In this document: piece by piece, positions 1 to 64,000 of the stretch
Position numbering within the stretch: the stretch's first letter is position 1
Layout of the letters: every line of letters starts with the position of its first letter
Assembly: GCA_963851235.1 (NCBI GenBank)
Contig: CAWKOM010000007.1
Coordinates: forward strand, 109,429-173,428
Origin: an uncultured Acidobacteriota bacterium
GTDB taxonomy: Bacteria; Acidobacteriota; Terriglobia; Acidiferrales; UBA7541
Length of the DNA stretch: 64,000 nt
Direction: 5' to 3'
Translations under genes and position numbers: made by a program
The notes under the pieces: generated by a model
Databases searched by the model: none
What the model saw: only the letters and a program-made list of their open reading frames with translations
What the model was told of the DNA's origin: nothing

Positions 1-81
1 GGCAAAGCCCACACCGAGATTCGTTACCAAACCGAGCTTCATCCCATACGTGCATCTGATTACCATCGAGATTGATTGCTT

Positions 82-3060
82 CTACTGAACCATGAGGGTG
101 ACAGTGGTTGAGTGGGTGATAGCGTTTGCCCCGGTTCCCGCTGTCCCCGTCAGCGTCAGCGTGTAACTCCCCGGCGGCGTCCCACTGTGCCCTCCCCCAC
201 TCCCTTTACTCTCCGCTATCCCCGCGCATCCTGACCCCACCAGCATCACTCCCAAGGCCGCTACTCCTACCGCCGCTCGCACCCGCTCCTTCTTCCCCAA
301 TATCCCCGCCAGCATCAACAGCACGAATACCGTCACTACCCGTAGCAGCTCGGCTCCCCCCCTCGGCGGTACTACCCACTGCGGCCCTTGCTCAGGAACT
401 CCCATCGTATACGCTGTCGTCGTCACCTTCACATTCGCCGACACCATTCCCGTCCCCGTGGGCGTCAGCGACCCCGGATTCACCGTGCAACTCGCCGCCT
501 GCGGCGCTCCCTGGCAGCTCAAGCTCACCGCTTGATTAAACCCGCCGCTCGAACTCACGCTCACTGTTAGGCTGCCTGTCTGCCCCGACGTCACCGCCAA
601 GGAACTCGGTGAACTGGAAAGCGTGAAATCCCCTCCGCTTGCCGCCGCTCCCGTACCCGTCAGGCTCACCGTCTGTGGACCGCCCGTGGCGTTGTCACTG
701 ATCGTTAGCGTCCCCGTCCGCGTCCCCGCCCCTGTCGGCTTAAACGTCACACTGATCCCGCAACTCCCTCCTCCCGCCACCGTGCTTCCACACGTGTTCG
801 TCTCCAGAAAATCGCCGCTATTCGCGCCCGTGACCGCAATGCTGCTGATCGTCAGCGCGGCACTCCCCGTGTTGCTCAGCGTTACCGCCTGCGCTCCGCT
901 CGTCGTCCCCACCGTCTGGCTCGCATACGTCAGCGTCCCCGGCGATGCACTCGCCGTCGTCGTCCCCGCTGCTCCCGTACCCGTCAGGCTCACCGTCTGT
1001 GGACCGCCCGTGGCGTTGTCACTGATCGTTAGCGTCCCCGTCCGCGTCCCCGCCCCTGTCGGCTTAAACGTCACACTGATCCCGCAACTCCCTCCTCCCG
1101 CCACCGTGTTTCCACACGTGTTCGTCTCCAGAAAATCGCCGCTATTCGCGCCCGTGACCGCAATGCTGCTGATCGTCAGCGCGGCACTCCCCGTGTTGCT
1201 CAGCGTTACCGCCTGCGCTCCGCTCGTCGTCCCCACCGTCTGGCTCGCATACGTCAGCGTCCCCGGCGATGCACTCGCCGTCGTCGTCCCCGCTGCTCCT
1301 GTACCCGTCAGGCTCACCGTCTGCGGACCGCCCGTGGCGTTGTCACTGATCGTTAGCGTCCCCGTCCGCGTCCCCGCCCCTGTCGGCTTAAACGTCACAC
1401 TGATCCCGCAACTCCCTCCTGCCGCCACCGTGCTTCCACACGTGTTCGTCTCCAGAAAATCACCGCTATTCGCGCCCGTGACCGCAATGCTGCTGATCGT
1501 CAGCGCGGCACTCCCCGTGTTGCTCAGCGTTACCGCCTGCGCTCCGCTCGTCGTCCCCACCGTCTGGCTCGCATACGTCAGCGTCCCCGGCGATGCACTC
1601 GCCGTCGTCGTCCCCGCTGCTCCCGTACCCGTCAAGCCTACTGTCTGCGGGCTACTCGGATCACTGTCCGTAATCGTTACTGAGGCTGTGCGCGTCCCCG
1701 TCGCCGTCGGCGTAAAGGTCACACTAATGGCGCAATTCCCTCCCGCCGCCACGGAGCTTCCACACGTGTTCGTCTCCAGAAAATCACCGCTATTCGCGCC
1801 CGTGACCGCAATGCCAGTGACCGATAGTGCGGAACTCCCGTTGTTGCTTAGCGTCACCGTCTGTGCGCTGCTCGTCGTCCCCACTGTCTGGCTCACAAAA
1901 GTCAAGCTACTGCTCGTCAAACTGACATTCGAAGCACCCAACGCAACATAACCGCCTTGATTTCTCGATAATGGGCTGAAGGACGGCACTCCATTCGTGA
2001 AATCGACTTCATTCCAGATGCGGGTGCCAGCCAGGGCGGACATATTGGCGACAATCGTGTGAGTTGAAGTGTCAATCACATCGCCACAATTGCCCACAAA
2101 TACGAATCTGCCGTCTCTGCTGTGTTGCAGCCAGCCTTCGTTAGCTAACGTGCAACTGAGCGGGATATCGGCGACATCGACCGGCGGGGAATTGGGGAGC
2201 CCCGTTACATCAAAAACATGGACATGGTTGTAAGGAAGATCAATAAGATAAAGTTCCTTTTCGTCGGGGGACAAGGAAACGCCATGGCTGACGCCACTGA
2301 TGTTATTGAATGACCCGCTCGTCCAGCAAAAACCTGGAGGGCAAACCCAATACGGAAGCTGTCCTGTATTTATGTCTCCAACGTAAAAACCGACCTTTCC
2401 TGATGTGGTAATGAATGCGAAGGTTTCTTCAGAGTTGATCGTGAACGGGCGAACTCCGCCAGAGACAGGACCGATGTTGCGTATCACTGAAAGCGAACTG
2501 GTATCTCCGAGCACCAAATTATTCGTGTACCGCGGCCCCATGTAAACATGTGCGCCGTTCAGGCTGGTTATCGTGTTGTGAGGGCCTCCTCCACCACTAT
2601 TTATCTGTCCTAGGACGCTACCTGTGTTAGCGTCTATGACTTCCCAAATTCCTTGCGTATAGGCGCCTTCACCGGTCGGCATGTAAATCCTTTGGCCATC
2701 CGGGCTAATGGACATGCTATCCACGCCGAATGAATAGGTTTGGGTCCAAATCACTGAGTCGAGGGTTAAATCGTACTTCAGCATCGAGCCGCCGGTGGTA
2801 TCGCCCCCGTAGCTGACGTAAAGCATGCCAGTTGCGCCGCTAGCCACCGCCCCACGAATTCCGATGGCTCCCTGAGTATGAGTGGCCGGCAAAAGAACGT
2901 CTTTCACTAGGGCAAAATTATTATCCATGTCGTAGACGACGACATGGCCCGGGGGAAAAACGTAAACATAGTGACTGACGGCGGCAGGAGCCGCGCCCGT
3001 GGAGATCCAGAAGAACATCAGCATGCAACTTGCAAACACAATCAAGAGGCGCTTGTACAT
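82..3060 (-). CDS. Large secreted surface protein: N-terminal YncE-like beta-propeller, four ASH/choice-of-anchor-D Ig-like repeats, C-terminal hydrophobic hairpin plus small Ig domain
   Basis: ORF 82..3099; start moved to ATG 3060 (MYKRLLIVF...) preceded by AAGGA and giving a signal peptide. Propeller-type motifs (ISPDGQRIY, LSPDEKELY, SRDGRFVF); repeats SQTVGTTS...VTLSN.G...DFLETNTCG...ISVTF.PT...L.GTG. Confidence 0.85.
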   Translation of the reverse strand: MYKRLLIVFASCMLMFFWISTGAAPAAVSHYVYVFPPGHVVVYDMDNNFALVKDVLLPATHTQGAIGIRGAVASGATGMLYVSYGGDTTGGSMLKYDLTLDSVIWTQTYSFGVDSMSISPDGQRIYMPTGEGAYTQGIWEVIDANTGSVLGQINSGGGGPHNTITSLNGAHVYMGPRYTNNLVLGDTSSLSVIRNIGPVSGGVRPFTINSEETFAFITTSGKVGFYVGDINTGQLPYWVCPPGFCWTSGSFNNISGVSHGVSLSPDEKELYLIDLPYNHVHVFDVTGLPNSPPVDVADIPLSCTLANEGWLQHSRDGRFVFVGNCGDVIDTSTHTIVANMSALAGTRIWNEVDFTNGVPSFSPLSRNQGGYVALGASNVSLTSSSLTFVSQTVGTTSSAQTVTLSNNGSSALSVTGIAVTGANSGDFLETNTCGSSVAAGGNCAISVTFTPTATGTRTASVTITDSDPSSPQTVGLTGTGAAGTTTASASPGTLTYASQTVGTTSGAQAVTLSNTGSAALTISSIAVTGANSGDFLETNTCGSTVAAGGSCGISVTFKPTGAGTRTGTLTISDNATGGPQTVSLTGTGAAGTTTASASPGTLTYASQTVGTTSGAQAVTLSNTGSAALTISSIAVTGANSGDFLETNTCGNTVAGGGSCGISVTFKPTGAGTRTGTLTISDNATGGPQTVSLTGTGAAGTTTASASPGTLTYASQTVGTTSGAQAVTLSNTGSAALTISSIAVTGANSGDFLETNTCGSTVAGGGSCGISVTFKPTGAGTRTGTLTISDNATGGPQTVSLTGTGAAASGGDFTLSSSPSSLAVTSGQTGSLTVSVSSSGGFNQAVSLSCQGAPQAASCTVNPGSLTPTGTGMVSANVKVTTTAYTMGVPEQGPQWVVPPRGGAELLRVVTVFVLLMLAGILGKKERVRAAVGVAALGVMLVGSGCAGIAESKGSGGGHSGTPPGSYTLTLTGTAGTGANAITHSTTVTLMVQ
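647..1906. repeat. Intragenic tandem repeat: three near-identical 324-bp (108-aa) units (647-970, 971-1294, 1295-1618) plus one diverged unit
   Basis: Marker gctcc(c/t)gtacccgtc recurs at 647, 971, 1295, 1619. Confidence 0.95.
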
Positions 3061-3266
3061 GGGCGTTTCCTTCGGCTCAGCGAACAACGGGAACCTCATT
3101 TAAGTCATAAGACATATTCATTCCTTGAACGGATCGCCGTGAAGTTAATTTTAGAGCAGTCCAAAAAAACGATAACGCCGGCACTCCGGTACGTGCATTC
3201 CGGATTGGGAACCCCGCCGCTCCTAATAGTCCGAATCAAAATGTAGGCCCATGATGTGGGCTAAAC

Positions 3267-6200
3267 TTAATTGACGGTGAGGGTGACAGTGGTTGAGTGG
3301 GTGATAGCGTTTGCCCCGGTTCCCGCTGTCCCCGTCAGCGTCAGCGTGTAACTCCCCGGCGGCGTCCCACTGTGCCCTCCCCCACTCCCTTTACTCTCCG
3401 CTATCCCCGCGCATCCTGACCCCACCAGCATCACTCCCAAGGCCGCTACTCCTACCGCCGCTCGCACCCGCTCCTTCTTCCCCAATATCCCCGCCAGCAT
3501 CAACAGCACGAATACCGTCACTACCCGTAGCAGCTCGGCTCCCCCCCTCGGCGGTACTACCCACTGCGGCCCTTGCTCAGGAACTCCCATCGTATACGCT
3601 GTCGTCGTCACCTTCACATTCGCCGACACCATTCCCGTCCCCGTGGGCGTCAGCGACCCCGGATTCACCGTGCAACTCGCCGCCTGCGGCGCTCCCTGGC
3701 AGCTCAAGCTCACCGCTTGATTAAACCCGCCGCTCGAACTCACGCTCACTGTTAGGCTGCCTGTCTGCCCCGACGTCACCGCCAAGGAACTCGGTGAACT
3801 GGAAAGCGTGAAATCCCCTCCGCTTGCCGCCGCTCCCGTACCCGTCAGGCTCACCGTCTGTGGACCGCCCGTGGCGTTGTCACTGATCGTTAGCGTCCCC
3901 GTCCGCGTCCCCGCCCCTGTCGGCTTAAACGTCACACTGATCCCGCAACTCCCTCCTCCCGCCACCGTGCTTCCACACGTGTTCGTCTCCAGAAAATCGC
4001 CGCTATTCGCGCCCGTGACCGCAATGCTGCTGATCGTCAGCGCGGCACTCCCCGTGTTGCTCAGCGTTACCGCCTGCGCTCCGCTCGTCGTCCCCACCGT
4101 CTGGCTCGCATACGTCAGCGTCCCCGGCGATGCACTCGCCGTCGTCGTCCCCGCTGCTCCCGTACCCGTCAGGCTCACCGTCTGTGGACCGCCCGTGGCG
4201 TTGTCACTGATCGTTAGCGTCCCCGTCCGCGTCCCCGCCCCTGTCGGCTTAAACGTCACACTGATCCCGCAACTCCCTCCTCCCGCCACCGTGTTTCCAC
4301 ACGTGTTCGTCTCCAGAAAATCGCCGCTATTCGCGCCCGTGACCGCAATGCTGCTGATCGTCAGCGCGGCACTCCCCGTGTTGCTCAGCGTTACCGCCTG
4401 CGCTCCGCTCGTCGTCCCCACCGTCTGGCTCGCATACGTCAGCGTCCCCGGCGATGCACTCGCCGTCGTCGTCCCCGCTGCTCCCGTACCCGTCAGGCTC
4501 ACCGTCTGCGGACCGCCCGTGGCGTTGTCACTGATCGTTAGCGTCCCCGTCCGCGTCCCCGCCCCTGTCGGCTTAAACGTCACACTGATCCCGCAACTCC
4601 CTCCTCCCGCCACCGTGTTTCCACACGTGTTCGTCTCCAGAAAATCACCGCTATTCGCGCCCGTGACCGCAATGCTGCTGATCGTCAGCGCGGCACTCCC
4701 CGTGTTGCTCAGCGTTACCGCCTGCGCTCCGCTCGTCGTCCCCACCGTCTGGCTCGCATACGTCAGCGTCCCCGGCGATGCACTCGCCGTCGTCGTCCCC
4801 GCTGCTCCCGTACCCGTCAGGCTCACCGTCTGTGGACCGCCCGTGGCGTTGTCACTGATCGTTAGCGTCCCCGTCCGCGTCCCCGCCCCTGTCGGCTTAA
4901 ACGTCACACTGATCCCGCAACTCCCTCCTCCCGCCACCGTGTTTCCACACGTGTTCGTCTCCAGAAAATCACCGCTATTCGCGCCCGTGACCGCAATGCT
5001 GCTGATCGTCAGCGCGGCACTCCCCGTGTTGCTCAGCGTCACCGCCTGCGCTCCGCTCGTCGTCCCCACCGTCTGGCTCGCATACGTCAGCGTCCCCGGC
5101 GATGCACTCGCCGTCGTCGTCCCCGCTGCTCCTGTACCCGTCAGGCTCACCGTCTGCGGACCGCCCGTGGCGTTGTCACTGATCGTTAGCGTCCCCGTCC
5201 GTGTCCCCGCCCCTGTCGGCTTGAACGTCACACTGATCCCGCAACTCCCTCCTGCCGCCACCGTGCTTCCACACGTGTTCGTCTCCAGAAAATCACCGCT
5301 ATTCGCGCCCGTGACCGCAATGCTGCTGATCGTCAGCGCGGCACTCCCCGTGTTGCTCAGCGTTACCGCCTGCGCTCCGCTCGTCGTCCCCACCGTCTGG
5401 CTCGCATACGTCAGCGTCCCCGGCGATGCACTCGCCGTCGTCGTCCCCGCTGCTCCCGTACCCGTCAAGCCTACTGTCTGCGGGCTACTCGGATCACTGT
5501 CCGTAATCGTTACTGAGGCTGTGCGCGTCCCCGTCGCCGTCGGCGTAAAGGTCACACTAATGGCGCAATTCCCTCCCGCCGCCACGGAGCTTCCACACGT
5601 GTTCGTCTCCAGAAAATCACCGCTATTCGCGCCCGTGACCGCAATGCCAGTGACCGATAGTGCGGAACTCCCGTTGTTGCTTAGCGTCACCGTCTGTGCG
5701 CTGCTCGTCGTCCCCACTGTCTGGCTCACAAAAGTCAAGGTCGAAGGGGAAAGGGTTACGGCTGGAGTCTGGGAGCCGCCCACGTAACCTACTCCGCTAC
5801 GAGACAGCGGAGCAAAGACAGGCACACCATTTTGAAAATCGATTTCCGTAAATTTTTCGGTTTGGCCCAGCGCTGGAATATAGCCGACCACTTGATGAGT
5901 CGTAGTATCGATGACATCTCCGCTGCCCCCTACGAGCACATAACGACCGTCTCGCGTGTGAGTGGGCCAACCAGTCGTGGCAAACGGATGGGCAAGAGGT
6001 ATATCCGCAACAAGGGAAGGGGCTGTACCAGGCAGGCCGGAAACATCGTAGACATGCATATAGTTATTGTAGATGTCGGTAACGTAAATCTCCTTATCGT
6101 CGGGGGAAAGCGTAATTCCGTGGCTGCAAGGTTGGCCCGGATGCGCCGCACAGGCCGCGGCAAAACTTCCTCCAACAGGAACCGAGTAAAGAATTGTCCC

Positions 6201-7007
6201 AGTAGCAATATCTCCAACCTGAAAACCCAGAAAATCAGTCGAAGTTGTAAAAGAAAAAGTTTGTGTGCTATCGATCGTGAAGGGCCGAATGCTCGAATTC
6301 TGTGTCGGGCCAACCTTTTGAAGGATGGCCTGCGTGGCAGTGCCGGCTTCCGCCAAATAGGCGCCATGGGTCGAGCCCATAAAAACGTGGGTTCCATCAT
6401 TACTCACAATGGTGTTGTGAGAACCAGTCTGACCGCTATCTATTGTGCCAACCACGCTGCCGGTGCTGGTATCGATGATGTCCCAAAGCGAGCTGCCACT
6501 GTTTTCTCCCAAGGGCATATAAATGGTCTTTCCATCCGGGGTGATGGAGTGGCTGTCGATGCCCGTTGAATACTCGACATCCCAGACCAGTTGGTTTGTC
6601 AAAAAGTTGTACTTAGCGAGATATCCTCCCTTTCCCCCACAGATAGTTGGTCCGGGCAGATAGTAGCACCCATGGCTGATATACAGCATTCCTGCCGAGG
6701 CATCGGCAACAAGTCCGCGGACATCCACTCCGGTATAGGCGGTCGGAATATTAAGTTGTGTCACCAGGGCAAAGGAATTATCGAGATCGTAGACGTACAG
6801 AATGCTGGGTCCATCTTTGTCCACAGCATAGAGCATGTGGTGGACGGCAGACTGTGCAAGCGTGCTGGACGCTGAAACACAAATTACGAGTGCAGAACAA
6901 AAGAGAAAGACTAGCAAGCCCTTGCGGAGCTTAAGTGCCGGCCAGTTCGTCTGCACTGAAATGACTTTGCCGAGATTTGGCCTGGGAGAGGGGTAGTTAG
7001 CAAACAT
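3267..7007 (-). CDS. Paralogous secreted surface protein: beta-propeller, six ASH/choice-of-anchor-D repeats, same C-terminal tail
   Basis: 1246-aa ORF; hydrophobic signal region (GLLVFLFCSALVICVSASSTLA); propeller motifs homologous to 82..3060; stalk and tail near-identical to it at DNA level. Confidence 0.85.
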   Translation of the reverse strand: MFANYPSPRPNLGKVISVQTNWPALKLRKGLLVFLFCSALVICVSASSTLAQSAVHHMLYAVDKDGPSILYVYDLDNSFALVTQLNIPTAYTGVDVRGLVADASAGMLYISHGCYYLPGPTICGGKGGYLAKYNFLTNQLVWDVEYSTGIDSHSITPDGKTIYMPLGENSGSSLWDIIDTSTGSVVGTIDSGQTGSHNTIVSNDGTHVFMGSTHGAYLAEAGTATQAILQKVGPTQNSSIRPFTIDSTQTFSFTTSTDFLGFQVGDIATGTILYSVPVGGSFAAACAAHPGQPCSHGITLSPDDKEIYVTDIYNNYMHVYDVSGLPGTAPSLVADIPLAHPFATTGWPTHTRDGRYVLVGGSGDVIDTTTHQVVGYIPALGQTEKFTEIDFQNGVPVFAPLSRSGVGYVGGSQTPAVTLSPSTLTFVSQTVGTTSSAQTVTLSNNGSSALSVTGIAVTGANSGDFLETNTCGSSVAAGGNCAISVTFTPTATGTRTASVTITDSDPSSPQTVGLTGTGAAGTTTASASPGTLTYASQTVGTTSGAQAVTLSNTGSAALTISSIAVTGANSGDFLETNTCGSTVAAGGSCGISVTFKPTGAGTRTGTLTISDNATGGPQTVSLTGTGAAGTTTASASPGTLTYASQTVGTTSGAQAVTLSNTGSAALTISSIAVTGANSGDFLETNTCGNTVAGGGSCGISVTFKPTGAGTRTGTLTISDNATGGPQTVSLTGTGAAGTTTASASPGTLTYASQTVGTTSGAQAVTLSNTGSAALTISSIAVTGANSGDFLETNTCGNTVAGGGSCGISVTFKPTGAGTRTGTLTISDNATGGPQTVSLTGTGAAGTTTASASPGTLTYASQTVGTTSGAQAVTLSNTGSAALTISSIAVTGANSGDFLETNTCGNTVAGGGSCGISVTFKPTGAGTRTGTLTISDNATGGPQTVSLTGTGAAGTTTASASPGTLTYASQTVGTTSGAQAVTLSNTGSAALTISSIAVTGANSGDFLETNTCGSTVAGGGSCGISVTFKPTGAGTRTGTLTISDNATGGPQTVSLTGTGAAASGGDFTLSSSPSSLAVTSGQTGSLTVSVSSSGGFNQAVSLSCQGAPQAASCTVNPGSLTPTGTGMVSANVKVTTTAYTMGVPEQGPQWVVPPRGGAELLRVVTVFVLLMLAGILGKKERVRAAVGVAALGVMLVGSGCAGIAESKGSGGGHSGTPPGSYTLTLTGTAGTGANAITHSTTVTLTVN
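3832..5739. repeat. Intragenic tandem repeat: five near-identical 324-bp units plus one diverged unit
   Basis: Marker recurs every 324 bp from 3832 to 5452. Identity with the first gene runs from 3278 (=93+3185) to 5739 (=1906+3833), an offset gain of exactly 648 bp. Confidence 0.95.
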
Positions 7008-7456
7008 TGGATGACTCTTTCCTTAGACGAGGATTATGCCTAGAGCCTTTTGCAAACTGTGAACGGCGCCGCCCTACTAAGCGAAATTCAGACACAAGTG
7101 AGAATGTGAGCAGGGCAGCCGCGTATCGCTTATCCGGCGTTCCAGAGGGAGGGAATTTGAACGCCGGGAAATTGTGGCTTACGAGGACGGAGCCCTCGGT
7201 CGGACCGAAAAGATCTCTTGACCGATGGCCAATCCGAGTAACCGTGAAAGAGCATATCACCCAGGACGCGGGTCTCGTCAAATCCTTCCGGGTGCCTTGC
7301 GCTCAATGGGTTAACTCGCGCTGCTATTGGAGTGTGGAAGTTGAAAGATGACCTCTCGGATGGTAGTTTTGGATCGTACGAGAATCGAGTTCACCGAAGG
7401 CAGTATGAGGTCGCTAAATTATTGAGAACTTTGACTTTGAAGACTTGCGTGGGGCA

Positions 7457-7462
7457 TATAAT
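7457..7462 (+). promoter_or_regulatory. Possible sigma70 -10 element for 7516 gene
   Basis: Perfect TATAAT in an AT-rich intergenic stretch; no -35 at canonical spacing (TTGACT is 20 nt away). Confidence 0.3.
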
Positions 7463-7515
7463 TTGAATTCTGAGCGATTCAGACAAGTTCTTGAAAGGGC
7501 GCCAGTCAAATACTC

Positions 7516-9414
7516 TTGAAAATATCCAACCGAAAGAGGCTCCTCGACTTTCTCATCAATCTACTCATTATTGTGGGGTGCTCTGCCGGAGCTTTGGGCG
7601 GCCTCCGGGCATCCGCTTCCTGGCGAAGTCCGTCGAATCCGTTCATTTTGACCCAATGGGGCGAGGAAAGATCCGGGACCATTATCCGAGCCTCTTCGGA
7701 AGAGATTCCGGTGCCTGTCTCTGCAGCTCCTCCCGCTCGCGGAGCGTACCACCTGACTTCCTGCGGCGTTTTAAGTAAAGCCAATGCAAGCTACGTGCTC
7801 GACAAGGACCTGACTTCACCCGGAACGTGTATCAGTATTCAATCTGATGGGATCACATTAGATTTGAACGGACACACCATTACATACGCTACAGAGCCTG
7901 AGACAGCGCCGCGACACGGCATACTCGCGGAAGCTTGCTGGGATACAAGTTTGGCTGGAAATCCATGTGGGGGTTCAGCCGACCGTTTGACTGTCATCAA
8001 TGGGACCATCACCCAGGGGAACGGCGCGGCGCCTTATTCGCACGCCATCCAGATTGGGCAGATCAATGGCGCCAACCATTTGGTCGTGCACGATGTGGTC
8101 TTCAACATCGGCGCGACCTCCTCGATTCCCGTTTTTACCACGTTCTCCGGTTCTGGATCTTCAATCTACAAGAACACTATCCACAACAACGTTACAGTGA
8201 TTCTAAACAGGCACCAAATTCAGGGAGCCTCGATCAAATTCCAGAACACGCAAGGCAGTGGACCGGGCCAGACCATTCATGACAATAAAATCGTGGGAGG
8301 ACCTCAGGGCGGCATCTTCTCGTCATCGCCAGGAACTCAATTTTTCGGCAATACGATTGACTTGAATGGACGCTACTCGAACGATTTCGGGATCTACGCA
8401 TGGGGAACTAACGACCAGGCATACAACAACACCATTGAGCCTGTCAGTGGACGGGGGATTCAGATTGCTGGGGGTGCCGTAAATGCGGGAGGACCAGGAG
8501 CCGGGGCGCGTTCGGTAATGGTTCACGACAATAAGATCTCGGTCATCGAGCTACAGCAAAATTGCGATTACAGCGCAGGGGGAACGGCTTGCAACGTTTG
8601 CGAATTGGCTGGCGCGTTCGGCATTCAGTTCGATGATGGTCCGTCTGACGGCTCGGCATTTAACAACTCCGTTGAAGCTAAAGCTGATCAATGCGACGCC
8701 CAGGCCCTGCGACTGACCGATATTGGAACGGGAAACTCCTCGCACGACAATAACTTCACTGCGGAACGAACGGGTAAGGGCCCGGGGAAAGCTTGGGCAA
8801 TAGGGACCGGAGGGGCGCCACATCGTTTCATTGCCACAAACGATACGTTTGTGGCAGATTCAGCCGTATTTCATGCCGATTGGGAGGGAATGCCCGGCGG
8901 CTTTCTTTGCATCCATTGCACTCTCAGAAAGGGAGGGAATCCCAGCCCGGACTTTGTGACCTTCTCTTTTGAGAACGGACGGAACCCGGTGGTCGGACTG
9001 CATTTTCAGGACACTATTTTCGAGGGTGGCGCTGTTAAGGAATCGACGGACATGCGGTCGATTGGCTCGAGTAGGCAATACTCAGAGTATTTTATAGATT
9101 GGACCTATTCCTTGGAAGTGCAAGACGCTCAGGGGAAGCCAGTGCCCGGAGCAGCAATTAGCGTCAAAGACGCGACAGACAATACCGTCTACAGAGGGAT
9201 CTCGGACGACAAAGGGCAGATATCTGTCGTTTTAAACGAGTTCAAAAAATTCAATACCAACTGGACCGTGAAAAAGGAAATGCACACACCGCATACGATT
9301 TACATTTCGAATCCATCTTGCGAGCAAAAAGAGAACACCCTTAAAGTGATAATCGATCATCCCACCCACCAGACCTACGTTCTGGAATGTTCGGGAAATA
9401 ATAAACTCCGTTAG
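7516..9414 (+). CDS. Secreted or membrane-anchored right-handed parallel beta-helix protein with C-terminal carboxypeptidase-regulatory-like Ig domain
   Basis: 632-aa ORF (TTG start, uncertain); N-terminal hydrophobic segment; TLDLNGHTITY motif and Asn/Ile-rich repeats typical of PbH1 beta-helices; tail LEVQDAQGKPVPGAAISV. Confidence 0.75.
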   Translation: MKISNRKRLLDFLINLLIIVGCSAGALGGLRASASWRSPSNPFILTQWGEERSGTIIRASSEEIPVPVSAAPPARGAYHLTSCGVLSKANASYVLDKDLTSPGTCISIQSDGITLDLNGHTITYATEPETAPRHGILAEACWDTSLAGNPCGGSADRLTVINGTITQGNGAAPYSHAIQIGQINGANHLVVHDVVFNIGATSSIPVFTTFSGSGSSIYKNTIHNNVTVILNRHQIQGASIKFQNTQGSGPGQTIHDNKIVGGPQGGIFSSSPGTQFFGNTIDLNGRYSNDFGIYAWGTNDQAYNNTIEPVSGRGIQIAGGAVNAGGPGAGARSVMVHDNKISVIELQQNCDYSAGGTACNVCELAGAFGIQFDDGPSDGSAFNNSVEAKADQCDAQALRLTDIGTGNSSHDNNFTAERTGKGPGKAWAIGTGGAPHRFIATNDTFVADSAVFHADWEGMPGGFLCIHCTLRKGGNPSPDFVTFSFENGRNPVVGLHFQDTIFEGGAVKESTDMRSIGSSRQYSEYFIDWTYSLEVQDAQGKPVPGAAISVKDATDNTVYRGISDDKGQISVVLNEFKKFNTNWTVKKEMHTPHTIYISNPSCEQKENTLKVIIDHPTHQTYVLECSGNNKLR

Positions 9415-9636
9415 TACAAAAACCTTCGCAAAACTTCGCCACGAACAACTGCCCCCCAATAGCAGGCCTAGAGCCACCTACTGCCCATTTACTAGCTCCG
9501 ACGCACAGCACGATAGCGTTCACTGGCCAGTGGTGTAACCCGAGTACAGTCCTCACCGGGGGACTAAATCTGTCCTGCGGACCAATTGTGTGTCTCAATC
9601 GAGAGCGCGAGACTCAAGGTGGGTGGAGGATGCTGA

Positions 9637-12600
9637 ATGCTCGCTCATCGAAAGTCTACATTGGTGTCTGGAGCCGGCAACAGACCGAAGACTGACTACG
9701 TCACGACGCTCTTTGTCGCGATGGCTTGTGTAGCAGTCTTGATCATGTCTGGTTGCGCGGGAGTCGTGTCGCAGGGATCGGCAACCCAAACGCAGCCAAC
9801 AACACTAACGATATCTCTATCCTCTTTGCCTAACGGGCAGGTTAGCTCCGCATGGTCGGCTACACTGACGGCGACAGGTGGCACAGCACCGTACTCTTGG
9901 CAGGCAGCACCAGGTACTTCGCTTCCAGCATGGATGACTCTCAATGCCAGCACAGGGCAGATGAGCGGCATTCCGACACAAGCTGGCACAATTACGATCT
10001 CAATTCAAGTGAATGACTCTAGTGCCATTCCCCACACAGCCAACAAAACTTTCACAGTCACCATTTCAGCAGCTTCGAGCACGGTTTCGGTCACAACGGC
10101 TTCCCTCGCCAACGGCCAAGTGGGAGCAGCGTATTCGGCAACAGTTGCAGCCACAGGCGGGACGACTCCCTATAGCTGGTCCATCAGCTCAGGATCTTTG
10201 CCCACAAGCCTCAGCCTGAATTCTTCCAGCGGTCAAATCACCGGAACGCCGGGCGCGGCTGGTTCTTTTACCTTCACAGTACAGGTGAAGGATTCCAGCT
10301 CCACTCCTCAAACAGCCAATAAGTCCTTTACGGTCAATATCTCAGCGGCCTCGAGCACCGTTTCCATCACGACTTCTTCGCTCGCCAATGGTCAAGTCGG
10401 AACGGCATATTCGGCAACCGTTGCAGCTTCGGGCGGGGCGACTCCTTATAGCTGGTCCATCAGCTCAGGATCTTTGCCCGCAGGCCTCAGCCTGAATTCT
10501 TCCAGCGGTCAAATCACCGGAACGCCGGGCGCGGCTGGCTCTTTTACCTTCACAGTACAGGTGAAGGATTCCAGCTCCACTCCTCAAACAGCCAATAAGT
10601 CCTTTACGGTCAATATCTCGGCGGCCTCGAGCACCGTTTCCATCACGACTTCTTCGCTCGCCAATGGTCAAGTCGGAACGGCATATTCGGCAACCGTTGC
10701 AGCTTCGGGCGGGGCGACTCCTTATAGCTGGTCCATCAGCTCAGGATCTTTGCCCGCAGGCCTCAGCTTGAATTCTTCCAGCGGTCAAATCACCGGAGCG
10801 CCGGGCGCGGCTGGCTCTTTTACCTTCACAGTACAGGTGAAGGATTCCAGCGCCACTCCTCAAACAGCCAATAAGTCCTTCACGGTTACAATTGTGGCGG
10901 TTGGCCCGACTCCGCTTTCGATCGTGACGACAGCACTGCCGAACGGACAAGCAAGCGTCCGGTACTCGGCCTCGCCGACGGCAACGGGGGGCACACCACC
11001 ATACAGCTGGTCAGTTAGTTCGGGTTCGTTGCCACCAGGGCTGACCCTGAACACAACGACTGCACTGATCTCTGGAACCCCAAGCCAGGCGGGAAGCTAC
11101 CCATTCACGATTCAAGTGAAGGATTCCACGGCCACTCCCCAAACTGCCAGCCAGCCCTTCACGGTAACCATCGGGACCGCAACCGCAGGCACGCCAGTGA
11201 CGGCCTGCGGCACTCTCTCCAATGCGGGAACGACCTATACCCTACAGAATGATGTCAGTTCCTCCGGTACATGCATGTTGATAGGTGCCGACAATGTGAC
11301 GTTTGATCTTAACGGACATACGATCACCTACGACACGGGCGGAAGCTCCTCCGTCTATGGCGTTACGGACACTGATCCAAACACAATCCTTGGCACGCAT
11401 ATCACGTCATCGAACGGCCAGGGCAACATCCAGATGAGCAACGCAGCCTGCTATGTGGATTTGACGACCGGGCCAGGACAAGGTTTGTGCGCCACTTCTC
11501 ATGCGGTTTGGATTCGCGATGGCGAAGTCGATCATTTGACCTTGACGTATTACGGAGAAGACAGCCACGGCATATACCTCTATTACGGCTCGACAGCGAA
11601 TGTCCACGACAACATTCTCTATCCGAATCACACGAAGGCGGCACTGACTCACTATGTTGAGCAGGGCGAGATTGAGATTTTTTATATCTCCGGTCTCATC
11701 ACCGTTCAGAACAATACCATCGGCGCTGTTGGAGGTGGCTACGGGTTAGGTTCGGCCGCGGGCATATTCGTTTCGCACCCGAACACTACGAGCAGGATGG
11801 CCGAGATTTATAACAACAATTTGAAGATGGCAGCGGCGGTTCATGATGGTTACGCCATTCTTATTGGTTGTGGAAATTCTCCATCGTCATTCGAGGTTTC
11901 AGGGAACACGATCAATGAAGCCGGGCGCGGCATACTCATCGACAACTACAGCACGAATAACGCTACCGGGTGCACTGGTGTCTATGGCGGCACGGTTCAC
12001 GACAACAATGTGACTGTCAACGAAAGTCCAGACCCAGAAGGAGCTGCCGATGCGGTCGGGATTCAGGCTCGCGGGGGAGCGAACAATGTGGACGTGTATC
12101 ACAACACGGTTACGCTCAATGTTGGGAGCGGAGCGTGCCCGCCGCATTTCTATACCGACACAGGCTCGGACTGTGAGGGCCTCGCCATCAAGCTGTTGGT
12201 TATCGCCTCACAGGGCGGAGCGAACCTCGTGGCGCATGACAATACAGTCGTGGCGAACACAAACACTACCACGATTACCCTTGGAGCGACGGGACTCTAC
12301 GGGGATGGCATTGCGGATAGCGGCTCATCCTTCTACAACAACAGCGTGACGGGGAATTCCATCCTGACAAGCGTGAATGGCGTGGATGGATGCGGCGACA
12401 ACTGGCTGTTCAGAAATAACACGCTGTCTAGTTCGACTCCGCTTCAGACGTTTATGACGCTCGGGAACCTGGCCTACTGCAACACAGGTTCCTCGACGGC
12501 TCACGACACGAACAACATTGTGTTGCAGGACAACACTTACGCGGGAAGCGCCGGACAGGACGACATCGGGGAAAGTTACGCCGGCTCCGGCAATCCATTC

Positions 12601-12897
12601 AGCTACTATGTGAAATGGTCTTACAACGTCACGGTGCTGAACGGAGCGACTCCGGTTTCCGGCGTCACGGTGACAGCCGTGGCAACGGGCGGCGGGACGG
12701 AAACAGTTTCGGGGACGACAAATTCAAGCGGGCAGGCTACTCTGGTGCTGACGAATCATTATGTCACAGGCACGACCGCTCCCGGCACACAGACAAACTT
12801 CACTCCACATAATGTAACTTATAGTGGAAATGGCTGCTCTGGATCAACGACTGTGAATATTACTGCTACGACGAGCGTAACATTGCCATGCACTTAA
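9637..12897 (+). CDS. Putative lipoprotein with five He_PIG (putative Ig) domains followed by a parallel beta-helix domain and Ig tail
   Basis: 1086-aa ORF; lipobox-like VLIMSG-C; repeats ATGGT.PYSWS..SGSLP.GL.LN..SG.I.GTP..AGS.TFT.QV.DS; TFDLNGHTITY beta-helix start. True start may be a few codons downstream. Confidence 0.8.
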   Translation: MLAHRKSTLVSGAGNRPKTDYVTTLFVAMACVAVLIMSGCAGVVSQGSATQTQPTTLTISLSSLPNGQVSSAWSATLTATGGTAPYSWQAAPGTSLPAWMTLNASTGQMSGIPTQAGTITISIQVNDSSAIPHTANKTFTVTISAASSTVSVTTASLANGQVGAAYSATVAATGGTTPYSWSISSGSLPTSLSLNSSSGQITGTPGAAGSFTFTVQVKDSSSTPQTANKSFTVNISAASSTVSITTSSLANGQVGTAYSATVAASGGATPYSWSISSGSLPAGLSLNSSSGQITGTPGAAGSFTFTVQVKDSSSTPQTANKSFTVNISAASSTVSITTSSLANGQVGTAYSATVAASGGATPYSWSISSGSLPAGLSLNSSSGQITGAPGAAGSFTFTVQVKDSSATPQTANKSFTVTIVAVGPTPLSIVTTALPNGQASVRYSASPTATGGTPPYSWSVSSGSLPPGLTLNTTTALISGTPSQAGSYPFTIQVKDSTATPQTASQPFTVTIGTATAGTPVTACGTLSNAGTTYTLQNDVSSSGTCMLIGADNVTFDLNGHTITYDTGGSSSVYGVTDTDPNTILGTHITSSNGQGNIQMSNAACYVDLTTGPGQGLCATSHAVWIRDGEVDHLTLTYYGEDSHGIYLYYGSTANVHDNILYPNHTKAALTHYVEQGEIEIFYISGLITVQNNTIGAVGGGYGLGSAAGIFVSHPNTTSRMAEIYNNNLKMAAAVHDGYAILIGCGNSPSSFEVSGNTINEAGRGILIDNYSTNNATGCTGVYGGTVHDNNVTVNESPDPEGAADAVGIQARGGANNVDVYHNTVTLNVGSGACPPHFYTDTGSDCEGLAIKLLVIASQGGANLVAHDNTVVANTNTTTITLGATGLYGDGIADSGSSFYNNSVTGNSILTSVNGVDGCGDNWLFRNNTLSSSTPLQTFMTLGNLAYCNTGSSTAHDTNNIVLQDNTYAGSAGQDDIGESYAGSGNPFSYYVKWSYNVTVLNGATPVSGVTVTAVATGGGTETVSGTTNSSGQATLVLTNHYVTGTTAPGTQTNFTPHNVTYSGNGCSGSTTVNITATTSVTLPCT
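10072..10899. repeat. Three near-identical 276-bp (92-aa) He_PIG-coding units
   Basis: gc(t/c)tcgagcac recurs at 10072, 10348, 10624. Confidence 0.9.
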
Positions 12898-13153
12898 ATT
12901 TAAGTCTCGACGGTGCTTAACGAATTCCACATGTTCAGTACCACCAGCGGAGTGACAAAACAGATGAGCACTCCACACTCGATCTCGGTAACGGCGACGG
13001 GCTGCTCGATGAGTCCAAATCCGTTTACCGCCGCGGTTTCCCAGACTACTAGTCAAACCGTTACCTGCCAGTAGGCGAGTCACCTTCGAAACTGCGTAGC
13101 CGTTCGGGCTAAATACAGGCCGGTCAATGTTTGGGGCAATTCGCCGATGAGTT

Positions 13154-14110
13154 TCACCGGCCGGTTTCTGTTTGATGCCTTATCAAGCGGCGGCAAGCCC
13201 GCATGAGGTTTCGCAGAGGGGCAAGCACCTGAGAGGGAATGTACGCCACCCCCAGAAGCAACCAGGCCTTCGCGCTCAAGGGTTTATAGCCCACAGCCCG
13301 CCGCAACTTTGCTCTCGCACGGTCCAATGCCAGAATCCGTAGATCGTCTTTGCCCCGCCTGAAGCAAACGCGAAACTTGGCCTCGCGCATCAAATCGGGC
13401 CGCGCAGCCAGCTTCGAGATTTGCCGCTCGACTTTGTCAAAGTTAATAAACAGGTCGTCGAATTGTTTCTCGAGATTCGTGTGACTGTAGTTCTGCCCAT
13501 GGCGCCGATAGTGCAACAAGACTTCGTTCTGGAAAAAAACTTGATAGTGGGCGGCGATCCGCATCCACATGATCCAGTCCTCTCCCCTGACGAAAGGGTC
13601 TTCGTCAAAAAAACCGACTTTGTCGAAACACTCACGGCGGACAAGTACGCAGGAATTGGCGATCCAGTTGTCAAAAAGCAGGGCTTCGAGAACGAATCCA
13701 CTGGGGATGAATTTATGAGCCGCAGCCGACTGCTCGGTAATGCCGGTATGATCGAACGTGGCCGCGTCAGCGGTAATGATGCCGTATTCCGGATGGGCTA
13801 GCGCGACTGCTACTTGCCTCTCAAGTTTGGAAGGCACCCAAATATCATCGGCGTCGAGAAAGGCGATGAAAGAGCCCCGTGCAATCTCCAATCCCCGATT
13901 GCGGCTTGAGGCCGGGCCACCATGACTGTTCTTGAGAAGAATCAGGCGATCCCGGTACGCATCCAGGACGCTTAGTGTTCCATCTGTCGAGCCGTCGTCG
14001 ATGACAACAACTTCAAAATCACGGAAAGTCTGGGAGTACACGCTCTCCAAAGCCTGACCAATGAATTTTTCACCGTTGTAGACAGGAATGATTACGCTCA
14101 CTAGAGGCAT
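13154..14110 (-). CDS. Glycosyltransferase family 2
   Basis: VSVIIPVYN, VIDDGSTDGT, FLDADD (DxD), EDWIMW motifs. Confidence 0.92.
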   Translation of the reverse strand: MPLVSVIIPVYNGEKFIGQALESVYSQTFRDFEVVVIDDGSTDGTLSVLDAYRDRLILLKNSHGGPASSRNRGLEIARGSFIAFLDADDIWVPSKLERQVAVALAHPEYGIITADAATFDHTGITEQSAAAHKFIPSGFVLEALLFDNWIANSCVLVRRECFDKVGFFDEDPFVRGEDWIMWMRIAAHYQVFFQNEVLLHYRRHGQNYSHTNLEKQFDDLFINFDKVERQISKLAARPDLMREAKFRVCFRRGKDDLRILALDRARAKLRRAVGYKPLSAKAWLLLGVAYIPSQVLAPLRNLMRACRRLIRHQTETGR

Positions 14111-14131
14111 TTAAAGGGGCTTCTCCAATTC

Positions 14132-15739
14132 CTAATTCGCGTTTGGAGGCGCGGGCCCAACGACCGCCGAGTTCGGTGAGCGCGGAGCGAACAATCCCGC
14201 CGCGTAAAGCTTGAGTTGTCCACGTTCCTCAGCGTCTAATCCAAGAATTATCAAGAACGGCAGATAGAGAATCAGCCCGCCGATACCTGCTAGGCCAAGG
14301 GTCAGATAAGAATGCACTGGTATGAAGTGCCTTGTGATCAGGGCCCCGCCACTAAACGCAAGAGTTGGCAAGATCGTTGGCAAAATAGAAGTCTTCAGAT
14401 AGTCCATCCAGCGCACGTGAAACACTTTGAGCATGGCATTGGGGAAAAACCAGCCCCGAATCGTCACAGCCGCGAGGGTTGTTCCGGCTGCTACGCCGTA
14501 AATCCCAAAGTGTCTGACAAGGAAAATGCTGCCAGCGAGATTCAAGAGCGCCTCGGCGCCTGTGCACCAGACGTTTAAGCGATGTTTACCCAGGCCAAAC
14601 AAGAGGTGCGCACCTATATTTTCCGTCAATGAAAAGAACAAGCCGATAGTAAGAATCAGCACTACCTTTCCAGAGCGCACGGCGTACTCGTTACCCATCC
14701 ATAAGCGAATGAAGTCGGTGCCCAAACAAAGCAAGGAAGCGCAGCCGAGGTAAGCAAGCAACAGGGTGAATTTGCTGCCACGAGTCAAGAGCCGACTGAC
14801 TCCATGAGAGTGTCCCTTTGCATCAAGATGGCTTGCCAGGGGCGCCACAATCATCGAACTGGCATTAATCAGGTCGCGCAGATACTTGATGAGATTGAAG
14901 CCAATCACGTAAAAGGCAATTTCCTGGACGGGCAAAAAAGCTGCAATCACTATCGCGTCAATCTCGTAGTTTATCCCAACTCCTAGTCCGATGAGCATGG
15001 AGTAACTGCTGTGGCTAAAGATAGGTTTCAGAAACTTTCCGCGGAGGGTTCTCCACGAAATGCGAAGTTCCGGCAAAAGGCGGCGCACAAAGTACACCTC
15101 AATGCCATGACCCACCAGAGAGGCACACAGCTGCACGAGGGCAAGGGACACCAGCCCGTACCCTTTCTCCAGGACGGTGACGATCAAGCAAGCCCGAAAA
15201 ATCAAGACACCCACGGAGATCAGATTACGAAGGTCCCAACGGGAAAGCCCGGCAAGACTCCCCTGGAAGGTGGCAAAAACAAAGTCCGACGCCAAAATAG
15301 CCGTAGCAATGAGGAGGGTGTTTCTTGCTTCCGGCAGAAGGACGATCGGTATATGAAAGTGAGGGAGGATGAAAAAAGCAGTCAGGAGGCCGCCAGCAAG
15401 ACAAAGCAAAGCGAACCCCGCATATAGCTGCAAGGTCGAGCTCATCAATTCATTGAGGCTCTCGTGATCTTCTTGAGCCCGGAGGCGGGAGACAAACCTT
15501 ACGAGAGCGGATCTTAGTCCGACATCGACAACGCCCATGTACCCGGTTAGCTGGAGCATCAGAGCCCAAATGCCATAGGCAGTGTTTCCCAGCCGGTGCA
15601 CAACAAATGGCGCGAGGAAGAAGCTGATTACGAGATTTACCGCTAGGCCGAACCAATTGCTTAACACGCTCCGGGCGATCCAAGACGCCGACGTTGGTGA
15701 CTTGCCTGGCTTGTTCGAACTTGTTTTCAAAGTTTCCAT
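14132..15739 (-). CDS. wzx: Wzx-type oligosaccharide flippase / polysaccharide biosynthesis transporter
   Basis: Many TM helices; LG..AYGIW, D.GL..ALVRFVS, FG..GVAAGT motifs of the MOP/PST family; EPS context. Confidence 0.88.
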   Translation of the reverse strand: METLKTSSNKPGKSPTSASWIARSVLSNWFGLAVNLVISFFLAPFVVHRLGNTAYGIWALMLQLTGYMGVVDVGLRSALVRFVSRLRAQEDHESLNELMSSTLQLYAGFALLCLAGGLLTAFFILPHFHIPIVLLPEARNTLLIATAILASDFVFATFQGSLAGLSRWDLRNLISVGVLIFRACLIVTVLEKGYGLVSLALVQLCASLVGHGIEVYFVRRLLPELRISWRTLRGKFLKPIFSHSSYSMLIGLGVGINYEIDAIVIAAFLPVQEIAFYVIGFNLIKYLRDLINASSMIVAPLASHLDAKGHSHGVSRLLTRGSKFTLLLAYLGCASLLCLGTDFIRLWMGNEYAVRSGKVVLILTIGLFFSLTENIGAHLLFGLGKHRLNVWCTGAEALLNLAGSIFLVRHFGIYGVAAGTTLAAVTIRGWFFPNAMLKVFHVRWMDYLKTSILPTILPTLAFSGGALITRHFIPVHSYLTLGLAGIGGLILYLPFLIILGLDAEERGQLKLYAAGLFAPRSPNSAVVGPAPPNAN

Positions 15740-15883
15740 CAGACTTGACGTCCCAAAATCTTATCTCAGTCGAACTACCGCGGACTTTCCCGTGCGTCAC
15801 TGCCACTGATTAAGAGGGACACCAAGCCGTAGAAGAAGCACCAGCAAGGGCCTGAAGGAGCTCGGCGGTCCAGGAACTTCGAT

Positions 15884-17113
15884 TCAGCGAACTGCAGCTT
15901 GACTTTCAAGTGCACTGGATTTCCGTAGAAGTTCAATTCCCAGCCCCCAGATTTCGATATTGCAACGTTCCGTGGTTAAAGGAGTTGCTACTTCGCGGGA
16001 GCGCTCGCCGATAACACGAGCCTCCTCCGGATGATTCCACAGGAAGGCTAGTGCGCCACGCAACGCATCGCTATCGCCGGGGGGAACCAGTATCCCTGTT
16101 TTTCCGTCTTCGATGTAGTCGGCTCCGCCTTGTGGATCCGTAAGAATAACGGGCTTGCCCATGTACATCGCATTTAAGAAGGTTTGTTGCCCCCCAGTTC
16201 GCAGCAGATCAGCCTGCATCGGTACGACGACGATCCGTGAATCCGCCATGAGTTGTCGGAATTCCGATGGGGTTGCTCCGACGACTTGGACATTGGACGG
16301 AACACTCTTTCCCCTCAATAATCCGGGTAAAGTGGTCGCCACGATGCACCGCACCGGAAGGTCGCGAACGGATTCGAGAAATGGCCCGTAATCGCGGTCG
16401 GAATTTCCCCCCGCAAAGATGTAGCCTTTGTCCCCAACCTCGAAGGTGTAATTACGAAGCGAATGGTGATGAGGGACAAAAACGAACTTTTCGCGAGGGA
16501 CGTTGTAAGCTTTCGAGTACCTGGCTGCTTCAGCGCTCGCCCAAACGACGCATCGGTCAACTTGCCGCAAGCAGGCTCGCATCCAGAGACGCTTCATCCA
16601 GCTGCCGCCGTACCACATGCAGTCATACATCAGTTGAAATGGCCGGCGGCGGCCTCGGAATTTCTGTAAGAAGCCAAAAGCGAGACCATCGAGCGTCCCG
16701 GTGGTTACTACCACGGAATATCTGGAGGACGCTCGAAAGAGAGCCCAGGCGCGCCGCAGTGCCTGGCTTTTGACCGCCAGGCTGGAAAGATGCATCGAGC
16801 GCCAGGCTTTTTCCCACCAGACGTCTTTGCGGAAGTCCAATACGGTAGTGCGATTTTGTAACTCCGGCGGAAGAGCATGTGGACCATATGCGAGAAAGTC
16901 CTGTTGTAGAGCGCGAGAGTCCAACGCGTGTAAGCGTTCCTCTTTCGGTGAATGCAGGATCGGAGGATGTCCGACACCGATTCCGAATCTCTGGGAGGGG
17001 GGCTTGCTAATATCACCCATCAGCCAGGCGGGGAAGAACCGCAGTTTGTTCCAGTTACCAATCGAAGATGTGCCTGCTACCCGCGTCCGCCGGCCGGCTG
17101 GATGGACAATCAT
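15884..17113 (-). CDS. Glycosyltransferase, GT-B fold (GT4-like)
   Basis: FAGGNSDRDY, AMYMGKPVILTD, IEDGKTGILVPPGD motifs; ATGA overlap with upstream gene. Confidence 0.82.
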   Translation of the reverse strand: MIVHPAGRRTRVAGTSSIGNWNKLRFFPAWLMGDISKPPSQRFGIGVGHPPILHSPKEERLHALDSRALQQDFLAYGPHALPPELQNRTTVLDFRKDVWWEKAWRSMHLSSLAVKSQALRRAWALFRASSRYSVVVTTGTLDGLAFGFLQKFRGRRRPFQLMYDCMWYGGSWMKRLWMRACLRQVDRCVVWASAEAARYSKAYNVPREKFVFVPHHHSLRNYTFEVGDKGYIFAGGNSDRDYGPFLESVRDLPVRCIVATTLPGLLRGKSVPSNVQVVGATPSEFRQLMADSRIVVVPMQADLLRTGGQQTFLNAMYMGKPVILTDPQGGADYIEDGKTGILVPPGDSDALRGALAFLWNHPEEARVIGERSREVATPLTTERCNIEIWGLGIELLRKSSALESQAAVR

Positions 17114-18507
17114 TGCGAGCCAACCTGGGATTCGACAGGAGTCGCGGCTGCTTGCCGGGCCACGTGAGAGATGCAGAACCGTGTCTTGCCAGAACGTTCG
17201 CGTTCAATATCGCCCACAGGTTCGAATTCCCAGTGGAGCGTGGTTCCAAAACGAATGGCCAAGCGCTTCGACAGCAAATCAAGATCAATCTGTCCAAAGT
17301 TCTCGCCAGGGACGAAGCGCACTCGGAAGTTTTGAAGCGTCTCCTGGATAATTTGCAACTTTTTGAAGCCCGGGCAGTCTTCCGCTATCAAACGATGCAG
17401 GCTAACACCGGGAACCTGATCGCCATTCGGAAGCGTAAACATATCCGCCACACGGCCAAGAATGCGCCCAATGAGCGGGTATCCACGGCCGCATTTACAA
17501 CTTTGCTCGCTCAGTAGAGCGCAATCATTGATCTTGTACCGGATGAATGGCATTCCGTCGTTTAGCAAGTCGGTGATCAAAATTTCGCAGAGGCCGGGAA
17601 CCTCGCTGTGCCGGATCGGAATAAACTCCAAGTATGCAGAATAGGGATTTAAATGTAGCCCCTGATGATACTCGCATTCTGCTGCGATCATCCCTGACTC
17701 CCGGCTTCCGTACAGCTCGAAAACGGGACACCCCAGGACGGCTTCAATTATCGCGCGTTGTTCAGAGAGCAACGGCTCCGCGGTGCAAATAGCTCCTCGC
17801 GGCCGATGGAAACTCTTTCCACATCCGCGCAAATATTCGCAGAATAGGGCCAAGGGCGTAGGATAGGCGTAGATGATTCGCGGGCGCGTTTCGTCGAGTC
17901 TCTTCCGAAACGACTCCATCACCTCTTCGTTTAGCAAAGATGCGGGAGCCCAAACCCGGCGGTTCACATAGCGGTCATAGAGCTTCCAACGCCAGCTCGG
18001 ATTTGTCGCCAGATCTACTCTCGCACCCCACAAGTAGAAAACATTGTCACCCGGCCACATTCCCGCCCAACTATTGAATCTGAGATGGACAGCATTTTTC
18101 CGCGAAAGCGATTCAGGTGACCGCAGCAGAGCAACCGGCGTATCCGTTGTCCCTCCCGTGGCGGCAGCAGGCAGTAGTTCACGTCGGTAGCGGCGAGACC
18201 AGAGTTTGTCCTGATGAAGACGCAAATCGTCCCGAGTCAGAACCGGGATCTTCGCAAGATCGGCAGGAGAGAGGATGTCGCGGGGACGTAATCCAGCTTG
18301 ATCGAATCGCTCCCGGTAGAAAGGGGTGGTGTCATAAGCATGTTGAAGGAGGCGAAGCAAAGACTGCCATTGGCGCTGAAGATTTTCCGCCATGGGCAGC
18401 TTTTCCAGCTCTTCGTATTTGCGCATCTCAGCTGCTAAACCCCGGTTAAGTTCGGGCGCACTGATCGGAAGCACGGCATTGACGTAAAGCCAGTTAATGG
18501 CGCGCAA
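17110..18507 (-). CDS. Phenylacetate-CoA ligase family (CapK-like) adenylate-forming enzyme, copy 1
   Basis: TGGTTDTP P-loop, LYGSRE, ITDL.N..MPFIRY, GRVAD. Start reassigned to TTG 18507, with GGAGG 5-6 nt upstream and a short overlap with the previous stop. Confidence 0.85.
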   Translation of the reverse strand: MRAINWLYVNAVLPISAPELNRGLAAEMRKYEELEKLPMAENLQRQWQSLLRLLQHAYDTTPFYRERFDQAGLRPRDILSPADLAKIPVLTRDDLRLHQDKLWSRRYRRELLPAAATGGTTDTPVALLRSPESLSRKNAVHLRFNSWAGMWPGDNVFYLWGARVDLATNPSWRWKLYDRYVNRRVWAPASLLNEEVMESFRKRLDETRPRIIYAYPTPLALFCEYLRGCGKSFHRPRGAICTAEPLLSEQRAIIEAVLGCPVFELYGSRESGMIAAECEYHQGLHLNPYSAYLEFIPIRHSEVPGLCEILITDLLNDGMPFIRYKINDCALLSEQSCKCGRGYPLIGRILGRVADMFTLPNGDQVPGVSLHRLIAEDCPGFKKLQIIQETLQNFRVRFVPGENFGQIDLDLLSKRLAIRFGTTLHWEFEPVGDIERERSGKTRFCISHVARQAAATPVESQVGSQ

Positions 18508-19951
18508 GATTTTCCTCCGGCTGGCTCGGCGTGCTTTCGAGATTGCCCTGCTCCGCAGTTTCGTTGATTGCGAATCGATATTTTCCCGAGATCTCGCTGG
18601 TAATGCTTTCCGTTTCCTCGACTTCGAGCGACGTGCTGCCCCCCACATAGACGGAGAGCCGCTTGCGCAGCTCGCCGGCCGTACCCGGACCATAACCGGA
18701 ACCGGGCACGACGCGGATAACGATTCGGTCGAGCGCCTTCTGAACGAACTGAACCTGACGCACTTCCGACATATCGGCAACCACCAACGTTAGAGCGGGG
18801 CCCGAGATGTGCCTGCCGTCACGGAGCACCAGGAAGTCAGTTGTGCGGCCCTGTACTTCCGAAAGCAAGGGCAGATGACGCTTGCAAGGGCAATTTTGTG
18901 CTTCCGCCCAGGCCGCAACATCACCAATCTCATAGCGGATCAAGGGCATGCTGTAATTCAAAAGATCCGTGATGACAACCTTGCCAGCCGGTTTGGGAAT
19001 CGTTTCATGAGGCACGATTTCAATGACAAAACTCTCCGAACAAACGTGCATTCCCTTGTGGAATTCACACTCGCTTGCAATCACGCTTACTTCTCGGCAG
19101 CCATAGCGGTTGAAAACGCGGCCTTGAAAAGTCTTCTCCAGAAATTCGCGCTGCCCAGGTAGGAGTACTTCGGCTGTCGTAATGATGGCGTCAAAACGGA
19201 TATCTTGAATCCGATTTTGAAGAAGGAAGCGCCCGAATAAAACTGCAGCCTGGGTATAAGCAAGCAAAACTCGCGGGCGTTTGGCTCGCAGTCTGCTGAT
19301 GAATTCTGTCCAGTCCTTTTCTTGGATCGAAGAAGTGTTGAGGAAAATCGATCGATACAAAAGTTCATTACGGAGCCGGTCCCGCCATCCTTGCGAGCCG
19401 CCCTGATCCAGGCGCGATCCCCAGAGCACCGCATGCCAATCTCCGGGACGGAGTCCGGCCCAGCCATTGTGACGAACCGTACTAGCAAATCGGGAAGCGA
19501 AGCGCTCCTTGTCGACATAGAACTGGAGAGGGCTTCCCGTCGATCCACCGGTCTGGTTTCGCACGCGAAGATTCTCAGGAAAGTTCAGAGCTCTCAACTC
19601 CACCCCGTGCTCCTGAATGTCTCTTTTGGATAAAACCGGCAGCGCAGAAAGCTGATCCAGGGAATTCAACCTTTCAATGTCAAAATCAGCTTGGTCCATG
19701 CGTTTTCGATAGAAGAGGCAATTTTCATGCGCGTGACGAAGCAACTTACGCAGGCGCTCGAGTTGCAGGCTGGCCAATGTGGAAGATTGCGCAAACTGCG
19801 TCCCCTCGATTTCGTGAAGATATTGTCGATAGGACGGATGGTCCCGCCTGACCCAGAGCGGAAAAACTGCGTTGCGGACGAACCAAGAGCTGCCCGAAGC
19901 CAGAAGCGATCTGCCTGACCGAATGGAACTCCTTTTCCTCATCAAATACAC
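18494..19951 (-). CDS. Phenylacetate-CoA ligase family (CapK-like) adenylate-forming enzyme, copy 2
   Basis: TGGSTGSP, RYGCRE, ITDLLNYSMPLIRY, GRTTD, SGKYR. Confidence 0.88.
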   Translation of the reverse strand: MYLMRKRSSIRSGRSLLASGSSWFVRNAVFPLWVRRDHPSYRQYLHEIEGTQFAQSSTLASLQLERLRKLLRHAHENCLFYRKRMDQADFDIERLNSLDQLSALPVLSKRDIQEHGVELRALNFPENLRVRNQTGGSTGSPLQFYVDKERFASRFASTVRHNGWAGLRPGDWHAVLWGSRLDQGGSQGWRDRLRNELLYRSIFLNTSSIQEKDWTEFISRLRAKRPRVLLAYTQAAVLFGRFLLQNRIQDIRFDAIITTAEVLLPGQREFLEKTFQGRVFNRYGCREVSVIASECEFHKGMHVCSESFVIEIVPHETIPKPAGKVVITDLLNYSMPLIRYEIGDVAAWAEAQNCPCKRHLPLLSEVQGRTTDFLVLRDGRHISGPALTLVVADMSEVRQVQFVQKALDRIVIRVVPGSGYGPGTAGELRKRLSVYVGGSTSLEVEETESITSEISGKYRFAINETAEQGNLESTPSQPEENLARH

Positions 19952-20087
19952 TCCAGAAAAAATTGCAACGTCCCTGCAACCTCCAGCTGCCAGCCGCCGG
20001 AGGTCAAACAGCTTTCAGAGTAATAAGCCAAAACTCCCGCAGCAAATTGCGTTCGTGACAGACGTAGACCCGCATTGAGATTGACGG

Positions 20088-21389
20088 TCATACTCTGACC
20101 TCTGAGAGTTCTGCGGAACCTTTGTGCTTAACCGACGATTCGACTTCCTTCGGAAGTTTCTCCGACTGCATTTCCGCCTTCGCCACCAATCCCGCTGCCG
20201 CTGTGAGTCCCGCCAATAAATACCAAGTGTCGCGGCCCAAGCTATGGGAGGAGTAGCCAGCCACCAACAAGCCGAGCAAGGCAAGGTTGCAAGCGCGTGG
20301 ATAATTTTGGAACCACGAAGGGCATTGGGGAATCAAACGCGATTGTCTTCGGATTAAGAAATTCTGCCGGATTACGGAGGTCAAAAAGACGACGAAAGCA
20401 CAAAAACCGAGCGATCCCATTTCGGAAAGCAACTGAAAGTACAAAGAATGAACGTTGAGCCAATGCCCAGTCCTGGCGCCATGCACATCGACGAATTCTC
20501 CCACTCCGATGCCGGTCAGAGGATTGCTCTTAAACATTTCCCAGGCTTGGCCCCAGACTTGTACGCGCCCTTGATAGGATCCATCTGCTTGCAAGTTGTC
20601 GACAGTCTCAATTCGCCCACGATACTGCTCCGGCATCGACACCCAAAGAACAGCGATCAAGGTTAAAACCGCGAATATGGCGGGAACGCGGTATTTCTGA
20701 AGCGAGGCATAGGCAAGCGCCATGACAGCAAACACGATGTAAGAGGTGCGTGACCCCGTGAGCACGACCGTCCACAAACAGATGGCCGTCAATGGCATCA
20801 TTACCCACCGAATGCGCCCCGCATCCTTACGCAGAAAGAGCAAAAAGAGTGGCAGTGCAGTAACCAGAGTGATCCCAAGAGCATTGGGATCGTCTGAAAA
20901 GCTATTGAGACCGACGGCTCTTTCAATACCCATGCGGACTTGGTAATCGCCCGCGTAATACAAGAAAGTGCTCCACACACCAAGCCAAGCTACAAGCACA
21001 CAGATCGTAATTAATACAATCCGCAAACGGCGTGCGTTGGTCGCCAAATTCAGGATCAACAAGTGATACATGATTACTTTCCCGAAATCGACACTGTGTT
21101 CGAAAGCACCGCCCTGCCAAAACGCGAACGGAACGGTGCAAAACATGGCTCCCCAGAGAAAGAGAAGGGCTTTGCTCACATTGGGCACAGCCAATCGCCG
21201 CTGGTGAACCAGAAAGGAAAGCAAGACAATCAGAGTGAAGGTTCTCTGCACATGAATAGTATCCAAGATGGGATATAACTCACCTGGGCGGACAAAGATA
21301 ATCGCCAGCACTGCGATCAGACCCACAAAGGGGTTAAACAATGCCCAAATGGCCAGCAGCGCTAGCGCTGAGGAGATTGCCCAGACCAT
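20088..21389 (-). CDS. O-antigen ligase / Wzy-like polymerase family membrane protein
   Basis: Multiple TM helices; DPNALG, LTGSR, R...W..AW.M...NPLTGIG.G.F, HSLYFQLLSEMG motifs (Wzy_C). Confidence 0.88.
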   Translation of the reverse strand: MVWAISSALALLAIWALFNPFVGLIAVLAIIFVRPGELYPILDTIHVQRTFTLIVLLSFLVHQRRLAVPNVSKALLFLWGAMFCTVPFAFWQGGAFEHSVDFGKVIMYHLLILNLATNARRLRIVLITICVLVAWLGVWSTFLYYAGDYQVRMGIERAVGLNSFSDDPNALGITLVTALPLFLLFLRKDAGRIRWVMMPLTAICLWTVVLTGSRTSYIVFAVMALAYASLQKYRVPAIFAVLTLIAVLWVSMPEQYRGRIETVDNLQADGSYQGRVQVWGQAWEMFKSNPLTGIGVGEFVDVHGARTGHWLNVHSLYFQLLSEMGSLGFCAFVVFLTSVIRQNFLIRRQSRLIPQCPSWFQNYPRACNLALLGLLVAGYSSHSLGRDTWYLLAGLTAAAGLVAKAEMQSEKLPKEVESSVKHKGSAELSEVRV

Positions 21390-24300
21390 CAGCGGCCCGC
21401 CTCCGAGTCGGCAGGTCTCAGCTCTTGCACAGACCGGTCTCGACGAAAGGATCCTTTGTGGTCCGGCGCCCGGACAACTTGCGCCGTACTACTCTCAGCC
21501 AGTTCCTTCTCGAAAACCTTGCAAACCGGCGCAAAACGAAAGTCCCGCAGCATTCTCGACAATTTCGATTCCATGGAGCGCAACCCTGTGTATTGACGAA
21601 AACGGGCTCTTTGAGACGCGGGGAGCCGCGGCTGCAACGCATCAATTTCCCACGGATGCAAATAGACGACCGCTGAATGCCCAGCCTCCTGGTTGTATCT
21701 GCGCAGGCCCCAGCGCGAGTAGCGGTAGGGTAGCATCCGCAGGTAACCGCCCCCACCGATGGGAAGATTATTCCCTCCCCATCGGCAAGTCGCGATGGGA
21801 AGTTCCAGGATCGCACCCGCACTGATGCGATGTGGCACTCGAGGTGCCGTCGCATTGTCATAAATGTCGTGACGTATAGGATGTACGCTCGAGTCGTAGA
21901 CAAAACCCAAATCGGCAAGCACATCGGCCGCCCAGTCCGTGCCAGGTACCATCGAAAAGCTTGGGGCACGATAACCTCGGATTGGCATTCCCCCGGCATC
22001 TTCTATCGCGCGTTTTGCTCTCAAAGTATCCGCATGAAATTCATCAGGAGAGAGCCTGAATATTGGTCTGTGCCAGTAACTATGGCATCCAACCTCGTGG
22101 CCGAGTTTGACCGCCTCGCGCACGAGGCCAGGGAATCGCTCGGCAATCCAGCCCAGGAAGAAGAAAGTGCCGCGCACATCATGAGCCGCCATCAACTCAA
22201 AAAGCCGATAAGTGCTGCTCTGCACACGTGAGGGCAAATGTTTCCAATCCTCGCGAGACACGGCACTGGTCATCGCTTCGGTATGAAAATAATCCTCTAC
22301 GTCCACCGTAAAAGCATTCAGCGTCGCGGACTGGTTCTCAAAATCATGAGTGCTCTGTTGGCGTTCGGCCGCAGGCGACGCGATGTTCGCGGCACTCACA
22401 CGCGCGCTCATTCGACCTGCTAAGGTGTTGCTGAATTTGCTTTGGATGTCCTCCGAAAATCCCTCTTTTTCATTCCTGCCCTCGCCGGAAGGGGAACTGC
22501 GCCGCAGGGACGTCAAGAGATCAGCCAAGAATCCAAAACCAAGGCCTAAGTGAATCGTGGCATAGATTCCAGGCGCAGCCACCAGGTGGCGCCAACCACG
22601 CCGAATCCCAAGTTGCGCAGAGGACGCCAGTACAGCTCCAAGATAGACCCCAAGGGTCGCCAGATAGATATACGCCCCGTACTTTGATATTGGCGTCAAA
22701 AGAAGGCCCAGGAAAATCCACGCGATAAAAACGGCCGGCATGGCGCCAGCAAGCGAAAAAGCCTCCGGATGCAGGCGCACAAAACGGCAGCGCCCTTTTC
22801 CATACCGAACCATTTGGTTCCAAAGCCTGGAGATGGAATTGCGAGCATGGTATTGGATCGTGAGCTTCGGGCTGATGTACGAAGACAAACCTGCCTGAAG
22901 CACCCGATAGTTGAAGTCGACGTCCTCGCACGCATCCAATTCTTCGTTGTAAAGTCCAACTCGTTCAAACACTTCGCGCCTATAGCTCGCGCCGGAACTC
23001 GTGGGGTCGACGAAGCCTTCCAAATTCGTCGAATAGATAGTCGAGTCGAGACCATGTCCGATCAGGCTGCTCCTCGCATCCGCCACCACTGTCTGAAACG
23101 CGCTAGACCCCGGCGCGGTGAGAGGCTGCGGACGGCAAAGACAAGCAGCCCCGGTGCTGGAAAAAAGTCGTGCCGTATCACGCAAAAGTCCGCGGCTGGG
23201 AATGTGACAATGGCCATCGATGAAAACAATCAAGCTGCCGCGGCTGTGTCGGACGCCCACATTGCGCCCGGCACTGGATAGCCTGCGAGAATTTTGGAGC
23301 AACTGGATAGACACATCAGTGGTTCTTGTTGCCTCCTCAACGATTTGTGGCGTCTTGTCAGTCGAGTCTCCGTCGACTACGAGAATCTCGTATCGATCTT
23401 CGGGGTAATCTTGGTTCAACAAGCCATCGAGCGTGATCCCGAGATGTTTTTCCTCGTTTCTCACCGGAATCACCACGGAAACGAATGGGCATGACTCCGC
23501 ACCGGGTGCCGAGGTAATTTCAGTGTGCTCCTGGATCGCTTCCTCTCTTAGCGGCGCCACAGCGAGGGGAGGATCACCGAGACACTGCCGGTAAATCGCC
23601 AGCAAGGATTCGCGCTGCTGAATGGGCGAAAAGCGGGTTTGTACCCATGCACGGCCAGCCTGACTGAGGACGCCCCCCAGCTCTGGATCATGAAGCACTG
23701 CACTCAGGGCACGGCCAAGCGAGGCCGCGTCGCCAGCCGGTACCAGAAGGCCGGTTTGCCGGTCGTAAATTAACTCTGGCACACCTCCCACTGCAGTGGC
23801 CACAACCGGGGTTTCCGCGGCGAGGGCCTCCAAAATCACGTTGGGTATCCCCTCCGTTAGCGAACAATTTGCCAAAACGTCGAGAGCTCGCATCCAGTCC
23901 GCGACGTTTTTCTGAAATCCTGGCAGGAGAACAATTCCGTCCAAACCGAGCCGCTTGATTTGCGCCTCAAGCGCCGCGCGGTCACGGCCTTCTCCCAGAA
24001 GCACAATCTTCAGCTCCGGGAACTCACGCGCCAGCTCGACGGCAGCCTCTACGAGAAACCGCTGCCCCTTTTCGACGCTGAGCCGACCGATGGCCCCGAT
24101 CAACTTGGTCTGCTGGGAGAAGCCTAACTGCGCTTTCATCACTTCGCGATTTGCCGCCGGCGCAGCATTAGCAGCCGCCAGCATGGCGTTCCTGACAACG
24201 GCAACACGGGGCCGCAGTTGGGAGTTCCGCGAGAGCAATTCCGCTTGTGCCTCAGAAACGCAGACAATGCGATCCGCAAGAGGAAGTAACCGCCGGTCAA

Positions 24301-24706
24301 GGTATTCATATGCTCGCACTCGCAGTGTTTCCGCCGTCCAACCTCTGCAAAAGGCAATCTGGGGAACACGGGCCAGCTTCTTGGCAAGAGCCCCGATCGT
24401 GTTCGCCTTGAAGCCGTGCGTGCACAGCAATCGGATGTTTTGTTCCTTGAGGAAGGAGGCCAGTTCCCAGACGGCTCGCAAATCGAATCGGCCTGAAGAA
24501 CGAGACTCGTAGATCGGTAGCCCATGCTCTTGAGCACGGATGAGGATTTCTGCCTTCTCGAGCTGGTCTCGGAATGAGCCTATCCACGCCTCAACGCCGG
24601 CCTCTCGGATGTCCCGCGCATGGTGAAGGATCTGTTTCTCCGGGCCGCCGACAAAGTTGCTGGCGATGAGATGAAGTATCCGAATAGGATTGGGGCTGGT
24701 TTTCAT
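21389..24706 (-). CDS. Triple fusion: GT4 glycosyltransferase + GT2 glycosyltransferase (ExoA-like, with TM helices) + XrtA-system-type polysaccharide deacetylase (DUF3473)
   Basis: Single 1105-aa ORF. GT4: GGPEK, EGIPNVILEA. GT2: VSVVIPVRNEE, VDGDSTD, FIDGH, CEDVDF. Deacetylase: FTVDVEDYFH, GCHSYWH, GYRAPSFS, YLHPWEID. Confidence 0.88.
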   Translation of the reverse strand: MKTSPNPIRILHLIASNFVGGPEKQILHHARDIREAGVEAWIGSFRDQLEKAEILIRAQEHGLPIYESRSSGRFDLRAVWELASFLKEQNIRLLCTHGFKANTIGALAKKLARVPQIAFCRGWTAETLRVRAYEYLDRRLLPLADRIVCVSEAQAELLSRNSQLRPRVAVVRNAMLAAANAAPAANREVMKAQLGFSQQTKLIGAIGRLSVEKGQRFLVEAAVELAREFPELKIVLLGEGRDRAALEAQIKRLGLDGIVLLPGFQKNVADWMRALDVLANCSLTEGIPNVILEALAAETPVVATAVGGVPELIYDRQTGLLVPAGDAASLGRALSAVLHDPELGGVLSQAGRAWVQTRFSPIQQRESLLAIYRQCLGDPPLAVAPLREEAIQEHTEITSAPGAESCPFVSVVIPVRNEEKHLGITLDGLLNQDYPEDRYEILVVDGDSTDKTPQIVEEATRTTDVSIQLLQNSRRLSSAGRNVGVRHSRGSLIVFIDGHCHIPSRGLLRDTARLFSSTGAACLCRPQPLTAPGSSAFQTVVADARSSLIGHGLDSTIYSTNLEGFVDPTSSGASYRREVFERVGLYNEELDACEDVDFNYRVLQAGLSSYISPKLTIQYHARNSISRLWNQMVRYGKGRCRFVRLHPEAFSLAGAMPAVFIAWIFLGLLLTPISKYGAYIYLATLGVYLGAVLASSAQLGIRRGWRHLVAAPGIYATIHLGLGFGFLADLLTSLRRSSPSGEGRNEKEGFSEDIQSKFSNTLAGRMSARVSAANIASPAAERQQSTHDFENQSATLNAFTVDVEDYFHTEAMTSAVSREDWKHLPSRVQSSTYRLFELMAAHDVRGTFFFLGWIAERFPGLVREAVKLGHEVGCHSYWHRPIFRLSPDEFHADTLRAKRAIEDAGGMPIRGYRAPSFSMVPGTDWAADVLADLGFVYDSSVHPIRHDIYDNATAPRVPHRISAGAILELPIATCRWGGNNLPIGGGGYLRMLPYRYSRWGLRRYNQEAGHSAVVYLHPWEIDALQPRLPASQRARFRQYTGLRSMESKLSRMLRDFRFAPVCKVFEKELAESSTAQVVRAPDHKGSFRRDRSVQELRPADSEAGR

Positions 24707-24718
24707 ATGGGTTTTCCG

Positions 24719-25921
24719 CTACCGGAGAGTTTTGCCCCAGGCGTTACGCCGAAGCCCGAGCGCTGCGCCGGCATGCACAAGCAGCATCCAGCACACATAG
24801 AACGGAAGCGTAGCCAGAGCTCGCAGACGCCCACCCTGTATGTGAGGAATCCGAGACAAAACTAGCCCCATATAAACACAGAGCGAGAGAGAGGCGGTGA
24901 TGACCGCATAGCGCAACAGCGAACCCGCGCCCCCGGTGCCCAGAACAGAAGTGCCAGCCACTGCGCCCAGGAGCAAGTACAGCAACAAGAACCGGCTCGT
25001 CAGGACCAGAGCGAGCGCCATCTCCGCCAACCGAAGTGATCGCCTTGCAATGCTCGCGCGCAAGAGTTGCGGAACATACTTCGTCATCACCTGAATGGTT
25101 CCCGAGGCCCACCGCAATCGTTGAGGGAAGGCATCACTTGCCCGGCGTGTCGCTCGGGACACAACTGTTGCCGATTCTAAGAATTTCACGCGAACATTTT
25201 GCAGCGCCAATTGAACCGAATATTCCACATCCTCGACGATGGAATAGGCCCCCCAGGGCAGCGCTTCTATAATCTCCCGCTTCAGGCAAAACCCGTTTCC
25301 CAGAAGAAAACCCATCCATCCGAATCGCTCGCGCGCGCGCCAGTACAAATCATTTTCGGCACGCTTGCTGGCAAAGGTCAGCAGGGAAAAATAGGAAGTG
25401 TCTGCAAGGTCAAACAGATTCTGCGCCTGCAAGGCGGTAGCTCCTGACTGGATTCCTCGGTCCATGGCTTCAAGAAAACCTGGACAAACTTGAGTGTCCG
25501 CGTCAATAAAGATCGCTGCGTCAAAAGTGGTCGCGTCTACTCGATCGAGAGCCCAGCGCAACCCCCTGCCTTTTCCCGGTGCGTTAGGCTCCGTCCGCTC
25601 CCAGCATTCGAATCTTTCCTCCCGGACAACGGCCATAGTGCGATCCTGGCAGTTGTCGGCAATCACGAGGACATTTCTCAAGTCTTCGGGATAATCCTGC
25701 GCGCGCAGACTCTCCAGTGTTGGACGGATACCCTCTTCTTCGTTGTGCGCCGGAATCAGAACAAGAAACCTTGTCCTGGGCCGCAGCCGCTCCACAGCGG
25801 TCGGATCCGGTGACGACGAAAAAAAACCTACCAGTGCAAGGAACAAGACATAGCATGTTCCTGCCAGCGCTAAAGTGGCCGCCGCTCCACCAAAGATTAA
25901 AAGGACCGAATGAAAATTCAT
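24719..25921 (-). CDS. Membrane glycosyltransferase family 2 (IcaA/cellulose-synthase-like)
   Basis: LIPAHNEE, IADNCQD, FIDAD, VEDVE, QRLRW (QxxRW) plus N- and C-terminal TM helices. Confidence 0.88.
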   Translation of the reverse strand: MNFHSVLLIFGGAAATLALAGTCYVLFLALVGFFSSSPDPTAVERLRPRTRFLVLIPAHNEEEGIRPTLESLRAQDYPEDLRNVLVIADNCQDRTMAVVREERFECWERTEPNAPGKGRGLRWALDRVDATTFDAAIFIDADTQVCPGFLEAMDRGIQSGATALQAQNLFDLADTSYFSLLTFASKRAENDLYWRARERFGWMGFLLGNGFCLKREIIEALPWGAYSIVEDVEYSVQLALQNVRVKFLESATVVSRATRRASDAFPQRLRWASGTIQVMTKYVPQLLRASIARRSLRLAEMALALVLTSRFLLLYLLLGAVAGTSVLGTGGAGSLLRYAVITASLSLCVYMGLVLSRIPHIQGGRLRALATLPFYVCWMLLVHAGAALGLRRNAWGKTLR

Positions 25922-26030
25922 TTCTCTTCCTTGATACTCACCTCTTCAAGCAAGTATCGCTGCGGCTTTGCAACTAGCTGGCCCGCGCCCGACACAATCG
26001 CCGCGACACCGCTCAATGAATCGTCCCAGC

Positions 26031-27422
26031 TCACCTGGCGCCCCGTCCAAAAATCACCGTCTTGATGGTCTGGAAAATGATGAGTAGGTCTAAGGCCAGC
26101 GACATGTTCTTGATGTAGTACAGGTCGTAGCGCATCTTCTCCTTCGACTGTTCCAAAGAGGCGCCATATCCACAATTGATCTGCGCCCAACCTGTGATCC
26201 CGGGACGAATAATCTGGCGCAGATAGTAGTAAGGGATTTCTTGCTTCAGCCACGCGTCGAACTCGGGCCGCTCCGGCCGGGGGCCGACGAAATTCATATC
26301 CCCGCGGAACACGTTCCAGAGTTGGGGAATCTCGTCGAGCCGCGTTACCCGCAAAAACCGCCCGACCCGAGTGATTCTGGGATCTTTATCGCTCGCCCAC
26401 GTCGCGCCCGTGTCCGCTTCGGCATCAGCCCGCATCGTCCGGAATTTGTAGCAGTAGAATAGTCCGCCGCCCTTTCCCACACGCTGCTGGCGGTAGAAAA
26501 TGGGGCCACGTGAAGTAAGTTTAATTACCAATGCAATGAGGGGAATTATCGGAAGCACCAGGACCAGGAGCGACATCGAAACGACGAAGGCCATCAATCG
26601 TTGCACCACCAGAACCATAGGATGCAGCCGGAATCCATCTGAGAAAATAAGCCAGCTCGGAGACAATTGATCCACTTCGATTTTTCCAGAAATCCTCTCC
26701 AGCAACTTGCCTCCGTCATCCACCTGAAATCCCTTCAAGCGCAGGTCCAGGAGTTCGCGCACCGGCATCGTGCTTCGCCGGTCTTGCAAGGCAACGATGA
26801 TCCGCTTAATCTTTTTTTCAGGAACTAAAGAGCCCAGCTCGTTCGGATTGCCCAGAAACGGCAGGCCGTTGATATTGAATCCTGTTGCATCGGTCATCCC
26901 AATATAGCCAACCAAGCGGATACCTAGCTCGTGCCTGCTCAGGATTTCAGCTGCTAGCGATCGGGCTAGCGGACCCTCACCTAGCAGGATGGCGGTGTCG
27001 GCAAATCTCGCTGACCGGTTGATGGCAAAAAAGGTCTCGCGCGAGGCAGTTAGAGAAATCCCAATTAGGACAACACCAATCAGAAAGATGCCTCGTCCCA
27101 GCTCAAAGGGCGGGTAAATGTAACAGACAACCGCAACCACCACACAAACCACTCCTAGAACGACGATGAGGCGCGTCAATACTTCTCGGGGATTGCTCAA
27201 CACAATCGAATCGTACAAATCGAAATAATAGAGGCACATAAAACAGAGCAATGAAATAACCACCACCTTGAAGAATCCCTGCTGATAGCTCAGCACTAGC
27301 TCCCCATCACTCCCAAATCGAAGGAAGACAGCGGCTACCATCGCCAAAAAGATGATCAACGTTTCTGCGACCGCTAAAAGCAGCGTTCTTCCGGGAATAT
27401 AAGCGTCAAAGAACTTAATCAC
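26031..27422 (-). CDS. Priming polyprenyl glycosylphosphotransferase (XrtA/PEP-CTERM-system sugar transferase type)
   Basis: GTG start; N-terminal TMs, CoA-binding-like middle, C-terminal Bac_transf motifs YKFRTM, DPRITRVGRFLR.TRLDEIPQL.NV..G.M.FVGPRPERP, PGITGWAQ. Confidence 0.93.
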   Translation of the reverse strand: MIKFFDAYIPGRTLLLAVAETLIIFLAMVAAVFLRFGSDGELVLSYQQGFFKVVVISLLCFMCLYYFDLYDSIVLSNPREVLTRLIVVLGVVCVVVAVVCYIYPPFELGRGIFLIGVVLIGISLTASRETFFAINRSARFADTAILLGEGPLARSLAAEILSRHELGIRLVGYIGMTDATGFNINGLPFLGNPNELGSLVPEKKIKRIIVALQDRRSTMPVRELLDLRLKGFQVDDGGKLLERISGKIEVDQLSPSWLIFSDGFRLHPMVLVVQRLMAFVVSMSLLVLVLPIIPLIALVIKLTSRGPIFYRQQRVGKGGGLFYCYKFRTMRADAEADTGATWASDKDPRITRVGRFLRVTRLDEIPQLWNVFRGDMNFVGPRPERPEFDAWLKQEIPYYYLRQIIRPGITGWAQINCGYGASLEQSKEKMRYDLYYIKNMSLALDLLIIFQTIKTVIFGRGAR

Positions 27423-27426
27423 CTTG

Positions 27427-28311
27427 TTATTCCTTGCTCGTCGCGTCCGGCACCGACATGGATTCTTCGATATCTCCTGCTGCGGACATAGAGTAGTAAT
27501 ACCCGTAGCGACTGGTCACCACATCTGCATCGCCATTCATCACAATTCCGGCGATGAAGTTTCCCTCAAGAGCCGCGAGGGAATTTGGGATTGCCGTTGC
27601 GGGGGTAACAGAGAGACGGGTCACCAACAATGAAGCATCCATGAGCGTGGCCAGATGTGGCGTGTCCGCAAACAAACTGAGCGGCGCGCTATCCACCACC
27701 ACCCATTCGTATTTTTCTCCGGCTTGCTTCAACAGCTCGGCCATGCGCGGCCCTTGCAGCAATTCTCCAGGCGCTGAAGAGTGATGACCCGCTGGAATAT
27801 AATGGACACTCCACGGTTCGGCCAGGCGTCGAGTAGCCGTCCGTTCATCGATCTTGTTCTCAAGAAGCTCAGCCAGCCCTGGCATTGCTTCAAGGCCTAA
27901 TACCTCGTGAACGCCCGAATGCCGCAAGTCAGCGTCGATAAGCAATACGTGCTGCGAGGTCTTTGCCAGGCTGAACGCAAGATTGACGGCAACAAGAGTC
28001 TTCCCCTCTCTCGGAACCGCACTGCAGACCAGCAGTTTCCGGAGCGGTCGTTCTGACCGAATTTTCTGCAACCGGTGCCGAAGCACTCGGAATTTTTCGG
28101 CACCGGGCGAGTGATTGTCTCCGCTGGCTAAGACGTGCCGTTCTGGTGTAATCCGGGGGACGAGCCGAATATCGGCTTCTGGGACAGGGACCGACAGCTC
28201 ACGTACTTTTGACACCTGGTTTCCGCGAGCGCTCTTCGCCCATGGAGTGAAGGAGTCTTTGCCAGTCTTCTCTTGCTCCGATTTGCGTAATGCATCGAAT
28301 ATCCGGCTCAC
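27427..28311 (-). CDS. CpsD/CapB-family tyrosine kinase (Wzc cytoplasmic domain)
   Basis: MSRIFDAL start, E.FR.LR, Walker A SAVPREGKT, LLIDADLR, VVDSAP, C-terminal Tyr cluster RYGYYY. Confidence 0.9.
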   Translation of the reverse strand: MSRIFDALRKSEQEKTGKDSFTPWAKSARGNQVSKVRELSVPVPEADIRLVPRITPERHVLASGDNHSPGAEKFRVLRHRLQKIRSERPLRKLLVCSAVPREGKTLVAVNLAFSLAKTSQHVLLIDADLRHSGVHEVLGLEAMPGLAELLENKIDERTATRRLAEPWSVHYIPAGHHSSAPGELLQGPRMAELLKQAGEKYEWVVVDSAPLSLFADTPHLATLMDASLLVTRLSVTPATAIPNSLAALEGNFIAGIVMNGDADVVTSRYGYYYSMSAAGDIEESMSVPDATSKE

Positions 28312-28527
28312 GTAATCTCCTCAACCTGCGCTCAACGTTTCTTCTTGAGACTCAGTTCCATCTTGCGCAACGATTTCGTTCGGTTTGCTGTGAATGCGCC
28401 GCATTCCAAGAGACTGGCTTTTCGTCTCCACTAACTCCACGACCAGTAAGCCATTGACTTGCGAATCGCACTTGTCCTTGGCTCGCTCGTAGTTCTTCGC
28501 TCGGATCGGATGAGCTTTCACCCACTT

Positions 28528-30114
28528 TCAACTCAACCTGTGTGTGTAAATCGCCACCGCAATCGAAACCAATGTAAATATCGCTATCACGGCAATTTCG
28601 ATGAGCCAGCGTATTCGCTTGGACTTGCGTCCTCTAACAGTCAGGAGAATCGGGATCCGCACGAGTATCGGCAGTACGGTCTGCTCTCGAATTTCCTTCT
28701 CATTGCGAATCGAGCCATCCTGGAATTCGCGCAAGCCGGCCGCGCATACGCCTAGGCATAGACCCAGCGCCCAACCACCTAACAGAATCAGCGGACGATT
28801 TGGTTTGAAGGGCTTATCGGGCAAGGATGGTGGATCGATGATGCGAAATTGCTCACCCTCCTGGCGCTTCTCAAGGTTGGTCGCCAGCTCCGATTCCAGG
28901 GATTTTTGCAGCAGCGATTGATAGTATTCCCGGGAATTCTGGTAATTCCGCGTCACTTCGGAAAGCTGCTGCTCTCTCACCGGGGTCAGGCTCAGGTGCG
29001 TTTGCAAGTCCGTAATCTGCTTGCGCACTTTTTCCGCCTGTGCTTTGTCATTCGCGATCTCGACATCCACCGCCTTTAGCCGGCTTTCCACTTCAGCAAG
29101 TGCCGGTTGATTGGGCGTATCCGCACCTGCCGTCGTCGGAGTTCCCTCCTTGCCGTTGGTTGTATCCGTCGCTGACTTATGCAGGCTTTCCCATTTCGCG
29201 ATCTCTTCTTTGACGCGCAAGACATCCGGATGTTGCGGCGTATACTTGGCCTCGAGTTCCGCCAGCTGCCTTTTCAGCTCCCCAATCGACCCCTCTGATC
29301 CACCTCCCGCATATGTTTCGCCTCCCTGCGGGGCATCAGCAGATGACTGCTCCATCACTCGATACTCAGAGCGAAGAGACTGCAGGTAAATTTTTTGTTG
29401 CTCGGCTCGGCCTATGGAATCGGTAATCGACTGGAGTTGCACCTGAAGGCTGTTCAGGATCTGCAAATTGCTCTGCTCCTGCTCAGGCAACTCCCCGAGG
29501 TACCGCATCTTGTACTGGCGCAGTTCCTCTTCTTGCTTTTCAAGGTCTTTGTGAGCCTGTTCGAGCTGGCTCTGAAGAAAATTCGTTGTGCTCAAGGATT
29601 CCTGGGCACGCGATTCCAAGCTCTTTTCAATGAACATGGAAGTCAATTCGTTGTTGATTTGCTGAGCTAGCAGCGGATTCTCCGCTGAGAAGGAGATACG
29701 GAATGATGTCGTCTGGTCATCTCTCGCCGCCCCCGGGGCAACCTGTATCGCGATGTCCTGCCTCATCTGGTCGACGAGGTCATCCATTGTTGTGCGGCTT
29801 CGCTTTTTCGAGTACAGATTGAACTGCTTGATCAAGCTCTCCAGTCTTGTCCTGCTCAAAATCTGCTGCGTCATACTTTGCAGCCGGCTGTCGATATCCG
29901 AAACCACGTTCGGCGTGACATACTTCTGCGGTACTTTCTGCTCCTCCACTTGAATCATCGCCTCTGAGCGATAGACTGGCGGCCAAAAGAGCGCAACCGC
30001 AAATGCCAGAATTCCGACTCCAAAAAATGGCCCAAGTAAATACCATCTCCGGCGCACAGCAATATCGCTGTACTTCTTCCAGTCGAACGGTTTCTGGTCG
30101 CTAAGAGATTCCAT
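28528..30114 (-). CDS. Polysaccharide chain-length determinant (Wzz/GumC-like, Wzc periplasmic half)
   Basis: TM near each end, coiled coils, Y.PQHPDV, F.IIDPP.LP..P.KPNR motifs. Confidence 0.9.
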   Translation of the reverse strand: MESLSDQKPFDWKKYSDIAVRRRWYLLGPFFGVGILAFAVALFWPPVYRSEAMIQVEEQKVPQKYVTPNVVSDIDSRLQSMTQQILSRTRLESLIKQFNLYSKKRSRTTMDDLVDQMRQDIAIQVAPGAARDDQTTSFRISFSAENPLLAQQINNELTSMFIEKSLESRAQESLSTTNFLQSQLEQAHKDLEKQEEELRQYKMRYLGELPEQEQSNLQILNSLQVQLQSITDSIGRAEQQKIYLQSLRSEYRVMEQSSADAPQGGETYAGGGSEGSIGELKRQLAELEAKYTPQHPDVLRVKEEIAKWESLHKSATDTTNGKEGTPTTAGADTPNQPALAEVESRLKAVDVEIANDKAQAEKVRKQITDLQTHLSLTPVREQQLSEVTRNYQNSREYYQSLLQKSLESELATNLEKRQEGEQFRIIDPPSLPDKPFKPNRPLILLGGWALGLCLGVCAAGLREFQDGSIRNEKEIREQTVLPILVRIPILLTVRGRKSKRIRWLIEIAVIAIFTLVSIAVAIYTHRLS

Positions 30115-30160
30115 TTCTTCTCACCTTTCAGCTTGTCCCGGCCATCGGCTTCGAATGTTT

Positions 30161-31177
30161 CTAGCGCTCGTCGAGCATTGCGGGCCGCGGCTTCAAAATA
30201 AGTCGGCGCTTCGCCGGCATTCCGCCCTGCTTTATCTTATAAAGCAGAGCGCGATAGCTGATGTTCAAACATTGAGCCGCCAGCTTTCGATTCCATCCAC
30301 TGTTTTCCAGCACCTTGAGAATGAGCCGCCGTTCCACGTCACGGGTCACCTGGCGAGTTAGTTTCTTTAGGCATATCTTCTGCCCGGCTTCGTGCTCAGG
30401 AGTGATGTCCGAACGGATTTTCAGAAGTAACTCGCCAGCCACTATCTGTTCCGAACCCAAAATCACATACCGTCGAACTAGATTCTCCAGTTCGCGGATG
30501 TTGCCCGGCCAGTGATACTTCTGCATGAGCCCCAGGAGTTCCGAGGAAACGGGCCGCGGAGGCACGTCTTTCTTTTCCGAGTGAAGTTTCAAAAAATGAT
30601 CTACAAGGTCTGGAATGTCCAGCGCTCTCTGCCGCAGCGGCGGGAGCCAAATATCAAATGCATTGATCCGGTAAAACAAGTCCTGCCGAAAACGCCCCGC
30701 TTCAACTTCTGCTTCCAAATCGCGATTTGTCGCGGAGATGAATCGGACTCTGGGGGAGTGGTGTTCGGTGTTCCGGCCTTCAACTTCCAATAGCTTCTGC
30801 AGGAATTTCGTTTGTTCGCCGGCATCAAGGTCTGCAATGCCATCAAGAAATAAAGTCCACCCATCCGCACACTCTGGCCGTCGAGCCCCCATTTCTTTTT
30901 CATGCCAAAGGTAGCCACCGGGCACTTCGGAAGTCCCACTCTCGAAGAGGCTCTCAGGAACGGAGGAACAATTGATCTTCACAAATGGCCCCGATTCCGG
31001 AAGCAATCGTGAATATATGGCAAACGCCAACGTTTCCTTGCCCGTCCCGCTCTCCCCCCGAATGCAGACCGGAATGTTCGTATTCCGAAGTCTCTCAACC
31101 TTTTGCTGCACAACGTGCATTCCCGCACTTCTCCCAAAGATCAGAGAGTCTGGTGGAGTGGAGTGTAGATTATTCAT
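30161..31177 (-). CDS. Degenerate sigma54 enhancer-binding protein (AAA+ plus Fis-type HTH; no receiver, no GAFTGA, Walker B DE>DG)
   Basis: GESGTGKE, FVKINC, TLFLDGI, DLFYRIN, WPGNIRELEN, HTH NISYRALLYKIK; the GAFTGA loop is replaced by GTSEVPGGYLWHEKEMG. Confidence 0.85.
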   Translation of the reverse strand: MNNLHSTPPDSLIFGRSAGMHVVQQKVERLRNTNIPVCIRGESGTGKETLAFAIYSRLLPESGPFVKINCSSVPESLFESGTSEVPGGYLWHEKEMGARRPECADGWTLFLDGIADLDAGEQTKFLQKLLEVEGRNTEHHSPRVRFISATNRDLEAEVEAGRFRQDLFYRINAFDIWLPPLRQRALDIPDLVDHFLKLHSEKKDVPPRPVSSELLGLMQKYHWPGNIRELENLVRRYVILGSEQIVAGELLLKIRSDITPEHEAGQKICLKKLTRQVTRDVERRLILKVLENSGWNRKLAAQCLNISYRALLYKIKQGGMPAKRRLILKPRPAMLDER

Positions 31178-31249
31178 AAGTCGTCGCTTATAAGCGGGCC
31201 ATGGCGGTCGTTGCGTCCCAAAAACCGCACCTTCGTCACAAAAGGTGGG

Positions 31250-31264
31250 GCACTCCGAATACCA
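31250..31264 (-). promoter_or_regulatory. Candidate sigma54 -24/-12 promoter for the minus-strand EPS operon
   Basis: Minus strand TGGTATTCGGAGTGC (GG-N10-GC), 73 nt upstream of ATG 31177. Confidence 0.5.
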
Positions 31265-31506
31265 AAGCCTGCCACCCTTTGGACAGTTCGTACAAATTTT
31301 TCACATTTCCATATACCCAGTAAAATACTGAATACAATAGAGTTACGCACGACCATCCGAGCCATCACAGGGGCAGCATCGCTCTCACTGGCTACGCCAC
31401 ACCCGTGAATATAGGAAAAGTTTTTCACATGCCCAGCACCTCAATTCCTCCTGCGAGGCAGAAAACCCAGAACAAGGATTTTCACTTTAGTGATTCTGGC
31501 AGGCCG

Positions 31507-31532
31507 TAAAACTTTTTATTTCAATGAGATAG
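31507..31532 (+). promoter_or_regulatory. 26-bp AT-rich IHF-like box
   Basis: TAAAACTTTTTATTTCAATGAGATAG; 20/26 identical to 46715-46740. Confidence 0.5.
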
Positions 31533-31589
31533 CTATGGCGAGTGCGAGGGGAGGTCGCGATCAACCACATACTGCGCGGACTGTGCCCT

Positions 31590-31605
31590 TGGCAGATGAA
31601 GTGCA
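31590..31605 (+). promoter_or_regulatory. Candidate sigma54 promoter for the methyltransferase-larA-like-deacetylase-GT-C operon
   Basis: TGGCAGATGAAGTGCA (GG-N10-GC). Confidence 0.6.
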
Positions 31606-31705
31606 TTCGTAAGCTAGGTCATTTCTTGCCGGGACCCTGCGATTTCGGTGGTTGCCTCAGGAAGCGGAGTGAACCTTGAACACTTGCGACGAAAAAAGCT
31701 GTGAA

Positions 31706-32545
31706 ATGAAATCATCGGTAGTCTCTGATGATAGGAAAGTTGCTGAGTACTTTGACTCCGCTGCTGCCACTTGGCATAACATGTACACCCGTAAGGACAT
31801 ATGGGGTGAAATCCATCAGGAGCGCTTGGCAAGATTTCTGGCTTTGGCATCTAATCTGCCTTTGCCCAGGGGGAGCGAGGTGTTGGAAGTGGGATGCGGC
31901 GCGGGGCACGCTGCCGTTGCACTCGCTGAGCGTGGCCATATCGTCGAGGCGACTGATGTTTCGCAGAGTATGGTTGACCTTACAATGAACAATGCTGTTG
32001 CTGCTGGTGTTGCGGACAGAATCCACGCTACGGTCGGCGACATCTACAAAATAGACTTCAGTTCAGGCACTTTCAACTTGGTACTTTCGATCGGAGTCAT
32101 ACCCTGGCTCTCGTCCCCGGGCGCCGCCATCGAAGAACTCGCTCGTGTCCTCAAACCTGGCGGCTATCTTCTCTTTACGGCGGACAACCGCTCGCGCTTG
32201 GCGCGCTTAATCGATCCAGCTACTTCTCCACTTTTCAGTGCGATAAAAAAGTTGTTCAAGAAAATCTTCTCGTCGTCGGACCACCTAGCCCCAGAGCCAA
32301 CCGGAATTAAGTCCAATCAACATTCTCTCAAAGAGGTCGACGATTTCCTGGTGCATGCCGGACTAGAGCGCTTGCAATGCAGAACGCTTGGCTTTGGCCC
32401 TTTCACATACTTTTATCGCAAGTTCCTGCCCGACCGTTTGGAAGTAGCCGTTAACCGCTTCTTACAGCGCCTGGTCGATTTAGAAGTGCCCCTCATTCGC
32501 TCAACCGGAGCACAGTTCGTGTTACTCGCCAGGAAACGACCCTAG
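31706..32545 (+). CDS. Class I SAM-dependent methyltransferase
   Basis: VLEVGCGAG motif I, DVSQSM, FNLVLSIGV, LKPGG; ATG 31706 preferred over TTG 31676. Confidence 0.9.
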   Translation: MKSSVVSDDRKVAEYFDSAAATWHNMYTRKDIWGEIHQERLARFLALASNLPLPRGSEVLEVGCGAGHAAVALAERGHIVEATDVSQSMVDLTMNNAVAAGVADRIHATVGDIYKIDFSSGTFNLVLSIGVIPWLSSPGAAIEELARVLKPGGYLLFTADNRSRLARLIDPATSPLFSAIKKLFKKIFSSSDHLAPEPTGIKSNQHSLKEVDDFLVHAGLERLQCRTLGFGPFTYFYRKFLPDRLEVAVNRFLQRLVDLEVPLIRSTGAQFVLLARKRP

Positions 32546-32600
32546 CACACTATCGCTCGGCTCTTTCATTCAGAGGCACAATAGTCCATTCACTTCATCA

Positions 32601-33944
32601 ATGACAAACGATCGACATCTTCGGACAGGCGCTTGGCATGGAGACTCACCACTTCATCTCGATTACCCCACAGGATGGAACGTGGTAACTCATTGGCCAA
32701 ACACTCCTCCTCCTCTGACAGACGCAGAAATTTCTTGCTGTTTTGAACGGCCCGTCGGACAGCCTCGTTTGCGCGATCTTTGCAAGGGAAGTTCTCGGCC
32801 GCTCGTCTTAGTAGATGATTTGAACCGGCCTACTCCTGCCGCCAGAATCTTGCCTTTTTTGCTCAGTGAATTTGAAGCTGCAGGAATTCCCTTCTCCAAT
32901 GTCACAATCCTCATTGCCCGCGGCTCGCATGGTGAGCCTCATCCTCAATCTCTCCGGCTTAAAGTCGGGCCTCAAGTGGCGTCAACCTGCCGCGTGTTGT
33001 TGCACGATCCATACCGCAATACCAGAAAAATTGGAAAAACTTCGTTCGGGACACCCGTTCATGTGAACAAGGAAGTCTCTGACGCCGATTTTGTAATGGG
33101 TATCGGCGGAATTTATCCCAACAATACGGCTGGTTTTGGGGGCGGAGCGAAGCTGGCCTTGGGCGTTCTCGATATCCGAGTCATCTCGCAATTGCATCGA
33201 AAACATAACGGCGCGGGTTGGGGAAGGAGCGGGCTGGCAAGTAACTTTCGAAAGGACCTGGATGAGATTGCTCGTATCATCGGTCTGCAATCCTTAGTTA
33301 CTGCACACGTTAATGCTGACCGTGAGCTGATCCGGGTGCGATCTGGCGATTTCAGGCAGTACTACGAGGAAGAAGTCGAATTTGCAAGGCAAGCGTTCCG
33401 CACCCCCAAACCAAATGGAGCGGATGTCGTCATCTCCAACGCCTTCCCGAATGATCTGTCTCTCACCTTCGTGCATATGAAGGGTATCAACCCGCTTCGT
33501 CACGCGCCTCCGGGCGCCTCGCGAATTGTTCTCGGCGCTTGCAGCGAGGGAGAAGGTTTTCATGGGGTCTACCCCATTGTGCGCATGCCGCTCTTTCACG
33601 AACAAAGGGATCGTTTCCGCCGCATTTCTTTGATGACGCCGTCGGAGATTTTGCAAAAAATGGCTGAAAAGTTTAAGCGCAAACTTCACCCTGAGGTCTC
33701 GTCCGATGGGGATAGACAATCTGTTTCTCTCGAGCGATCTCCACTTCCACAGCTCCCACCGAAAAAGCCGATCTGGCTTTATCATACCGGGAACAGTTCC
33801 CAAGCTCTTCCTCCAGAAGTTCGCAGCATGAAAATTCGGTACAACTGGAATGAGATTCTGGATATTGTCCGAAGGGAACAGGATGGCCGCGAAAACCTCA
33901 GCGTTGTCGTGTACCCTTGCGCACCCCTGCAGATTATTGAGTGA
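32601..33944 (+). CDS. Lactate racemase (LarA/DUF2088) family protein, nickel-pincer-type alpha-hydroxy-acid racemase/epimerase homolog
   Basis: L.VDDLNRPTP, ARGSH, PVHVNK.V..AD, AGFGGGAK, GEG motifs match the LarA family. Confidence 0.82.
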   Translation: MTNDRHLRTGAWHGDSPLHLDYPTGWNVVTHWPNTPPPLTDAEISCCFERPVGQPRLRDLCKGSSRPLVLVDDLNRPTPAARILPFLLSEFEAAGIPFSNVTILIARGSHGEPHPQSLRLKVGPQVASTCRVLLHDPYRNTRKIGKTSFGTPVHVNKEVSDADFVMGIGGIYPNNTAGFGGGAKLALGVLDIRVISQLHRKHNGAGWGRSGLASNFRKDLDEIARIIGLQSLVTAHVNADRELIRVRSGDFRQYYEEEVEFARQAFRTPKPNGADVVISNAFPNDLSLTFVHMKGINPLRHAPPGASRIVLGACSEGEGFHGVYPIVRMPLFHEQRDRFRRISLMTPSEILQKMAEKFKRKLHPEVSSDGDRQSVSLERSPLPQLPPKKPIWLYHTGNSSQALPPEVRSMKIRYNWNEILDIVRREQDGRENLSVVVYPCAPLQIIE

Positions 33945-34066
33945 GCCTTTGGTTTAGCGCCGATTTGGGGCGCCCACTCACGGTAATCTGTTTTGCAATT
34001 TTTTGTTGAAAGGCAATCCACCCTTTGGACTGATGTCGGCGAATTTTCTTGGAGACCGGGACCGGT

Positions 34067-35062
34067 ATGAAGCAACAAGCAAAGAGAGCCATCCTAAAGA
34101 GCAGGCTCCTCTCCCTAGCTGGGCGGTGCCTCCCTCAAAGGATCGCCATTCTTAAGTATCACTCCGTCCAGGATGATCTCGGGCGCTACCTCCACTCTCT
34201 CGGGCCAGGTATTGTCCACTCCACTGCCGCATTTCGAGCCCAGATGGAAGTTGTGGCTCAACGATTCAATCCGGTAAGTCTTGATGACGTCAGTATGTTT
34301 CTCAAACAGGGCAAGGGCCTGCCGCCTAGGCCCGTAGCCATCACTTTTGACGACGGTTTTCTCGATAATGCGGAAATTGCAGCCCCTATACTGGATCGCC
34401 TAGGCATCCCTGCTGCCTTCTACATTACCGTAGACCCTGTCGAAACTGGAGGGGTCCCTTGGTTCTGTCGTTTGCGCCACGCCTTTGCCACGACGAGCAA
34501 AAAAAAATGGTTCGATTCCATCGCTAGTTGCGAACGCAACCTGCAGGACCCGGTGGATCGGAAGGCAGCCTTTAGCGTGGCTTCCGAACGCTGTGCACGT
34601 ACGGCGGGAAGTGCACTGCAGCAGTGTGTCCGCACAATTGAGCGGGAACTGGAGGTCGATCAACTCTCGGATAAGCTGATGATGACGTGGGATCACGTTC
34701 GGCTCCTCCATAAATCAGGGCACATTATTGGCTCCCATACGGTCACGCACCCCAACATGGCTCAGGTCGCCACCAGTGACCTCAACCGGGAATGCGTTGA
34801 TTCAAAGGCTGCGCTGGAAGAGAAGTTAAGCGCTCCGGTTACTCATTTTTCTTACCCCTCGCCCATTCTTCAACCTCATTGGAGTGAAGCGACCGTAAGA
34901 GCGACAGCCTCGGCTGGCTACCAAGTGGCCGTCACGAGTACTGCCGGACCCGTCAAGCATGGCAACTGTGTGCTCTCCCTTCAAAGAGTGGTGGTTCCGT
35001 CAGAAGCTGAAGAGCTTGCATGGATTTTGGAAAATTCGATGCTCGGGCGACGTTTCCCTTGA
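34067..35062 (+). CDS. Polysaccharide deacetylase (NodB/CE4)
   Basis: ILKYHSV, AITFDDG, MMTWD, IGSHTVTHP, FSYP motifs. Confidence 0.9.
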   Translation: MKQQAKRAILKSRLLSLAGRCLPQRIAILKYHSVQDDLGRYLHSLGPGIVHSTAAFRAQMEVVAQRFNPVSLDDVSMFLKQGKGLPPRPVAITFDDGFLDNAEIAAPILDRLGIPAAFYITVDPVETGGVPWFCRLRHAFATTSKKKWFDSIASCERNLQDPVDRKAAFSVASERCARTAGSALQQCVRTIERELEVDQLSDKLMMTWDHVRLLHKSGHIIGSHTVTHPNMAQVATSDLNRECVDSKAALEEKLSAPVTHFSYPSPILQPHWSEATVRATASAGYQVAVTSTAGPVKHGNCVLSLQRVVVPSEAEELAWILENSMLGRRFP

Positions 35063-35158
35063 GTCAAATTGCGCGACACAAAGTCGCTCAGGCATTTGTT
35101 GTTTATTTTGTTGAATGGCTCGTCGTACAGCTTCAATCGTTTGATCGAGGTTCGGCTA

Positions 35159-36931
35159 ATGAATGATTCGAAAGCAAGTATTGTTGGGGATCCAATCGAA
35201 GCCAGCCCCAAGCAATATGAGGTAAGTGAGCTGCGCCTGCGATCCGTTTTCTGGGCCTTGGCCGTCTTCGTTGCGGCATTTCTTACTTGGTCAGCACGCT
35301 TTAGCATCACGGTTGACGGTATGTCGTACCTGGACATCGCAGATGCCTATTTCCGCCGTGACTGGGGGATGGCGATAAATGCCTATTGGAGCCCTCTTTA
35401 TTCTTGGGCGCTCGGACTTGGTCTCTGGATCTTGAAGCCATCAACTTATTGGCAGTTTCCCGCGGTCCAATTCGTAAATTTCTTGATTTGCGTTCTAAGT
35501 CTGTGGTGTTTTGACTTCTTTTGGAGTCAGCAAGCCCAGTTTCTTTACGCCGACTCCTCAAAGACAGCCGAGAGTTGCCAAACCACTTTGCCGCTCTGGG
35601 CGTGGTTCTCCCTTGGCTATACGCTTTTCATTTGGTCCATCGCACGTGCCACAATCGTTTCGGCGGTGACCCCTGATTTGTTGGTCTCGGCGATTGTCTT
35701 CCTTGCAAGTGGTCTCATCGTCCGCATCCGCAGAGGTCATAACGGGTTCCTTACCTTTCTTCTCCTGGGACTAGTTCTTGGAGTTGGCTATCTCTGCAAA
35801 TCGGCTATGTTTGTCATCGGTTTCGTCTTTCTCGGGGTGGCTTTTCTAGCCGTGGGGGATGTTAGAAAGTCGGTCGTCAGAACCTGCGCGGCCCTTCTCG
35901 TCTTTCTAATCGTAGCCGCGCCTTTCGTAATCGCCATCTCCCGCAGCAAGCATCGCTTTACCATTGGTGATACGGCCAAAATCAATCTCGCATGGGGCGT
36001 TAATCAGAGCGCTCCCTTTTTTAACTGGCAGGGTGGTGATCCCAGAGCGGGGACTCCTAAACATTCCACTAGAAAATTGCTCTCCGTGCCGGCCGTGTAT
36101 GAATTTGCTTACCCCATCGGGGGGACCTATCCCCCTCACTATGATCCCTCGTATTGGAATGAGGGATTGACCCCTTACTTCAGCCTCAAACAACAGCTTC
36201 GAGCGTTGGTTACCAGCACGTATGCCTTTTACTCTGACTTTGTTGTTCCTCAGTCGGGGCTCCTTACAGGTGTACTTATCGCGCTGTTTATGAGCACAAG
36301 CATTTCTGCGGCTCTCCGGCGTCTCAGTAAAAATTGGCATTTGTGGTTTCCGGCGGTCGCTACAATAGGTATGTACTCATTGGTTACACTGGAGCACCGT
36401 TATGTCGGCCCGTTCGTTATTCTGCTTTGGGCCGCGGCTCTTTCCGCCATCCAGCTTCCTACTTCTCAGTTTTCGAAGAGGCTCCTCACTTGTGTCGCAA
36501 TTTTCGGGATCTTCACGCTTATGCTATCCACCGCCGAGTATTTTGGATCGCGCATCTATGAATGGAGACAGCGCTCGACAAACGGCAATTGGCAGATTGC
36601 TGATGGCCTTCTCCGGATGGGAATTCGGCAAGGACAGAAGGTGGTCTCTCTGGGGACTGCCTACAACGCTTACTGGGCTCGACTGGGCCAGTTAAAGATT
36701 GTTGCGGAAATCCCTTCCAGTGACGTCCTAACCTTTTGGGGAGGCGGCCGGGAACTGCAGTCCACGGTCATCGAAGTCTCACGCAACACAGGTGCTGCCG
36801 CGATCGTGGCGAGTGAGGTTCCTAGAGGTGCTCAGCTTCCAGGATGGCAACCTGTCGGCCAAACTGGTTTCTATGTCTTTCTGCTCCCGCCAGCGGGTCT
36901 TTCAAACTCCCAATCATCTGATTCCCGTTGA
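35159..36931 (+). CDS. Polytopic membrane protein, probable GT-C (ArnT/PMT-like) glycosyltransferase
   Basis: About 12 hydrophobic segments; acidic first loop DGMSYLDIA...NAYWSPLY; TPDLL; GYLCK; periplasmic loop. ATG 35159 has GAGG upstream. Confidence 0.6.
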   Translation: MNDSKASIVGDPIEASPKQYEVSELRLRSVFWALAVFVAAFLTWSARFSITVDGMSYLDIADAYFRRDWGMAINAYWSPLYSWALGLGLWILKPSTYWQFPAVQFVNFLICVLSLWCFDFFWSQQAQFLYADSSKTAESCQTTLPLWAWFSLGYTLFIWSIARATIVSAVTPDLLVSAIVFLASGLIVRIRRGHNGFLTFLLLGLVLGVGYLCKSAMFVIGFVFLGVAFLAVGDVRKSVVRTCAALLVFLIVAAPFVIAISRSKHRFTIGDTAKINLAWGVNQSAPFFNWQGGDPRAGTPKHSTRKLLSVPAVYEFAYPIGGTYPPHYDPSYWNEGLTPYFSLKQQLRALVTSTYAFYSDFVVPQSGLLTGVLIALFMSTSISAALRRLSKNWHLWFPAVATIGMYSLVTLEHRYVGPFVILLWAAALSAIQLPTSQFSKRLLTCVAIFGIFTLMLSTAEYFGSRIYEWRQRSTNGNWQIADGLLRMGIRQGQKVVSLGTAYNAYWARLGQLKIVAEIPSSDVLTFWGGGRELQSTVIEVSRNTGAAAIVASEVPRGAQLPGWQPVGQTGFYVFLLPPAGLSNSQSSDSR

Positions 36932-37170
36932 TTCGCCCTGGGACCCACCAGCACCTGGAGTCAATATTTGCACCGTCTGCTGTCACCTTCCCTTCGTGGC
37001 CCGGGACCATTTATGGCCGTTCCGAGGCCCATGACCGCCTTTCTGCCCCTACCCACCACTTTGAGCCTGAGGAAAGTTCATTCTTGGCGTGTGAATAGCT
37101 TTTCCCATTTCCTCCTGCAAAGCCACTTACCGGGGGACCTCCTCCTCCAGGGATAGCCGCCATATTCCGC

Positions 37171-37196
37171 TAAGTCTTTTATTTTAATACATTTAC
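37171..37196 (+). promoter_or_regulatory. 26-bp AT-rich IHF-like box
   Basis: TAAGTCTTTTATTTTAATACATTTAC; resembles YAANNNNTTGATW. Confidence 0.5.
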
Positions 37197-37251
37197 GAAA
37201 TTCTTGCCATTTGCTCCCCTGACCCTAACCGTAGCCTTTCGAGTCGGTATT

Positions 37252-37266
37252 TGGCATGTCAGGTGC
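37252..37266 (+). promoter_or_regulatory. Candidate sigma54 promoter for comA-comB-ATP-grasp operon
   Basis: TGGCATGTCAGGTGC (GG-N10-GC). Confidence 0.65.
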
Positions 37267-37413
37267 GACTCTGATGCGCTGTAAGCCTCCTGCACCATGG
37301 ATGATTGGGCCCCCTATTCGCCGTTTGAGCGAGGCCGAAAGAGCGCAGGAGAGCTGCTGGAACGCCAACAACCACGTAGCCCCCGCAGTCGGGAGAAAGC
37401 GGACTCAAAAATT

Positions 37414-38259
37414 ATGATAAGCCATAAGATCGACGACCTCGTTGAGCGGACATTAAATGCCCCTGAAGGGAAGGTCCACACCAAAGACTATCTGAAAAAA
37501 ATAGGTGTCCCCGAAATGGCCCCCGCGGTTAGTCCCTTTGATCCCGGCTATGATCCTCTAACTCTGGAGGGACACTTGGAGCAGAGTTTCCACCTAATGT
37601 CCATCCTCAAGATCTCCATGGCGTGCTGGATTATCGCGGATGAGGCTGCAACTCGCCGCAAAATTGCTGCCGCCAAGAAACACAAGGTACCCACGGTCAC
37701 CGGTGGCGGCCCGTTTGAGGTCGCTGTCGCGCAGGGACAGTTGCCGGCGTACCTTGATCTCTGCGCCGATATCGGCGTTACCCGAATCGAGTGCGGAGAA
37801 GGCTTCACGGACATGCCCTTGCAAGCCTCCGATGTCGTCAAAATGGCTCACGAGCGCGGCTTACAAGTCCAGTTCGAACTCGGCAAGAAACACACCGGTG
37901 CTTTTACCGAATCTGTGATCACCGAATTGATCGAACAAGGTCACCGCTGGCTCGACGCCGGGGCCCTGCAATTAGTCGTCGAAGCTCGCGAAAGCGCCCG
38001 CGGCGTTGGACTCTTTGACGACCAGGGAAATTTTAACGCCTCCTACGCTGACCGCTTCGCCAAAACCTTCGGCTTCAAAACCATCATATTCGAGGCCCCC
38101 AATAAACCAAGCCAGTTCGCTCTTCTCGATCACTTCGGCCCTGAAGTCCACCTTTGCAACGTCCGCTTGGAAGAGGTTCTTCGCGTCGAGATTTATCGCC
38201 GGGGCCTCCATTCTGATGCATTTTCTCGGGAAAACTTGCGTCCCCGCCGGATCGCATGA
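37414..38259 (+). CDS. comA: (2R)-phospho-3-sulfolactate synthase
   Basis: LKIS, TGGGPFE, IECGEGF, ELGKK (catalytic Lys motif), VVEARES, IFEAP.K..Q....FGP.V..CNV, EIYRRGLHSD. Alternative start ATG 37297. Confidence 0.9.
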   Translation: MISHKIDDLVERTLNAPEGKVHTKDYLKKIGVPEMAPAVSPFDPGYDPLTLEGHLEQSFHLMSILKISMACWIIADEAATRRKIAAAKKHKVPTVTGGGPFEVAVAQGQLPAYLDLCADIGVTRIECGEGFTDMPLQASDVVKMAHERGLQVQFELGKKHTGAFTESVITELIEQGHRWLDAGALQLVVEARESARGVGLFDDQGNFNASYADRFAKTFGFKTIIFEAPNKPSQFALLDHFGPEVHLCNVRLEEVLRVEIYRRGLHSDAFSRENLRPRRIA

Positions 38260-39083
38260 ACTTTGCTGAACAAGAGGACACTATGAACTCGCCAGTTTCC
38301 AAAACAGTGGTCATCGATTGTTTTCCCGAGAATGCCGGGCGGTATAAGCAGGACGGTTATGCCGTCGTGGCCATAGACGTCATCCGTGCGACGACTACAG
38401 TCAACACCGCCGTCGGTATGGGCCGCCGGTGCTTTCCTGTTGCTACCGTCGATGAAGCTCTCGCCGTGGCTGCCAATCTGGATAATCCCCTGATGGCTGG
38501 CGAGTTGGGCGGCGACATGCCGGACGGCTTTCATATTTCCAACAGCCCTGCTCTGGTTTCTCAACACAACGACATTCACCGCCCCATGGTTCTCCTCTCT
38601 ACATCGGGCACCAAGATTATCGTTGCGGCCAAGGGCAGTGCCGCTTGCTATGTCGCGAGCCTCAGAAACTACACTGCGCAAATCGAACATCTGATTAAGA
38701 ACCATGCCAAGGTTGCCGTCATCGGCGCCGGAACCCGCGGCGAGTTTCGTGAAGAGGATCAATTGTGCTGTGCCTGGATTGCTGACGGACTCGTTCAGGC
38801 AGGCTACAGCCCCGCCGACGAACAGACTGCCAAATTGATAGGACGCTGGCGAAACGCCCCCATTGAGGACATGCTCGTTAGCAACAGCGTCGCCTATCTC
38901 AAGCGAAGCGGCCAGCTCCGTGATTTAGACTTTGTCCTGGCGCATATTGACGATCAAGCTTCCGTATTCGAGCTTCAAGGCAACGAGGTTGTGATGCTTC
39001 CTCCAAACCGTGCTTCGCTCACAGAGCCGCCCGGCTATCTCGAACCGAAGTCCGCGCTCCCCCAGTTGAATGCAAACCTTTGA
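38256..39083 (+). CDS. comB: 2-phosphosulfolactate phosphatase
   Basis: VAIDVIRATTT, GELGG, F..SNSP, LSTSGT, EEDQLCC motifs; ATGA overlap with comA stop. Confidence 0.92.
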   Translation: MNFAEQEDTMNSPVSKTVVIDCFPENAGRYKQDGYAVVAIDVIRATTTVNTAVGMGRRCFPVATVDEALAVAANLDNPLMAGELGGDMPDGFHISNSPALVSQHNDIHRPMVLLSTSGTKIIVAAKGSAACYVASLRNYTAQIEHLIKNHAKVAVIGAGTRGEFREEDQLCCAWIADGLVQAGYSPADEQTAKLIGRWRNAPIEDMLVSNSVAYLKRSGQLRDLDFVLAHIDDQASVFELQGNEVVMLPPNRASLTEPPGYLEPKSALPQLNANL

Positions 39084-40305
39084 TACCTCCCTTCCGGTCG
39101 TTGTTCTCCGGCCGGACCATCATGGCTCGCTCTGTCTGATCCGGACTCTAGGAAGAATCGGCGTTCCCGTCTACGGAGTTGGAAGTCAGCTTCGCTCCGC
39201 CGGTATGGTTTCTCGGTATTGCCGCGACAAATTTATTTTCCCGGACGGCGCATCAAGTGCGCAGGCGCAAGTTGACTTTCTGAAGGAGGTTATGAGAAAG
39301 ATCGGATCGCGCCCGCTGCTTACATGCACGAACGACGTCTCCAGCACGTTTATCGCGGAGAATTCCGCCGTCCTTCGCGAGTCTTTCCTCTTCCCCAACA
39401 TTTCCAGCGACCTCGTCCAGACTCTTACCGACAAGAAACTCATGTATTTCCTCGCGAAAAAGCTTGATATCCCCACGGCAGAAACTTCCTTCCCTCAGTC
39501 TCGTCAGGACGTGTTGAATTTTCTCGAAGGGGACGCCGTGTCTTTCCCGATCATGCTAAAAGGGATTGACGGCGCTGCCCTCGAGCGTCGGGGAAAGCCT
39601 AAGATGGTCATCGTCCGCACTCCCCAGGAACTTCTCCAGCAGTACGACTGGATTGAGGACCCGGCCAATCCAAATCTCATGCTTCAGGAGTACATTCCGG
39701 GCGGCGACAATTCCGTCTGGATGTTTAACGGCTATTTTAACGCAAATTCCGATTGCTTATTCGGCATTGCAGGTCAGAAGCTCCGGCAGCACCCTGTCTA
39801 TACCGGCGCGACATCCTTGGGGATCTGTTTGCGAAACGAGGTGGTCGAGGAAACCACGAAAAGATTAATGAAATCTGTGGGTTATCGCGGCGTGCTGGAT
39901 ATCGGCTATCGGTACGACGAGCGTGACGGAAAGTACAAGGTTCTGGACATCAATCCCAGAGTGGGCGCCACATTCCGTCTCTTTCTCGATCAAAATGGCA
40001 TGGATGCGGTGCGCGCCATGTATCTCGATCTTACTGGCCAAGCAGTCTCCGTTTCTCCGCCTCGCGTGGGCCGCAAGTGGGTCGTCGAGAACGGTGATAT
40101 CATCTCGTTCCACGACTACCATCGCGACGGTAAACTCACCTTCTTTCAGTGGATCCGGTCATTCAAGGGTGTGCAGGAAGCGGCATGGTTTGCCTCAGAC
40201 GACCTGGCTCCTTTCTTACTGATGTTGCGCGGGCTTGCGAGCAGATTCTTGCTCTGGCTGCGAGCCAAGCTCTCTCTCCGAGCGCGCGCCGGCCCGGCTG
40301 CATGA
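39070..40305 (+). CDS. ATP-grasp carboxylate-amine ligase (D-aspartate-ligase-like family)
   Basis: L..IRTLGR.G.PV, L.DK..MY, FPIMLK, MLQEYIPG, KLRQHP, D.RDG.YK.LDINPR; 14-nt overlap with comB. Confidence 0.85.
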   Translation: MQTFDTSLPVVVLRPDHHGSLCLIRTLGRIGVPVYGVGSQLRSAGMVSRYCRDKFIFPDGASSAQAQVDFLKEVMRKIGSRPLLTCTNDVSSTFIAENSAVLRESFLFPNISSDLVQTLTDKKLMYFLAKKLDIPTAETSFPQSRQDVLNFLEGDAVSFPIMLKGIDGAALERRGKPKMVIVRTPQELLQQYDWIEDPANPNLMLQEYIPGGDNSVWMFNGYFNANSDCLFGIAGQKLRQHPVYTGATSLGICLRNEVVEETTKRLMKSVGYRGVLDIGYRYDERDGKYKVLDINPRVGATFRLFLDQNGMDAVRAMYLDLTGQAVSVSPPRVGRKWVVENGDIISFHDYHRDGKLTFFQWIRSFKGVQEAAWFASDDLAPFLLMLRGLASRFLLWLRAKLSLRARAGPAA

Positions 40306-40497
40306 TCCGTGGGGGCGTTCGGTGGCTCCTTTCATGCCAAATTTCATTCTGCTTGGCAGGCAGTGGACTTTGGCGCATTGCTGAGAGTTAGAATTTCAGT
40401 AAATAAGTTCAACAATCTGGGTAGGCTCGCACCGCGGTGTATTCACTCCGCAGACACTTTGACGCGGGTTTATGGCAGAATCATAGAGGTCGCTGTC

Positions 40498-41403
40498 ATG
40501 CATACTTCGCCGGTTTCGGCGCCGTTAAGCACCCACGCTACAGCTGCACCACCTGTCCCCCAATTTGTCACTGGTCTTCTTCAATCGCTTCTTCTGGCCG
40601 CGCTGCTATTCTTTCTTTACTTTGGGATAATCAAAAGCCTCATCGCGCAATGGATCCGGGATCCCAATTATTCTCACGGCTTTCTTATCCCGGTTTTTTG
40701 TGCTTGGGTCATTTGGAAAGAAAGACAAAGAATTTTCAGTGGCGTGAAAAACCCTTCCTGGTTGGGGCTTCCCATCATTCTCGGCTCTGTCGGCATCCTT
40801 CTGCTTGGCGTTTTGGGCGCTGAGAACTTCCTCTCCCGCGTTTCATTGCTCTTCCTTCTCGCCGGAATGATCATCTACTTGTATGGTTGGAAGTTGTTCC
40901 GAACAGTGCTTTTCCCATGGGCTTGCCTGTTTTTGATGATTCCGATTCCCGCTATCATATTTTCTCAGATCGCGCTCCCGCTGCAGTCAGAAGCCGCAAA
41001 GCTCGCCAGCGGTATGCTCTCTCTCGTCGGCGTTCCCGTTCTTAGAGAGGGCAACATAATTCAGCTTCCCTCCATCACTCTGGATGTAGTCGAAGCGTGT
41101 AGCGGCCTTCGCTCTCTCGTTTCTCTGATCACCTTGGCGGTCATTTGCGGCTACCTTTTTGGCTCCCGGCCTCTCAATCGATTGCTGCTCGTTATCGTCG
41201 CCGTCCCTGTCGCAGTGGTGGCCAATGGTTTCCGCATCATGGGCAGCGGCCTTCTAGGTGAATACTGGAGCCCGGATAAAGCCGAGGGTTTCTTCCACCT
41301 GTTTTCCGGACTGTTCGTCTTTCTAGTATCCTTCGCGATGCTGATTGCCGTCCAAGGCGCCCTGACGCTGCTGGACCATCGATTTCGACGGAGTTCTGCC
41401 TGA
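40498..41403 (+). CDS. xrt: Exosortase (XrtA/EpsH family)
   Basis: W..DPNYSHG, EACSGLRSL (Cys), ANGFRI (Arg), FFHLFSG (His); ATG 40498 with GAGG upstream. Confidence 0.93.
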   Translation: MHTSPVSAPLSTHATAAPPVPQFVTGLLQSLLLAALLFFLYFGIIKSLIAQWIRDPNYSHGFLIPVFCAWVIWKERQRIFSGVKNPSWLGLPIILGSVGILLLGVLGAENFLSRVSLLFLLAGMIIYLYGWKLFRTVLFPWACLFLMIPIPAIIFSQIALPLQSEAAKLASGMLSLVGVPVLREGNIIQLPSITLDVVEACSGLRSLVSLITLAVICGYLFGSRPLNRLLLVIVAVPVAVVANGFRIMGSGLLGEYWSPDKAEGFFHLFSGLFVFLVSFAMLIAVQGALTLLDHRFRRSSA

Positions 41404-42053
41404 TGCCTCCGTTCTGTTCTTGGAAGAGGTTCGTTCCTTTGGCCCTGGTTCTTGTAGCTGCGGTGGCTCTCCTGAACGCCAGGAGCCGCGTCGAGATTCT
41501 GCCGCCTCCTGTGGAACTCTCTTCCTTCCCCTTGGTCCTGGGACCCTGGCAGGGCATCGATTTAAACCTATCCCAGGGCGAATTGCAGGTTCTTGGGCCA
41601 GGTCAATTCCTCTTGCGCAACTACCTCAATACGAAGGACCAGTCGGTGGCCAACTTGTTTGTTGCGTACTTCCCTTCTCAGCGTTCTGGCGACACGATTC
41701 ACTCCCCCAAGAATTGCATCCCCGGCTCCGGCTGGGCTCCGCTTTCTTCTACATATTTTCCGATCCGCCGTCCCGACGGATCCACGATGGTCGTGAACCG
41801 CTATATTGTTGCTAAGGGAGGTGATCGCGACCTCGTGTTTTACTGGTATCTGGCCCACAATCGCGTCGCCGCAAATGAATACTATGCAAAAATTCTTCTT
41901 GTGAGGGACGCTATTCACCTAAACCGCACCGATGGTTCTTTGATCCGCGTCGTGGTTCCCATTTCTGGAAGGGACGAAAATGCGGCTCAGTCACGCGGCT
42001 TGGATTTCATTCGACAGCTTCTGCCCGTCTTGGACAGGTTCATTCCGCACTGA
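41403..42053 (+). CDS. epsI: EpsI family exosortase-associated protein
   Basis: FP..LG.W.G, LFVAYF.SQR, HSPKNCIPGSGW, VFYWY, RTDGSLIR; adjacent to exosortase. Confidence 0.9.
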   Translation: MPPFCSWKRFVPLALVLVAAVALLNARSRVEILPPPVELSSFPLVLGPWQGIDLNLSQGELQVLGPGQFLLRNYLNTKDQSVANLFVAYFPSQRSGDTIHSPKNCIPGSGWAPLSSTYFPIRRPDGSTMVVNRYIVAKGGDRDLVFYWYLAHNRVAANEYYAKILLVRDAIHLNRTDGSLIRVVVPISGRDENAAQSRGLDFIRQLLPVLDRFIPH

Positions 42054-42092
42054 CCGATTTCCTGGGTTTCCTGCAGTGATGGGAGTGAGAGA

Positions 42093-43082
42093 GTGACCAA
42101 CACTTTGCCGAAAGTTCTGCTAACCGGTGGCGCTGGTTTCATTGGTTCACACCTGGCTGAAGCACTGCTCCGCCGCCATTACCCCTTAGCCATCATCGAC
42201 AATCTCAATGAATTCTACCCTTCTGCTTGGAAGCGTTCGAATCTAGCGGAGGTCCGCCTCGTCAGCGATTTTGATTTCTTTCCCTCCGACATCCGTGATT
42301 TCCCAGAGTTGCTCAAAATTTTCGAAAAGGTACAGCCGTCCATTGTGATTCACTTGGCGGCCCTCGCCGGCGTCCGCCCTTCAATTGAACGCCCTCTCGA
42401 ATATGACCAAGTCAACGTGGCCGGCTCGGCGAATATTCTTGAATTGTGCCGCGAATTCCACGTACAGAAACTCATTTTTGGCTCGTCCAGCTCGGTTTAC
42501 GGCGCCACCAGTGTCGCTCCCTTCTCCGAAAATCACGTGGAATTGCGCCCCATCTCTCCTTACGCTGCAACCAAGCTTAGCAACGAACTTATGTGCTACA
42601 CCTACTCCCACCTCTTTGGCCTCCCCGTGAGTTGCCTGCGCTTCTTCACGGTCTACGGCCCTCGTCAGCGGCCCGATTTAGCTATCTACAAGTTCACTTC
42701 TCTTCTCGAAGCCGGCAAGCCGCTCCCGGTCTTCGGCGATGGCCAGACAGGCCGCGACTATACCTTTGTCGACGACATTGTCTCTGGAATTTTGGGAGCC
42801 GTCTCTTTCGAATCTCCAGCCTCCTCCGCCGCACCCTTTGAAGTGTTCAATCTCGGGAACTCGAGTCCGGTTAAGCTCAACGAATTAATCGAACACCTAG
42901 AACGGGCGACGGGTCGCAAAGCCATCCGCCAACAATTGCCGATGCAGCCGGGGGACGTCCCTCTCACCTGGGCTGACATTTCTAAAGCCAAGCGCATGCT
43001 GGGTTACCACCCTGCAACTAAACTGGACGAGGGGTTGCGCCGCTTTGTCGCCTGGTTTCGATCAGTCAAGTCATCGCGTTGA
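42093..43082 (+). CDS. NAD-dependent NDP-sugar epimerase (UDP-glucuronate 4-epimerase-like SDR)
   Basis: TGGAGFIG, HLAALAGVR.S, SSSSVYG, YAATK, RFFTVYGP..RPD, RDYTFVDD, QPGDV. Confidence 0.92.
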   Translation: MTNTLPKVLLTGGAGFIGSHLAEALLRRHYPLAIIDNLNEFYPSAWKRSNLAEVRLVSDFDFFPSDIRDFPELLKIFEKVQPSIVIHLAALAGVRPSIERPLEYDQVNVAGSANILELCREFHVQKLIFGSSSSVYGATSVAPFSENHVELRPISPYAATKLSNELMCYTYSHLFGLPVSCLRFFTVYGPRQRPDLAIYKFTSLLEAGKPLPVFGDGQTGRDYTFVDDIVSGILGAVSFESPASSAAPFEVFNLGNSSPVKLNELIEHLERATGRKAIRQQLPMQPGDVPLTWADISKAKRMLGYHPATKLDEGLRRFVAWFRSVKSSR

Positions 43083-43112
43083 TTGTCGCAACATAACTTC
43101 GCATCGCAAGCT

Positions 43113-44579
43113 TCAGTCCTCCACGACGTGCGTCTCAAATACCTTGCGATACTCCCGCCACTTGTCCCAGTCAAAACTTCCGTCTCTTCGGAGACAGTTC
43201 ACTGCCGAATAGGCCATATACAACGCATGATGCGTGTTGTCGTGTGCAAAGAGTCCCTGTCGTCCAAACGTCAGCAATCCGTCCATTCCCTCGAGCCACC
43301 GGTCCACAATTCCGAACCATTCTTCATAACCCGCTCGATAGCTTGGATACGCCTGCCGCAGTCGCCGCGTCTTCACTTCCAGGACGGCTGCTTTTACCGG
43401 TAATCCAGCTGCTCCCAGCCACGAACATAGCGCCTGCCCCAATTCTTCATCGCTCATCGTCCATTCTCGAGAATTAGGATCCGCCGGCAATTCAGCGCAA
43501 AGGACCGTGCGATTCGTGGGCTCCGAGGTGCCTGTGTAATTCTTTGGCTCTGATAAGCGGGATATGGGAATGGATTCTTCCGGAAAATAATGGGCGTCGT
43601 ACTCCGTGAATTGCTGTTGCTCAAGCACGAGATAGATCAGGATCATCCCGCGAAAATCGATCTTCGTAGCGGCGGCACGTACTTCCGGTGGCGCTTCCGG
43701 CCGCATACAATTGGCCAGCACCGTCAAAGGCAACGTGGACCAGATCAGCCCCGCCTTGATCACGTGTTCGCTGCCGTTTTGTTCGTAACGCACGGCGGTA
43801 ACTTTCTGGCCTTCGCGTTCGATCCCCGTAATTTTTGCGCTAAACAAAAATTCCGCGCCGCCCTTGCAGGCTCCTTCATATAGCCGTTCCGAGATTTCTC
43901 CGTAGCCCCTCCGCGGATAATAGAATTTGCCCGCGCTGGGCGGTTTCAAGCCCGGAATCGATGACGCAATTTTTCTGATCATCTTGGGTAGCGAATTCGC
44001 GGAAACTCGCCGCCTGGCCTGCGTCACGGAGAGTTGCTCTGGAGGCATTCCCCATAGTTTCCTGGCGTAAGGAAAGTAGAAGTCCCTGCAAATCGTTCGC
44101 CCCAGTGAACGTTCCAGAACTGTGGCGAACGTTTCTGATTTCGACCCGCCCTGGGGGAGCAGCTTGCGCACCATGTCGGTGGCCACTCCGAAAGTGAAGG
44201 ATTTCGGAAGGTGCAGCACCAAATCCAGTGGCTTCAGCGGGAAATGGATCCAGTGTCCTCGCAGCCGGATTCGGCCGTGGCGCGGCCTCAGAAGCAAGTC
44301 GCCGCCCAGCACGTTGCTCAAATCCTTCAGAATTTCTGGATCGCAGGCGGGATGCAGTCGATGGCTTCCATAATCCACCCTCATGCCGCCAACTTCGAAG
44401 CTCCCTGCGTTCCCTCCTACCGTATCGCGCTGCTCCAAAACCGTCACTTGGGCTATTCCGGTGCGCATCAGTTGATAGGCGGCGCCGGTTCCGGCGGGCC
44501 CTGCGCCTAGAATAATCACCCGCGGTCGCGAGCTGCTCTTGGCCTCGTCTTGCATTTCTCTGGGCAGACTGTTCTCCAC
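43113..44579 (-). CDS. FAD-dependent oxidoreductase, UDP-galactopyranose-mutase/protoporphyrinogen-oxidase-like
   Basis: IILGAGPAG, GG...S.......D.GSHR.H, K.WG, YYPRRG, GRQGLF.H.N..HA. Confidence 0.8.
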   Translation of the reverse strand: MENSLPREMQDEAKSSSRPRVIILGAGPAGTGAAYQLMRTGIAQVTVLEQRDTVGGNAGSFEVGGMRVDYGSHRLHPACDPEILKDLSNVLGGDLLLRPRHGRIRLRGHWIHFPLKPLDLVLHLPKSFTFGVATDMVRKLLPQGGSKSETFATVLERSLGRTICRDFYFPYARKLWGMPPEQLSVTQARRRVSANSLPKMIRKIASSIPGLKPPSAGKFYYPRRGYGEISERLYEGACKGGAEFLFSAKITGIEREGQKVTAVRYEQNGSEHVIKAGLIWSTLPLTVLANCMRPEAPPEVRAAATKIDFRGMILIYLVLEQQQFTEYDAHYFPEESIPISRLSEPKNYTGTSEPTNRTVLCAELPADPNSREWTMSDEELGQALCSWLGAAGLPVKAAVLEVKTRRLRQAYPSYRAGYEEWFGIVDRWLEGMDGLLTFGRQGLFAHDNTHHALYMAYSAVNCLRRDGSFDWDKWREYRKVFETHVVED

Positions 44580-44619
44580 GTTGTAGAGTTCTCTTTTCCT
44601 ATTAGGCCGTCAGAAGGAA

Positions 44620-45570
44620 TTAGCGGTCGCCTGCTGAGCGTTCTCCCTGGACCGGTTCTTCATCGCTCGTGGAAACTAAGTAGTCGGTCTTTACGCCAAT
44701 AACAGCGTTGGGATTCAATCGCCCTAAACGTGTGGCAATTGCGTCGCCTAGCATTCCGATCAGCAGTATGAGCAATGCGCTCATTAACGCAAGCTGGGCG
44801 GAAGCCGAAATGTTCGGCTGGTGCCTCAAATCGATTGCCATTTTCGTCAGTCCGGCGATTAAGGCAATCAATACAATCGGGAAGAAAACTCTCAATGGCC
44901 GGAACAACATCACAGTCCGCAGGATCAGAATGAAAAAGCTCCCGGCATCCCACGGCACAATCTTCGATTTGCCTTTGCGCGGCAAGTAATCTATCGTCAG
45001 ATACGAAACCGCGTATTTGTCGCAAAGCATCGCAAGCGTGATCGTAGTTGTCCAACTGAACTGATCCGGAAGAATCGGAAAGTACTGCATCACGATGTCC
45101 CGCCGGAATGCCCGCAGGCCGCTGTTTAAATCGGAAATTTTCGTCCCCGTCATGTAATTTGCAACCAGATTCAACACCATCTTCGCGGGACGCCGGATCA
45201 GTGGAATTTTCACAGTGCTTCCCACTCGCGCTCCCACCACCATGTCGGCGTGCTCCAGCTTAGCCAGCATTTCCGGAATGTATCGCGCTGGATAGGTTCC
45301 ATCCGCATCGGTGATCACGATGTATTCGTGCGTCGCTGCAGCGATGCCTGTCTTCAACGAAGCCCCGTACCCTCGGTTACTCCGATGTCGCAGCACTCGC
45401 GCTCCGGCTGTCGCCGCCCTCTTCGCCGTCTCGTCTTTTGAGCCGTCATCCACCACGATTATTTCCGGCTCAATGCCGTTCTTTCGGATGATCTCTTGCA
45501 ACTCCTTGATGACCGATCCGACCGCGCCCTCTTCATTAAAGGCGGGAATGATCACGCTTACCGTTTTCAC
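44620..45570 (-). CDS. GT2, DPM1-like (polyprenyl-phosphate glycosyltransferase)
   Basis: IIPAFNEE, VVDDGS.D.T, NRGYG, ITDADGTY, D.NSGLRAF, two C-terminal TM helices. Confidence 0.88.
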   Translation of the reverse strand: MKTVSVIIPAFNEEGAVGSVIKELQEIIRKNGIEPEIIVVDDGSKDETAKRAATAGARVLRHRSNRGYGASLKTGIAAATHEYIVITDADGTYPARYIPEMLAKLEHADMVVGARVGSTVKIPLIRRPAKMVLNLVANYMTGTKISDLNSGLRAFRRDIVMQYFPILPDQFSWTTTITLAMLCDKYAVSYLTIDYLPRKGKSKIVPWDAGSFFILILRTVMLFRPLRVFFPIVLIALIAGLTKMAIDLRHQPNISASAQLALMSALLILLIGMLGDAIATRLGRLNPNAVIGVKTDYLVSTSDEEPVQGERSAGDR

Positions 45571-45696
45571 GAACCCACCCTTCTCGCTTCCCTATTCAGG
45601 AAACTCCTTCACGCGCCATCTCACCCAATCTGCTCTTCTTGGATTTTCTTGTCCGGAGTTTTCTCCGGTACCCTTCCACCCTAGCTCATCTTTCCG

Positions 45697-46287
45697 CTAA
45701 ACGACAAAGGGTATGAAGCGCTTCGTGCGCTTTAGGTAAGGATCATATCCGCTCAGCTCTTTCGCCAGAAGCTTCTCTTCCTTCACCGCTCTAAAAAACA
45801 CCACTGGAATCAGCAGCACTCCTCCCAGCACCAACCATGAATTCAACGCAAGTTCCAGGCCCACCAGGAGCAGCACGTCTCCCGTATATATCGGGTGCCG
45901 AATGTACGAGTACACTCCTTGCGAGACTACCGGCCTCTGCTCCGCGGCTCGCGGCGTCTCGATATCCGACCAGCTTTCCCCCAGTTGCAGCCGCCCCAAA
46001 ATTGCTGTACCCAAGCCGATCGTGTATAAAATCACACCGACGATTCGCAGGCGGAATGGGTCCGCCGTTATAGGAAACAGCTCTGCTGGCAGCCCATACT
46101 TTGAAAACAAGGGGAGCGCCGTTTGAAGGAGTATCCCCAGCAATATCCCCACTTTTATCGATTTGACGATAAGTAAACGTGCACTTTGCGGACCCTTGGG
46201 CGCCGCCGCCCCCCTGCGCTTGAGGACTTCCCATAGCGCTTTGTGCACGAGCAATCCGGCAAGCAGATAGGCACAGACGAGTGACAT
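45697..46287 (-). CDS. Isoprenylcysteine carboxyl methyltransferase (ICMT/PEMT) family membrane protein
   Basis: QLG..WS, GVY..IRHPIY.G, EE..L....GY..Y...T.RFIP. Confidence 0.88.
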   Translation of the reverse strand: MSLVCAYLLAGLLVHKALWEVLKRRGAAAPKGPQSARLLIVKSIKVGILLGILLQTALPLFSKYGLPAELFPITADPFRLRIVGVILYTIGLGTAILGRLQLGESWSDIETPRAAEQRPVVSQGVYSYIRHPIYTGDVLLLVGLELALNSWLVLGGVLLIPVVFFRAVKEEKLLAKELSGYDPYLKRTKRFIPFVV

Positions 46288-46714
46288 TTCGGCCTCTTGT
46301 TTCGCTTAAGCGCTGACGCGGTCTCTTGCAACTGCCGGTCTTCGCTTTGTCTACCAGATTTCGAAAGAAGTCTTCCGTCGAGAATCAAAAGTATCTTACT
46401 GACCGCAGACTTCGCGTTCAACCCTAATCCCAGCAGTCTGTGTTCTCGCTATTCCGCCCCACATGAATTTGGCGGCTTCCGGATTTGATTTCAGGTCTCT
46501 GCAACTCCTGAGTTTGCAACACTTTTCTCATTGGGACTCAACCCTTTACTTCTTCTGCTCATCCTGATCATCTGCGCTGCCCTTCTCTTCCGCGTAGGCT
46601 CTCCCCGAATCTACTGCACCCCCTGTTTGAGCAAAGTGCAAAACATTTCATCGAATGAGTAGACTGTTTCCGAGATCCCTCATGGGCGGAGGACGCGATC
46701 CTTGCATCTGGATA

Positions 46715-46740
46715 TAACTATTTTGTTTTCAATGAGATAC
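46715..46740 (+). promoter_or_regulatory. 26-bp AT-rich IHF-like box
   Basis: TAACTATTTTGTTTTCAATGAGATAC. Confidence 0.5.
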
Positions 46741-46762
46741 ATCTGTATATCCTAAAATACCC

Positions 46763-46778
46763 TGGCACCCCAAGTGCT
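46763..46778 (+). promoter_or_regulatory. Candidate sigma54 promoter for the Big_2 surface protein
   Basis: TGGCACCCCAAGTGCT (TGGCAC-N5-GTGCT). Confidence 0.7.
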
Positions 46779-46913
46779 CATCTCCGCCATGACCGAGTGC
46801 AATTAGTGCACTGGGATGATGCATTTTTTTGCGTCGACTCGCGAGGCCATCACTCCTGCCATCACTTATGGGGCGAGCCCGCGGCAAGAAAATCTATCTT
46901 TGGAGTCGCTCAA

Positions 46914-48872
46914 TTGAGATTGCGAAACCTTCTGCTCACCTTTTTGGTACTCGCTTCCGCAAGCCCAGCCTTTGCCAACTGGACGGTTGTTCAACAAACC
47001 GCCAGTCCTCAAGTTCAGTCCACCTCGGTAACGGTTCAGTTTCCATCAGCCGTCACCGCCGGGGACATGATCCTGGTTCACGTTATCTGGGCCACCAACG
47101 GCAATACGAGCGTCTCGGATAGTCTTGGAAATACCTACAATTCCGCGGCTGTTGCCCAGGGGAGCACCTCCGTCTATCAGATCAGTTCGCAGATCTTTTA
47201 CGCTGCCAATATCCTCGGTGGCCAGGACCGTGTCACCGTAACCACGTCCACGTCCACCTTTCTCAATTTTTACATCTACGAAATTTCCGGAGCTGTTGCC
47301 TCTAATCCTTTAGACGTCACCGCTACCGGCAACGGCACCGGCTTGTCTCTCTCTACTTCCTCGGTTGCCACCACCTCCCCGAGCGACTTTGTTTTCGTGG
47401 GAACCGCTCACCACTACGCTTCGGATAGCACCAACCCGGGTTTCGTCGGCATGATTGCAACTCCGACGGGAATGAGTGAATATCAGGTCGCCAACCTTTC
47501 CGGGACTGCGGTAAGCGGTTCCGGCACCCTGACCGACACAAATCCGACTTTGCCCTGGGCCGAAGCTCTAGCCGCCTTCAAAATGAATACAGGCTCAGGC
47601 GGTGGCGGCGGGCCCTCGCTAACTGCGATCCAAGTCACCCCCTTCAGCCCAACCCTGGGAATGGGGCAATCCCTCAACTTGTCCGCCATTGGAACCTTCA
47701 GCGATGGCAGTACACAGAATGTGTCCAGTTCGGTTGTTTGGAGCACGGCAAGTCCCACCATCGCATCGATCAGCTCGTCCGGCCTCGCCACTGCCGTCGG
47801 CCATGGCACGACCACCATCACCGCAACCTCCGGTTCCATTTCTGGCGGTACGCCCTTAACCGTCGAAGGCATGCTCACTTCGATTCAGGTCACGCCCTCA
47901 GGCAACTCTATTTTGATGGGTACCGCTCAACAGTTTACAGCCACGGGAACTTTCTCTGACGGCACCACTGAAAATCTTACGGCTCAGGCCACTTGGACAT
48001 CTTCCAACACTAGCGTCGCCACCATCAATTCTTCAGGTCTGGCTACTGGCATCACTGCGGGAACCTCCACGATTACTGCAACTTCGGGTGCTGTCACCGG
48101 CTCCACAGCTTTAGCCGTCACCCAGCCCATCATTGTCACACCGCCCCCAACTTCAGGTTCGCCATTGGTCCAAACAAACTATCAATGGGAGTCCACTTAT
48201 TTCGCCCAAGTTCCACCCACTTCGGGACTTTCCGCTTGCTCCCCAGCCCCTTGCATCGCTCAAACTTTCTTGAATCCCAACACCGCTGGAAATTTGATCT
48301 TTGTCTGGGTCAGCTGGAACACGAGCTCCATGACTTTCACTGGGATTTCGGATACAGCCGGTAATACCTACGTCCAGGTTCCCGGATTCCCGTCCTCCGG
48401 CGGAACCACCGACGACTTCTTCGTCGCCTACAACGTGAATGGCAGCGCTAACAACAAGGTCACCGCCAATTTTAGTGGAAGTGCCGTACCCATTTACATG
48501 CAGATTCTTGAGTATTCCGGATTGGCGACCTCCAACGCCCTGGATGTTTCTTCCACTATCCGTAAACAGGCGCAGTGCGTTGCTCCATGCAGCATTAGCA
48601 CTAACCCGACCCCCAAGACTTCTCAAGCCTCCGAGCTCCTCGTCGCCGTCTTTGACGTTGGTGGCAACGGACAGTTGACCACAGGCCCCGGATGGTCCTC
48701 AGATGCGAGTTGCGCTGGGTGCCTCGGTTGGGAGACGGACGTCAGTGGGCAAGTCGTCATCGAGCACCAACTCGTCTCGACCACCGGTTCGTTCACGGCA
48801 ACAATCACCGACGCCATGTCTGGTTGGCCGGCTTATGACGGCTATCTGTTCACATTTAAGCTACATCCTTAG
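46914..48872 (+). CDS. Secreted protein with two central Big_2 Ig-like domains flanked by two homologous beta-rich domains
   Basis: TTG 46914 with GGAG upstream gives signal peptide ...SASPAFA; repeats L..IQVTP......G....F.A.GTFSDG.T.N......W.S....A.I.SSGLAT. Confidence 0.8.
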   Translation: MRLRNLLLTFLVLASASPAFANWTVVQQTASPQVQSTSVTVQFPSAVTAGDMILVHVIWATNGNTSVSDSLGNTYNSAAVAQGSTSVYQISSQIFYAANILGGQDRVTVTTSTSTFLNFYIYEISGAVASNPLDVTATGNGTGLSLSTSSVATTSPSDFVFVGTAHHYASDSTNPGFVGMIATPTGMSEYQVANLSGTAVSGSGTLTDTNPTLPWAEALAAFKMNTGSGGGGGPSLTAIQVTPFSPTLGMGQSLNLSAIGTFSDGSTQNVSSSVVWSTASPTIASISSSGLATAVGHGTTTITATSGSISGGTPLTVEGMLTSIQVTPSGNSILMGTAQQFTATGTFSDGTTENLTAQATWTSSNTSVATINSSGLATGITAGTSTITATSGAVTGSTALAVTQPIIVTPPPTSGSPLVQTNYQWESTYFAQVPPTSGLSACSPAPCIAQTFLNPNTAGNLIFVWVSWNTSSMTFTGISDTAGNTYVQVPGFPSSGGTTDDFFVAYNVNGSANNKVTANFSGSAVPIYMQILEYSGLATSNALDVSSTIRKQAQCVAPCSISTNPTPKTSQASELLVAVFDVGGNGQLTTGPGWSSDASCAGCLGWETDVSGQVVIEHQLVSTTGSFTATITDAMSGWPAYDGYLFTFKLHP

Positions 48873-49269
48873 CCTCAGCGAACTGTCTCCACCCGCGTCG
48901 GGCGCGAAGCGGGTGGAGACGCTTTTTGCCATGGAAGTGGTTTACGTTCGAAAATTATGTAGACTTTCAAGTTTCCAGCCGCCCTCTTCAACTCCATTTT
49001 CAGCCGTCAACAACTGCTACGGGATTGCCTTGGCGTCCATTCTCACTCTTTCAAACTCTCCCGCACAACCACGTGAACAGCGATTTGCGCTGTTTGCTTC
49101 ACTCGCAGGCGTGCCTCTTCATCTGCGACTCTTCATAGAGGTCTGCCGCATCTGTGTTCAGATGAAGTTCTAGGAGCCCCTCGATTAGGTTCATTTAGCC
49201 GCTTGTTCACGCTATGGGCAGGCAGACTCGTCTTCTTAAGCGCGGGTCTATCAACTCGTCGCCGAAGTC

Positions 49270-50361
49270 TTAGTCCGTGGTTGTGTTTCCGACTGCGGCA
49301 GATTTGGCTCTGGTGGGGTACGTCACTTGCCGCTGCCGCGTCGAATGCAGCCCGGCGTCCCGCAACTTGTAAAGTAATGTCCGGTAGCTGATTTTCAAGT
49401 CCTGCGCGGTTTTTCGCCGATTCCAGTTGTGCCTTTCCAAAGTCTTCAGGATGACGTCGCGCTCCAGATCTTTCCCGGCTTCAGCCACTCTTCTCTTGAA
49501 CGAAACTTCGGTCGTCTGTGTGTCATTCTCCAATGTCTTTCGGTTTGCGGCTGCTCTGAGGTACGTCTCCAATGCTTCCTGAGGCCCCAGGATCACGCAT
49601 CTGGCCATGCAGTTTTCAAGTTCCCGGATGTTTCCCGGCCAGTCGGCTCTTTGCAGAAGTCGCATCATCTCAATCGGGAGACTAGGCGCTGTTTGTTGAA
49701 AGCGCACGCCGTAAAGCTCTAGGAAATGCTCTGCCAGAGTGGTCACATCCACCGCCCTGTCACGCAACAGCGGCAGCTTGATGTGGATGACGTTGATTCG
49801 GTAAAACAGATCGATTCGAAAATGGCCCGCCTGCACTTCCTTCTCTAGTTGCCGGCTCGTTGCGCAAATCAGTCTGGTGTGTACCCGTTTTTCTTCTTCT
49901 CCGCCGATTCGACTGAACTGCCAGTCCTGTAAGAACTGCAGCAGTTTGGCCTGCAGTCCTAACGCAAGCTCTCCTATTTCGTCCAGGAAAAGCGTGCCTC
50001 CGTCGGCCAGCTCAACACGTCCTGGTTTTGCTGTGTTCGCGCCAGTGAAGGCCCCCTTCTCGTACCCAAAAAGCTCGCTCTCCATCAATGTGCCGGGAAT
50101 TGCCGCACAATTTACCTTCACGAACTTGCCTTTGCTCCAAATCGATCGCTCGTGAACCAGGCGCGCTAGTACTTCCTTGCCTGTGCCATTTCCTCCCTCA
50201 ATCAGTAGCGGAACGTCGGAGTTCGCTACCTTCTCGATCCTCTGCCGTACAAGCCGCATCGCTGGCGTCTGGCCGAAATAGATCTCGTCAGCGGGCAACT
50301 CGTTTACAGGAGATGTTGCGTGCTCTGGCTTGTGCACTCGCCTCAAGGCCTCAAGAAACAC
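49270..50361 (-). CDS. Sigma54 enhancer-binding protein without receiver domain (intact AAA+ plus HTH)
   Basis: GGNGTGKE, VNCAAIP, ESELFGYEKGAFTGA, TLFLDE, DLFYRIN, WPGNIRELEN, HTH KISYRTLLYKL. Confidence 0.9.
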   Translation of the reverse strand: MFLEALRRVHKPEHATSPVNELPADEIYFGQTPAMRLVRQRIEKVANSDVPLLIEGGNGTGKEVLARLVHERSIWSKGKFVKVNCAAIPGTLMESELFGYEKGAFTGANTAKPGRVELADGGTLFLDEIGELALGLQAKLLQFLQDWQFSRIGGEEEKRVHTRLICATSRQLEKEVQAGHFRIDLFYRINVIHIKLPLLRDRAVDVTTLAEHFLELYGVRFQQTAPSLPIEMMRLLQRADWPGNIRELENCMARCVILGPQEALETYLRAAANRKTLENDTQTTEVSFKRRVAEAGKDLERDVILKTLERHNWNRRKTAQDLKISYRTLLYKLRDAGLHSTRQRQVTYPTRAKSAAVGNTTTD

Positions 50362-50394
50362 AACGAAATTTCCAGGAAATGCTTCTTGTAGTTA

Positions 50395-50410
50395 TGCATC
50401 TGGAGCGCCA
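50395..50410 (-). promoter_or_regulatory. Candidate sigma54 promoter for the receiver-less activator
   Basis: Minus strand TGGCGCTCCAGATGCA (GG-N10-GC), about 35 nt upstream of GTG 50361. Confidence 0.6.
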
Positions 50411-51300
50411 GTCGAGTTACCCGGCTACTTGCAGCTTGTACTGCGGTGCCACCTGAGCCTTATCCAACTTACTGTAAACAAATGCCTTACTAGAAGCCTA
50501 ATGCGCCTGCCTCTTTTTTGCCTTCCCTGGCTCAGCAGTTCTCCAGCAAGACTTCCTTCACTGGAACTAAATTACGCAAAGTGTCGAAAGCTTTGCCCAG
50601 ATTTTTCCAATCAAGAGTCCTCCCCATTTGAATCCAGTACTAGAACTCCTTGTGCCCGTTCCTCTTGCCGCTGTCTAAATCCCTTTTTCCAAAGAACAGG
50701 AAAGATTCACTTCGCGCTTGTGTTCTGCCTCACGCCGATCCCTCCGCGTCCTTCGATCGGTTCGCGGGACGCGCGCATTTCACCCGTGCCTTGCATATCC
50801 GATAGCCCACCCACTTCTCGAGCACTCCTCACTCATAATTCTCCTGTTAATGGCTCAGCCATACTTCGTCGGTCGGGCACCTTTCCGCCCGCATTACATC
50901 GAGGATTGACCCAACGACCTTCACGCTTTGCTTCCGGACCCGCGCTTCTCTGCGCCACTACTTTGTCGAATGCGTGATTCTTCAGGCCCATCTCAGCCCG
51001 GCTTCTCTCAAACGCTCGCCATCTCTGCCGAGTCCTTTGGCTTAATGCACAACCATTAAGCAGCTAGGCGAGGCCGTTTTTTTGGGTGATGGAATGGACT
51101 TTCTGGGCTGTCCAGTTAGCTCCGCAGGACTCAGGGGATCATCCTGGGAACAGTGTTGCGAAGTGGCAAACTAATCTTAATCAGACCGCACTAGGGAATC
51201 CAGAAACGGGTTGACTCATTCCGCTGCCAAAGCTCCGGGCAGGACAACCGAGTGTCCCTGCTCTCGCCTTCCGCCTCGTGGCCAGCTCCAACTTTGTCGA

Positions 51301-51639
51301 TTACGCCTTTGCGGCTTCTCCTCGGATAATGTCGTATCGTTCGATCACCGCAGCCACACCCAATCGTGATGTGCCATCCTTCACGCGTGGCTCCACTCGC
51401 ACAACCTTTCCTAAGGCCCTCACAAATACCTCTGTACCGTGAGTTATTTCTGCTGGTAGCGTCAGCGTGATATCCAACTCCGATCCCGCCGAGAGATCCT
51501 GCTCGATGACGAAATACAATCCTCGCGTCGAAATGTCGCGCGTCTCTCCTTCTTGGGAATCCACCCGGCGTTCGGTAGGTACGCGAATAATGACTGGCAA
51601 GGACAAATCGTAACGACGAGCCGTCCGGCGTTCCGTCAT
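51301..51639 (-). CDS. Stand-alone PilZ domain protein
   Basis: Start moved to ATG 51639 (MTERRTARRY); RxxxR and DISTRG (DxSxxG) c-di-GMP motifs. Confidence 0.88.
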   Translation of the reverse strand: MTERRTARRYDLSLPVIIRVPTERRVDSQEGETRDISTRGLYFVIEQDLSAGSELDITLTLPAEITHGTEVFVRALGKVVRVEPRVKDGTSRLGVAAVIERYDIIRGEAAKA

Positions 51640-51781
51640 TCCCCCGACCTCCGGTATTTGCGGCGGTGACGTGCATTGAACCGCGCGGTCAGCATGTGAA
51701 CTTACTAGAAATGAACAAACTTTGCCAGCCCTGGAATCCGCAAAATCGGCAAAGCCCCTAAACTCCCGTCCATCCGGAATC

Positions 51782-53242
51782 CTACTCGTTCCGTGTCCCA
51801 ACTACTGTTGGTGTTTCCGCGGCGGCTGGCGCTGCAGCCGAGCGCCGCGCGCGCGGCGTATCTAGATTAAACTGTCTCATTTTGTAAAGCAGTGCCTTAT
51901 AGCTGATTCCCAGCATTTTCGCCGCATCCTTGCGGCACCACCGCGTCTTCTCCAGCGCGTCTGCAATCGCTTCCATTTCCGCTTCATCTTTCAAACCGCG
52001 AACAAGCGCTTTCAAACCCTGTTCGCGAGGCGGAGTGGGTTCTTCGCGCGGAGAAGTACGTTGCCGGACGGACGACATCTCCACCAATTCTCGCAAGCTG
52101 CCTTCATCGTCCTCTAAAATCACATACCTTTTCACGAAATTCTCCAGCTCGCGTAAATTCCCCGGCCACGGATAATTCACCGCCGCATCCAACAAATGCT
52201 TCGACGGCCCCGCCGGCGTCTTTCCGAATTTCTCGCTGTACTGCTCTAGAAAGTGCCGGAAAAGCAGCGGAATTTCGACAAGCCTTTCGCGCAACGGTGG
52301 CACGAGAATCGACAACACGTTTAGCCGGTAATAAAGATCCTCGCGGAATCGGCCCGTTTTCATCGCTTCTTGCACGTCCACGTTTGTGGCCGCTAGTACA
52401 CGGACATCCGTATCGATCAAATGTCTGCCGCCCAGCCGCGAATATTGGTGATCCTGAAGCACGTGGAGTAGCTTGGCTTGCAAGGGTGTGGTCATCTCCG
52501 CAATTTCATCCAGGAAAATCGTCCCTTTGTTCGCCATTTCAAATTTGCCAGGCTTGCTTCTTATCGCACCCGTGAACGCGCCCTGTTCGAATCCGAACAG
52601 TTCGGACTCGAGTAGTTCACCAGGCAGCGCCGCGCAATTTACTTTCACAAAAGGCTGGTTCCGCCGCTTCGAACGCAGGTGGATCATCCGCGCCACTACT
52701 TCCTTACCTACGCCGCTCTCTCCGCAGATAAAAACGGGTACGTCCACCGGAGCAATCTGCAGAATCTGCTGGCGGATGCGCACCATCTGCGGGCTGGCCG
52801 CGAGAAAACTCAAATCTTCCGTGACTTGATCGCAATAATCGCGCAGCGCCTGGTTTTCGGTCGTAAGCTGCTTCTTCTGGCGAGACTTGAGCATCGCCGC
52901 GTCCAACTCCGTCTTCTCAAAGGGCTTCGTCAAGTAGTCGTGCGCCCCGATACGAATTGCTTCGACGACCGTGCCAACCTCATTCGAGCAGGACAGCATG
53001 ATCACGTTCAGGCTGCGGTCCGCTTGCATCAGCTCTTTTAAGGTCTCGATCCCATTCAGCTCGGGCATCAAGACATCCAATATGATGAAGTCCGGTCGCT
53101 CCCCCCCATTCACCTTGGCGATGGCTTCTCTTCCGGAACTGACGGCCTCGACCTCGTATCCGTCCACTTCCAGCAGCGTCTGCAAATACTTGCGGATGCT
53201 TGGCTCATCATCCACAACCAGAATTTTTTCTTTAGCGCCCAT
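51782..53242 (-). CDS. NtrC-family sigma54-dependent response regulator (REC-AAA+-HTH)
   Basis: ILVVDDE, LDVLMP (phospho-Asp), YLTKPF, GESGVGKE, GAFTGA, FLDE, WPGNLRELEN, HTH GISYKALLYKM. Confidence 0.95.
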   Translation of the reverse strand: MGAKEKILVVDDEPSIRKYLQTLLEVDGYEVEAVSSGREAIAKVNGGERPDFIILDVLMPELNGIETLKELMQADRSLNVIMLSCSNEVGTVVEAIRIGAHDYLTKPFEKTELDAAMLKSRQKKQLTTENQALRDYCDQVTEDLSFLAASPQMVRIRQQILQIAPVDVPVFICGESGVGKEVVARMIHLRSKRRNQPFVKVNCAALPGELLESELFGFEQGAFTGAIRSKPGKFEMANKGTIFLDEIAEMTTPLQAKLLHVLQDHQYSRLGGRHLIDTDVRVLAATNVDVQEAMKTGRFREDLYYRLNVLSILVPPLRERLVEIPLLFRHFLEQYSEKFGKTPAGPSKHLLDAAVNYPWPGNLRELENFVKRYVILEDDEGSLRELVEMSSVRQRTSPREEPTPPREQGLKALVRGLKDEAEMEAIADALEKTRWCRKDAAKMLGISYKALLYKMRQFNLDTPRARRSAAAPAAAETPTVVGTRNE

Positions 53243-53278
53243 CGATTTCTCCCTTAACCTTGCTCCACATCTCGACGC

Positions 53279-54529
53279 CTAATTTTGATCCATCGGCAAC
53301 AAGAACGTGAATCTGCTTCCCGACTTCTGCTCGCTCTCCACCCAAATCTTCCCCCGATGTGCTTGAATCAAGCGCTTTGCAATCGCGAGCCCAAGGCCCA
53401 TTCCGGAAGTGCTGCGGTCAACCCTTACAAAATCTTCAAAAATCTCCTGGTGATACTCCGGTGCGATTCCAGATCCGGAGTCGGCCACGGAAACTTCCAC
53501 GCTGTTGGGCCTCGGAAGCCGGAATCGACGCCGCTCTTCTACGGGCGCAACCGTCGCCACACGGCGTTCCCAGAAATGCGGTGCCGCCTTGAAGGTCACC
53601 GTCCCGCCCGCGGGCGTGTGCTTGAGCGAATTGTCTAGCAGATTCGCGGCCGCTTGCTGCACTTTCTGGTAATCGAAGCGGAATGTCGGAATCGACGGAT
53701 CGAACATCGCATCCAGTCTGACGCCCTTTCGCTGGAAAGCTTCCGACCAGCGCTTCGCCAACTCATCCAGGCAATCGCGCAGATCATTCTCCCGAAGCTG
53801 CAGCACCAGTTTTCCGCTCTCCAAGGCGGAATAATTCAGGAACATCGAAACCAGTCTCACCAGTCGTTCGCAACTGTCTTTCGACTCTTCCAGGATGTCA
53901 CGCTGCTTCTCCGTTAAACGCCCCAGCGATCCCGTCAGCATCAAATCGTAGTAACCCTTGATCACGGCCAGCGGCGTCTTTAATTCATGCGCCGCGGACG
54001 CAAGAAACACCGTCTTCTGCCGGTTCACTTCCTGTAATTTCAAATACGCCGCCAGCAAATTCCTGTAAGTGATCTCTCGTTCTTGGAGCAACTCTTGTAC
54101 CGTCAGTTTCGTCGCCGCATCGGGCGCGGGCTCCGTCGCGGGGTCCGTTTTCAATTGGACAATGAAGCATCCAGGCTCGGGGATCCACTGCATGCGCGCC
54201 CGAATCTTCTTTTCACCCCGCGCTACTTCGACTTCCATGTCGTGCTCTCCCCTGTCGATTTTCTGTCCGGTTTGATCCGGCGCAATTCTCAGGAGGTCGC
54301 TGAACAGATTCCATTGGTTGTAGTCGGTGTTACTCTCCGCGCCGACGTACTGTCGGGCACTCAGATTCGAGAGCAGTACTCTTCCGTTTCTTTCCGTTAC
54401 CCACACCGGTGTCTTAGCCGTTTCGAGGAGCGCGCTCACAAATCCGGGGGGGAACGGCGGAGCTTTTCGGCGTTCGGCATCGGTAGATGTCTCAATGGTC
54501 CCTGGCATTTGCGGGGTCCGCTTCTCCAA
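53279..54529 (-). CDS. Cytoplasmic sensor histidine kinase (PAS-like, HisKA, HATPase_c)
   Basis: AHELKTPL, NLLDNSLKH, DSGSGI, GMGLGL, GKIWVES; no TM segment. Confidence 0.92.
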   Translation of the reverse strand: MEKRTPQMPGTIETSTDAERRKAPPFPPGFVSALLETAKTPVWVTERNGRVLLSNLSARQYVGAESNTDYNQWNLFSDLLRIAPDQTGQKIDRGEHDMEVEVARGEKKIRARMQWIPEPGCFIVQLKTDPATEPAPDAATKLTVQELLQEREITYRNLLAAYLKLQEVNRQKTVFLASAAHELKTPLAVIKGYYDLMLTGSLGRLTEKQRDILEESKDSCERLVRLVSMFLNYSALESGKLVLQLRENDLRDCLDELAKRWSEAFQRKGVRLDAMFDPSIPTFRFDYQKVQQAAANLLDNSLKHTPAGGTVTFKAAPHFWERRVATVAPVEERRRFRLPRPNSVEVSVADSGSGIAPEYHQEIFEDFVRVDRSTSGMGLGLAIAKRLIQAHRGKIWVESEQKSGSRFTFLLPMDQN

Positions 54530-54688
54530 TGTCGTAGGAAAATATTTTCCCTAGTCGAATTCTCATGCTCGCAGAGCTGTTTCTGACTGTCAATGGCAAA
54601 AGCATCCCATTTGCACATTTATGGAAGTCACCGGGCAACAGCGTGGACAAGAATTCAAGAGCCAAAAACTGTCGCTTCAAAATCCTTC

Positions 54689-54714
54689 CTACTTGAATGA
54701 AAACAAATGAATTA
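54689..54714 (-). promoter_or_regulatory. 26-bp AT-rich IHF-like box (inverted orientation)
   Basis: Minus strand TAATTCATTTGTTTTCATTCAAGTAG aligns with 46715-46740. Confidence 0.45.
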
Positions 54715-54738
54715 ACTCCATCCAGACCAGGCAAGCTG

Positions 54739-54754
54739 TGGCACTCAATCTGCT
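54739..54754 (+). promoter_or_regulatory. Candidate sigma54 promoter for second PilZ gene
   Basis: TGGCACTCAATCTGCT (TGGCAC-N5-CTGCT). Confidence 0.7.
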
Positions 54755-54792
54755 TATTCCCGTACTAGTTCCCTCGTACTAAGAGAGCTATC

Positions 54793-55143
54793 GTGCACAC
54801 TAGTCTGCTGAAAGATGGCCAGCGCGTGGATCCCCCTAACACTCGTCGATCCCCCCGCATTCGCTTGCAAATGCCCCTATTCTTGCGCGCCGCCGATACC
54901 TCTGGGGTTGAGTTTATTGAATTGACAAAAACCCTCAACATTAGCTCCACAGGCGCATGCGTGGCGTCAACGCACATGCTGCGTCCTGAGCAGATCGTTC
55001 ACCTCACAATCCCCGCCCCGTCTTCGGCCGCCTCGGGAGTTGTTCCCAGCGAGACCCCGCCCATCACCGCTAGGGTTCTCCGACAGGAGTCCACAGGCGA
55101 TGTACGGCTCTTTGGACTGGAATTCCTTAAGCCACTTGAGTAA
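54793..55143 (+). CDS. Stand-alone PilZ domain protein
   Basis: RRSPR (RxxxR) and NISSTG (NxSxxG). Confidence 0.85.
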   Translation: MHTSLLKDGQRVDPPNTRRSPRIRLQMPLFLRAADTSGVEFIELTKTLNISSTGACVASTHMLRPEQIVHLTIPAPSSAASGVVPSETPPITARVLRQESTGDVRLFGLEFLKPLE

Positions 55144-55410
55144 AGTATTGCCTCTTTCAAGAGCAGCACGTCTTGCGTCGGGTAAAAATGTTACATGAAT
55201 CTCGCGCAGGGCGAGCGCCGTCTCTTAAGCTTTGGCTGTATATTCTACAGTGGTAAGGAGATAGCCAGGAACCAAAGTTACCCAGCTACACCAAGGAGTG
55301 GCTCTGGACCTCTCTTTAATTGGTCTTAAGCTTGCTCCTCACAGAAAGAGAAAGCCACATGTGCTTTCCCCAAACCCCGCGGGGATAGGCTAAAGTCAGG
55401 TATACCGGAT

Positions 55411-56706
55411 ATGCCCAGCCCCGGCGCCCCTGCGCCCCCGCGTTTGCCGATAGAAGATTCTTACCTCGAGCTACTTGCCGACACGCTCGAAAGCTTGGAT
55501 ATTCCTGCGCGCGGCCAGTTCCTTCAGCGTTATTTCCGCACCATAACCCACCTAGATCTTCGAGAGACTCAGTGTGTCCAGCTGTGGGATGAGATGCTCT
55601 TGCGTCGGCGCGAACTTAGCGAGCACATGGAGCGTCAAATCTCTCTGAAGACTGCGCTTATGGATGTGCTTACTTCTGCGGGACTTTTCCGTGTTCCGAT
55701 TGTCATCGAATACGACGAATTGAAGAAGCTCCAGATGAACGCCGTTACGGATCCTCTCACTGGCCTTTACAACCGGCGCCTCTTTGGTGAAGCCTTCGAA
55801 AAAGAATTGAATCGCGCCCGTCGTTACGGCCTCCCTCTTGCGCTAGTCATTCTCGATCTTCACCGTTTCAAGGAGGTCAACGACAAGCATGGCCACCCCC
55901 GCGGCGATGAAGTCTTGCGTGCAGCCGCAGCAACGCTAAAAAAAGCTTTGCGCACTTCGGACTCGGCCTTTCGCATCGGTGGCGATGAATTCGCTCTTCT
56001 CCTTCCGCAAACCGACGCGGCGCAGGCCCTGGCGCTCAGCCGCCGCATCGGCACTGTGTTTGGCGAATCGATCGCGCACTTCCAAATGGGTGTGAGCGTC
56101 AGCATGGACCACGGTGTGGCCACTTTTCCCCAGGACGGCGATCAAGCTGATCAATTAATTCACGTTGCCGATGAGCGTCTCTACCGCTTGAAACACGCAA
56201 ATCACGGTAAGCCGCCTGCCGGAAGCTCCCGCACGGAACTTGCTTCCAGTAACGCTTCAGAACCCTCCGCTCCTCCCAGCCCCGAACGCCAGTCTTCCTC
56301 TGCCCGCCCCATTCCCTTCGAATCCAAGCGGCCCCCCGAAAAACCCGAAAGTGCAATGGCTGCTGCGGCCTCTTCAACTGCCTCGGAAATTTCCACCAGC
56401 CAGACTTTGGCCATCCCAGCGCCAGCCCATGTGTACTCCGTACCTCGCAAAGCCGAGCGCGTCTCCATGACCGGCACAAATGCGTACGCAGTTCTGGGTG
56501 ATCAAGGTGTACGGCGCGCCCGCGTCTTGGATTTGGGTTTTGGCGGCGTCGCGCTCGAACTTGAATCGCAGGAAGAAGTTCCGGAAAGTATCCTCGCCGT
56601 GTTGCATGTCCCCATTCTTCCCCCGGTGCGCGTCCATCTGAAGCCCGTATGGTTCCAACGCACCATGCAAGGCGCCTATCGCATTGGCTGTGCTTTTGTT
56701 TCCTAA
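55411..56706 (+). CDS. Diguanylate cyclase (GGDEF) with uncharacterised helical N-terminus and C-terminal PilZ-like domain
   Basis: DPLTGLYNRR, DLHRFKEVNDKHGH..GD, I-site RTSD, IGGDEF; Pro/Ser linker; RKAER...DLGFGG PilZ-like motifs. Confidence 0.9.
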   Translation: MPSPGAPAPPRLPIEDSYLELLADTLESLDIPARGQFLQRYFRTITHLDLRETQCVQLWDEMLLRRRELSEHMERQISLKTALMDVLTSAGLFRVPIVIEYDELKKLQMNAVTDPLTGLYNRRLFGEAFEKELNRARRYGLPLALVILDLHRFKEVNDKHGHPRGDEVLRAAAATLKKALRTSDSAFRIGGDEFALLLPQTDAAQALALSRRIGTVFGESIAHFQMGVSVSMDHGVATFPQDGDQADQLIHVADERLYRLKHANHGKPPAGSSRTELASSNASEPSAPPSPERQSSSARPIPFESKRPPEKPESAMAAAASSTASEISTSQTLAIPAPAHVYSVPRKAERVSMTGTNAYAVLGDQGVRRARVLDLGFGGVALELESQEEVPESILAVLHVPILPPVRVHLKPVWFQRTMQGAYRIGCAFVS

Positions 56707-56748
56707 GTTTCGGCGCGCTCCCACCAAGGCAACGCGACTATTCGAACT

Positions 56749-57282
56749 TCACTTATCCCTCAGTGACAGATGTAGCCGAAGATGTCGCGAAACAAAAAGT
56801 AACGCCTGCTGGAAATGAGTCAGGCCCAAGCCCCAGCGCAGCATGGCCTGCTCGGGCGAGTCTCCCGTGGCATCGAGCCTCAACCATAAAGCCAGTTCCT
56901 TCTGTGTCGGCTTGTCTTCGCCCGCCTCAGTTCCCATCGGGATGTTTCCTGACGTCAAGCAGAGCGCCGCTCCAAGTGCCTCGCGCGACCCTGCTTCTCT
57001 CAAGAGCTCGATCAATTTCTCCAGCAATAGAAAATGGAGTGCCCGCTGCCGGCGATGTTCCGCTTGGCGAAACTCCAAAACCATGTCCCCAGAAGAAACG
57101 CATCCGCGCTTTGATTCCTCCATCGCTGGTCCCGCCAGAGGTTGCGCAACACAAAACAGGGAATCGTCGCTTTCGATCGCCGTCAGGAAATTCTTAATCG
57201 CGAGAGTGGGCGCCACTTCTCCGGTGCTTACTCCACTCCGCTCAATCCGGCTTGCTATTTTTTCGACAACCTCGACGCGCAT
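56749..57282 (-). CDS. Hypothetical protein
   Basis: ORF fills the gap between flanking genes with protein-like composition; no recognised motif; ATG 57282 chosen. Confidence 0.5.
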   Translation of the reverse strand: MRVEVVEKIASRIERSGVSTGEVAPTLAIKNFLTAIESDDSLFCVAQPLAGPAMEESKRGCVSSGDMVLEFRQAEHRRQRALHFLLLEKLIELLREAGSREALGAALCLTSGNIPMGTEAGEDKPTQKELALWLRLDATGDSPEQAMLRWGLGLTHFQQALLFVSRHLRLHLSLRDK

Positions 57283-57422
57283 GTCTGTGAAGCTACGCGA
57301 AGCGATTCCGCGCCGCAAGCGCAATCCCTCCGCGCTCAGGTGCGGCCCCGCGGTCCGATAATTCCCGCGGTTGTTTATCCTGCTAGAATCTCCTCGCCGA
57401 TCAGCTCACTGCGGAGGGTGCC

Positions 57423-57929
57423 ATGAATGAACCCAAGCCAAGCCGTCCCTACTGGCCGGATTTCGGAGCGATGCCCCAGGACCACGAACGCGGCTTAAAG
57501 TCTTGGAGCTGGGCCCTCGAGCGCCTGGAAAAATCCCACAATTATTGGATTGCCACGACGCGCCCTGACGGCCGTCCTCATCTTATGTTGGTCTGGGGGG
57601 TCTGGTGGGAAAACGCGTTCTGGTTCAGCACCGGCCCAAACACGCGCAAAGCAAAAAACATCGCGGCCAACAACTACTGCTGCATCGGCACCGATCGCGC
57701 CGACGAAGCCGTCATCCTCGAAGGCGTTCCCCAGGAAATCACCGACCGCGCGGTCTGGAAGCGCTTCGCAACGGTCTACAACATTAAATACGGCGGCGAC
57801 GTCGAACCCATGCTCCTAGCCTCCGCCGGCACCGTCTATCGCGTCGAACCCCAAACCGCCTTCGGCCAGGATGAACACGCGCCCAACTTCGCCGAATCGG
57901 TAACCCGGTGGCGTTTCTCGAAATCCTGA
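57423..57929 (+). CDS. Pyridoxamine 5'-phosphate oxidase-like (FMN/F420-binding split-barrel) protein
   Basis: W.WA.ERL....NYWIATTRPDGRPH...VWGVW, RKA.NI..N, VILEG. Confidence 0.88.
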   Translation: MNEPKPSRPYWPDFGAMPQDHERGLKSWSWALERLEKSHNYWIATTRPDGRPHLMLVWGVWWENAFWFSTGPNTRKAKNIAANNYCCIGTDRADEAVILEGVPQEITDRAVWKRFATVYNIKYGGDVEPMLLASAGTVYRVEPQTAFGQDEHAPNFAESVTRWRFSKS

Positions 57930-58002
57930 GCGGGTCCTGTCATTTTGGGTCTACAAGACTCGGCGCATTCCTCTGATCTGCCTTGCGTGAATTCTCGCGC
58001 TC

Positions 58003-58479
58003 TTATCGCTTCGGTGCCGCGTTCCACATTTCCTGTTCGATCTTCCACTCTCCGCTTTTCTCCCGATGCAGCACTAGCGCCATCTTCCCCTGTGACTCGA
58101 TTGGCTTCTCCGCGCCTGGCGGCTGCACGACCTGATGTTCCGTCGCCCATTCCGAGGCCCAATCCCCCGAAATATGAATGTCGTGAAACTCCACCTCTTC
58201 CTTCACTACTTTGTAGCCCTCCATTTGCGAAACAATCTTCCCCACCCAAGCCACAATCGCTTTCTTCCCAATCATCGGCTCTACTCCGGGCATCAGGTCT
58301 ACCCCGTCGTCCGCCCAGGTATCGAATATCCCCGCCGTATCCATGTTCAGATGCATCTCGATGTACCGTTTGTTGAACGCTGCGATTTGGTCTTTCGCGC
58401 TGTCCGCGCTCCCCGCAAACGCAACCGCCGCCAACCCGCCAACCGCGAAGGCCACGCTCATCCCGCGTATCCATCTCAT
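58003..58479 (-). CDS. Secreted SnoaL-like / DUF4440 (NTF2 fold) protein
   Basis: Signal peptide; D.......WADD.V.L.PG..P..GK.AI, SGDWA.E, G.WKI. Confidence 0.82.
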   Translation of the reverse strand: MRWIRGMSVAFAVGGLAAVAFAGSADSAKDQIAAFNKRYIEMHLNMDTAGIFDTWADDGVDLMPGVEPMIGKKAIVAWVGKIVSQMEGYKVVKEEVEFHDIHISGDWASEWATEHQVVQPPGAEKPIESQGKMALVLHREKSGEWKIEQEMWNAAPKR

Positions 58480-58637
58480 GCCTCACCCCTATTTTCTTTC
58501 GATCCCGAATTACGAAGGTCTTCCGCAGCTTCTTGGGACCAGAACATAGCCCAATTCCGCCTCAAATTCCATCCGCGACGATGGCCCGCGGATTACAGCT
58601 CTCTCTTTCGAGTTTGCCCTGGCATTTCCCCCCACAT

Positions 58638-58666
58638 TTGGAAATGTAGCCAGCTTCCCGTATAAT
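58638..58666 (+). promoter_or_regulatory. sigma70 promoter of rpmE
   Basis: TTGGAA-17 nt-TATAAT. Confidence 0.7.
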
Positions 58667-58780
58667 CGTTGTTTGCCTCGCGACCTAGCGACGCGGCTGT
58701 AGCTCACCTCTCTTAGAGTGGGGTTCTTCTCCCGGCCAAACGGGAAGCCGTGCAGACCGGACGCGACAGAATGGAGCTTC

Positions 58781-59029
58781 ATGAAACCCGGTATTCACCC
58801 CGACTATCATCCTGTAACGGTGCACTGCGCCTGCGGCCATAATTTTCAAACTCGCTCGACCATCAAGGGCGACCGCCTCAACGTCGAAATCTGCTCCAAT
58901 TGCCACCCGTTCTTCACCGGCAAACAGAAGCTTATCGACACCGCCGGCCGCGTCGAACGCTTCACCAAGAAATACGCCGACGCCGCCGCCAAAGTCGAAG
59001 CCTCCAAGACTGCCGCCGCAAAAAAGTAA
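58781..59029 (+). CDS. rpmE: 50S ribosomal protein L31 (type A, zinc-binding)
   Basis: [37 protein letters not shown]; GGAG RBS. Confidence 0.98.
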
Positions 59030-59058
59030 TCGCGCATTCAAGCGCATTCTGGCCAAAG

Positions 59059-59091
59059 GTGGGACAGACTCTCCTGTCTGTCTCCCCTTTT
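59059..59091 (+). terminator. Hairpin GGGACAGAC-ctcct-GTCTGTCTCCC followed by T-run; terminator and/or REP-like palindrome
   Basis: Inverted repeat between convergent rpmE and PIN genes. Confidence 0.55.
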
Positions 59092-59111
59092 CCGCTAGGA
59101 TCTCTCAATCT

Positions 59112-59528
59112 TCAAACGAAGGGATTTTCCACGGGGATCTGGAAATAACTCTGTCCCGCATTCAAATCTTCGGAAAGAATTCTTCCGCACCCTCCGCGCT
59201 CGGCTGCTGCGACTATCATTCCGTCATAGAAGTGAATTCCGTACGCCGCACGCGCCTCGACCGCTCGGCGCACTATTCCTCGGTCGGGATGAACCAACTT
59301 GATTGGCCCAAGCGCATCCAACGCGACCAACACCTCTTTCACTCCCATCGGCGGCGCCACTTTGTGTAGAAGAATGGCGGCGAATTCCGCCAGCACCTGG
59401 CTCGACACGATTGCTTCTCCCCCTAGCGCTCTTCCTACGATCCCTTGCGCTAATTTTTGTTTTTGCACATCACCAGGCGCGTACGCGTAAACCAAAATGT
59501 TTGTGTCTAAAAAATCAGGACCGCTCAT
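59112..59528 (-). CDS. PIN-domain (VapC-like) toxin
   Basis: FLDTNILVYA, S.QVLAEF, FYDGMIVAAA, LSEDL. Confidence 0.92.
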   Translation of the reverse strand: MSGPDFLDTNILVYAYAPGDVQKQKLAQGIVGRALGGEAIVSSQVLAEFAAILLHKVAPPMGVKEVLVALDALGPIKLVHPDRGIVRRAVEARAAYGIHFYDGMIVAAAERGGCGRILSEDLNAGQSYFQIPVENPFV

Positions 59529-59754
59529 ACAGGTCCTCGCGCCTCCAATTTCGTTTCCCTAGCGAAACCTTCACCAGTTCGAAGCTCCTCTGCAGCGCCT
59601 CCAACTCCCGCCGCTTTCGCCCCGACTTGGCGTTTTCCGCGGCAAGTTGCTCGAGATGCGCTCGCACCAATCCGGTCAGCGTTGTATCCCGATCCGCCGC
59701 GATCTTCCGGACTTCCTTCACCAGCTTATCGTCCAGCGTCAGCGTTATATTCAT
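59515..59754 (-). CDS. Ribbon-helix-helix antitoxin (DUF6364-like)
   Basis: MNITLTLD..LV...RK.AA....TLTGLVR..LE; C-terminal W.REDLYER; overlaps toxin start. Confidence 0.85.
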   Translation of the reverse strand: MNITLTLDDKLVKEVRKIAADRDTTLTGLVRAHLEQLAAENAKSGRKRRELEALQRSFELVKVSLGKRNWRREDLYERS

Positions 59755-60001
59755 GGCTCACACTTAATAAGGGACATCGTACCCATAATAAGGGAAGCAC
59801 TCATTCCTTGCAAGGTTCCTTTCGCTTCCCCGACTCCCCTCACTGCGAGTCTCCGCTACTTTGTGTCGCTGCGTTTTCCTTGCTCTTCTCTTTCTCTACA
59901 CGCAATTCTTTCCCGTCAGCCGTCAACCTTCGCTTTTCATATTTCGCATTTCGAATTTCGCCTTCCCCCACCACCTCACCCGTGTAAAATGAACCACCAA
60001 C

Positions 60002-61591
60002 GTGGCCACCCAATCCCGCATGTTCGACTCCAGCCGTCCCAGCGAACTCGTCGAAACCGCCGCCCCTCGCGTTACCCTCCGCAACGCTTTCGCGCATCCC
60101 TACGATTCCGCCATCGCCGCCGCGCGCACCTGTTACGCCCCGCGCCTCATCGTCCCCGAAGAAATCACCGACAAGCAGCGTCTCAACATCGGTGCCGCCA
60201 CTTTCTACAGCGGCCATCACACTGTCTATCAGCACGCCCATTTCGAATTCGGCCTGGAAAATGTCAGCCGCCAATTCGTCTGGTCCTTCCTCCACGCCCA
60301 CCCCTTCTACAATTCCGAGCAGCAAAGCCAGCGCTACGTCCGCCTCGATCGTCCGCAAGCCTACGTCCCAACCTCCTCTCTCTTTTTCAACGACACCCAT
60401 CGCGCTATCTACGAGCAAGCCATCGTCCGCGCCTGGGACTATTACCGCCAGCTCTCCGCTCTCCTCGTCAACGACGCCCGCGCCATCCTCTCCGACATCT
60501 GGCACATCGGCCCCATGTCCCATCCCAAGCGCCTCCAAAAAATCGAGCGCGCCTCAGAAAAACGCGCCATCGAAATCGCTCGTTACGTTCTTCCCGTCGC
60601 CGCGTTCACCACCATGGTTCACACTGTCTCCGGCATTGTCCTCCACCGTCTCTGGCGCATGAGCGCCGCTTCGGACACGCCTGGCGAGTCTCGCGCCGTC
60701 ATCGGCGCCATGGTCGACGAAGTCAAAAAAATCGATCCACAATTTTTCGAACGCTTCGGAACCGAACCTCTTGAAGAACGCCCCGAGTGGAAAGCAGACA
60801 CGCCAAACACACAAGCCGGCCAAGCCTTCGCCAAAGAATTCGACGCCAAGCTAGCCGGAAAAACTTCCAAGCTCCTCGACTACTCCCCCAACGCCCCGCG
60901 CGTCATCGCCGAATCCTACCGCGCCGTGGTCGGCCTAACCGAATCGCAATGCCCCGACTCCGAAGCCATCGACCGCCTCCTCAATCCCGCCCGCAATCCC
61001 TACCGTCTCGAAGTCCTCGACATCGGCGTCCACGCCCCCATGATGCGCGCGCTTCAACACGCCAATTACACGTTCGCCAAAAAAATTAGCCACACCGCCG
61101 ACTCCCAGGACCAGCGCCATCGCATGGTCCCCGGCTCGCGCCCGCTTCTCACCCTCGCCGACACCCGCGACCCCGACTACATCACTCCCGCTCTCCTCTC
61201 GCAAAATCCTCGCGCCAAGGAACTCTACGACCGCGCCATGCACGACGCCTGGTCCGCCAAAAACGATCTCCTCGACCGCGGCGTCCCCCCAGAAATCGCC
61301 CTCTATCTCCTTCCCAACGCCAAATCCATCCGCCTGGTCGAGTCCGGCTCCCTCCTCCACCTCCTCCACAAATGGACCATGCGCACCTGCTTCAACGCCC
61401 AGGAAGAAATCTACGCCGCCAGCATGGACGAAGTCGCCCAACTCCGCCAAGTCCATCCCCAACTCGCAAAATACATCGGCCCCCCCTGCCATCTCCGCGC
61501 AAACATCACCACCCCCATCTGCACCGAAGGCTCCCACTTCTGCGGCGTAAAAGTCTGGCTCGACTTCCCGAACACCCCCCGCCGCATTTAG
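60002..61591 (+). CDS. thyX: FAD-dependent thymidylate synthase with two tandem ThyX domains
   Basis: Domain 1: AARTCY, GHHTVYQH, VSR, SEQQSQRY, ARYVLP. Domain 2: QDQRHR, LYLLPNA, MRTCFNAQEEI. Confidence 0.85.
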   Translation: MATQSRMFDSSRPSELVETAAPRVTLRNAFAHPYDSAIAAARTCYAPRLIVPEEITDKQRLNIGAATFYSGHHTVYQHAHFEFGLENVSRQFVWSFLHAHPFYNSEQQSQRYVRLDRPQAYVPTSSLFFNDTHRAIYEQAIVRAWDYYRQLSALLVNDARAILSDIWHIGPMSHPKRLQKIERASEKRAIEIARYVLPVAAFTTMVHTVSGIVLHRLWRMSAASDTPGESRAVIGAMVDEVKKIDPQFFERFGTEPLEERPEWKADTPNTQAGQAFAKEFDAKLAGKTSKLLDYSPNAPRVIAESYRAVVGLTESQCPDSEAIDRLLNPARNPYRLEVLDIGVHAPMMRALQHANYTFAKKISHTADSQDQRHRMVPGSRPLLTLADTRDPDYITPALLSQNPRAKELYDRAMHDAWSAKNDLLDRGVPPEIALYLLPNAKSIRLVESGSLLHLLHKWTMRTCFNAQEEIYAASMDEVAQLRQVHPQLAKYIGPPCHLRANITTPICTEGSHFCGVKVWLDFPNTPRRI

Positions 61592-61735
61592 TCCAGCAGC
61601 AATCATCAGCCCGCTGATACGCCCACCCCTATAAGATGCCGCTGGCTTCAGTTTGTCGTTCGCAACAGCATGGACGAACCTTTACGCTCCCGTTGAAATG
61701 CTTGGTAAATTGATTCGAGCAGTCTTCTGTCACAG

Positions 61736-62473
61736 ATGAAACACATGCCCCGCAAAAAACATGTCTTCCTCTCTGCCGAATGGCGAGATCTGGTGATGTT
61801 GAATTACGAGGTTGATGCCTCACTCTTGATCGACTACGTCCCGCATGGGACTTTCCTAGATTCGTACAAAGGAAAGACCTACATCAGTCTGGTTGGCTTC
61901 CGTTTTCTCCACACCAAGCTATTCGGATCTCTGCCCGTTCCCCTCCATTCTGATTTTGACGAGGTGAATCTAAGATTTTACGTCCGCCGCAGACAGGGTG
62001 ATGAGGAACGAAGAGGCGTCGTGTTTATCGCTGAGATCGTCCCCAGGTGGGCCGTCGCGAAGATCGCTCGACTTGCGTTCGACGAAAATTATGTCCGCTT
62101 TCCGATGAAGCACCGCATCGATACCGATAGCTTGGCAAGAGCAGCGGAGTACGAATGGCAACTCAAGGGCGCTTGGTGCAAACTTTACGCGCGTGCTTCT
62201 CTCCCTCCCGAACCAGCAGTGGAAGGCAGCCTCGAACAATTCATTACCGAGCACTACTGGGGCTATTCTAAGCAACAAGGTGCAGATTCCCTCGAATATC
62301 AGGTCGCGCATGTACCCTGGAATGTTTGGAAGGCCGAAGCGTCCGCGTTCGAAGGGGATGCCAGCAGCATTTACGGCCAAAAACTCGACGCGATCCTTCA
62401 ACGCCGCCCCGATTCGGCGTTCATCGCCGACGGTTCACCGATAGAGGTATTTGCCGGAGAAAGAATCCAATGA
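61736..62473 (+). CDS. DUF2071 (YqjF-like) protein
   Basis: FL.AEWRDL.M.NY.VD, D.Y.G....SLVGF.F, EVNLRFYV, FITEHYWGY, Y.V.H..W. Confidence 0.88.
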   Translation: MKHMPRKKHVFLSAEWRDLVMLNYEVDASLLIDYVPHGTFLDSYKGKTYISLVGFRFLHTKLFGSLPVPLHSDFDEVNLRFYVRRRQGDEERRGVVFIAEIVPRWAVAKIARLAFDENYVRFPMKHRIDTDSLARAAEYEWQLKGAWCKLYARASLPPEPAVEGSLEQFITEHYWGYSKQQGADSLEYQVAHVPWNVWKAEASAFEGDASSIYGQKLDAILQRRPDSAFIADGSPIEVFAGERIQ

Positions 62474-62835
62474 GCCGACTAGCCCAGTCGCCTGAATTAA
62501 TTCCGCCCCGGAGAGGATGGATCCTCTACGACGGTAAGTGCGGTTTCTGTTCTCGCTGGGTCCACTTCTGGAAGAAGACAGTCGAACCGCGGGGTTTTGC
62601 CCTCAAAGACTTACAATCCGCTCATGCCGAAGGGATGTTGGAAATGCCTCCCGAAAATCTTCTCGACGATATTCTGATCCTCACTCCGCAGAGCAAACTG
62701 GAACGCGGCGCCGACGCCTATCTGTTCGTCGCCCATCAAATTTGGTGGGCATGGCCTTTCTACGCACTCTTCAGCCTGTCAGGTTTTCACTGGATTCTCT
62801 GGCAGGGCTATCGCTGGTTCAATCGCAACCGATAA
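62470..62835 (+). CDS. DCC-family thiol-disulfide oxidoreductase (DUF393)
   Basis: ILYDGKCGFC (DxxCxxC), GADA, Y.WF.RNR; ATGA overlap with DUF2071 stop. Confidence 0.85.
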   Translation: MSRLAQSPELIPPRRGWILYDGKCGFCSRWVHFWKKTVEPRGFALKDLQSAHAEGMLEMPPENLLDDILILTPQSKLERGADAYLFVAHQIWWAWPFYALFSLSGFHWILWQGYRWFNRNR

Positions 62836-62901
62836 GTCGTCTCTCGTCATTGCCCACTGCCCCAGCCGCCAGCTTCTCGGCGCTGAAACGACCTACATCA
62901 C

Positions 62902-63597
62902 ATGTTGCGTCTAATTCCTAGGAGGGCATCCGTGAACTTTCGCCTCCGCACCTTTTCCTGCGTCCTGACCGCCGTCATTCTTCTGCCACAGCCTTCTTTC
63001 GCCTTCGAGACGCCCCTCTCCGAAGAAGCCGTCCGCGATGCCTATTTCCTCGGCCAGCGCCATGAACAAGACTTCGCCGACCTGATGGCCAAATACACCC
63101 AGACGCTTACCACGCCCGAAACCGGCCCCGACATCTCCTCAATCACCTTCCTCACCCCTTTTGCCCTCGTCGCCCAACTTTCCAGCCAGCGCACCGTGAA
63201 CTACAGCGCCCAGCAAGCCGAAGAAGACCACCGCAATCAGCCAGAAATCGTCCGCGTTATCATCCAAATTCAGCTCACGCCAACCTACGGGTCGCTCATT
63301 CCCACTCCCACCGGCTCCAGCTCCAGTTCTCCCACTGGTTTCAGGCAGCGGCCCTCCGATTTCTGGAAGGACTTTCAAGTCGCCGTCCTCGTGAAGGACA
63401 AAAGTCTTTCTCCTATCAGTTCTTCCGGAGAGCCGATCCTCGATTGTGAAAGCGGCTCCGGCTGCGAACTCTATGGAGCCACTCTCCAGTTTGACTACGC
63501 TGCCGATGCCTTCACCTCGGACACCGCCACCATTCAAATCTTCCCTCCCGAAGGCGAGCCTGTCTCCGTCGACTACGACCTCTCCCGCCTCCGCTAG
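62902..63597 (+). CDS. Hypothetical exported protein
   Basis: Signal-peptide-like N-terminus (...LLPQPSFA); strong C-ending codon bias. Start may be GTG 62932. Confidence 0.7.
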   Translation: MLRLIPRRASVNFRLRTFSCVLTAVILLPQPSFAFETPLSEEAVRDAYFLGQRHEQDFADLMAKYTQTLTTPETGPDISSITFLTPFALVAQLSSQRTVNYSAQQAEEDHRNQPEIVRVIIQIQLTPTYGSLIPTPTGSSSSSPTGFRQRPSDFWKDFQVAVLVKDKSLSPISSSGEPILDCESGSGCELYGATLQFDYAADAFTSDTATIQIFPPEGEPVSVDYDLSRLR

Positions 63598-63690
63598 GCT
63601 TAATCCAGAACAACTCTACTTTCTTGCTTCTTTATGCCCTTGTGTTCTCAACCACTTCCGCGCCGATTCGAATGGTAACTATGTTTTTAC

Positions 63691-63720
63691 TTGACATAAA
63701 CACTATCTTCCTGGTATGAT
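63691..63720 (+). promoter_or_regulatory. sigma70-type promoter
   Basis: TTGACA-18 nt-TATGAT. Confidence 0.6.
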
Positions 63721-64000
63721 TTCTCATGTTGCCTGCAAGAAACGCCGCTTGGTGTCCCGTCGTTCTCCATGACTTCTCCGTCCTCCGCGTTAAGAGAAAC
63801 CTTCGTCCCTGTCTCGATCTGAAATCCGTCAGGACGCGACAGATCCGCTCCTACCGGGCGCTGCTTTCATTCTTTCTTCAAAAAAACACAAAGTTAACTT
63901 CCCTCTTTTCAATCTCCTCCGCACTTTTCAAAAAAGCCCATTTCCGTAAACATCCCAATCTCAATCACTTGCGCACTCTTTTGCAAAACACCGGGAGTGG

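Follow-up and report, generated by a model that had tools for sequence, protein, structure and literature searches.

An enhancer-binding protein without GAFTGA or the Walker B glutamate heads an acidobacterial exopolysaccharide operon and is a possible brake on it

Sigma-54 promoters stay off unless an ATP-driven activator acts on them, and the usual picture is one protein for one promoter. In such activators, GAFTGA is the sigma-54 contact, and the Walker B Glu is needed for ATP hydrolysis. We analyzed a window of 64,000 nucleotides from an uncultured Acidobacteriota bacterium, a soil organism, in which an exopolysaccharide (EPS) operon, a slime operon, begins with a gene for an enhancer-binding protein (EBP) derivative that has neither. 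What could such a protein do at the head of this operon? A preliminary description, made from the sequence alone, had proposed an anti-activator that competes for the enhancers of intact activators or poisons their hexamers, or alternatively a TyrR-type regulator of sigma-70 promoters.

The gene, its protein and its operon

The gene is an open reading frame of 338 codons without stop or frameshift. The features of the gene and its protein are as follows.

30161–31177, minus strand: gene of the receiver-less EBP derivative without GAFTGA and the Walker B Glu, 338 aa
31034–31057, minus strand: Walker A GESGTGKE, intact, kept in 9/9 orthologs
30860–30943, minus strand: L1 loop remnant ESGTSEVPGGYLWHEKEMGARRPECADG, where the intact sequence is ESELFGYEKGAFTGA...; GAFTGA lost
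30836–30856, minus strand: Walker B TLFLDGI, catalytic Glu replaced by Gly (codon 30839–30841), from alignment with the intact paralogs
30746–30796, minus strand: L2/pre-sensor-I region KLLEVEGRNTEHHSPRV, degenerate, with a 3-aa deletion relative to the intact paralogs, pLDDT about 66
30662–30691, minus strand: arginine-finger segment FRQDLFYRIN, intact by alignment with the intact paralogs
30482–30511, minus strand: sensor II WPGNIRELEN, intact by alignment with the intact paralogs
30227–30343, minus strand: Fis-type HTH (HTH_8, Pfam) with recognition helix NISYRALLYKIKQ, ISYRALLYK

Pfam matched the protein to Sigma54_activat (PF00158, residues 13–176, E = 9e-34), AAA_lid_14 (PF25601, 2.9e-20) and HTH_8 (PF02954, 2.5e-11), that is, to the EBP fold of an AAA+ domain, a lid and a C-terminal Fis-type HTH. 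Because the AAA+ domain begins at residue 13, the protein is receiver-less, as previously described, and the Pfam domain search found no N-terminal sensory or receiver domain. Public gene calls often put the start at Met20; Met1 is supported because PDSLIFGRSAGM, upstream of Met20, is conserved in orthologs. The AF2 model has a mean pLDDT of 81.9, and Foldseek matched it with probability 1.0 to NtrX, ZraR, FleQ, NtrC1 and PspF, with NtrX as the top full-length match. The protein is not a PrsR (TIGR02915): its score of 180.5 bits is below the cut-off (502.6), and it has no receiver.

The motif states were read by aligning the protein to the window's two intact activators, at 49270–50361 and 51782–53242 (both minus strand). 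This alignment confirmed that Walker A, the arginine fingers, sensor II and the HTH are kept, that GAFTGA is replaced and that Walker B reads DG; sensor I (SATNR) is also present. The region that corresponds to ESELFG..GAFTGA reads ESGTSEVPGGYLWHE, with GYLWHE at the aligned GAFTGA position, and residues 81–99 of this L1 remnant were modelled as disordered (pLDDT < 50). A frameshift origin of the scrambled loop was rejected: the remnant has the length of the intact loop and no GAFTGA occurs in the other frames, so the loop has drifted by point changes. The degenerate L2/pre-sensor-I loop was absent from the preliminary description. With GAFTGA, L2 and the Walker B Glu gone, sigma-54 activation by the protein is expected to be absent, and from its Walker B motif it is predicted to be hydrolysis-dead. 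The genome contains rpoN.

The operon and the two intact paralogs are located as follows.

13154–30114, minus strand: downstream EPS genes, on the same strand as the EBP derivative (TIGR03007, TIGR03013 and TIGR03006 above cut-offs)
49270–50361, minus strand: intact receiver-less paralog (GAFTGA and DE present, HTH ISYRTLLYK), with its own -24/-12 element at 50395–50410
51782–53242, minus strand: intact response-regulator EBP paralog (REC, AAA+, HTH ISYKALLYK), in an operon with a histidine kinase gene (53279–54529)

The gap between the gene and that of an XrtA-system chain-length determinant (28528–30114) is 46 bp. The EPS series continues with a tyrosine-kinase-like ATPase and a priming glycosyltransferase, and further includes GT2, a GT4-GT2-deacetylase fusion, a Wzy-like protein, a flippase-like protein and others. 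This order is the same in every ortholog locus. The earlier placement of the gene at the head of the EPS operon holds, and the near-identity of its HTH to those of the intact paralogs was also correctly noted. Only 4 proteins among the genome's 22 EBP-like genes have a recognition helix of this type. The response-regulator EBP is below the PrsR (TIGR02915) cut-off (375.8 bits against 502.6) and is 83–95% identical in congeners over its C-terminal part, the part compared. The candidate enhancer of the intact receiver-less paralog is GCAAAG-N9-CTTTGC in this genome; orthologs of this paralog in two other genomes have different A/T-rich palindromes.

Orthologs and selection

The syntenic orthologs form one clade (support 100), which holds a fully degenerate subclade (support 97). 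Their states are graded: one positional ortholog, in a Terriglobia MAG (JAIQEV01), is fully intact; two lack GAFTGA only and retain DE and L2, an apparently working ATPase site; the remainder lack both GAFTGA and the catalytic Glu. Five sister orthologs carry an 18-aa deletion of the L1 loop, with Walker B reading DG, DG, DA, NG and NG, so that the Asp has become Asn in two. Loss of the Glu mostly leaves the Asp in place (DG, DA, DQ, DN, DC), which resembles an ATP-locked state more than it does random decay. All 9 orthologs have the same recognition helix, NISYRALLYK. The 7 other full-length orthologs also agree over the whole segment NISYRALLYKIKQGGMPPKR; the EBP derivative itself has MPAKR, and ortholog P0023 diverges past ...LLY.

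Among six degenerate orthologs that are 55–89% identical, omega was about 0.12, and it was 0.10–0.12 in every domain; these are whole-gene and region-wise rather than branch-specific estimates, with dS saturated. At the population level, dN/dS of the gene was 0.18–0.22, with 3/5 amino-acid changes inside the L1 loop remnant and 7 synonymous changes elsewhere. Because orthologs without the motifs keep this loss under purifying selection, neutral decay is rejected. The preliminary description had staked its reading on orthologs that are neither decaying nor intact: the first half stood, with the losses maintained by selection, and the second did so in part, given the intact ortholog and the two that lost GAFTGA only.

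A decaying relic, with its function lost and the gene persisting only through its position between promoter and EPS genes, would nevertheless fit some of the data. The branch of the EBP derivative is accelerated: 13 changes are private to it in alignment columns that otherwise do not vary among the orthologs, compared with 2–5 for each other ortholog. The gene is also missing from close congeners. Against a relic stand the 338 codons free of stops and frameshifts, the low omega of the degenerate orthologs, the clade-wide identity of NISYRALLYK, the concentration of within-population changes in the loop remnant, and the same pattern in a second, independent degenerate family. We therefore consider a relic very improbable.

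In 40 GTDB relatives, no close ortholog was found; the best matches were intact proteins, in the other slot (P0001) beside the conserved response-regulator EBP. The gene seems to be a locus-specific regulator that travels with its EPS arm. A HMMER search of 1.84 billion cluster representatives found no relatives nearer than the word-based search had given. Receiver-less forms without GAFTGA were common in that search. Among the representatives of related receiver-less proteins that were sampled, about half have no GAFTGA.

Control DNA of the locus

The cis elements that surround the gene are as follows.

31249–31264, minus strand: -24/-12 promoter TGGTATTCGGAGTGCC of the gene and the EPS operon, 72 nt upstream of the ATG
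31290–31305, minus strand: partial site-B copy TGTGAAAAATTTGTAC, about 26 bp upstream of the -24 element
31321–31333, minus strand: IHF-like site ATTCAGTATTTTA (WWTCAR-N4-TTA) between enhancer and promoter, from the ortholog alignment
31415–31447, minus strand: enhancer UAS1, tandem palindrome GAA-N6-T(G)C-N9-GAA-N6-TTC, common to two divergent sigma-54 promoters
31414–31429, minus strand: site B of UAS1, TGTGAAAAACTTTTCC, the invariant half by ortholog alignment
31590–31605, plus strand: divergent -24/-12 promoter TGGCAGATGAAGTGCA of the methyltransferase / LarA-like / deacetylase arm, from the sigma-54 scan
37072–37104, plus strand: enhancer UAS2, perfect tandem palindrome GAAAGTTCATTCTTGGCGTGTGAATAGCTTTTC, upstream of the ComA operon, from the motif scan
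37252–37267, plus strand: -24/-12 promoter TGGCATGTCAGGTGCG of the ComA-ComB-...-exosortase-EpsI operon; the orthologous promoters are TGGCAC-N5-GTGCG
54537–54550, plus strand: symmetric palindrome GGAAAATATTTTCC, a close relative of site B, abutting the histidine kinase gene start

The strict consensus TGGCAC-N5-TTGCW (at most 2 mismatches) missed the gene's own promoter, which was revealed by scoring GG-N10-GC across orthologs. The -24/-12 element reported previously was thereby confirmed, at the same aligned position in 8/8 orthologous loci. The divergent promoter is likewise present as TGGCAR-N5-RTGCW in 8/8 loci. The pattern of the IHF-like site is matched in 5 loci, where the site starts exactly 69 bp upstream of the -24/-12 start; the other 3 loci have a similar sequence at the corresponding aligned position. 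Site B lies 153–177 bp from the -24 element across loci, in steps of about 11, which corresponds to helical phasing. The partial site-B copy belongs to this genome only and showed no conservation in the ortholog alignment.

In the window, the tandem palindrome (GAA-N6-TTC twice; centers 21 bp apart in UAS1) precedes three sigma-54 promoters, that of the EBP derivative included, and it also precedes a fourth just outside; genome-wide, it adjoins sigma-54 promoters only at this locus. Six ortholog loci extend as far as ComA (L002, L031, L006, L007, L030 and L008), and each has a perfect UAS2 upstream of it; in L004, which has no ComA at this place, a copy with 1 mismatch stands beside another gene's promoter. 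Site B is absent from 39/40 relatives without the clade of the EBP derivative and present in the two other genomes that have it; its occurrence follows that of the clade, not that of the two intact paralogs. The palindrome at 54537–54550, about 190 bp upstream of the sigma-54 promoter of a PilZ gene (54739–54754), is at the same place in 4 congeners and shares the GAAAA/TTTTCC half-site with site B, which places a related half-site beside the operon of the intact response-regulator EBP.

Across the 8 orthologous loci, the conservation of this control DNA is independent of the motif state of the regulator. Therefore, the EBP derivative appears to stay in a sigma-54 circuit that it could not itself power, and since selection keeps it among intact sigma-54 promoters, it probably tunes the sigma-54 switch rather than driving it.

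The same DNA bears on the TyrR-type alternative, in which the protein would be a sigma-70 atypical EBP like VpsR, TyrR, PhhR, HupR and NtrX, either a repressor or a class-II activator, with ATP binding controlling its oligomerization. It could, for example, target a sigma-70 promoter overlapping site B, in the way that glnAp1 overlaps NtrC sites. This is the mode of all characterized atypical EBPs, VpsR, whose Walker B is non-consensus, runs an EPS locus (PMC6158489), and the top full-length structural match of the protein is NtrX. In the window and two orthologs, a -35/-10-like pair with 9/12 matches brackets site B. However, the pair is weak (6–7/12) in 5/8 loci, so a sigma-70 promoter overlapping site B was convincing in only 3/8 loci and was rejected, and the -10-like hexamer at UAS2 is poor by eye (ATTTCC). 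The elements conserved in every locus are instead the -24/-12 promoters, the IHF-like site and the phased upstream enhancer, and the protein lacks the sensory N-terminal domain of all the named examples. Where the targets of atypical EBPs are sigma-70 promoters only, conserved GG-N10-GC elements make up the promoter of the gene and two others that share its enhancer; further targets may lie elsewhere. With conserved promoters of the -24/-12 type, this alternative has less support at the locus, and we consider it improbable.

A possible brake, its main rival and known systems

As a whole, the data are best explained, with a confidence somewhat short of even, if the protein is a degenerate descendant of the locus's activator that now acts as a brake with negative autoregulation. 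Its ancestor would have been the EPS locus's own receiver-less sigma-54 activator. In descent it would have lost both sigma-54-touching loops (L1/GAFTGA and L2) and the Walker B Glu, and would have kept the nucleotide pocket (Walker A, Walker B Asp and sensor II), the trans-acting arginine fingers, the lid and, without change, the DNA-reading helix. It may still bind ATP, oligomerize and occupy the locus enhancer, with remodelling of the sigma-54 polymerase impossible; as it could not perform this step, an intact paralog would have to fire the promoters. The best candidate would be the kinase-controlled response-regulator EBP at 51782–53242, whose presumed site has GAAAA/TTTTCC half-sites, and cross-recognition of site B by this intact paralog is a candidate interaction, its basis being the shared half-sites only. 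The EBP derivative would brake by holding the enhancer and/or by forming non-productive rings with intact subunits. In the mixed HrpR/HrpS ring, a Thr-to-Ala change of GAFTGA in either partner abolishes activation (PMC3105312), and for this reason a GAFTGA-less subunit would be expected to poison a ring. Because the gene is the first of a sigma-54 operon, braking would amount to negative autoregulation of EPS synthesis, and in lineages with an intact ortholog, the same wiring would give positive feedback.

The anti-activator of the preliminary description fits the conserved sigma-54 promoters, the IHF-like site, the phased enhancer, the retained ATP and oligomerization motifs and the shared half-site. 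Simple competition for identical sites is not established, because site B follows the clade and not the intact paralogs.

Some observations count against a brake. Activating complexes need an enhancer in helical phase, as seen here, and two orthologs retain an apparent ATPase site that a pure occupancy brake would not need; the acceleration of the protein's own branch also counts against it. The phasing and the tracking of site B with the clade fit a positive anchor at least as well. In that explanation, the EBP derivative would be the only binder of the locus enhancer and would recruit subunits of an intact paralog via AAA+ contacts, being needed for EPS activation; the intact subunits would give the GAFTGA loops and hydrolysis, and its arginine fingers would complete the active sites of its neighbors. 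The enhancer-IHF-promoter geometry kept in degenerate lineages, the conserved arginine fingers, Walker A and sensor II, and the DE and L2 in the two orthologs without GAFTGA are consistent with this, and co-assembly is known for paralogous EBPs, namely HrpR/HrpS (PMC3105312), RedR1/RedR2 (PMC10084136) and nitrogenase regulators (PMC9542535). However, HrpRS strictly needs both GAFTGA loops (PMC3105312), so rings with loop-less subunits may be dead, and the whole loop is deleted in 5 orthologs, with the Walker B Asp also changed to Asn in 2. We regard an anchor as unlikely, if a serious competitor to the brake.

The locus is not the only one of its kind: a second degenerate paralog family heads a Wza export operon in this genus, and GAFTGA is absent in 54/138 receiver-less family members of our tree, which largely holds one representative per 50%-identity cluster. 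Because such members are frequent, the label 'sigma-54-dependent activators' is wrong for many of them; automated annotation mislabels them, and reconstructions of Acidobacteriota sigma-54 regulons may suffer. An enhancer-binding protein without a power stroke that nonetheless retains promoters, IHF-like site, enhancer and phasing hints at a second control layer made of degenerate paralogs, and offers a testable case of a single-loop loss rewiring feedback in exopolysaccharide/biofilm control. More broadly, receiver-less EBP paralogs of Acidobacteriota may repeatedly have become sigma-54-blind pseudo-activators, a distinct class of enhancer-resident non-catalytic subunits that gate signal-controlled intact paralogs, a generalization that we find possible but rather doubtful. 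If true, these would often be hydrolysis-dead and ATP-binding and would be wired into the sigma-54 enhancer/IHF/promoter modules of EPS operons, where the loss of one loop would flip autoregulation from positive to negative. They would correspond, in bacteria, to dominant-negative transcription-factor paralogs and pseudo-enzymes, unlike all characterized atypical EBPs, which moved from sigma-54 to sigma-70 promoters.

FleQ-type c-di-GMP EBPs carry an Arg-Asn 'R-switch' right after Walker A. With the motif so defined, and VpsR-type modes apart, none was read after the Walker A of the EBP derivative (GKETLAFAIY). In atypical EBPs (VpsR, TyrR, PhhR, HupR, HsfA and NtrX), GAFTGA is absent or altered and Walker B is often non-consensus (PMC6158489); the EBP derivative belongs with them by its EBP homology, lost GAFTGA and non-consensus Walker B. 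VpsR of Vibrio cholerae (PDB 7v2b), which matches it in sequence and fold, likewise combines an EBP AAA+ domain and HTH with no GAFTGA, a non-consensus Walker B and an EPS locus, of which VpsR is the master regulator (PMC6158489). However, VpsR has a receiver domain, needs c-di-GMP and acts at sigma-70 promoters without -24/-12 elements (PMC6158489), whereas our protein has no N-terminal domain and is set among conserved -24/-12 promoters with a phased enhancer. TyrR, PhhR, HupR and NtrX share the EBP fold without a working sigma-54 contact, and in them nucleotide binding serves oligomerization or repression, not remodelling; they differ in their sensory N-terminal domains and use of sigma-70 polymerase (PMC6158489), where the EBP derivative is receiver-less in a sigma-54-type cis context.

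PspF-type receiver-less EBPs and the intact Terriglobia relatives have the same AAA+ and HTH without a sensor, and the intact JAIQEV01 ortholog, together with a large intact clade, evidently represents the ancestors of this type, from which the EBP derivative differs in having lost GAFTGA, L2 and the Walker B Glu. In HrpR/HrpS, FleQ/FleT, RedR1/RedR2 and VnfA/AnfA/NifA, paralogs encoded nearby share a ring or a promoter with specialized subunits (PMC3105312, PMC10084136, PMC9542535). Such co-acting pairs keep the sigma-54 contact loop in both partners, whereas the EBP derivative would be a putative pseudo-ATPase partner without it.

At glnAp1/glnAp2, enhancer-bound NtrC represses from sites that are also used for activation. 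At the pel promoter, FleQ switches between repressor and activator without sigma-54 (PMC3424551). Both NtrC and FleQ are catalytically intact and change roles with a signal, whereas the change in the EBP derivative is fixed in its sequence.

A degenerate activator at the head of the EPS operon

The open frame of 338 codons at 30161-31177(-) encodes an enhancer-binding protein (EBP) with the Pfam domains Sigma54_activat (residues 13-176), AAA_lid_14 and HTH_8, and the domain search found no receiver or other N-terminal domain. No curated NCBIfam model scored above its cut-off (the best reached 218 bits against 795), and the PrsR model gave 180.5 bits against a cut-off of 502.6. The motif states of this target protein were read by alignment to the two intact EBPs of the window, the receiver-less P0001 (49270-50361(-)) and the response regulator P0002 (51782-53242(-)).

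Walker A: GESGTGKE, intact
L1 region: ESGTSEVPGGYLWHE where intact EBPs have ESELFG..GAFTGA, lost
Walker B: TLFLDGI, catalytic Glu lost
L2 (pre-sensor-I loop): 3-aa deletion
Sensor I: intact
Arginine fingers: FRQDLFYRIN, intact
Sensor II: WPGNIRELEN, intact
HTH: NISYRALLYKIKQ, intact

The alignment confirmed the preliminary description, in which Walker A, the arginine-finger region, sensor II and the HTH were kept, GAFTGA was replaced and the Walker B Glu had become Gly (TLFLDG); it revealed that L2 is degenerate as well. The L1 remnant equals the intact loop in length, which rules out a frameshift and indicates that the scrambled sequence arose by point changes. An AlphaFold2 model (mean pLDDT 81.9) showed a confident AAA+/lid/HTH fold matching NtrX, ZraR, FleQ, NtrC1, VpsR and PspF; only the L1 remnant (residues 81-99, pLDDT <50) and L2 (~66) were poorly defined. 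Public gene calls mostly begin at Met20 (319 aa), with GGGAG ~10 nt upstream. However, Met1 is more likely the true start, because the 19 residues ahead of Met20 (31118-31177(-)) hold a family-wide (L/I)(I/F)GxSxxM segment that is conserved in orthologs.

The target had been placed at the head of an EPS operon, and the genes that follow it on the same strand, the first after a 46-bp gap, support this position.

Same strand, downstream: XrtA-system chain-length determinant (TIGR03007, above cut-off); tyrosine-kinase-like ATPase; TIGR03013 priming glycosyltransferase; glycosyltransferases
Same strand, further downstream: fusion containing XrtA-system deacetylase (TIGR03006); Wzy-like protein; flippase-like protein
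Divergent side: methyltransferase, LarA-like protein, deacetylase, then ComA-ComB, exosortase, EpsI

The genome carries rpoN and 22 EBP-like genes. The near-identity of the target HTH with those of the two intact activators also held: the recognition helix ISY[RK]xLLYK occurs in only 4 of the 22, namely the target, P0001, P0002 and a second degenerate protein, all encoded on the same contig. When ~13000-46000 of the window was compared with 24 same-genus genomes, neither the target nor its enhancer motif nor any close copy of the chain-length determinant was present (best match 52% identical, in one genome), whereas the kinase/EBP/PilZ hub at 49-55 kb was conserved. The EPS arm resembles a module that is variable or has been transferred.

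Orthologs and selection

The nearest public relatives of the target are 54-58% identical and have exactly its position, with the methyltransferase arm on one side and the chain-length determinant on the other. The motif losses are graded among them. Five have lost the Glu (Walker B DG, DG, DA, NG, NG) together with 18 residues of L1; two, one from a Candidatus Sulfotelmatobacter MAG, lack GAFTGA only and keep DE and L2; and one, from a Terriglobia MAG, is fully intact (GAFTGA and DE). In a tree computed with the L1 and Walker B columns left out, the nine proteins formed a single clade (support 100), in which the five loop-deleted proteins were sister to the target (support 97) and the intact ortholog was sister to the six degenerate proteins (support 81). 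This topology and the motif states imply at least two losses of GAFTGA within the orthogroup and a single loss of the Glu, the latter preceding the loop deletion.

In the dN/dS analysis that the preliminary description had proposed, codon-model omega was 0.116 across the six degenerate genes and 0.121 across all nine (0.10-0.12 in each domain), so the losses have been kept under purifying selection. Three metagenome copies near-identical to the target (99% nucleotide identity) carried 7 synonymous and 4-5 non-synonymous codon differences relative to the window (dN/dS 0.18-0.22), and three of the five variable residues lay inside the 28-residue loop remnant. Given these values, purifying selection acts on the target gene outside the part that once carried the lost function. 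As a caveat, the target's own branch is fast: it has 13 private changes at columns on which seven other orthologs agree, whereas each of the others has 2-5. Decay of the gene is very improbable. The picture is of a selected protein, predicted to be blind to sigma-54, that lacks the catalytic Glu and has a conserved DNA-reading helix.

Control DNA and the distribution of site B

The control DNA was compared across eight orthologous intergenic regions.

31249-31264(-): -24/-12 element toward the target, TGGTATTCGGAGTGCC (orthologs TGGTAT/TGGCAC ... GTGCC)
31590-31605(+): opposite -24/-12 element, TGGCAGATGAAGTGCA
Start 69 bp upstream of where the first promoter element begins: IHF-like WWTCAR-N4-TTA
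Beside the target: tandem palindrome GAA-N6-TTC-N9-GAA-N6-TTC, centres 21 bp apart
37072-37104: second perfect tandem palindrome, ~165 bp upstream of the third -24/-12 promoter
37252-37267: third -24/-12 promoter, in front of ComA

The first four elements listed, among them the -24/-12 element ascribed to the target, are common to all eight regions. The invariant half of the tandem palindrome, site B, reads TGTGAAAA-NN-TTTTCC; its distance to the -24 element is 153/155, 165/166 or 177 bp, values that differ by roughly one turn of the helix. Two perfect palindrome copies, placed alike, were found at six ortholog loci (L002, L031, L006, L007, L030, L008), and one perfect copy plus one with a single mismatch at L004; at L029 and L032, whose sequences end before ComA, only the copy beside the regulator was seen. 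Genome-wide, the tandem element adjoins sigma-54 promoters at these two places only. The comparison shows the target as first gene of a predicted sigma-54 operon, embedded in a module of enhancer, IHF-like site and promoters that has been conserved. A terminator-like hairpin (CACCTTTTGTGACGAAGGTG then CGGTTTTTGG, 31228-31247(-)) lies right where transcription from the target's sigma-54 promoter is predicted to start, and is not conserved in the orthologs.

Action at sigma-70 promoters, as by VpsR, TyrR or NtrX, is the mode of all characterised atypical EBPs (PMC6158489). That mode is a poor fit to the -24/-12 context conserved here, and just 3 of the 8 loci have a good sigma-70-like pair around site B; we consider it improbable for the target.

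A third exact site B (TGTGAAAAATTTTTCC) was found at G000:C7:109322-109337 of the window's contig (L063 5823-5838), ~100 nt beyond the left edge of the window; a -24/-12-like TGGTCAATCATTTGCA, read by eye, follows ~100 bp downstream. Behind this element lies an operon for a GT4 glycosyltransferase, a methyltransferase and a 790-aa TPR protein, probably a further member of the regulon. Exact site B was absent from 39 of 40 relatives, all without a target-clade ortholog; 17 of the 40 carry the P0001-slot EBP, several with an adjacent P0002 ortholog. It is present in both other genomes known to carry the target clade, and site B therefore tracks that clade.

Candidate activator and mode of action

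Since the target is predicted to be unable to fire these promoters, an intact EBP must do so. GGAAAA-WW-TTTTCC, a symmetric palindrome related to site B (GGAAAATATTTTCC, 54537-54550), abuts the start of the histidine kinase/P0002 operon, and the sigma-54 promoter (54739-54754) of a small PilZ gene (~54793-55144) follows ~190 bp downstream of it. Of eight congeners carrying this palindrome once, four have it at the same place, and it is likely the enhancer of P0002. The C-terminal part of P0002, the only part compared, is 83-95% identical among congeners. This joint conservation suggests that GGAAAA/TTTTCC half-sites are what P0002 naturally binds; their presence in site B as well makes overlapping recognition by P0002 and the target plausible. 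By this half-site similarity P0002 is the best candidate for the activating partner. No common enhancer emerged for P0001: this genome has GCAAAG-N9-CTTTGC, and its orthologs in two other genomes have differing A/T-rich palindromes. The P0001-slot EBP is only ~40% identical among congeners (loci L013-L028) versus the 83-95% of its neighbour, so these adjacent paralogs evolve at very different rates; in three congeners (L014, L017, L020; genomes G012, G001, G009) it has GAFTDA for GAFTGA and Walker A GENGTGKG, which may be another step toward loss of sigma-54 contact.

The target would still bind ATP and oligomerise, because in this family Asp is usually kept where Glu is lost and Walker A, the arginine fingers and sensor II are retained. 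It would occupy the enhancer and, by holding it and/or poisoning mixed rings, exert negative autoregulation. We tentatively favour such a brake, at somewhat less than an even chance, because a GAFTGA change in either partner of the HrpR/HrpS ring abolishes activity (PMC3105312) and because a dominant-negative paralog arises most simply when the activation surface is lost while DNA binding and oligomerisation are kept. The chief alternative, in which the target would be a positive anchor in a mixed ring, is supported by the helical phasing of the enhancer, the clade-specific site B and the two orthologs retaining DE; we rate it somewhat less likely than the brake.

A second degenerate family and comparison with known systems

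The second receiver-less, GAFTGA-less protein (G000:C7:89349-90317; L048 9350-10318) lies ~20 kb left of the window and heads a Wza-like (Poly_export)/unknown/AAA_22 operon. Its L1 is deleted, Walker B reads DQ and the HTH reads ISYKSLLYK; TGGTAGAGAAGTTGCA (TGGTAG-N5-TTGCA) lies upstream. Orthologs in six congeners all lack L1/GAFTGA, have Walker B D[CNG] and precede the Wza gene (6/6); a -24/-12-like element lies upstream of 5 of the 7 copies, the window genome's own included.

The HTH-family tree held 138 receiver-less proteins, comprising representatives of a 1.84-billion-protein library, closer matches and the relatives' genes. GAFTGA was missing in 54, of which 34 keep DE and 20 have lost it; its state requires at least 15 changes on the tree, at least 8 of them forced by well-supported branches. 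An intact EPS-head activator is likely ancestral, since in other Terriglobia intact family members lie 2-3 kb upstream of the chain-length determinant. Two database relatives (P0042, P0138) have the reverse combination, GAFTGA intact with Walker B DG, and may contact sigma-54 without ATP hydrolysis, like laboratory Walker B 'trap' mutants.

Throughout, we infer the functions of the target and its circuit from sequence. No such protein was described in the literature searched (atypical/GAFTGA-less EBPs; sigma-54 and PEP-CTERM systems in Acidobacteria), and the PEP-CTERM paper of 2006 (PMC1569441) covers the intact PrsR/PrsK/PrsT system alone. The motif losses place the target among the atypical EBPs, a known but loosely defined group. 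However, characterised members commonly have a sensory N-terminal domain and target sigma-70 promoters, whereas the target has no such domain and sits among -24/-12 promoters. It is best filed as a putative pseudo-activator that has no receiver and has stayed within a sigma-54 enhancer circuit.

Follow-up and report, generated by a model that had tools for sequence, protein, structure and literature searches.

A LarA-like protein without the second catalytic histidine, linked to sulfolactate genes in bacterial polysaccharide loci: a possible 3-sulfolactate racemase

Described systems and the locus under study

The LarA of Lactiplantibacillus plantarum (PDB 5huq) tethers its nickel-pincer cofactor (NPN) through Lys184, holds the nickel with His200, binds the substrate carboxylate with Gln295 and Lys298, and works by the classical two-histidine racemase mechanism, His108 being the first and His174 the second catalytic histidine. 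In LarAIp, the base equivalent to His174 serves L-configured substrates (PMC12611868). Gatreddi et al. (2025; PMC12611868) have also described structures, without substrate, of the single-histidine homologs LarABw and LarASp (PDB 9q2u, 9q3k and 9q3j), and a homolog of this kind loads NPN (PMC12611868). The locus described here bears on a question of the LarA field, namely what role the homologs with one catalytic histidine play (PMC12611868).

The families of ComA and ComB, to which two genes near the LarA-like gene belong, occur in the coenzyme M synthesis of methanogens and, as YitD and YitC, in the formation of spore sulfolactate by Bacillus subtilis. To our knowledge, the only sulfolactate racemase known is a pair of dehydrogenases: Denger and Cook reportedly found in 2010 that the sulfolactate “racemase” of Chromohalobacter salexigens consists of two opposed enzymes, SlcC and ComC. 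This pair is said to bring about the net interconversion of (R)- and (S)-3-sulfolactate via sulfopyruvate, as proposed below for the LarA-like protein. However, SlcC and ComC are reportedly two NAD(P)-dependent enzymes that pass free sulfopyruvate between them in a degradative pathway, whereas the proposal made here is for one NPN enzyme with a bound intermediate in a biosynthetic cassette.

The window is a 64,000-nucleotide stretch of contig CAWKOM010000007.1 from an uncultured Acidobacteriota bacterium. A sequence-only reading of it had suggested a possible sulfolactate racemase in a polysaccharide-tailoring operon, and this suggestion is supported by the comparisons that follow. We put at roughly one in two the probability that the LarA-like protein is NPN-dependent and inverts C2 of free 3-sulfolactate, feeding an ATP-grasp ligation onto glycan.

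Fold and active site of the LarA-like protein

All of the LarA-type motifs noted in the sequence-only reading (DDLNRPTP, ARGSH and AGFGGGAK with its lysine) occur in the open reading frame, at residues 72–79, 106–110 and, as part of NNTAGFGGGAK, 174–184. The protein matches Pfam Lar_N (PF09861 / COG3875) at E=7e-35, with 120.5 bits against a gathering cut-off of 23.3. The C-terminal LarA domain had no Pfam match at E≤0.001, and the two-domain fold is therefore drawn from structural comparison: an AF2 model (pLDDT 91.3, pTM 0.89) gave full-length Foldseek matches to 8ezf, 9eia and 5huq (LarA and LarAIp) with TM 0.72–0.79. Past residue 325 the C-terminal domain is divergent and carries a clade-specific insert, and residues 370–383 form a disordered Pro/Ser-rich insert. 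Residues were mapped by HMMER alignment onto L. plantarum LarA (PDB 5huq), and the codons were verified:

32601..33944, + strand: LarA-like ORF P0001, ATG start, 447 aa, Asn/Gln174 clade
32817-32819, + strand: codon of D73 (D72 of 5huq)
32826-32828, + strand: codon of R76 (R75 of 5huq)
32928-32930, + strand: codon of H110 (H108 of 5huq), first catalytic histidine
33120-33122, + strand: codon AAC of N174 (H174 of 5huq), second catalytic histidine replaced
33150-33152, + strand: codon of K184 (K184 of 5huq), NPN-tethering lysine
33195-33197, + strand: codon of H199 (H200 of 5huq), nickel-ligand histidine
V291 (Q295 of 5huq): substrate-carboxylate binder changed
33480-33482, + strand: codon of K294 (K298 of 5huq), substrate-carboxylate binder kept

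Across 106–121 homologs of 46–75% identity, D73, R76, H110, K184, H199 and K294 are invariant. Position 174 is asparagine in 117/121 close homologs (serine or glutamine in the remainder), while the position of Gln295 is occupied by valine, alanine or isoleucine in the family. The earlier observation that N-N-T-A-G stands where H-F-F-A-G is usual thus holds in the alignment and is no one-off, and the altered active site that it suggested can be specified: the cofactor residues and His108 are kept and His174 is lost. With asparagine at this position, the classical two-histidine mechanism, as judged from the alignment, cannot be available to the protein. Two candidates for a displaced second histidine were rejected, His175 because position 175 is variable (N, H, Y, Q or R) and His202 because it also occurs in outgroups that retain His174.

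Taken as a whole, the protein has the fold of L. plantarum LarA (TM 0.65–0.79) and equivalents of its Lys184, His200, Asp72, Arg75, His108 and Lys298, but His174, Phe175-Phe176 and Gln295 are replaced by Asn, Asn-Thr and Val, and identity is only ~18–20%. The gene lies in a biosynthetic glycan locus, not in a lar operon, and larB, larC and larE are elsewhere in the genome.

Placement among LarA homologs

In a tree that took in LarA, Mar2 and LarAIp, the protein belongs to a separate clade (SH-aLRT 100) on a long stem, apart from all three. At position 174, the clade members on the tree have Asn (12), Gln (10) or, in 1 basal representative, His. In the ComA/ComB-linked set discussed below, 30/30 orthologs have Asn or Gln at this position, as against His in 21/21 outgroup LarA homologs. 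The clade is well supported and apparently undescribed. No NCBIfam cut-off was reached: scores were 168.8 vs 500 for LarAH6 (NF052593), 147.5 vs 462 for LarAH5, 125.7 vs 540 for LarAH10, 121.1 vs 460 for LarA, and 23.9 vs 740 for LarAH14/15/16.

Among curated families and solved structures, the malate racemases (Mar2 / LarAH6 and Mar1 / LarAH5) come nearest. Mar2 of Thermoanaerobacterium thermosaccharolyticum (PDB 6d6z, 7s91) is the top relative of solved structure by sequence (E=1e-31), and its family is also the top curated relative (NF052593, 168.8 bits). Mar2 and the LarA-like protein agree in their two-domain fold and in the D/R/H/K/H residues of the cofactor site, and malate, the substrate of Mar2, is the carboxylate analogue of 3-sulfolactate. 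However, Mar2 has both catalytic histidines, with loops reading Y-K and G-H-K where the LarA-like protein has N-N-T and G-G-A-K, and it lies elsewhere on the tree and outside any ComA/ComB context.

LarABw and LarASp likewise have asparagine at the His174 equivalent, retain the lysine, the nickel-ligand histidine, the aspartate and the first catalytic histidine, and are excluded from the canonical two-base mechanism (PMC12611868). Nevertheless, they are distant from the present protein, with a phmmer E=4e-8 over the N-domain only (vs 1e-31 for Mar2) and Foldseek matches (E ~1e-16, TM 0.56–0.60) weaker than those to two-histidine LarAs. They are octamers of ~500 aa with Lys replacing Arg75, in contrast to 447 aa and a kept Arg76 here, and their genes lie among glycolysis and sugar-transport genes instead of beside ComA and ComB. 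Similarity, length and Arg76 versus Lys rule out membership in their subfamily or in LarAH14/15/16. This distance, together with the differing length, Arg75 residue and gene context, makes the loss of His174 look like an independent event in the Asn/Gln174 clade.

Cofactor supply

Profile searches placed larB, larC and larE, which the sequence-only reading had singled out as a check, all in the genome and above curated cut-offs; the LarA-like protein is the genome's sole Lar_N protein and LarA homolog. Since LarC occurs in 222/301 genomes of the phylum (74%), the presence of larBCE is permissive only and not diagnostic. LarC is found in 24/30 genomes carrying the Asn/Gln174 family and is thus not enriched in carriers, so that it was dropped as phyletic proof of NPN dependence.

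Genes surrounding the LarA-like gene

The features around the LarA-like gene are as follows:

31590..31605, + strand: sigma-54-type -24/-12 element TGGCAGATGAAGTGCA (GG-N10-GC), from its sequence pattern
31676..32545, + strand: class I SAM-dependent methyltransferase (Methyltransf_11/25, Pfam), start uncertain (TTG 31676 or ATG 31706)
34049..35062, + strand: polysaccharide deacetylase (Polysacc_deac_1, Pfam), syntenic in closest relatives only
35069..36931, + strand: 620-aa protein without a family match; only closest relatives carry a homolog
37297..38259, + strand: ComA-family phosphosulfolactate synthase (Pfam E=5e-47)
38256..39083, + strand: ComB-family 2-phosphosulfolactate phosphatase (Pfam E=2e-35)
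39070..40305, + strand: ATP-grasp ligase, 411 aa (weak Pfam and NCBIfam ATP-grasp matches), third gene of the ComA-ComB-ligase cassette

The methyltransferase gene stops 55 nt before the LarA-like gene begins, and a homolog is found immediately upstream in ~20/30 related loci; its PDB matches are to class I O-, N- and carboxyl-methyltransferases of a generic kind and point to no particular substrate. Lying ~70–100 nt upstream of the methyltransferase gene, the sigma-54-type element is a candidate operon promoter. Promoter and terminator scans yielded no greater number of sites than in shuffled sequence. Farther downstream, the genes that had been read as making sulfolactate proved to be genuine Pfam matches to ComA and ComB. 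The ComA protein matches the phosphosulfolactate synthase of M. jannaschii (1qwg, E=5e-33) over the entire domain, and also B. subtilis 1u83; translation probably begins at ATG 37414, giving 281 aa as in homologs. The AF2 model of the ligase (pLDDT 91.8) gave generic Foldseek matches to biotin carboxylases, PurK and L-amino-acid ligases (E ~1e-15) that suggest no particular substrate, while a sequence search of the PDB returned no match. The polysaccharide deacetylase could expose an amine for acylation. Homologs of ComC and ComDE of the coenzyme M pathway were not noticed in the cassette. Methanogens convert sulfolactate to coenzyme M, whereas here it appears to undergo ATP-grasp ligation in polysaccharide loci.

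Co-occurrence with sulfolactate genes

Gene neighbourhoods were compared in 30 species-level ortholog loci, with 300 genomes sampled evenly from the phylum as background and 21 LarA loci as the outgroup. Co-occurrence with comA and comB, another check raised by the sequence-only reading, was very strong. In 24/30 loci (Fisher p=3e-24 against the 8/300 phylum-sample genomes with ComA), the LarA-like gene has a close ComA ortholog no more than 10 kb away, and ComB is nearby in 22/30 and the ATP-grasp ligase in 23/30. ComA occurs somewhere in the genome of 27/30 carriers, compared with 8/300 (3%) of the phylum sample, while 0/21 outgroup loci have ComA, ComB, the ligase or the methyltransferase nearby. 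Gene order differs between loci, with 10 or more permutations spread over MAGs that carry the labels of several phyla, and the linkage is therefore not merely inherited synteny. Carriers of the clade are uncultured soil bacteria, mostly Acidobacteriota. The even 300-genome sample held no Asn/Gln174 ortholog (best 36% identity), indicating that the family is rare and patchy.

Two family members stand apart from this pattern. The locus L010 has genes for PAPS synthesis, a sulfotransferase, Wzx and a heparinase-like protein, and no ComA/ComB within 10 kb; L027 has no nearby ComA/ComB, its ComA being on a separate contig. Both were counted against inversion of sulfolactate.

The ComA-ComB-ATP-grasp “sulfolactate ligation” cassette is recurrent and embedded in polysaccharide-synthesis loci. 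In a related genome it occurs without LarA or the methyltransferase, beside DegT aminotransferases and a PglF-like dehydratase, an arrangement that fits amino-sugar N-acylation, LarA then providing an optional tailoring step. The LarA-like clade would be an accessory part of the cassette, in which the methyltransferase is often present as well.

Proposed reaction and alternatives

In the proposed pathway, ComA would convert PEP and sulfite to (2R)-phosphosulfolactate, from which ComB would release (2R)-3-sulfolactate. Arg76 and Lys294 of the LarA-like enzyme would then hold the free acid while the proton of the C2 hydroxyl passes to His110 and the C2 hydride to NPN, giving enzyme-bound sulfopyruvate. 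Because a single acid/base residue remains, inversion would require this planar intermediate to flip, its carboxylate and CH2-sulfonate arms swapping sites and the carboxamide of Asn/Gln174 hydrogen-bonding one of them. Return of the hydride to the opposite face would yield the (2S) isomer, which a stereospecific ligase and/or methyltransferase would draw off so that an amino sugar is decorated with a sulfolactyl group. The flip may be likened to the single-base mechanism of UDP-galactose 4-epimerase. NPN loading, inversion and flip are predictions, and the choice of sulfolactate as the likely substrate comes from the gene neighbourhood. Among the observations in favour of the proposal, the kept equivalent of the carboxylate-binding Lys298 supports a free acid as substrate, the nearest relatives act on malate, of which sulfolactate is the sulfonate analogue, and Asn or Gln at position 174 matches the ComA/ComB context exactly. 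A wider claim, that this is a single-base NPN enzyme with new chemistry (a GalE-like flip or a non-inverting hydride shuttle) and also the stereochemical step of an undescribed sulfolactyl-exopolysaccharide pathway, seems to us doubtful.

Several points count against inversion. By CIP priorities, the (2R) product of ComB is L-configured, and with His174 lost the canonical binding geometry for such a substrate would fail. Malate racemases handle a comparable di-anionic substrate, yet they retain both histidines. The change of Gln295 to valine alters the carboxylate site, and with LarC not enriched in carriers, NPN use is left without independent phyletic support. Sulfite inhibits LarA. Moreover, sulfite, the substrate of ComA, forms an NPN adduct in LarA, according to the title of PDB 6c1w.

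Some of these features would suit an enzyme that acts once ligation is complete and epimerises C2 of the sulfolactyl moiety borne by a sugar nucleotide, by a lipid-linked sugar or by the polymer, or one whose substrate is some cassette intermediate other than free sulfolactate. The co-occurrence data also fit this, and with Gln295 lost, the C-terminal domain divergent beyond residue 325 and a clade-specific insert, the pocket may suit a larger substrate. We nevertheless consider it unlikely, since an amide or ester would offer no carboxylate to the invariant Arg76 and Lys294, and characterised LarA homologs all use free 2-hydroxy acids (PMC7583248, PMC11770544). Slightly less likely again is a non-inverting, single-histidine hidden-redox reaction of NPN on sulfolactate or a relative, such as oxidation of one enantiomer with the hydride delivered elsewhere. 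We know of no precedent for this chemistry, no chemically sensible hydride acceptor was found within sulfopyruvate, and eliminating sulfite to form pyruvate would reverse the ComA step in a biosynthetic cassette. On the other hand, almost every clade member has Asn/Gln174, the close association with a methyltransferase could signal chemistry besides inversion, and the literature allows such a reaction for single-histidine homologs (PMC7583248; PMC12611868), Desguin et al. having speculated on it for those without His174 (PMC7583248).

The enzyme might instead epimerise an unrelated 2-hydroxy or sugar acid, such as lactate, glycerate or an aldonic acid, and be linked to ComA/ComB only because it shares glycan-decoration loci with them. 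Every locus is indeed a polysaccharide cluster, and L010, with its PAPS and sulfotransferase genes, lacks ComA/ComB within 10 kb. But the linkage is specific to ComA, ComB and the ligase, mostly adjacent and in many permutations, and ComA is rare (3% of phylum genomes), whereas the surroundings of the LarA-like gene show no conservation of glycosyltransferase, deacetylase, exosortase or export genes. We regard this as improbable, and the sugar-acid epimerase that the sequence-only reading had offered as its alternative is made less likely by the same linkage. Far less probable is that the protein is inert or NPN-independent, for example a LarA-derived binding or scaffold protein: the missing catalytic histidine and the background-level frequency of LarC would agree with this, but cofactor residues, His110 and Lys294 that stay invariant across >100 sequences with identities as low as 46% are the pattern of a working site, and the published single-histidine homolog carries NPN (PMC12611868).

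Significance

Among the papers searched, none linked sulfolactate with lactate racemase and nothing relevant joined phosphosulfolactate synthase and exopolysaccharide. COG1809, COG2045 and “sulfolactate” are absent from the accessible portion of the Desguin et al. 2020 supplements, with its context table for groups 1–16. The ComA-ComB-ATP-grasp cassette is thus undescribed in these papers. The Asn/Gln174 proteins form a second, apparently independent, single-histidine LarA clade, and one whose gene neighbourhood points to a substrate, 3-sulfolactate. The neighbouring ComA and ComB could be used to produce this compound from PEP and sulfite, and the LarBCE co-expression system for E. coli and the CD assay already described (PMC11796402) make the mechanism open to direct study. 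If inversion of 3-sulfolactate is borne out, it would provide the first sulfonate substrate for the nickel-pincer cofactor, a single-enzyme sulfolactate racemase, and a stereochemical tailoring step in the predicted sulfonate decoration of exopolysaccharides of soil bacteria, mostly Acidobacteriota.

A LarA-like protein with an altered active site

The LarA-like gene of the window is intact, with an ATG start and 447 codons for amino acids, and it sits in a string of genes that runs methyltransferase, LarA-like gene, polysaccharide deacetylase, a 620-aa protein without a family match, ComA (phosphosulfolactate synthase), ComB (2-phosphosulfolactate phosphatase), ATP-grasp ligase, exosortase, EpsI and epimerase.

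31590-31605, + strand: sigma-54-type -24/-12 element TGGCAGATGAAGTGCA, sequence pattern GG-N10-GC
32601-33944, + strand: LarA-like ORF
37297-38259, + strand: ComA ORF, with an N-terminal extension of ~40 aa relative to homologs (278-287 aa)

The string leading through the LarA-like gene to ComA, ComB and the ligase begins with the methyltransferase gene, and the sigma-54-type element lies ~70-100 nt upstream of it. The real ComA start is probably the in-frame ATG at 37414, which would give 281 aa.

Pfam Lar_N matches the LarA-like ORF with E=7e-35, and the closest solved relative is the malate racemase Mar2 (6d6z, E=1e-31), followed by the broad-spectrum racemase LarAIp (9eid, E=2e-28) and Lactiplantibacillus plantarum LarA (5huq, E=5e-19). 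Every LarA-type motif quoted in a sequence-only reading was found in the ORF, and the altered motif noted there, N-N-T-A-G in place of H-F-F-A-G, was confirmed by residue-by-residue alignment to 5huq (D72 to D73, R75 to R76, H108 to H110, H174 to N174, K184 to K184, H200 to H199, Q295 to V291 and K298 to K294), the codons of the key residues having been checked against the window sequence. A confident AlphaFold2 model built with 106 homologs (pLDDT 91.3, pTM 0.89) can be laid over LarA and LarAIp along the whole chain (TM 0.72-0.79), so the C-terminal domain is LarA-like as well, though Pfam returned Lar_N alone. Disorder in the model is confined to residues 370-383 (window 33708-33749), a Pro/Ser/charged-rich insert in the C-terminal domain that differs between family members in both length and sequence and is missing from canonical LarA structures.

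The 120 best homologs (46-99% identity) all share D73, R76, H110, K184 and H199, and K294 is invariant in the 106-sequence homolog set; Asn occupies position 174 in 117 of 121 sequences. A catalytic histidine shifted to position 175 is ruled out by the variability of that position, which may be N, H, Y, Q, R or S. When 50%-identity cluster representatives were searched exhaustively, every full-length match above ~290 bits carried Asn or Gln at 174, bar one basal His sequence, and matches below ~230 bits were almost all His174. The family forms a clade with a long stem and an SH-aLRT of 100 on a maximum-likelihood tree; of its representatives, 12 have Asn (nested), 10 have Gln and one has His, and it is placed apart from the LarA/LarAIp/Mar2 branch. 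The LarA-like genes of the cassette belong to one clade, defined by the change of His174 to Asn or Gln. The one full-length member found with His174, the cluster representative P0143, branches at the clade base with Gln-type sequences, which makes it a possible evolutionary intermediate, and it could serve as a comparator in assays.

Curated NCBIfam LarA equivalogs all fell far under their cut-offs, the best being malate racemase LarAH6 (169 bits vs 500). A published single-histidine LarA subfamily, LarABw/LarASp (PMC12611868), is a much remoter relative (E=4e-8; Foldseek E ~1e-16), and it differs in length, in genomic context and in having Lys for Arg75 (PMC12611868). Because of this distance and these differences, the loss of His174 in the Asn/Gln174 clade looks like an independent event.

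Linkage to the ComA/ComB cassette

Species-level loci (51, all of the relatives being MAGs) were fetched with the family profile and then searched with the window's proteins, giving an ortholog set of 30 loci (>=43% identity) and an outgroup set of 21 LarA loci (<=37%). Most of the ortholog loci are labelled Terriglobia or Acidobacteriota; other labels are Chloroflexia, Anaerolineaceae, Bacteroidota, deltaproteobacterium, Krumholzibacteriia and Solirubrobacterales. Within 10 kb, ComA was found in 24/30 of these loci, ComB in 22/30, the ATP-grasp ligase in 23/30 and the methyltransferase in ~20/30, mostly as direct neighbours and in at least 10 distinct orders and orientations. A close ComA (58-86% identity) occurs somewhere in 27 of the 30 genomes, and any ComA in only 8 of 300 other genomes of the phylum sample (24/30 within 10 kb vs 8/300, Fisher p=3e-24). 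None of the 21 outgroup loci carries ComA, ComB, the ligase or the methyltransferase, and all 21 outgroup homologs keep His174. The change to Asn/Gln thus coincides exactly with ComA/ComB linkage. Ortholog loci without cassette genes lie mostly at contig ends. Two family members depart from the pattern, one of them P0102 (L011/L027), for which ComA sits on a different contig. Since the deacetylase, 620-aa protein, exosortase and EpsI are conserved among the closest relatives only, they are locus context outside the module.

The other, the Asn174-clade homolog P0043 (55% identity; locus L010, JGI contig Ga0683538_0000083, genes 1-17509), has no ComA or ComB within 10 kb. Its neighbours are ATP-sulfurylase/APS kinase (PAPS synthesis), a CysQ-like phosphatase, a sulfotransferase and two methyltransferases, and the locus also carries Wzx, a heparinase II/III-like gene and asparagine synthase, so that here the clade occurs in a different setting of sulfur decoration. 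In a MAG labelled Bacteroidota (L013/L022, DASQAZ010000050.1), the cassette is flanked by an AMP-binding ligase and two FemAB-like (Acetyltransf_6) proteins (flanking genes at 1709-4609 and 10916-12301), a hint that the same decoration may be tailored further with acyl or peptide groups.

The cassette also occurs without the LarA step. Another genome of the class, G279, has ComA, ComB and the ligase at 75%, 51% and 47% identity, with no ortholog of the LarA clade and no methyltransferase within 20 kb. Directly before the cassette (L074, G279:C1:6978200-6998100, genes 3534-12981) lie two DegT aminotransferases, a PglF-like 4,6-dehydratase and a GT4, with two ORFs lacking a family match (318 and 437 aa); an N-sulfolactyl amino-dideoxy sugar is what such a pathway looks set to make. 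This arrangement supports the view that an amino sugar receives sulfolactate from the cassette, the ATP-grasp enzyme (whose confident model has a generic ATP-grasp fold) being the carboxylate-amine ligase, and that the LarA-like enzyme, whose gene usually has the methyltransferase gene directly upstream, is a donor-altering add-on. The LarA step is optional and dispensable for the cassette.

Cofactor supply

LarA's cofactor, a nickel-pincer nucleotide (NPN), is made by LarB, LarC and LarE, and all three genes were found above curated cut-offs in the 5.7-Mb, 28-contig genome, larB ~90 kb upstream on the window's own contig and the other two on contig 22. The LarA-like protein is the sole Lar_N protein of this genome, as family members are in 13 of 30 family-carrying genomes. 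These genes allow NPN use and do not prove it, because LarC is common across the phylum (222/301 genomes) and not enriched with the family (24/30), and because genomes with larBCE and without larA are known (PMC11796402). Any LarA homolog at E<=1e-20 occurs in 72/301 genomes, so many make NPN although no LarA-type user can be recognised in them, a sign that the phylum has other, as yet unknown, NPN-dependent proteins.

Proposed substrate and mechanism

In LarA-family enzymes, hydride transfer at C2 of the 2-hydroxy acid is proton-coupled; D-configured substrates are served by His108 and L-configured ones by His174 (PMC11770544, PMC12611868). In the clade the cofactor site is conserved, as are one of the acid/base histidines and the carboxylate binder equivalent to Lys298, and the other histidine is replaced by a carboxamide. 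We infer that the substrate is free 3-sulfolactate, since it is the sole 2-hydroxy acid made by the conserved neighbours and since malate, on which the nearest characterised relatives act, has it as its sulfonate analogue. The (2R) product of ComB is, by CIP priorities, L-configured, so that the side of the active site normally handling L-substrates would lack its base. The preferred hypothesis is a single-base mechanism, analogous to UDP-galactose 4-epimerase, in which His110 would serve the hydroxyl of either isomer and the intermediate, planar sulfopyruvate, would flip, with the carboxylate and CH2-sulfonate arm swapping sites and the Asn/Gln174 amide hydrogen-bonding one of them. A downstream stereospecific ligase or methyltransferase could then pull the equilibrium.

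Rival readings are less probable. It is conceivable that the enzyme acts on the already ligated sulfolactyl group, or that it runs a non-inverting hydride reaction with its one remaining histidine. Its substrate might also be an unrelated hydroxy acid, a reading against which the ComA/ComB linkage speaks, or the protein might be inert, against which the invariant cofactor-site residues and H110 speak. As a caveat for the proposed role, the NPN of LarA forms an adduct with sulfite, a substrate of ComA, according to the title of PDB 6c1w.

COG1809, COG2045 and "sulfolactate" are absent from the supplementary text searched of Desguin et al. 2020, whose genomic-context table was covered for groups 1-16, and among the papers searched none names both sulfolactate and lactate racemase. 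The main interest of the finding is that it makes the function of single-histidine LarA homologs experimentally tractable.

What the first reader, a model, noticed from the sequence alone, without database searches (positions are those of the whole stretch)
37171..40305. ComA-ComB-ATP-grasp module inside an exosortase/EPS locus: candidate sulfolactyl (sulfonate) glycan-decoration pathway
Seen: comA and comB overlap (ATGA), comB overlaps an ATP-grasp ligase by 14 nt, a sigma54-type promoter and IHF-like box precede them, and exosortase-epsI-epimerase follow on the same strand. Established: ComA adds sulfite to PEP giving (2R)-phosphosulfolactate and ComB releases (2R)-3-sulfolactate. The pair is known from coenzyme M synthesis and Bacillus spore sulfolactate (yitD/yitC). 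D-aspartate-ligase-like ATP-grasp enzymes form amides from small acids. No ComC or ComDE is in the window. Inference: sulfolactate (a malate isostere) is activated and amide-linked to an amino sugar freed by one of the two polysaccharide deacetylases, or to exosortase-sorted proteins, giving a strongly anionic sulfonated glycan. I know of no described sulfolactyl-polysaccharide pathway.
Basis: partly seen in the sequence, partly recalled or inferred. Interest (0 to 1): 0.85.

Follow-up and report, generated by a model that had tools for sequence, protein, structure and literature searches.

The report
Sulfolactate cassette in surface-glycan gene clusters
Three overlapping genes that should make the sulfonated acid sulfolactate and ligate it to something belong to a conserved cassette found inside surface-polysaccharide gene clusters of many bacterial phyla and some archaea, which points to an undescribed sulfonate decoration of microbial glycans.

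Summary
ComA (most likely 37414-38259), ComB (38256-39083, ATGA overlap) and an ATP-grasp ligase (39070-40305, 14-nt overlap) form one translationally coupled unit. A sigma54-type -24/-12 promoter at 37252 is conserved in the nearest relative. Exosortase, EpsI and an epimerase follow on the same strand.

The trio is not a local accident. In 80 species-level genomes carrying this ATP-grasp subfamily, 72 have ComA and ComB next to it. A SAM methyltransferase homologous to window 31676-32545 lies nearby in 45. A LarA-like 2-hydroxyacid racemase homologue lies nearby in 9. Carriers span Acidobacteriota, Ignavibacteria, Bacteroidota, Chloroflexia, Gemmatimonadota, Proteobacteria and Bathyarchaeia.

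At least 53 of the 72 cassettes sit among Wzx/Wzy/WbaP/glycosyltransferase genes. The ATP-grasp also occurs fused to the methyltransferase, to FemAB-like GNATs and to GT4 glycosyltransferases. Exosortase is linked only in the window and its closest relative. No ComC or ComDE is present.

Best reading (about 0.55): PEP plus sulfite gives sulfolactate, possibly methylated or epimerised, and the ATP-grasp ligates it to a glycan building block, probably a free sugar amine. The chemistry is inferred. I found no publication describing it.

The parts
37071..37105 (+). Conserved upstream block GGAAAGTTCATTCTTGGCGTGTGAATAGCTTTTCC. It is a candidate binding site for a sigma54 enhancer-binding protein.
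   Evidence: It is one of only two well conserved blocks in the ComA upstream region when aligned with the Ca. Sulfotelmatobacter orthologue. Three sigma54 activators are encoded in the window. The function is inferred.
37252..37266 (+). Sigma54-type -24/-12 promoter (TGGCAT-N5-GGTGC).
   Evidence: The pattern occurs 5 times against 0.95 expected. TTTGGCA and GGTGCGA are conserved in L006 with a diverged spacer.
37414..38259 (+). ComA, phosphosulfolactate synthase family, 281 aa. The longest possible ORF starts at 37297.
   Evidence: PF02679 at 160.7 bits. 118 bits over full length to 1QWG. Of 119 columns that are at least 95% conserved among cassette ComAs, 47 are identical in M. jannaschii ComA, including the E-x-G-K-K, E-x-R-E-S and F-E-A-P-x-K motifs. 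Start supported.
38256..39083 (+). ComB, 2-phosphosulfolactate phosphatase family, 275 aa, overlapping ComA by ATGA.
   Evidence: PF04029 at 122 bits. Aligns to 1VR0 and 2YYV with family motifs kept. Overlap read.
39070..40305 (+). ATP-grasp carboxylate ligase, 411 aa, overlapping ComB by 14 nt. It belongs to a subfamily with no solved or characterised close relative.
   Evidence: AF2 pLDDT 87.6. Foldseek finds only generic ATP-grasp folds at 10-17% identity. The catalytic K, E, D-x-N-x-R residues are invariant. ComA and ComB are adjacent in 72 of 80 genomes. Fusions to methyltransferase, GNAT and GT4 domains exist.
31676..32545 (+). Class I SAM methyltransferase, a fourth member of the conserved cassette elsewhere (usually directly upstream of ComA).
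   Evidence: Methyltransf_11/25. Homologues are present in 45 of 80 loci and usually lie next to ComA. MT-ATP-grasp fusion proteins are P0124, P0160 and P0095.
32601..33944 (+). LarA-like protein (nickel-pincer-cofactor 2-hydroxyacid racemase family), an optional cassette member and a candidate sulfolactate racemase or epimerase.
   Evidence: Lar_N. Best solved relative is malate racemase Mar2, 6D6Z. It lies between the methyltransferase and ComA in L018, L019 and L060. The His108, Lys184 and His200 equivalents are kept, but the His174 equivalent is Asn in all 10 cassette-linked members.
34049..35062 (+). Polysaccharide deacetylase (NodB type) with no obvious signal peptide. It is a candidate producer of the free sugar amine.
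   Evidence: PF01522. N-terminus inspected. A PF01522-like or PIG-L deacetylase is nearby in 24 of 72 cassettes. The role is inferred.
35069..36931 (+). Multi-pass membrane protein, a diverged ArnT/PMT-like GT-C glycosyltransferase.
   Evidence: Weak PMT_2 hit. Homologues are named ArnT-like. In other phyla they sit with UGDH, epimerase and GT2 genes.
40309..43082 (+). Downstream genes on the same strand: exosortase (ATG 40498 is the alternative start), EpsI (41403-42053) and an NAD-dependent sugar epimerase/dehydratase (42093-43082). These are local context, not part of the conserved cassette.
   Evidence: PF09721, PF11984 and PF01370. XrtA model scores 206.2 against a cutoff of 208. Exosortase is adjacent to the cassette only in L001-L003 and L006.
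44620..45570 (-). GT2 of the polyprenol-phosphate sugar synthase type (AglJ, DPM, PpgS, ArnC-like). It clusters with the GT2 found beside the cassette in Bathyarchaeia.
   Evidence: NCBIfam hits. Same sequence cluster (cl15) as the Bathyarchaeial neighbours.

Best explanation
The window holds one copy of a widely conserved biosynthetic cassette made of a SAM methyltransferase, ComA, ComB and an ATP-grasp ligase, sometimes with a LarA-like enzyme. I read it as installing a sulfolactate-derived acyl group on a surface glycan.

Proposed steps:
1. ComA adds sulfite to phosphoenolpyruvate to give (2R)-phosphosulfolactate.
2. ComB removes the phosphate to give (R)-sulfolactate.
3. The LarA-like enzyme, where present, changes the C2 configuration.
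4. The methyltransferase modifies the acid or the conjugate, for example at the 2-OH.
5. The cytoplasmic ATP-grasp activates the only carboxylate of sulfolactate as an acyl phosphate.
6. It transfers that acyl group to a nucleophile on a glycan building block before export. The most likely nucleophile is the free amine of a de-N-acetylated or amino sugar on a polyprenyl-phosphate carrier or repeat unit.

In this window, transcription appears to start at a sigma54 promoter. The local acceptor route may be Arn/PpgS-like: a GT2 makes polyprenyl-P-HexNAc, the deacetylase frees the amine, the ATP-grasp adds sulfolactate, and the GT-C protein transfers the modified sugar outside the membrane.

What is shown and what is inferred:
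- Shown: gene identities, overlaps, conserved synteny, fusions and the glycan-locus context.
- From established knowledge: the ComA and ComB reactions, and the acyl-phosphate chemistry of ATP-grasp enzymes.
- Inferred: that sulfolactate is the ATP-grasp substrate, the identity of the acceptor, and the roles of the methyltransferase and the LarA-like enzyme.
For: - ComA and ComB family membership with retained motifs.
- Translational coupling of the three genes.
- ComA and ComB next to this ATP-grasp subfamily in 72 of 80 species-level genomes from at least 10 phyla and two domains.
- Methyltransferase in 45 of 80 loci, and fused to the ATP-grasp in P0124, P0160 and P0095.
- At least one recognised glycan-assembly gene in 53 of 72 cassette loci. 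The cassette often sits between the priming transferase WbaP and a Wzx-like flippase.
- A GT4-ATPgrasp-ATPgrasp-GT4 fusion protein, P0228.
- A PIG-L deacetylase directly downstream in 8-9 Bathyarchaeial loci, and PF01522 deacetylases in bacterial loci.
- In L085 an otherwise syntenic EPS locus keeps both ATP-grasps but swaps ComA/ComB for an ornithine-cyclodeaminase-family enzyme. That fits a 'small-molecule supply plus ligase' logic.
- Sulfite-releasing candidates (Lactamase_B-rhodanese fusion, TauD) lie near the cassette in L004 and L005.
- No ComC or ComDE in the window.
Against: - There is no chemical evidence for sulfolactate in any glycan.
- The ATP-grasp has no characterised close relative, so neither of its substrates is known.
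- A deacetylase is nearby in only 24 of 72 cassettes.
- Nineteen of 72 cassettes show no recognised glycan gene within 10 kb. The betaproteobacterial variant (ComA, ATP-grasp, second ATP-grasp, ComB, PGA_cap, lactonase) is not in a polysaccharide locus.
- L085 shows that the ATP-grasps can work with a different supply module.
- ComA and ComB score below NCBIfam equivalog cutoffs, so their substrate specificity is assumed from family and motif conservation.
- The neighbour analysis used crude ORF calling and tblastn, and covers only the best 80 of 560 loci.
Confidence: 0.55

Rival explanations
1. The ATP-grasp joins sulfolactate to a non-glycan acceptor such as an amino acid, polyamine, peptide or lipid head group. 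The product would be a soluble or membrane sulfonated metabolite (osmolyte, signal or storage form). On this reading the glycan-locus context reflects co-regulation or a shared envelope function.
For: Nineteen of 72 cassettes have no recognised glycan gene within 10 kb. The betaproteobacterial variant pairs the cassette with a D-Ala-D-Ala-ligase-like ATP-grasp, PGA_cap and a lactonase rather than glycosyltransferases. Some loci add a cyanophycin-synthetase-like ATP-grasp. The structurally nearest solved enzymes include L-amino-acid ligases.
Against: Most cassettes lie inside Wzx/Wzy-type operons, between the priming transferase and the flippase. The ATP-grasp is fused to GT4 glycosyltransferases in P0228. 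No exporter other than Wzx-like flippases is consistently linked.
Confidence: 0.2
2. The ATP-grasp activates a carboxylate of the glycan, for example a uronic acid made by the UDP-glucose dehydrogenase often present. It then adds an amine or amino acid, as the Campylobacter capsule amidoligase does. Sulfolactate would be attached by another enzyme or act as the nucleophile through its hydroxyl.
For: UGDH is nearby in 12 cassette loci. Several loci carry two ATP-grasp paralogues or ATP-grasp-GNAT (FemAB-like) fusions, which suggests more than one ligation step. From my own knowledge, ATP-grasp amidation of glucuronate in C. jejuni capsule is established.
Against: Sulfolactate has no amine, and no aminotransferase or ComC that could convert it to cysteate is linked. 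The near-obligate ComA-ComB-ATP-grasp adjacency and overlap fits best with the ATP-grasp consuming the ComB product, and the carboxylate is that product's only ATP-grasp-type reactive group.
Confidence: 0.12
3. ComA and ComB simply make free sulfolactate, as in Bacillus spores, or act as a sulfite sink. On this reading the ATP-grasp does an unrelated job in EPS synthesis.
For: From my own knowledge, free sulfolactate accumulation through the ComA/ComB homologues YitD and YitC is known in B. subtilis. The nearest named relative of the window is Ca. Sulfotelmatobacter, and from my own knowledge that genus is described as carrying out dissimilatory sulfur metabolism that involves sulfite.
Against: The three genes overlap and stay together in 72 of 80 genomes across two domains. 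That is hard to explain without a shared pathway.
Confidence: 0.08
4. The genes are the first steps of coenzyme M biosynthesis.
For: ComA and ComB are the first two enzymes of the archaeal CoM pathway. The cassette occurs in Bathyarchaeia and in one Methanomicrobiales MAG.
Against: No ComC or ComDE was found in the window or among the recurrent neighbours. Carriers are mostly bacteria with no known use for CoM. ComA is below the archaeal equivalog cutoff (159 against 280). This reading leaves the ATP-grasp and the methyltransferase without a role.
Confidence: 0.03

Closest known systems
Coenzyme M biosynthesis, steps 1-2 (ComA and ComB of Methanocaldococcus jannaschii), and Bacillus subtilis YitD/YitC (spore sulfolactate)
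   Same: The two enzyme families are the same and family motifs are retained. The expected chemistry is the same: PEP plus sulfite gives phosphosulfolactate, which gives sulfolactate.
   Different: There is no ComC or ComDE. The genes are coupled instead to an ATP-grasp ligase and a methyltransferase and sit in glycan loci. The cassette ComA forms its own very tightly conserved group (the top 120 homologues are at least 77% identical), and the window's ComA scores below the archaeal equivalog cutoff.
ATP-grasp amidoligases that decorate glycans or cell-wall precursors. Examples, from my own knowledge, are the C. jejuni capsule glucuronamide ligase (Cj1438 C-terminal domain) and the Enterococcus faecium D-aspartate ligase Aslfm.
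   Same: It is an ATP-grasp enzyme encoded in a surface-polymer locus. It probably forms an amide between a small acid and an amine through an acyl phosphate. Some sources label homologues 'D-aspartate ligase'.
   Different: No sequence or structural closeness to a characterised member could be shown. Foldseek gives only generic ATP-grasp matches at 10-17% identity. The family occurs in archaea that, from my own knowledge, lack peptidoglycan, and no peptidoglycan-synthesis genes were recognised among the annotated neighbours. The predicted acid is a sulfonate rather than an amino acid or a uronic acid.
Polyprenyl-phosphate-linked amino-sugar modification routes: Arn (ArnC, ArnD, ArnT) and mycobacterial PpgS / GT-C (galactosamine on arabinogalactan)
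   Same: The window encodes a PpgS/ArnC/AglJ-like GT2, a PF01522 deacetylase and an ArnT-like GT-C protein around the cassette. Bathyarchaeial loci pair an AglJ-like GT2 with a PIG-L deacetylase next to the ATP-grasp.
   Different: Those systems deliver a free amino sugar. Here an extra acylation with sulfolactate is predicted. The arrangement is local and not universal: GT2a is near 10 cassettes. GT-C homologues elsewhere lack ComA/ComB.
PEP-CTERM/exosortase (XrtA-EpsI) EPS loci with sigma54-dependent regulation
   Same: The window is such a locus. It has exosortase, EpsI, Wzz, a tyrosine-kinase-like ATPase, a WbaP-like transferase, a DUF3473 deacetylase fusion, PaaK-like ligases, a histidine kinase plus sigma54 response regulator pair, and sigma54-type promoters.
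   Different: The sulfolactate cassette is not a regular part of exosortase loci. It co-occurs with exosortase in only 2 of 81 loci. No PEP-CTERM protein was found in the window.
LarA family nickel-pincer-nucleotide racemases (lactate racemase, malate racemase Mar2)
   Same: The Lar_N domain is present. The Lys that tethers the cofactor, the Ni-binding His and one catalytic His are conserved. The closest solved relative acts on malate, which is a sulfolactate isostere.
   Different: The second catalytic His is replaced by an invariant Asn in the cassette-linked subfamily. Scores are far below all NCBIfam LarAH equivalog cutoffs. No larB, larC or larE genes were seen in the window.

Membership tests
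ComA, phosphosulfolactate synthase (PF02679) | Profile match above the curated threshold over the whole domain | tested here: met
   160.7 bits against a cutoff of 25.2, profile positions 17-243 of 243. 118 bits over full length to 1QWG.
ComA, phosphosulfolactate synthase (PF02679) | Retention of residues conserved with the structurally and biochemically characterised M. jannaschii enzyme | tested here: met
   47 of 119 cassette-invariant columns are identical in MjComA, including K43, E79, E103, E133-x-G-K-K137, E168-x-R-E-S172, F-E-A-P207, K209 and N227. I did not verify which of these are catalytic.
ComA, phosphosulfolactate synthase (PF02679) | Meets the NCBIfam archaeal CoM-pathway equivalog cutoff (TIGR03849) | tested here: not met
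   159.1 bits against a cutoff of 280. It is a family member but not the archaeal equivalog.
ComB, 2-phosphosulfolactate phosphatase (PF04029) | Profile match above the curated threshold, with family motifs | tested here: met
   122.2 bits against 26.4. Motifs are aligned with 1VR0 and 2YYV. All NCBIfam equivalog cutoffs are missed.
ATP-grasp superfamily | Three-domain ATP-grasp fold with the conserved Lys and the E/D-x-N Mg-ATP site | tested here: met
   AF2 pLDDT 87.6 and pTM 0.86. Foldseek probability 1.0 to biotin carboxylase, PurK, RizA and BL00235. K164, E207, D293, N295 and R297 are invariant. Pfam domain hits are marginal.
D-aspartate ligase (Aslfm type, EC 6.3.1.12) | Acts on a peptidoglycan precursor, so a peptidoglycan context and organisms with peptidoglycan are expected | tested here: not met
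   The family occurs in about 12 Bathyarchaeial genomes. Annotated neighbours are EPS-type genes, and none was recognised as a peptidoglycan-synthesis gene. The name is only a source label.
D-aspartate ligase (Aslfm type, EC 6.3.1.12) | Close sequence relationship to the characterised E. faecium enzyme | not testable with these tools
Coenzyme M biosynthetic pathway | Presence of ComC and ComDE (or the bacterial Xcb enzymes) with ComA/ComB | tested here: not met
   There was no Ldh_2 or TPP-enzyme hit among the window ORFs of 180 aa or more that were scanned. None appears among the recurrent neighbour clusters.
PEP-CTERM/exosortase system as a partner of the cassette | Exosortase and EpsI co-inherited with ComA-ComB-ATP-grasp | tested here: not met
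   Exosortase and EpsI are adjacent only in the window contigs and L006. No PEP-CTERM tails were found in the window.
LarA nickel-pincer racemases (for the upstream LarA-like gene) | Both catalytic histidines plus the cofactor-binding Lys and His | tested here: not met
   The His108, Lys184 and His200 equivalents are present. The His174 equivalent is Asn in all 10 cassette-linked members.
Glycan-decoration cassette (proposed here) | Conserved placement within polysaccharide assembly operons | tested here: met
   53 of 72 cassettes have at least one recognised assembly gene within 10 kb, and 34 have at least two. The order WbaP, methyltransferase, ComA, ComB, ATP-grasp, Wzx recurs. A GT4 fusion exists.
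Glycan-decoration cassette (proposed here) | Sulfolactyl group covalently present on the glycan | not testable with these tools
   This needs chemical analysis of EPS, LPS or S-layer glycans from a carrier.

The most novel reading that the evidence does not exclude
Many soil, wetland, groundwater and sediment bacteria, and Bathyarchaeia, decorate their surface glycans with a carbon-bonded sulfonate group. The group would be an N-(3-sulfolactyl) substituent, possibly 2-O-methylated or C2-epimerised. It would be built from PEP and sulfite by a mobile four-gene cassette and attached by a previously uncharacterised ATP-grasp subfamily. If so, this is a new class of glycan modification. It would also be a new biological role for ComA/ComB and a previously unrecognised route from inorganic sulfite into organosulfonates. 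In about a tenth of cassettes it would add a LarA-type sulfolactate racemase or epimerase.
Probability: 0.45. Interest if true: 0.85.

Novelty: new variant of a known kind. Interest (0 to 1): 0.72.

Why it matters
- **Function of bacterial ComA/ComB.** ComA and ComB outside methanogens have lacked a convincing role apart from Bacillus spore sulfolactate. This cassette offers one and explains why these genes are scattered across phyla that have no use for coenzyme M.
- **Annotation.** Treating ComA/ComB in Bathyarchaeia and other MAGs as coenzyme M biosynthesis genes may be wrong where they form part of this cassette.
- **Polymer chemistry.** A permanently charged, hydrolysis-resistant sulfonate on extracellular polymers would alter metal binding, hydration and phage or predator recognition. 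It would also affect colorimetric assays that are read as 'sulfated' polymers in biofilms and granular sludge.
- **Sulfur cycling.** It would link sulfite metabolism in sulfur-cycling Acidobacteriota to the organosulfonate pool in peat and soil.
- **Enzymology.** It assigns a testable substrate to a large uncharacterised ATP-grasp subfamily: 646 clusters at 50% identity with E <= 1e-30.

Tried and rejected
- **Solved structures for the ATP-grasp.** Sequence search gave only weak biotin-carboxylase hits. Foldseek on the AF2 model gave only generic ATP-grasp folds. Neither gives a clue to the substrate.
- **Literature.** I searched six term sets: sulfolactate with ATP-grasp; phosphosulfolactate synthase with polysaccharide; sulfolactate with glycan; phosphosulfolactate with Bathyarchaeota; phosphosulfolactate with Acidobacteria; and sulfolactyl and spelling variants. 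Nothing relevant came up. The two closest papers were read and found irrelevant.
- **Transcript evidence.** The runs that hold the sequence are labelled as probable DNA ('DNA?') from soil and wetland metagenomes. The single run of unknown type gave seven short, low-depth fragments, which are uninformative.
- **Methyltransferase specificity.** The NCBIfam and PDB matches reach only generic small-molecule class I methyltransferases.
- **Exosortase substrates.** A regular-expression scan found no PEP-CTERM tail in the window, so I dropped the idea that sorted proteins are the acceptor.
- **Aminotransferases as an alternative amine source.** None appeared among the recurrent neighbour clusters that I annotated. 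Singleton neighbours were not annotated, so this remains open.
- **Coenzyme M and free-sulfolactate readings.** I considered both and rank them low (see the rival explanations).
- **The 37297 start for ComA.** I rejected it in favour of 37414.

Full report
**1. What is in the window**

The region 37171-40305 holds three + strand genes.

- ComA matches Pfam PF02679 at E 5e-47. It aligns over its whole length with the solved M. jannaschii phosphosulfolactate synthase 1QWG at 118 bits.
- ComB matches PF04029 at E 2e-35. It aligns with 1VR0 and 2YYV with the family motifs intact.
- The third protein is 411 aa and has only marginal Pfam ATP-grasp hits. An AlphaFold model built on 18 homologues is confident (pLDDT 87.6). 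It superposes on biotin carboxylases, PurK and L-amino-acid ligases with Foldseek probability 1.0 but only 10-17% identity. The Lys and the E/D-x-N-x-R ATP-Mg site are invariant.
ComA/ComB share ATGA at 38256-38259, and ComB and the ATP-grasp overlap by 14 nt.
- The longest ComA ORF begins at 37297. Gene callers use ATG 37414 (281 aa), and that is where coding conservation with the nearest orthologue begins.

**2. Promoter**

TGGCATGTCAGGTGC at 37252-37266 has the GG-N10-GC spacing of sigma54 promoters. The relaxed pattern occurs five times in the window against 0.95 expected, and none of 100 shuffles reached five.

In the alignment with the orthologous intergenic region of a Ca. Sulfotelmatobacter MAG (L006), the -24 (TTTGGCA) and -12 (GGTGCGA) elements are kept while the spacer and most of the flanks differ. 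A second conserved block lies at 37071-37105 and is a plausible activator site. The AT-rich stretch between them is only loosely conserved.

The window encodes three sigma54 activators and a histidine kinase. Sigma54 control is therefore well supported by sequence but has not been shown experimentally.

**3. Surroundings in the window**

The window is a large exosortase-type EPS locus.

- On the minus strand (13154-31177) lie GT2 and GT4 glycosyltransferases, a Wzx-like flippase and a Wzy-like polymerase. Further along are two PaaK/F390-synthetase-like ligases and a 1105-aa GT4-GT2-deacetylase-DUF3473 fusion. The same stretch also holds a WbaP-like priming transferase, a tyrosine-kinase-like ATPase, Wzz and a sigma54 activator.
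- On the plus strand, from 31676, lie a SAM methyltransferase, a LarA-like protein, a PF01522 deacetylase and an ArnT-like GT-C membrane protein.
- After the promoter gap come ComA, ComB, the ATP-grasp, exosortase, EpsI and an epimerase.
- Downstream on the minus strand are an FAD oxidoreductase, a polyprenol-phosphate sugar synthase-type GT2 and an ICMT/PEMT-like methyltransferase.
- No ComC or ComDE-like protein was found.
- The contig comes from soil and wetland metagenomes. Its nearest named relative is Ca. Sulfotelmatobacter (Acidobacteriota), at 75% identity for the ATP-grasp.

**4. Is the trio conserved?**

- A scan of one genome per species (GTDB) with an ATP-grasp profile found 560 relatives. 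The best 80 loci, at 49% identity or more, were fetched with 10-kb flanks.
- tblastn with the window proteins finds both ComA and ComB in 72 of the 80 loci, in almost every case directly beside the ATP-grasp. In three of the remaining loci the contig ends at the relevant place.
- The commonest order is ComA, ComB, ATP-grasp on one strand.
- A neighbour-joining tree shows that the whole clade is ComA/ComB-linked, with a few exceptions.
- Carriers include Acidobacteriota, Ignavibacteria, Bacteroidota, Chlorobiaceae, Beta- and Deltaproteobacteria, Polyangia, Gemmatimonadota, Chloroflexia and Binatia. They also include about a dozen Bathyarchaeia and one Methanomicrobiales MAG.
- Independent look-ups with precomputed Pfam annotation confirm the pattern in a Bacteroidota MAG and a Betaproteobacteria MAG.
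- The cassette ComA is unusually conserved. Its top 120 homologues are at least 77% identical. The ATP-grasp's top 120 homologues are 51-82% identical, apart from the window's own sequence.

**5. The module is larger than three genes**

*The methyltransferase.* A homologue of window 31676-32545 is present in 45 of 80 loci, usually immediately upstream of ComA.

*The ATP-grasp family.* An exhaustive HMMER search counts 646 clusters at 50% identity with E <= 1e-30. It also reveals Rosetta-stone fusions:
- methyltransferase-ATP-grasp and ATP-grasp-methyltransferase;
- ATP-grasp fused to a FemAB-like GNAT;
- tandem ATP-grasps;
- a 1589-aa GT4-ATPgrasp-ATPgrasp-GT4 protein.

*The LarA-like gene.*
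- It is present in 9 of 80 loci and sits between the methyltransferase and ComA in several.
- Its best solved relative is malate racemase Mar2.
- The cofactor-tethering Lys, the Ni-binding His and one catalytic His are kept. The second catalytic His is an invariant Asn in this subfamily.
- Sulfolactate is a malate isostere, so a role in setting the C2 configuration of sulfolactate is a reasonable inference. It has not been tested.

**6. Genomic context across genomes**

I clustered the neighbouring ORFs de novo and annotated cluster representatives. The cassette typically lies inside Wzx/Wzy-type polysaccharide operons.

- A typical Acidobacteriota arrangement runs as follows. Upstream are ExeA, a tyrosine kinase, NusG, UGDH, UXS and WbaP. 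The cassette (methyltransferase, ComA, ComB, ATP-grasp) comes next. Downstream are a Wzx-like flippase, an APH-like kinase, an FkbM methyltransferase, Wzy, a beta-helix protein, a deacetylase, GT4 and WecG.
- Bathyarchaeia show AglJ-like GT2 ... methyltransferase, ComA, ComB, ATP-grasp, PIG-L deacetylase, GFO/IDH oxidoreductase, GT4, GT2, GT4.
- Ignavibacteria and Bacteroidota show AMP-ligase, methyltransferase, ComA, ComB, ATP-grasp, (methyltransferase, ATP-grasp), GNAT, GT2.
- At least one recognised assembly gene lies within 10 kb in 53 of 72 cassettes, and two or more in 34. This is a lower bound, because only my cluster representatives were used as probes.
- Exosortase and EpsI accompany the cassette only in the window contigs and L006. 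No PEP-CTERM tail was found in the window.

The link to glycan assembly is therefore general. The link to exosortase is local.

**7. Exceptions that constrain the model**

- Betaproteobacterial loci have ComA, ATP-grasp, a D-Ala-D-Ala-ligase-like ATP-grasp, ComB, PGA_cap and a lactonase, with no glycosyltransferases nearby. TauD and a Lactamase_B-rhodanese protein are close by and are possible sulfite sources.
- Nineteen cassettes show no recognised glycan gene. Some of these are on short contigs.
- L085 keeps the orthologues of both ATP-grasps and the same EPS synteny as L071, L075 and L083. It replaces ComA/ComB with an ornithine-cyclodeaminase/mu-crystallin enzyme and a different methyltransferase. 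This looks like a swap of the small-molecule supply module. It supports the 'supply plus ligase' logic. It also shows that the ligases are not tied absolutely to sulfolactate.
- A deacetylase (PF01522-like or PIG-L, mostly without a signal peptide) is nearby in only 24 of 72 cassettes.

**8. Mechanism I consider most likely (confidence about 0.55)**

From established enzymology, ComA adds sulfite to PEP and ComB dephosphorylates the product to (R)-sulfolactate. ATP-grasp enzymes activate a carboxylate as an acyl phosphate and pass it to a nucleophile. Sulfolactate has a single carboxylate and no amine, so the simplest reading of the obligate linkage is that sulfolactate is the acyl donor.

The operon position (between the priming transferase and the flippase), the GT4 fusion and the cytoplasmic deacetylases all point to a lipid-linked sugar or repeat unit as acceptor. 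A free sugar amine is the most probable nucleophile.

In this window the parts of an Arn/PpgS-like route surround the cassette: a polyprenol-P sugar synthase GT2, a deacetylase and an ArnT-like GT-C protein. The decorated sugar may therefore be delivered as a polyprenyl-phosphate-linked side-branch.

The methyltransferase probably acts on the sulfolactyl moiety, given its tight linkage and fusion to the ligase. Its target atom is unknown.

All steps after ComB are inference.

**9. Rivals**

- A non-glycan acceptor giving a soluble or lipid conjugate: 0.20.
- The ATP-grasp activating a glycan uronate rather than sulfolactate: 0.12.
- Free sulfolactate or sulfite detoxification with an unrelated ATP-grasp: 0.08.
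- Coenzyme M synthesis: 0.03.

The evidence for and against each is given in the rival entries.

**10. Comparison with what is known, and novelty**

The enzyme families are known. The combination, its context and the predicted product are not.

Six full-text searches found no paper that links sulfolactate or ComA/ComB to an ATP-grasp, a polysaccharide or a glycan, and no use of 'sulfolactyl' or its variants. The library does not cover most subscription journals, so 'undescribed' is provisional.

I classify the finding as a new variant of a known kind: non-carbohydrate glycan decoration by an ATP-grasp amidoligase, fed by a known two-step sulfonate synthesis.

Its breadth (two domains and at least 10 phyla), the clear testability, and the consequence for annotating ComA/ComB in MAGs make it of fairly high interest.

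**11. Limits**

- Only the best 80 of 560 genome loci were analysed.
- ORF calling in the loci was a greedy longest-ORF procedure, and neighbour detection relied on tblastn and cluster representatives.
- The rest of the source genome could not be inspected for comC/comDE, larBCE or sulfite supply.
- No transcript data were informative.
- No chemistry has been done.

Noticed in passing
window 32601-33944, and L006, L013, L018, L019, L039, L041, L057, L060, L063: The cassette-linked LarA-like proteins form a subfamily. The second catalytic histidine of lactate and malate racemases (the E-P/L-H motif) is replaced by an invariant Asn (Y-P-N). The cofactor Lys, the Ni-binding His and the first catalytic His are kept. 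This could be a sulfolactate-specific racemase or epimerase with an altered mechanism.
   Followed up: partly
proteins P0124, P0160, P0095, P0121, P0179, P0122, P0198, P0228 (relatives of window 39070-40305): The ATP-grasp subfamily occurs fused to the class I methyltransferase (in either order), to FemAB-like GNAT domains and to itself. In one 1589-aa protein it lies between two GT4 glycosyltransferase domains.
   Followed up: partly
L085:3418-7835: This EPS locus is syntenic with the two-ATP-grasp cassette loci (L071, L075, L083). It carries an ornithine-cyclodeaminase/mu-crystallin enzyme and a different methyltransferase in place of ComA and ComB, an apparent swap of the substrate-supply module.
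   Followed up: partly
L005/L020:9161-15481 and L031: The betaproteobacterial variant of the cassette runs ComA, ATP-grasp, a D-Ala-D-Ala-ligase-like ATP-grasp, ComB, PGA_cap (CapA-like) and a lactonase, outside any polysaccharide locus. TauD and a Lactamase_B-rhodanese protein lie nearby. It may make a different sulfolactate conjugate.
   Followed up: no
L028, L034, L037, L038, L044, L049, L052, L058, L059, L082 (Bathyarchaeia) and L047 (Methanomicrobiales MAG): The archaeal copies of the cassette form one clade nested among the bacterial (Ignavibacteria/Bacteroidota-like) ATP-grasps, which suggests inter-domain transfer. Any reading of these ComA/ComB genes as coenzyme M biosynthesis genes would need care.
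   Followed up: partly
window 46763-46777, 54739-54753, 21833-21847, 31845-31859: There are four further sigma54-type -24/-12 matches. The one at 46763 lies 34 nt upstream of the Big_2-domain protein gene (46797-48872). Three sigma54 activators lie in the window (30161-31177, 49270-50361, 51782-53242).
   Followed up: no
window 82-3099 and 3267-7007 (minus strand): Two very large paralogous secreted proteins are made of ASH/DUF1573/HYDIN-like Ig repeats. Their last 50 residues are almost identical, differing only at the last three positions. They have no PEP-CTERM tail. The GC content of this region is raised (0.63-0.64 against about 0.54).
   Followed up: no
window 21389-24706 (minus strand): A single 1105-aa ORF fuses GT4, GT2, polysaccharide deacetylase and DUF3473 domains. 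These are usually separate genes in XrtA-type loci.
   Followed up: no
window 17110-18780 and 18494-19951 (minus strand): Two adjacent PaaK/F390-synthetase-like AMP-dependent ligases lie inside the EPS operon. Their best NCBIfam match is the 'DVU_1553 family'. Their longest ORFs overlap by about 290 nt, so one start codon is probably further downstream.
   Followed up: no
window 35069-36931; L086, L087: The ArnT-like GT-C protein belongs to a family of at least 628 homologues, most of which have no precomputed Pfam assignment among the 120 listed. In other phyla it sits with UDP-glucose dehydrogenase, an epimerase and a GT2, in an Arn-like arrangement without ComA/ComB.
   Followed up: partly
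window 60002-61591: A 529-aa ORF carries two Thy1 (ThyX) domain stretches, about twice the usual ThyX length.
   Followed up: no
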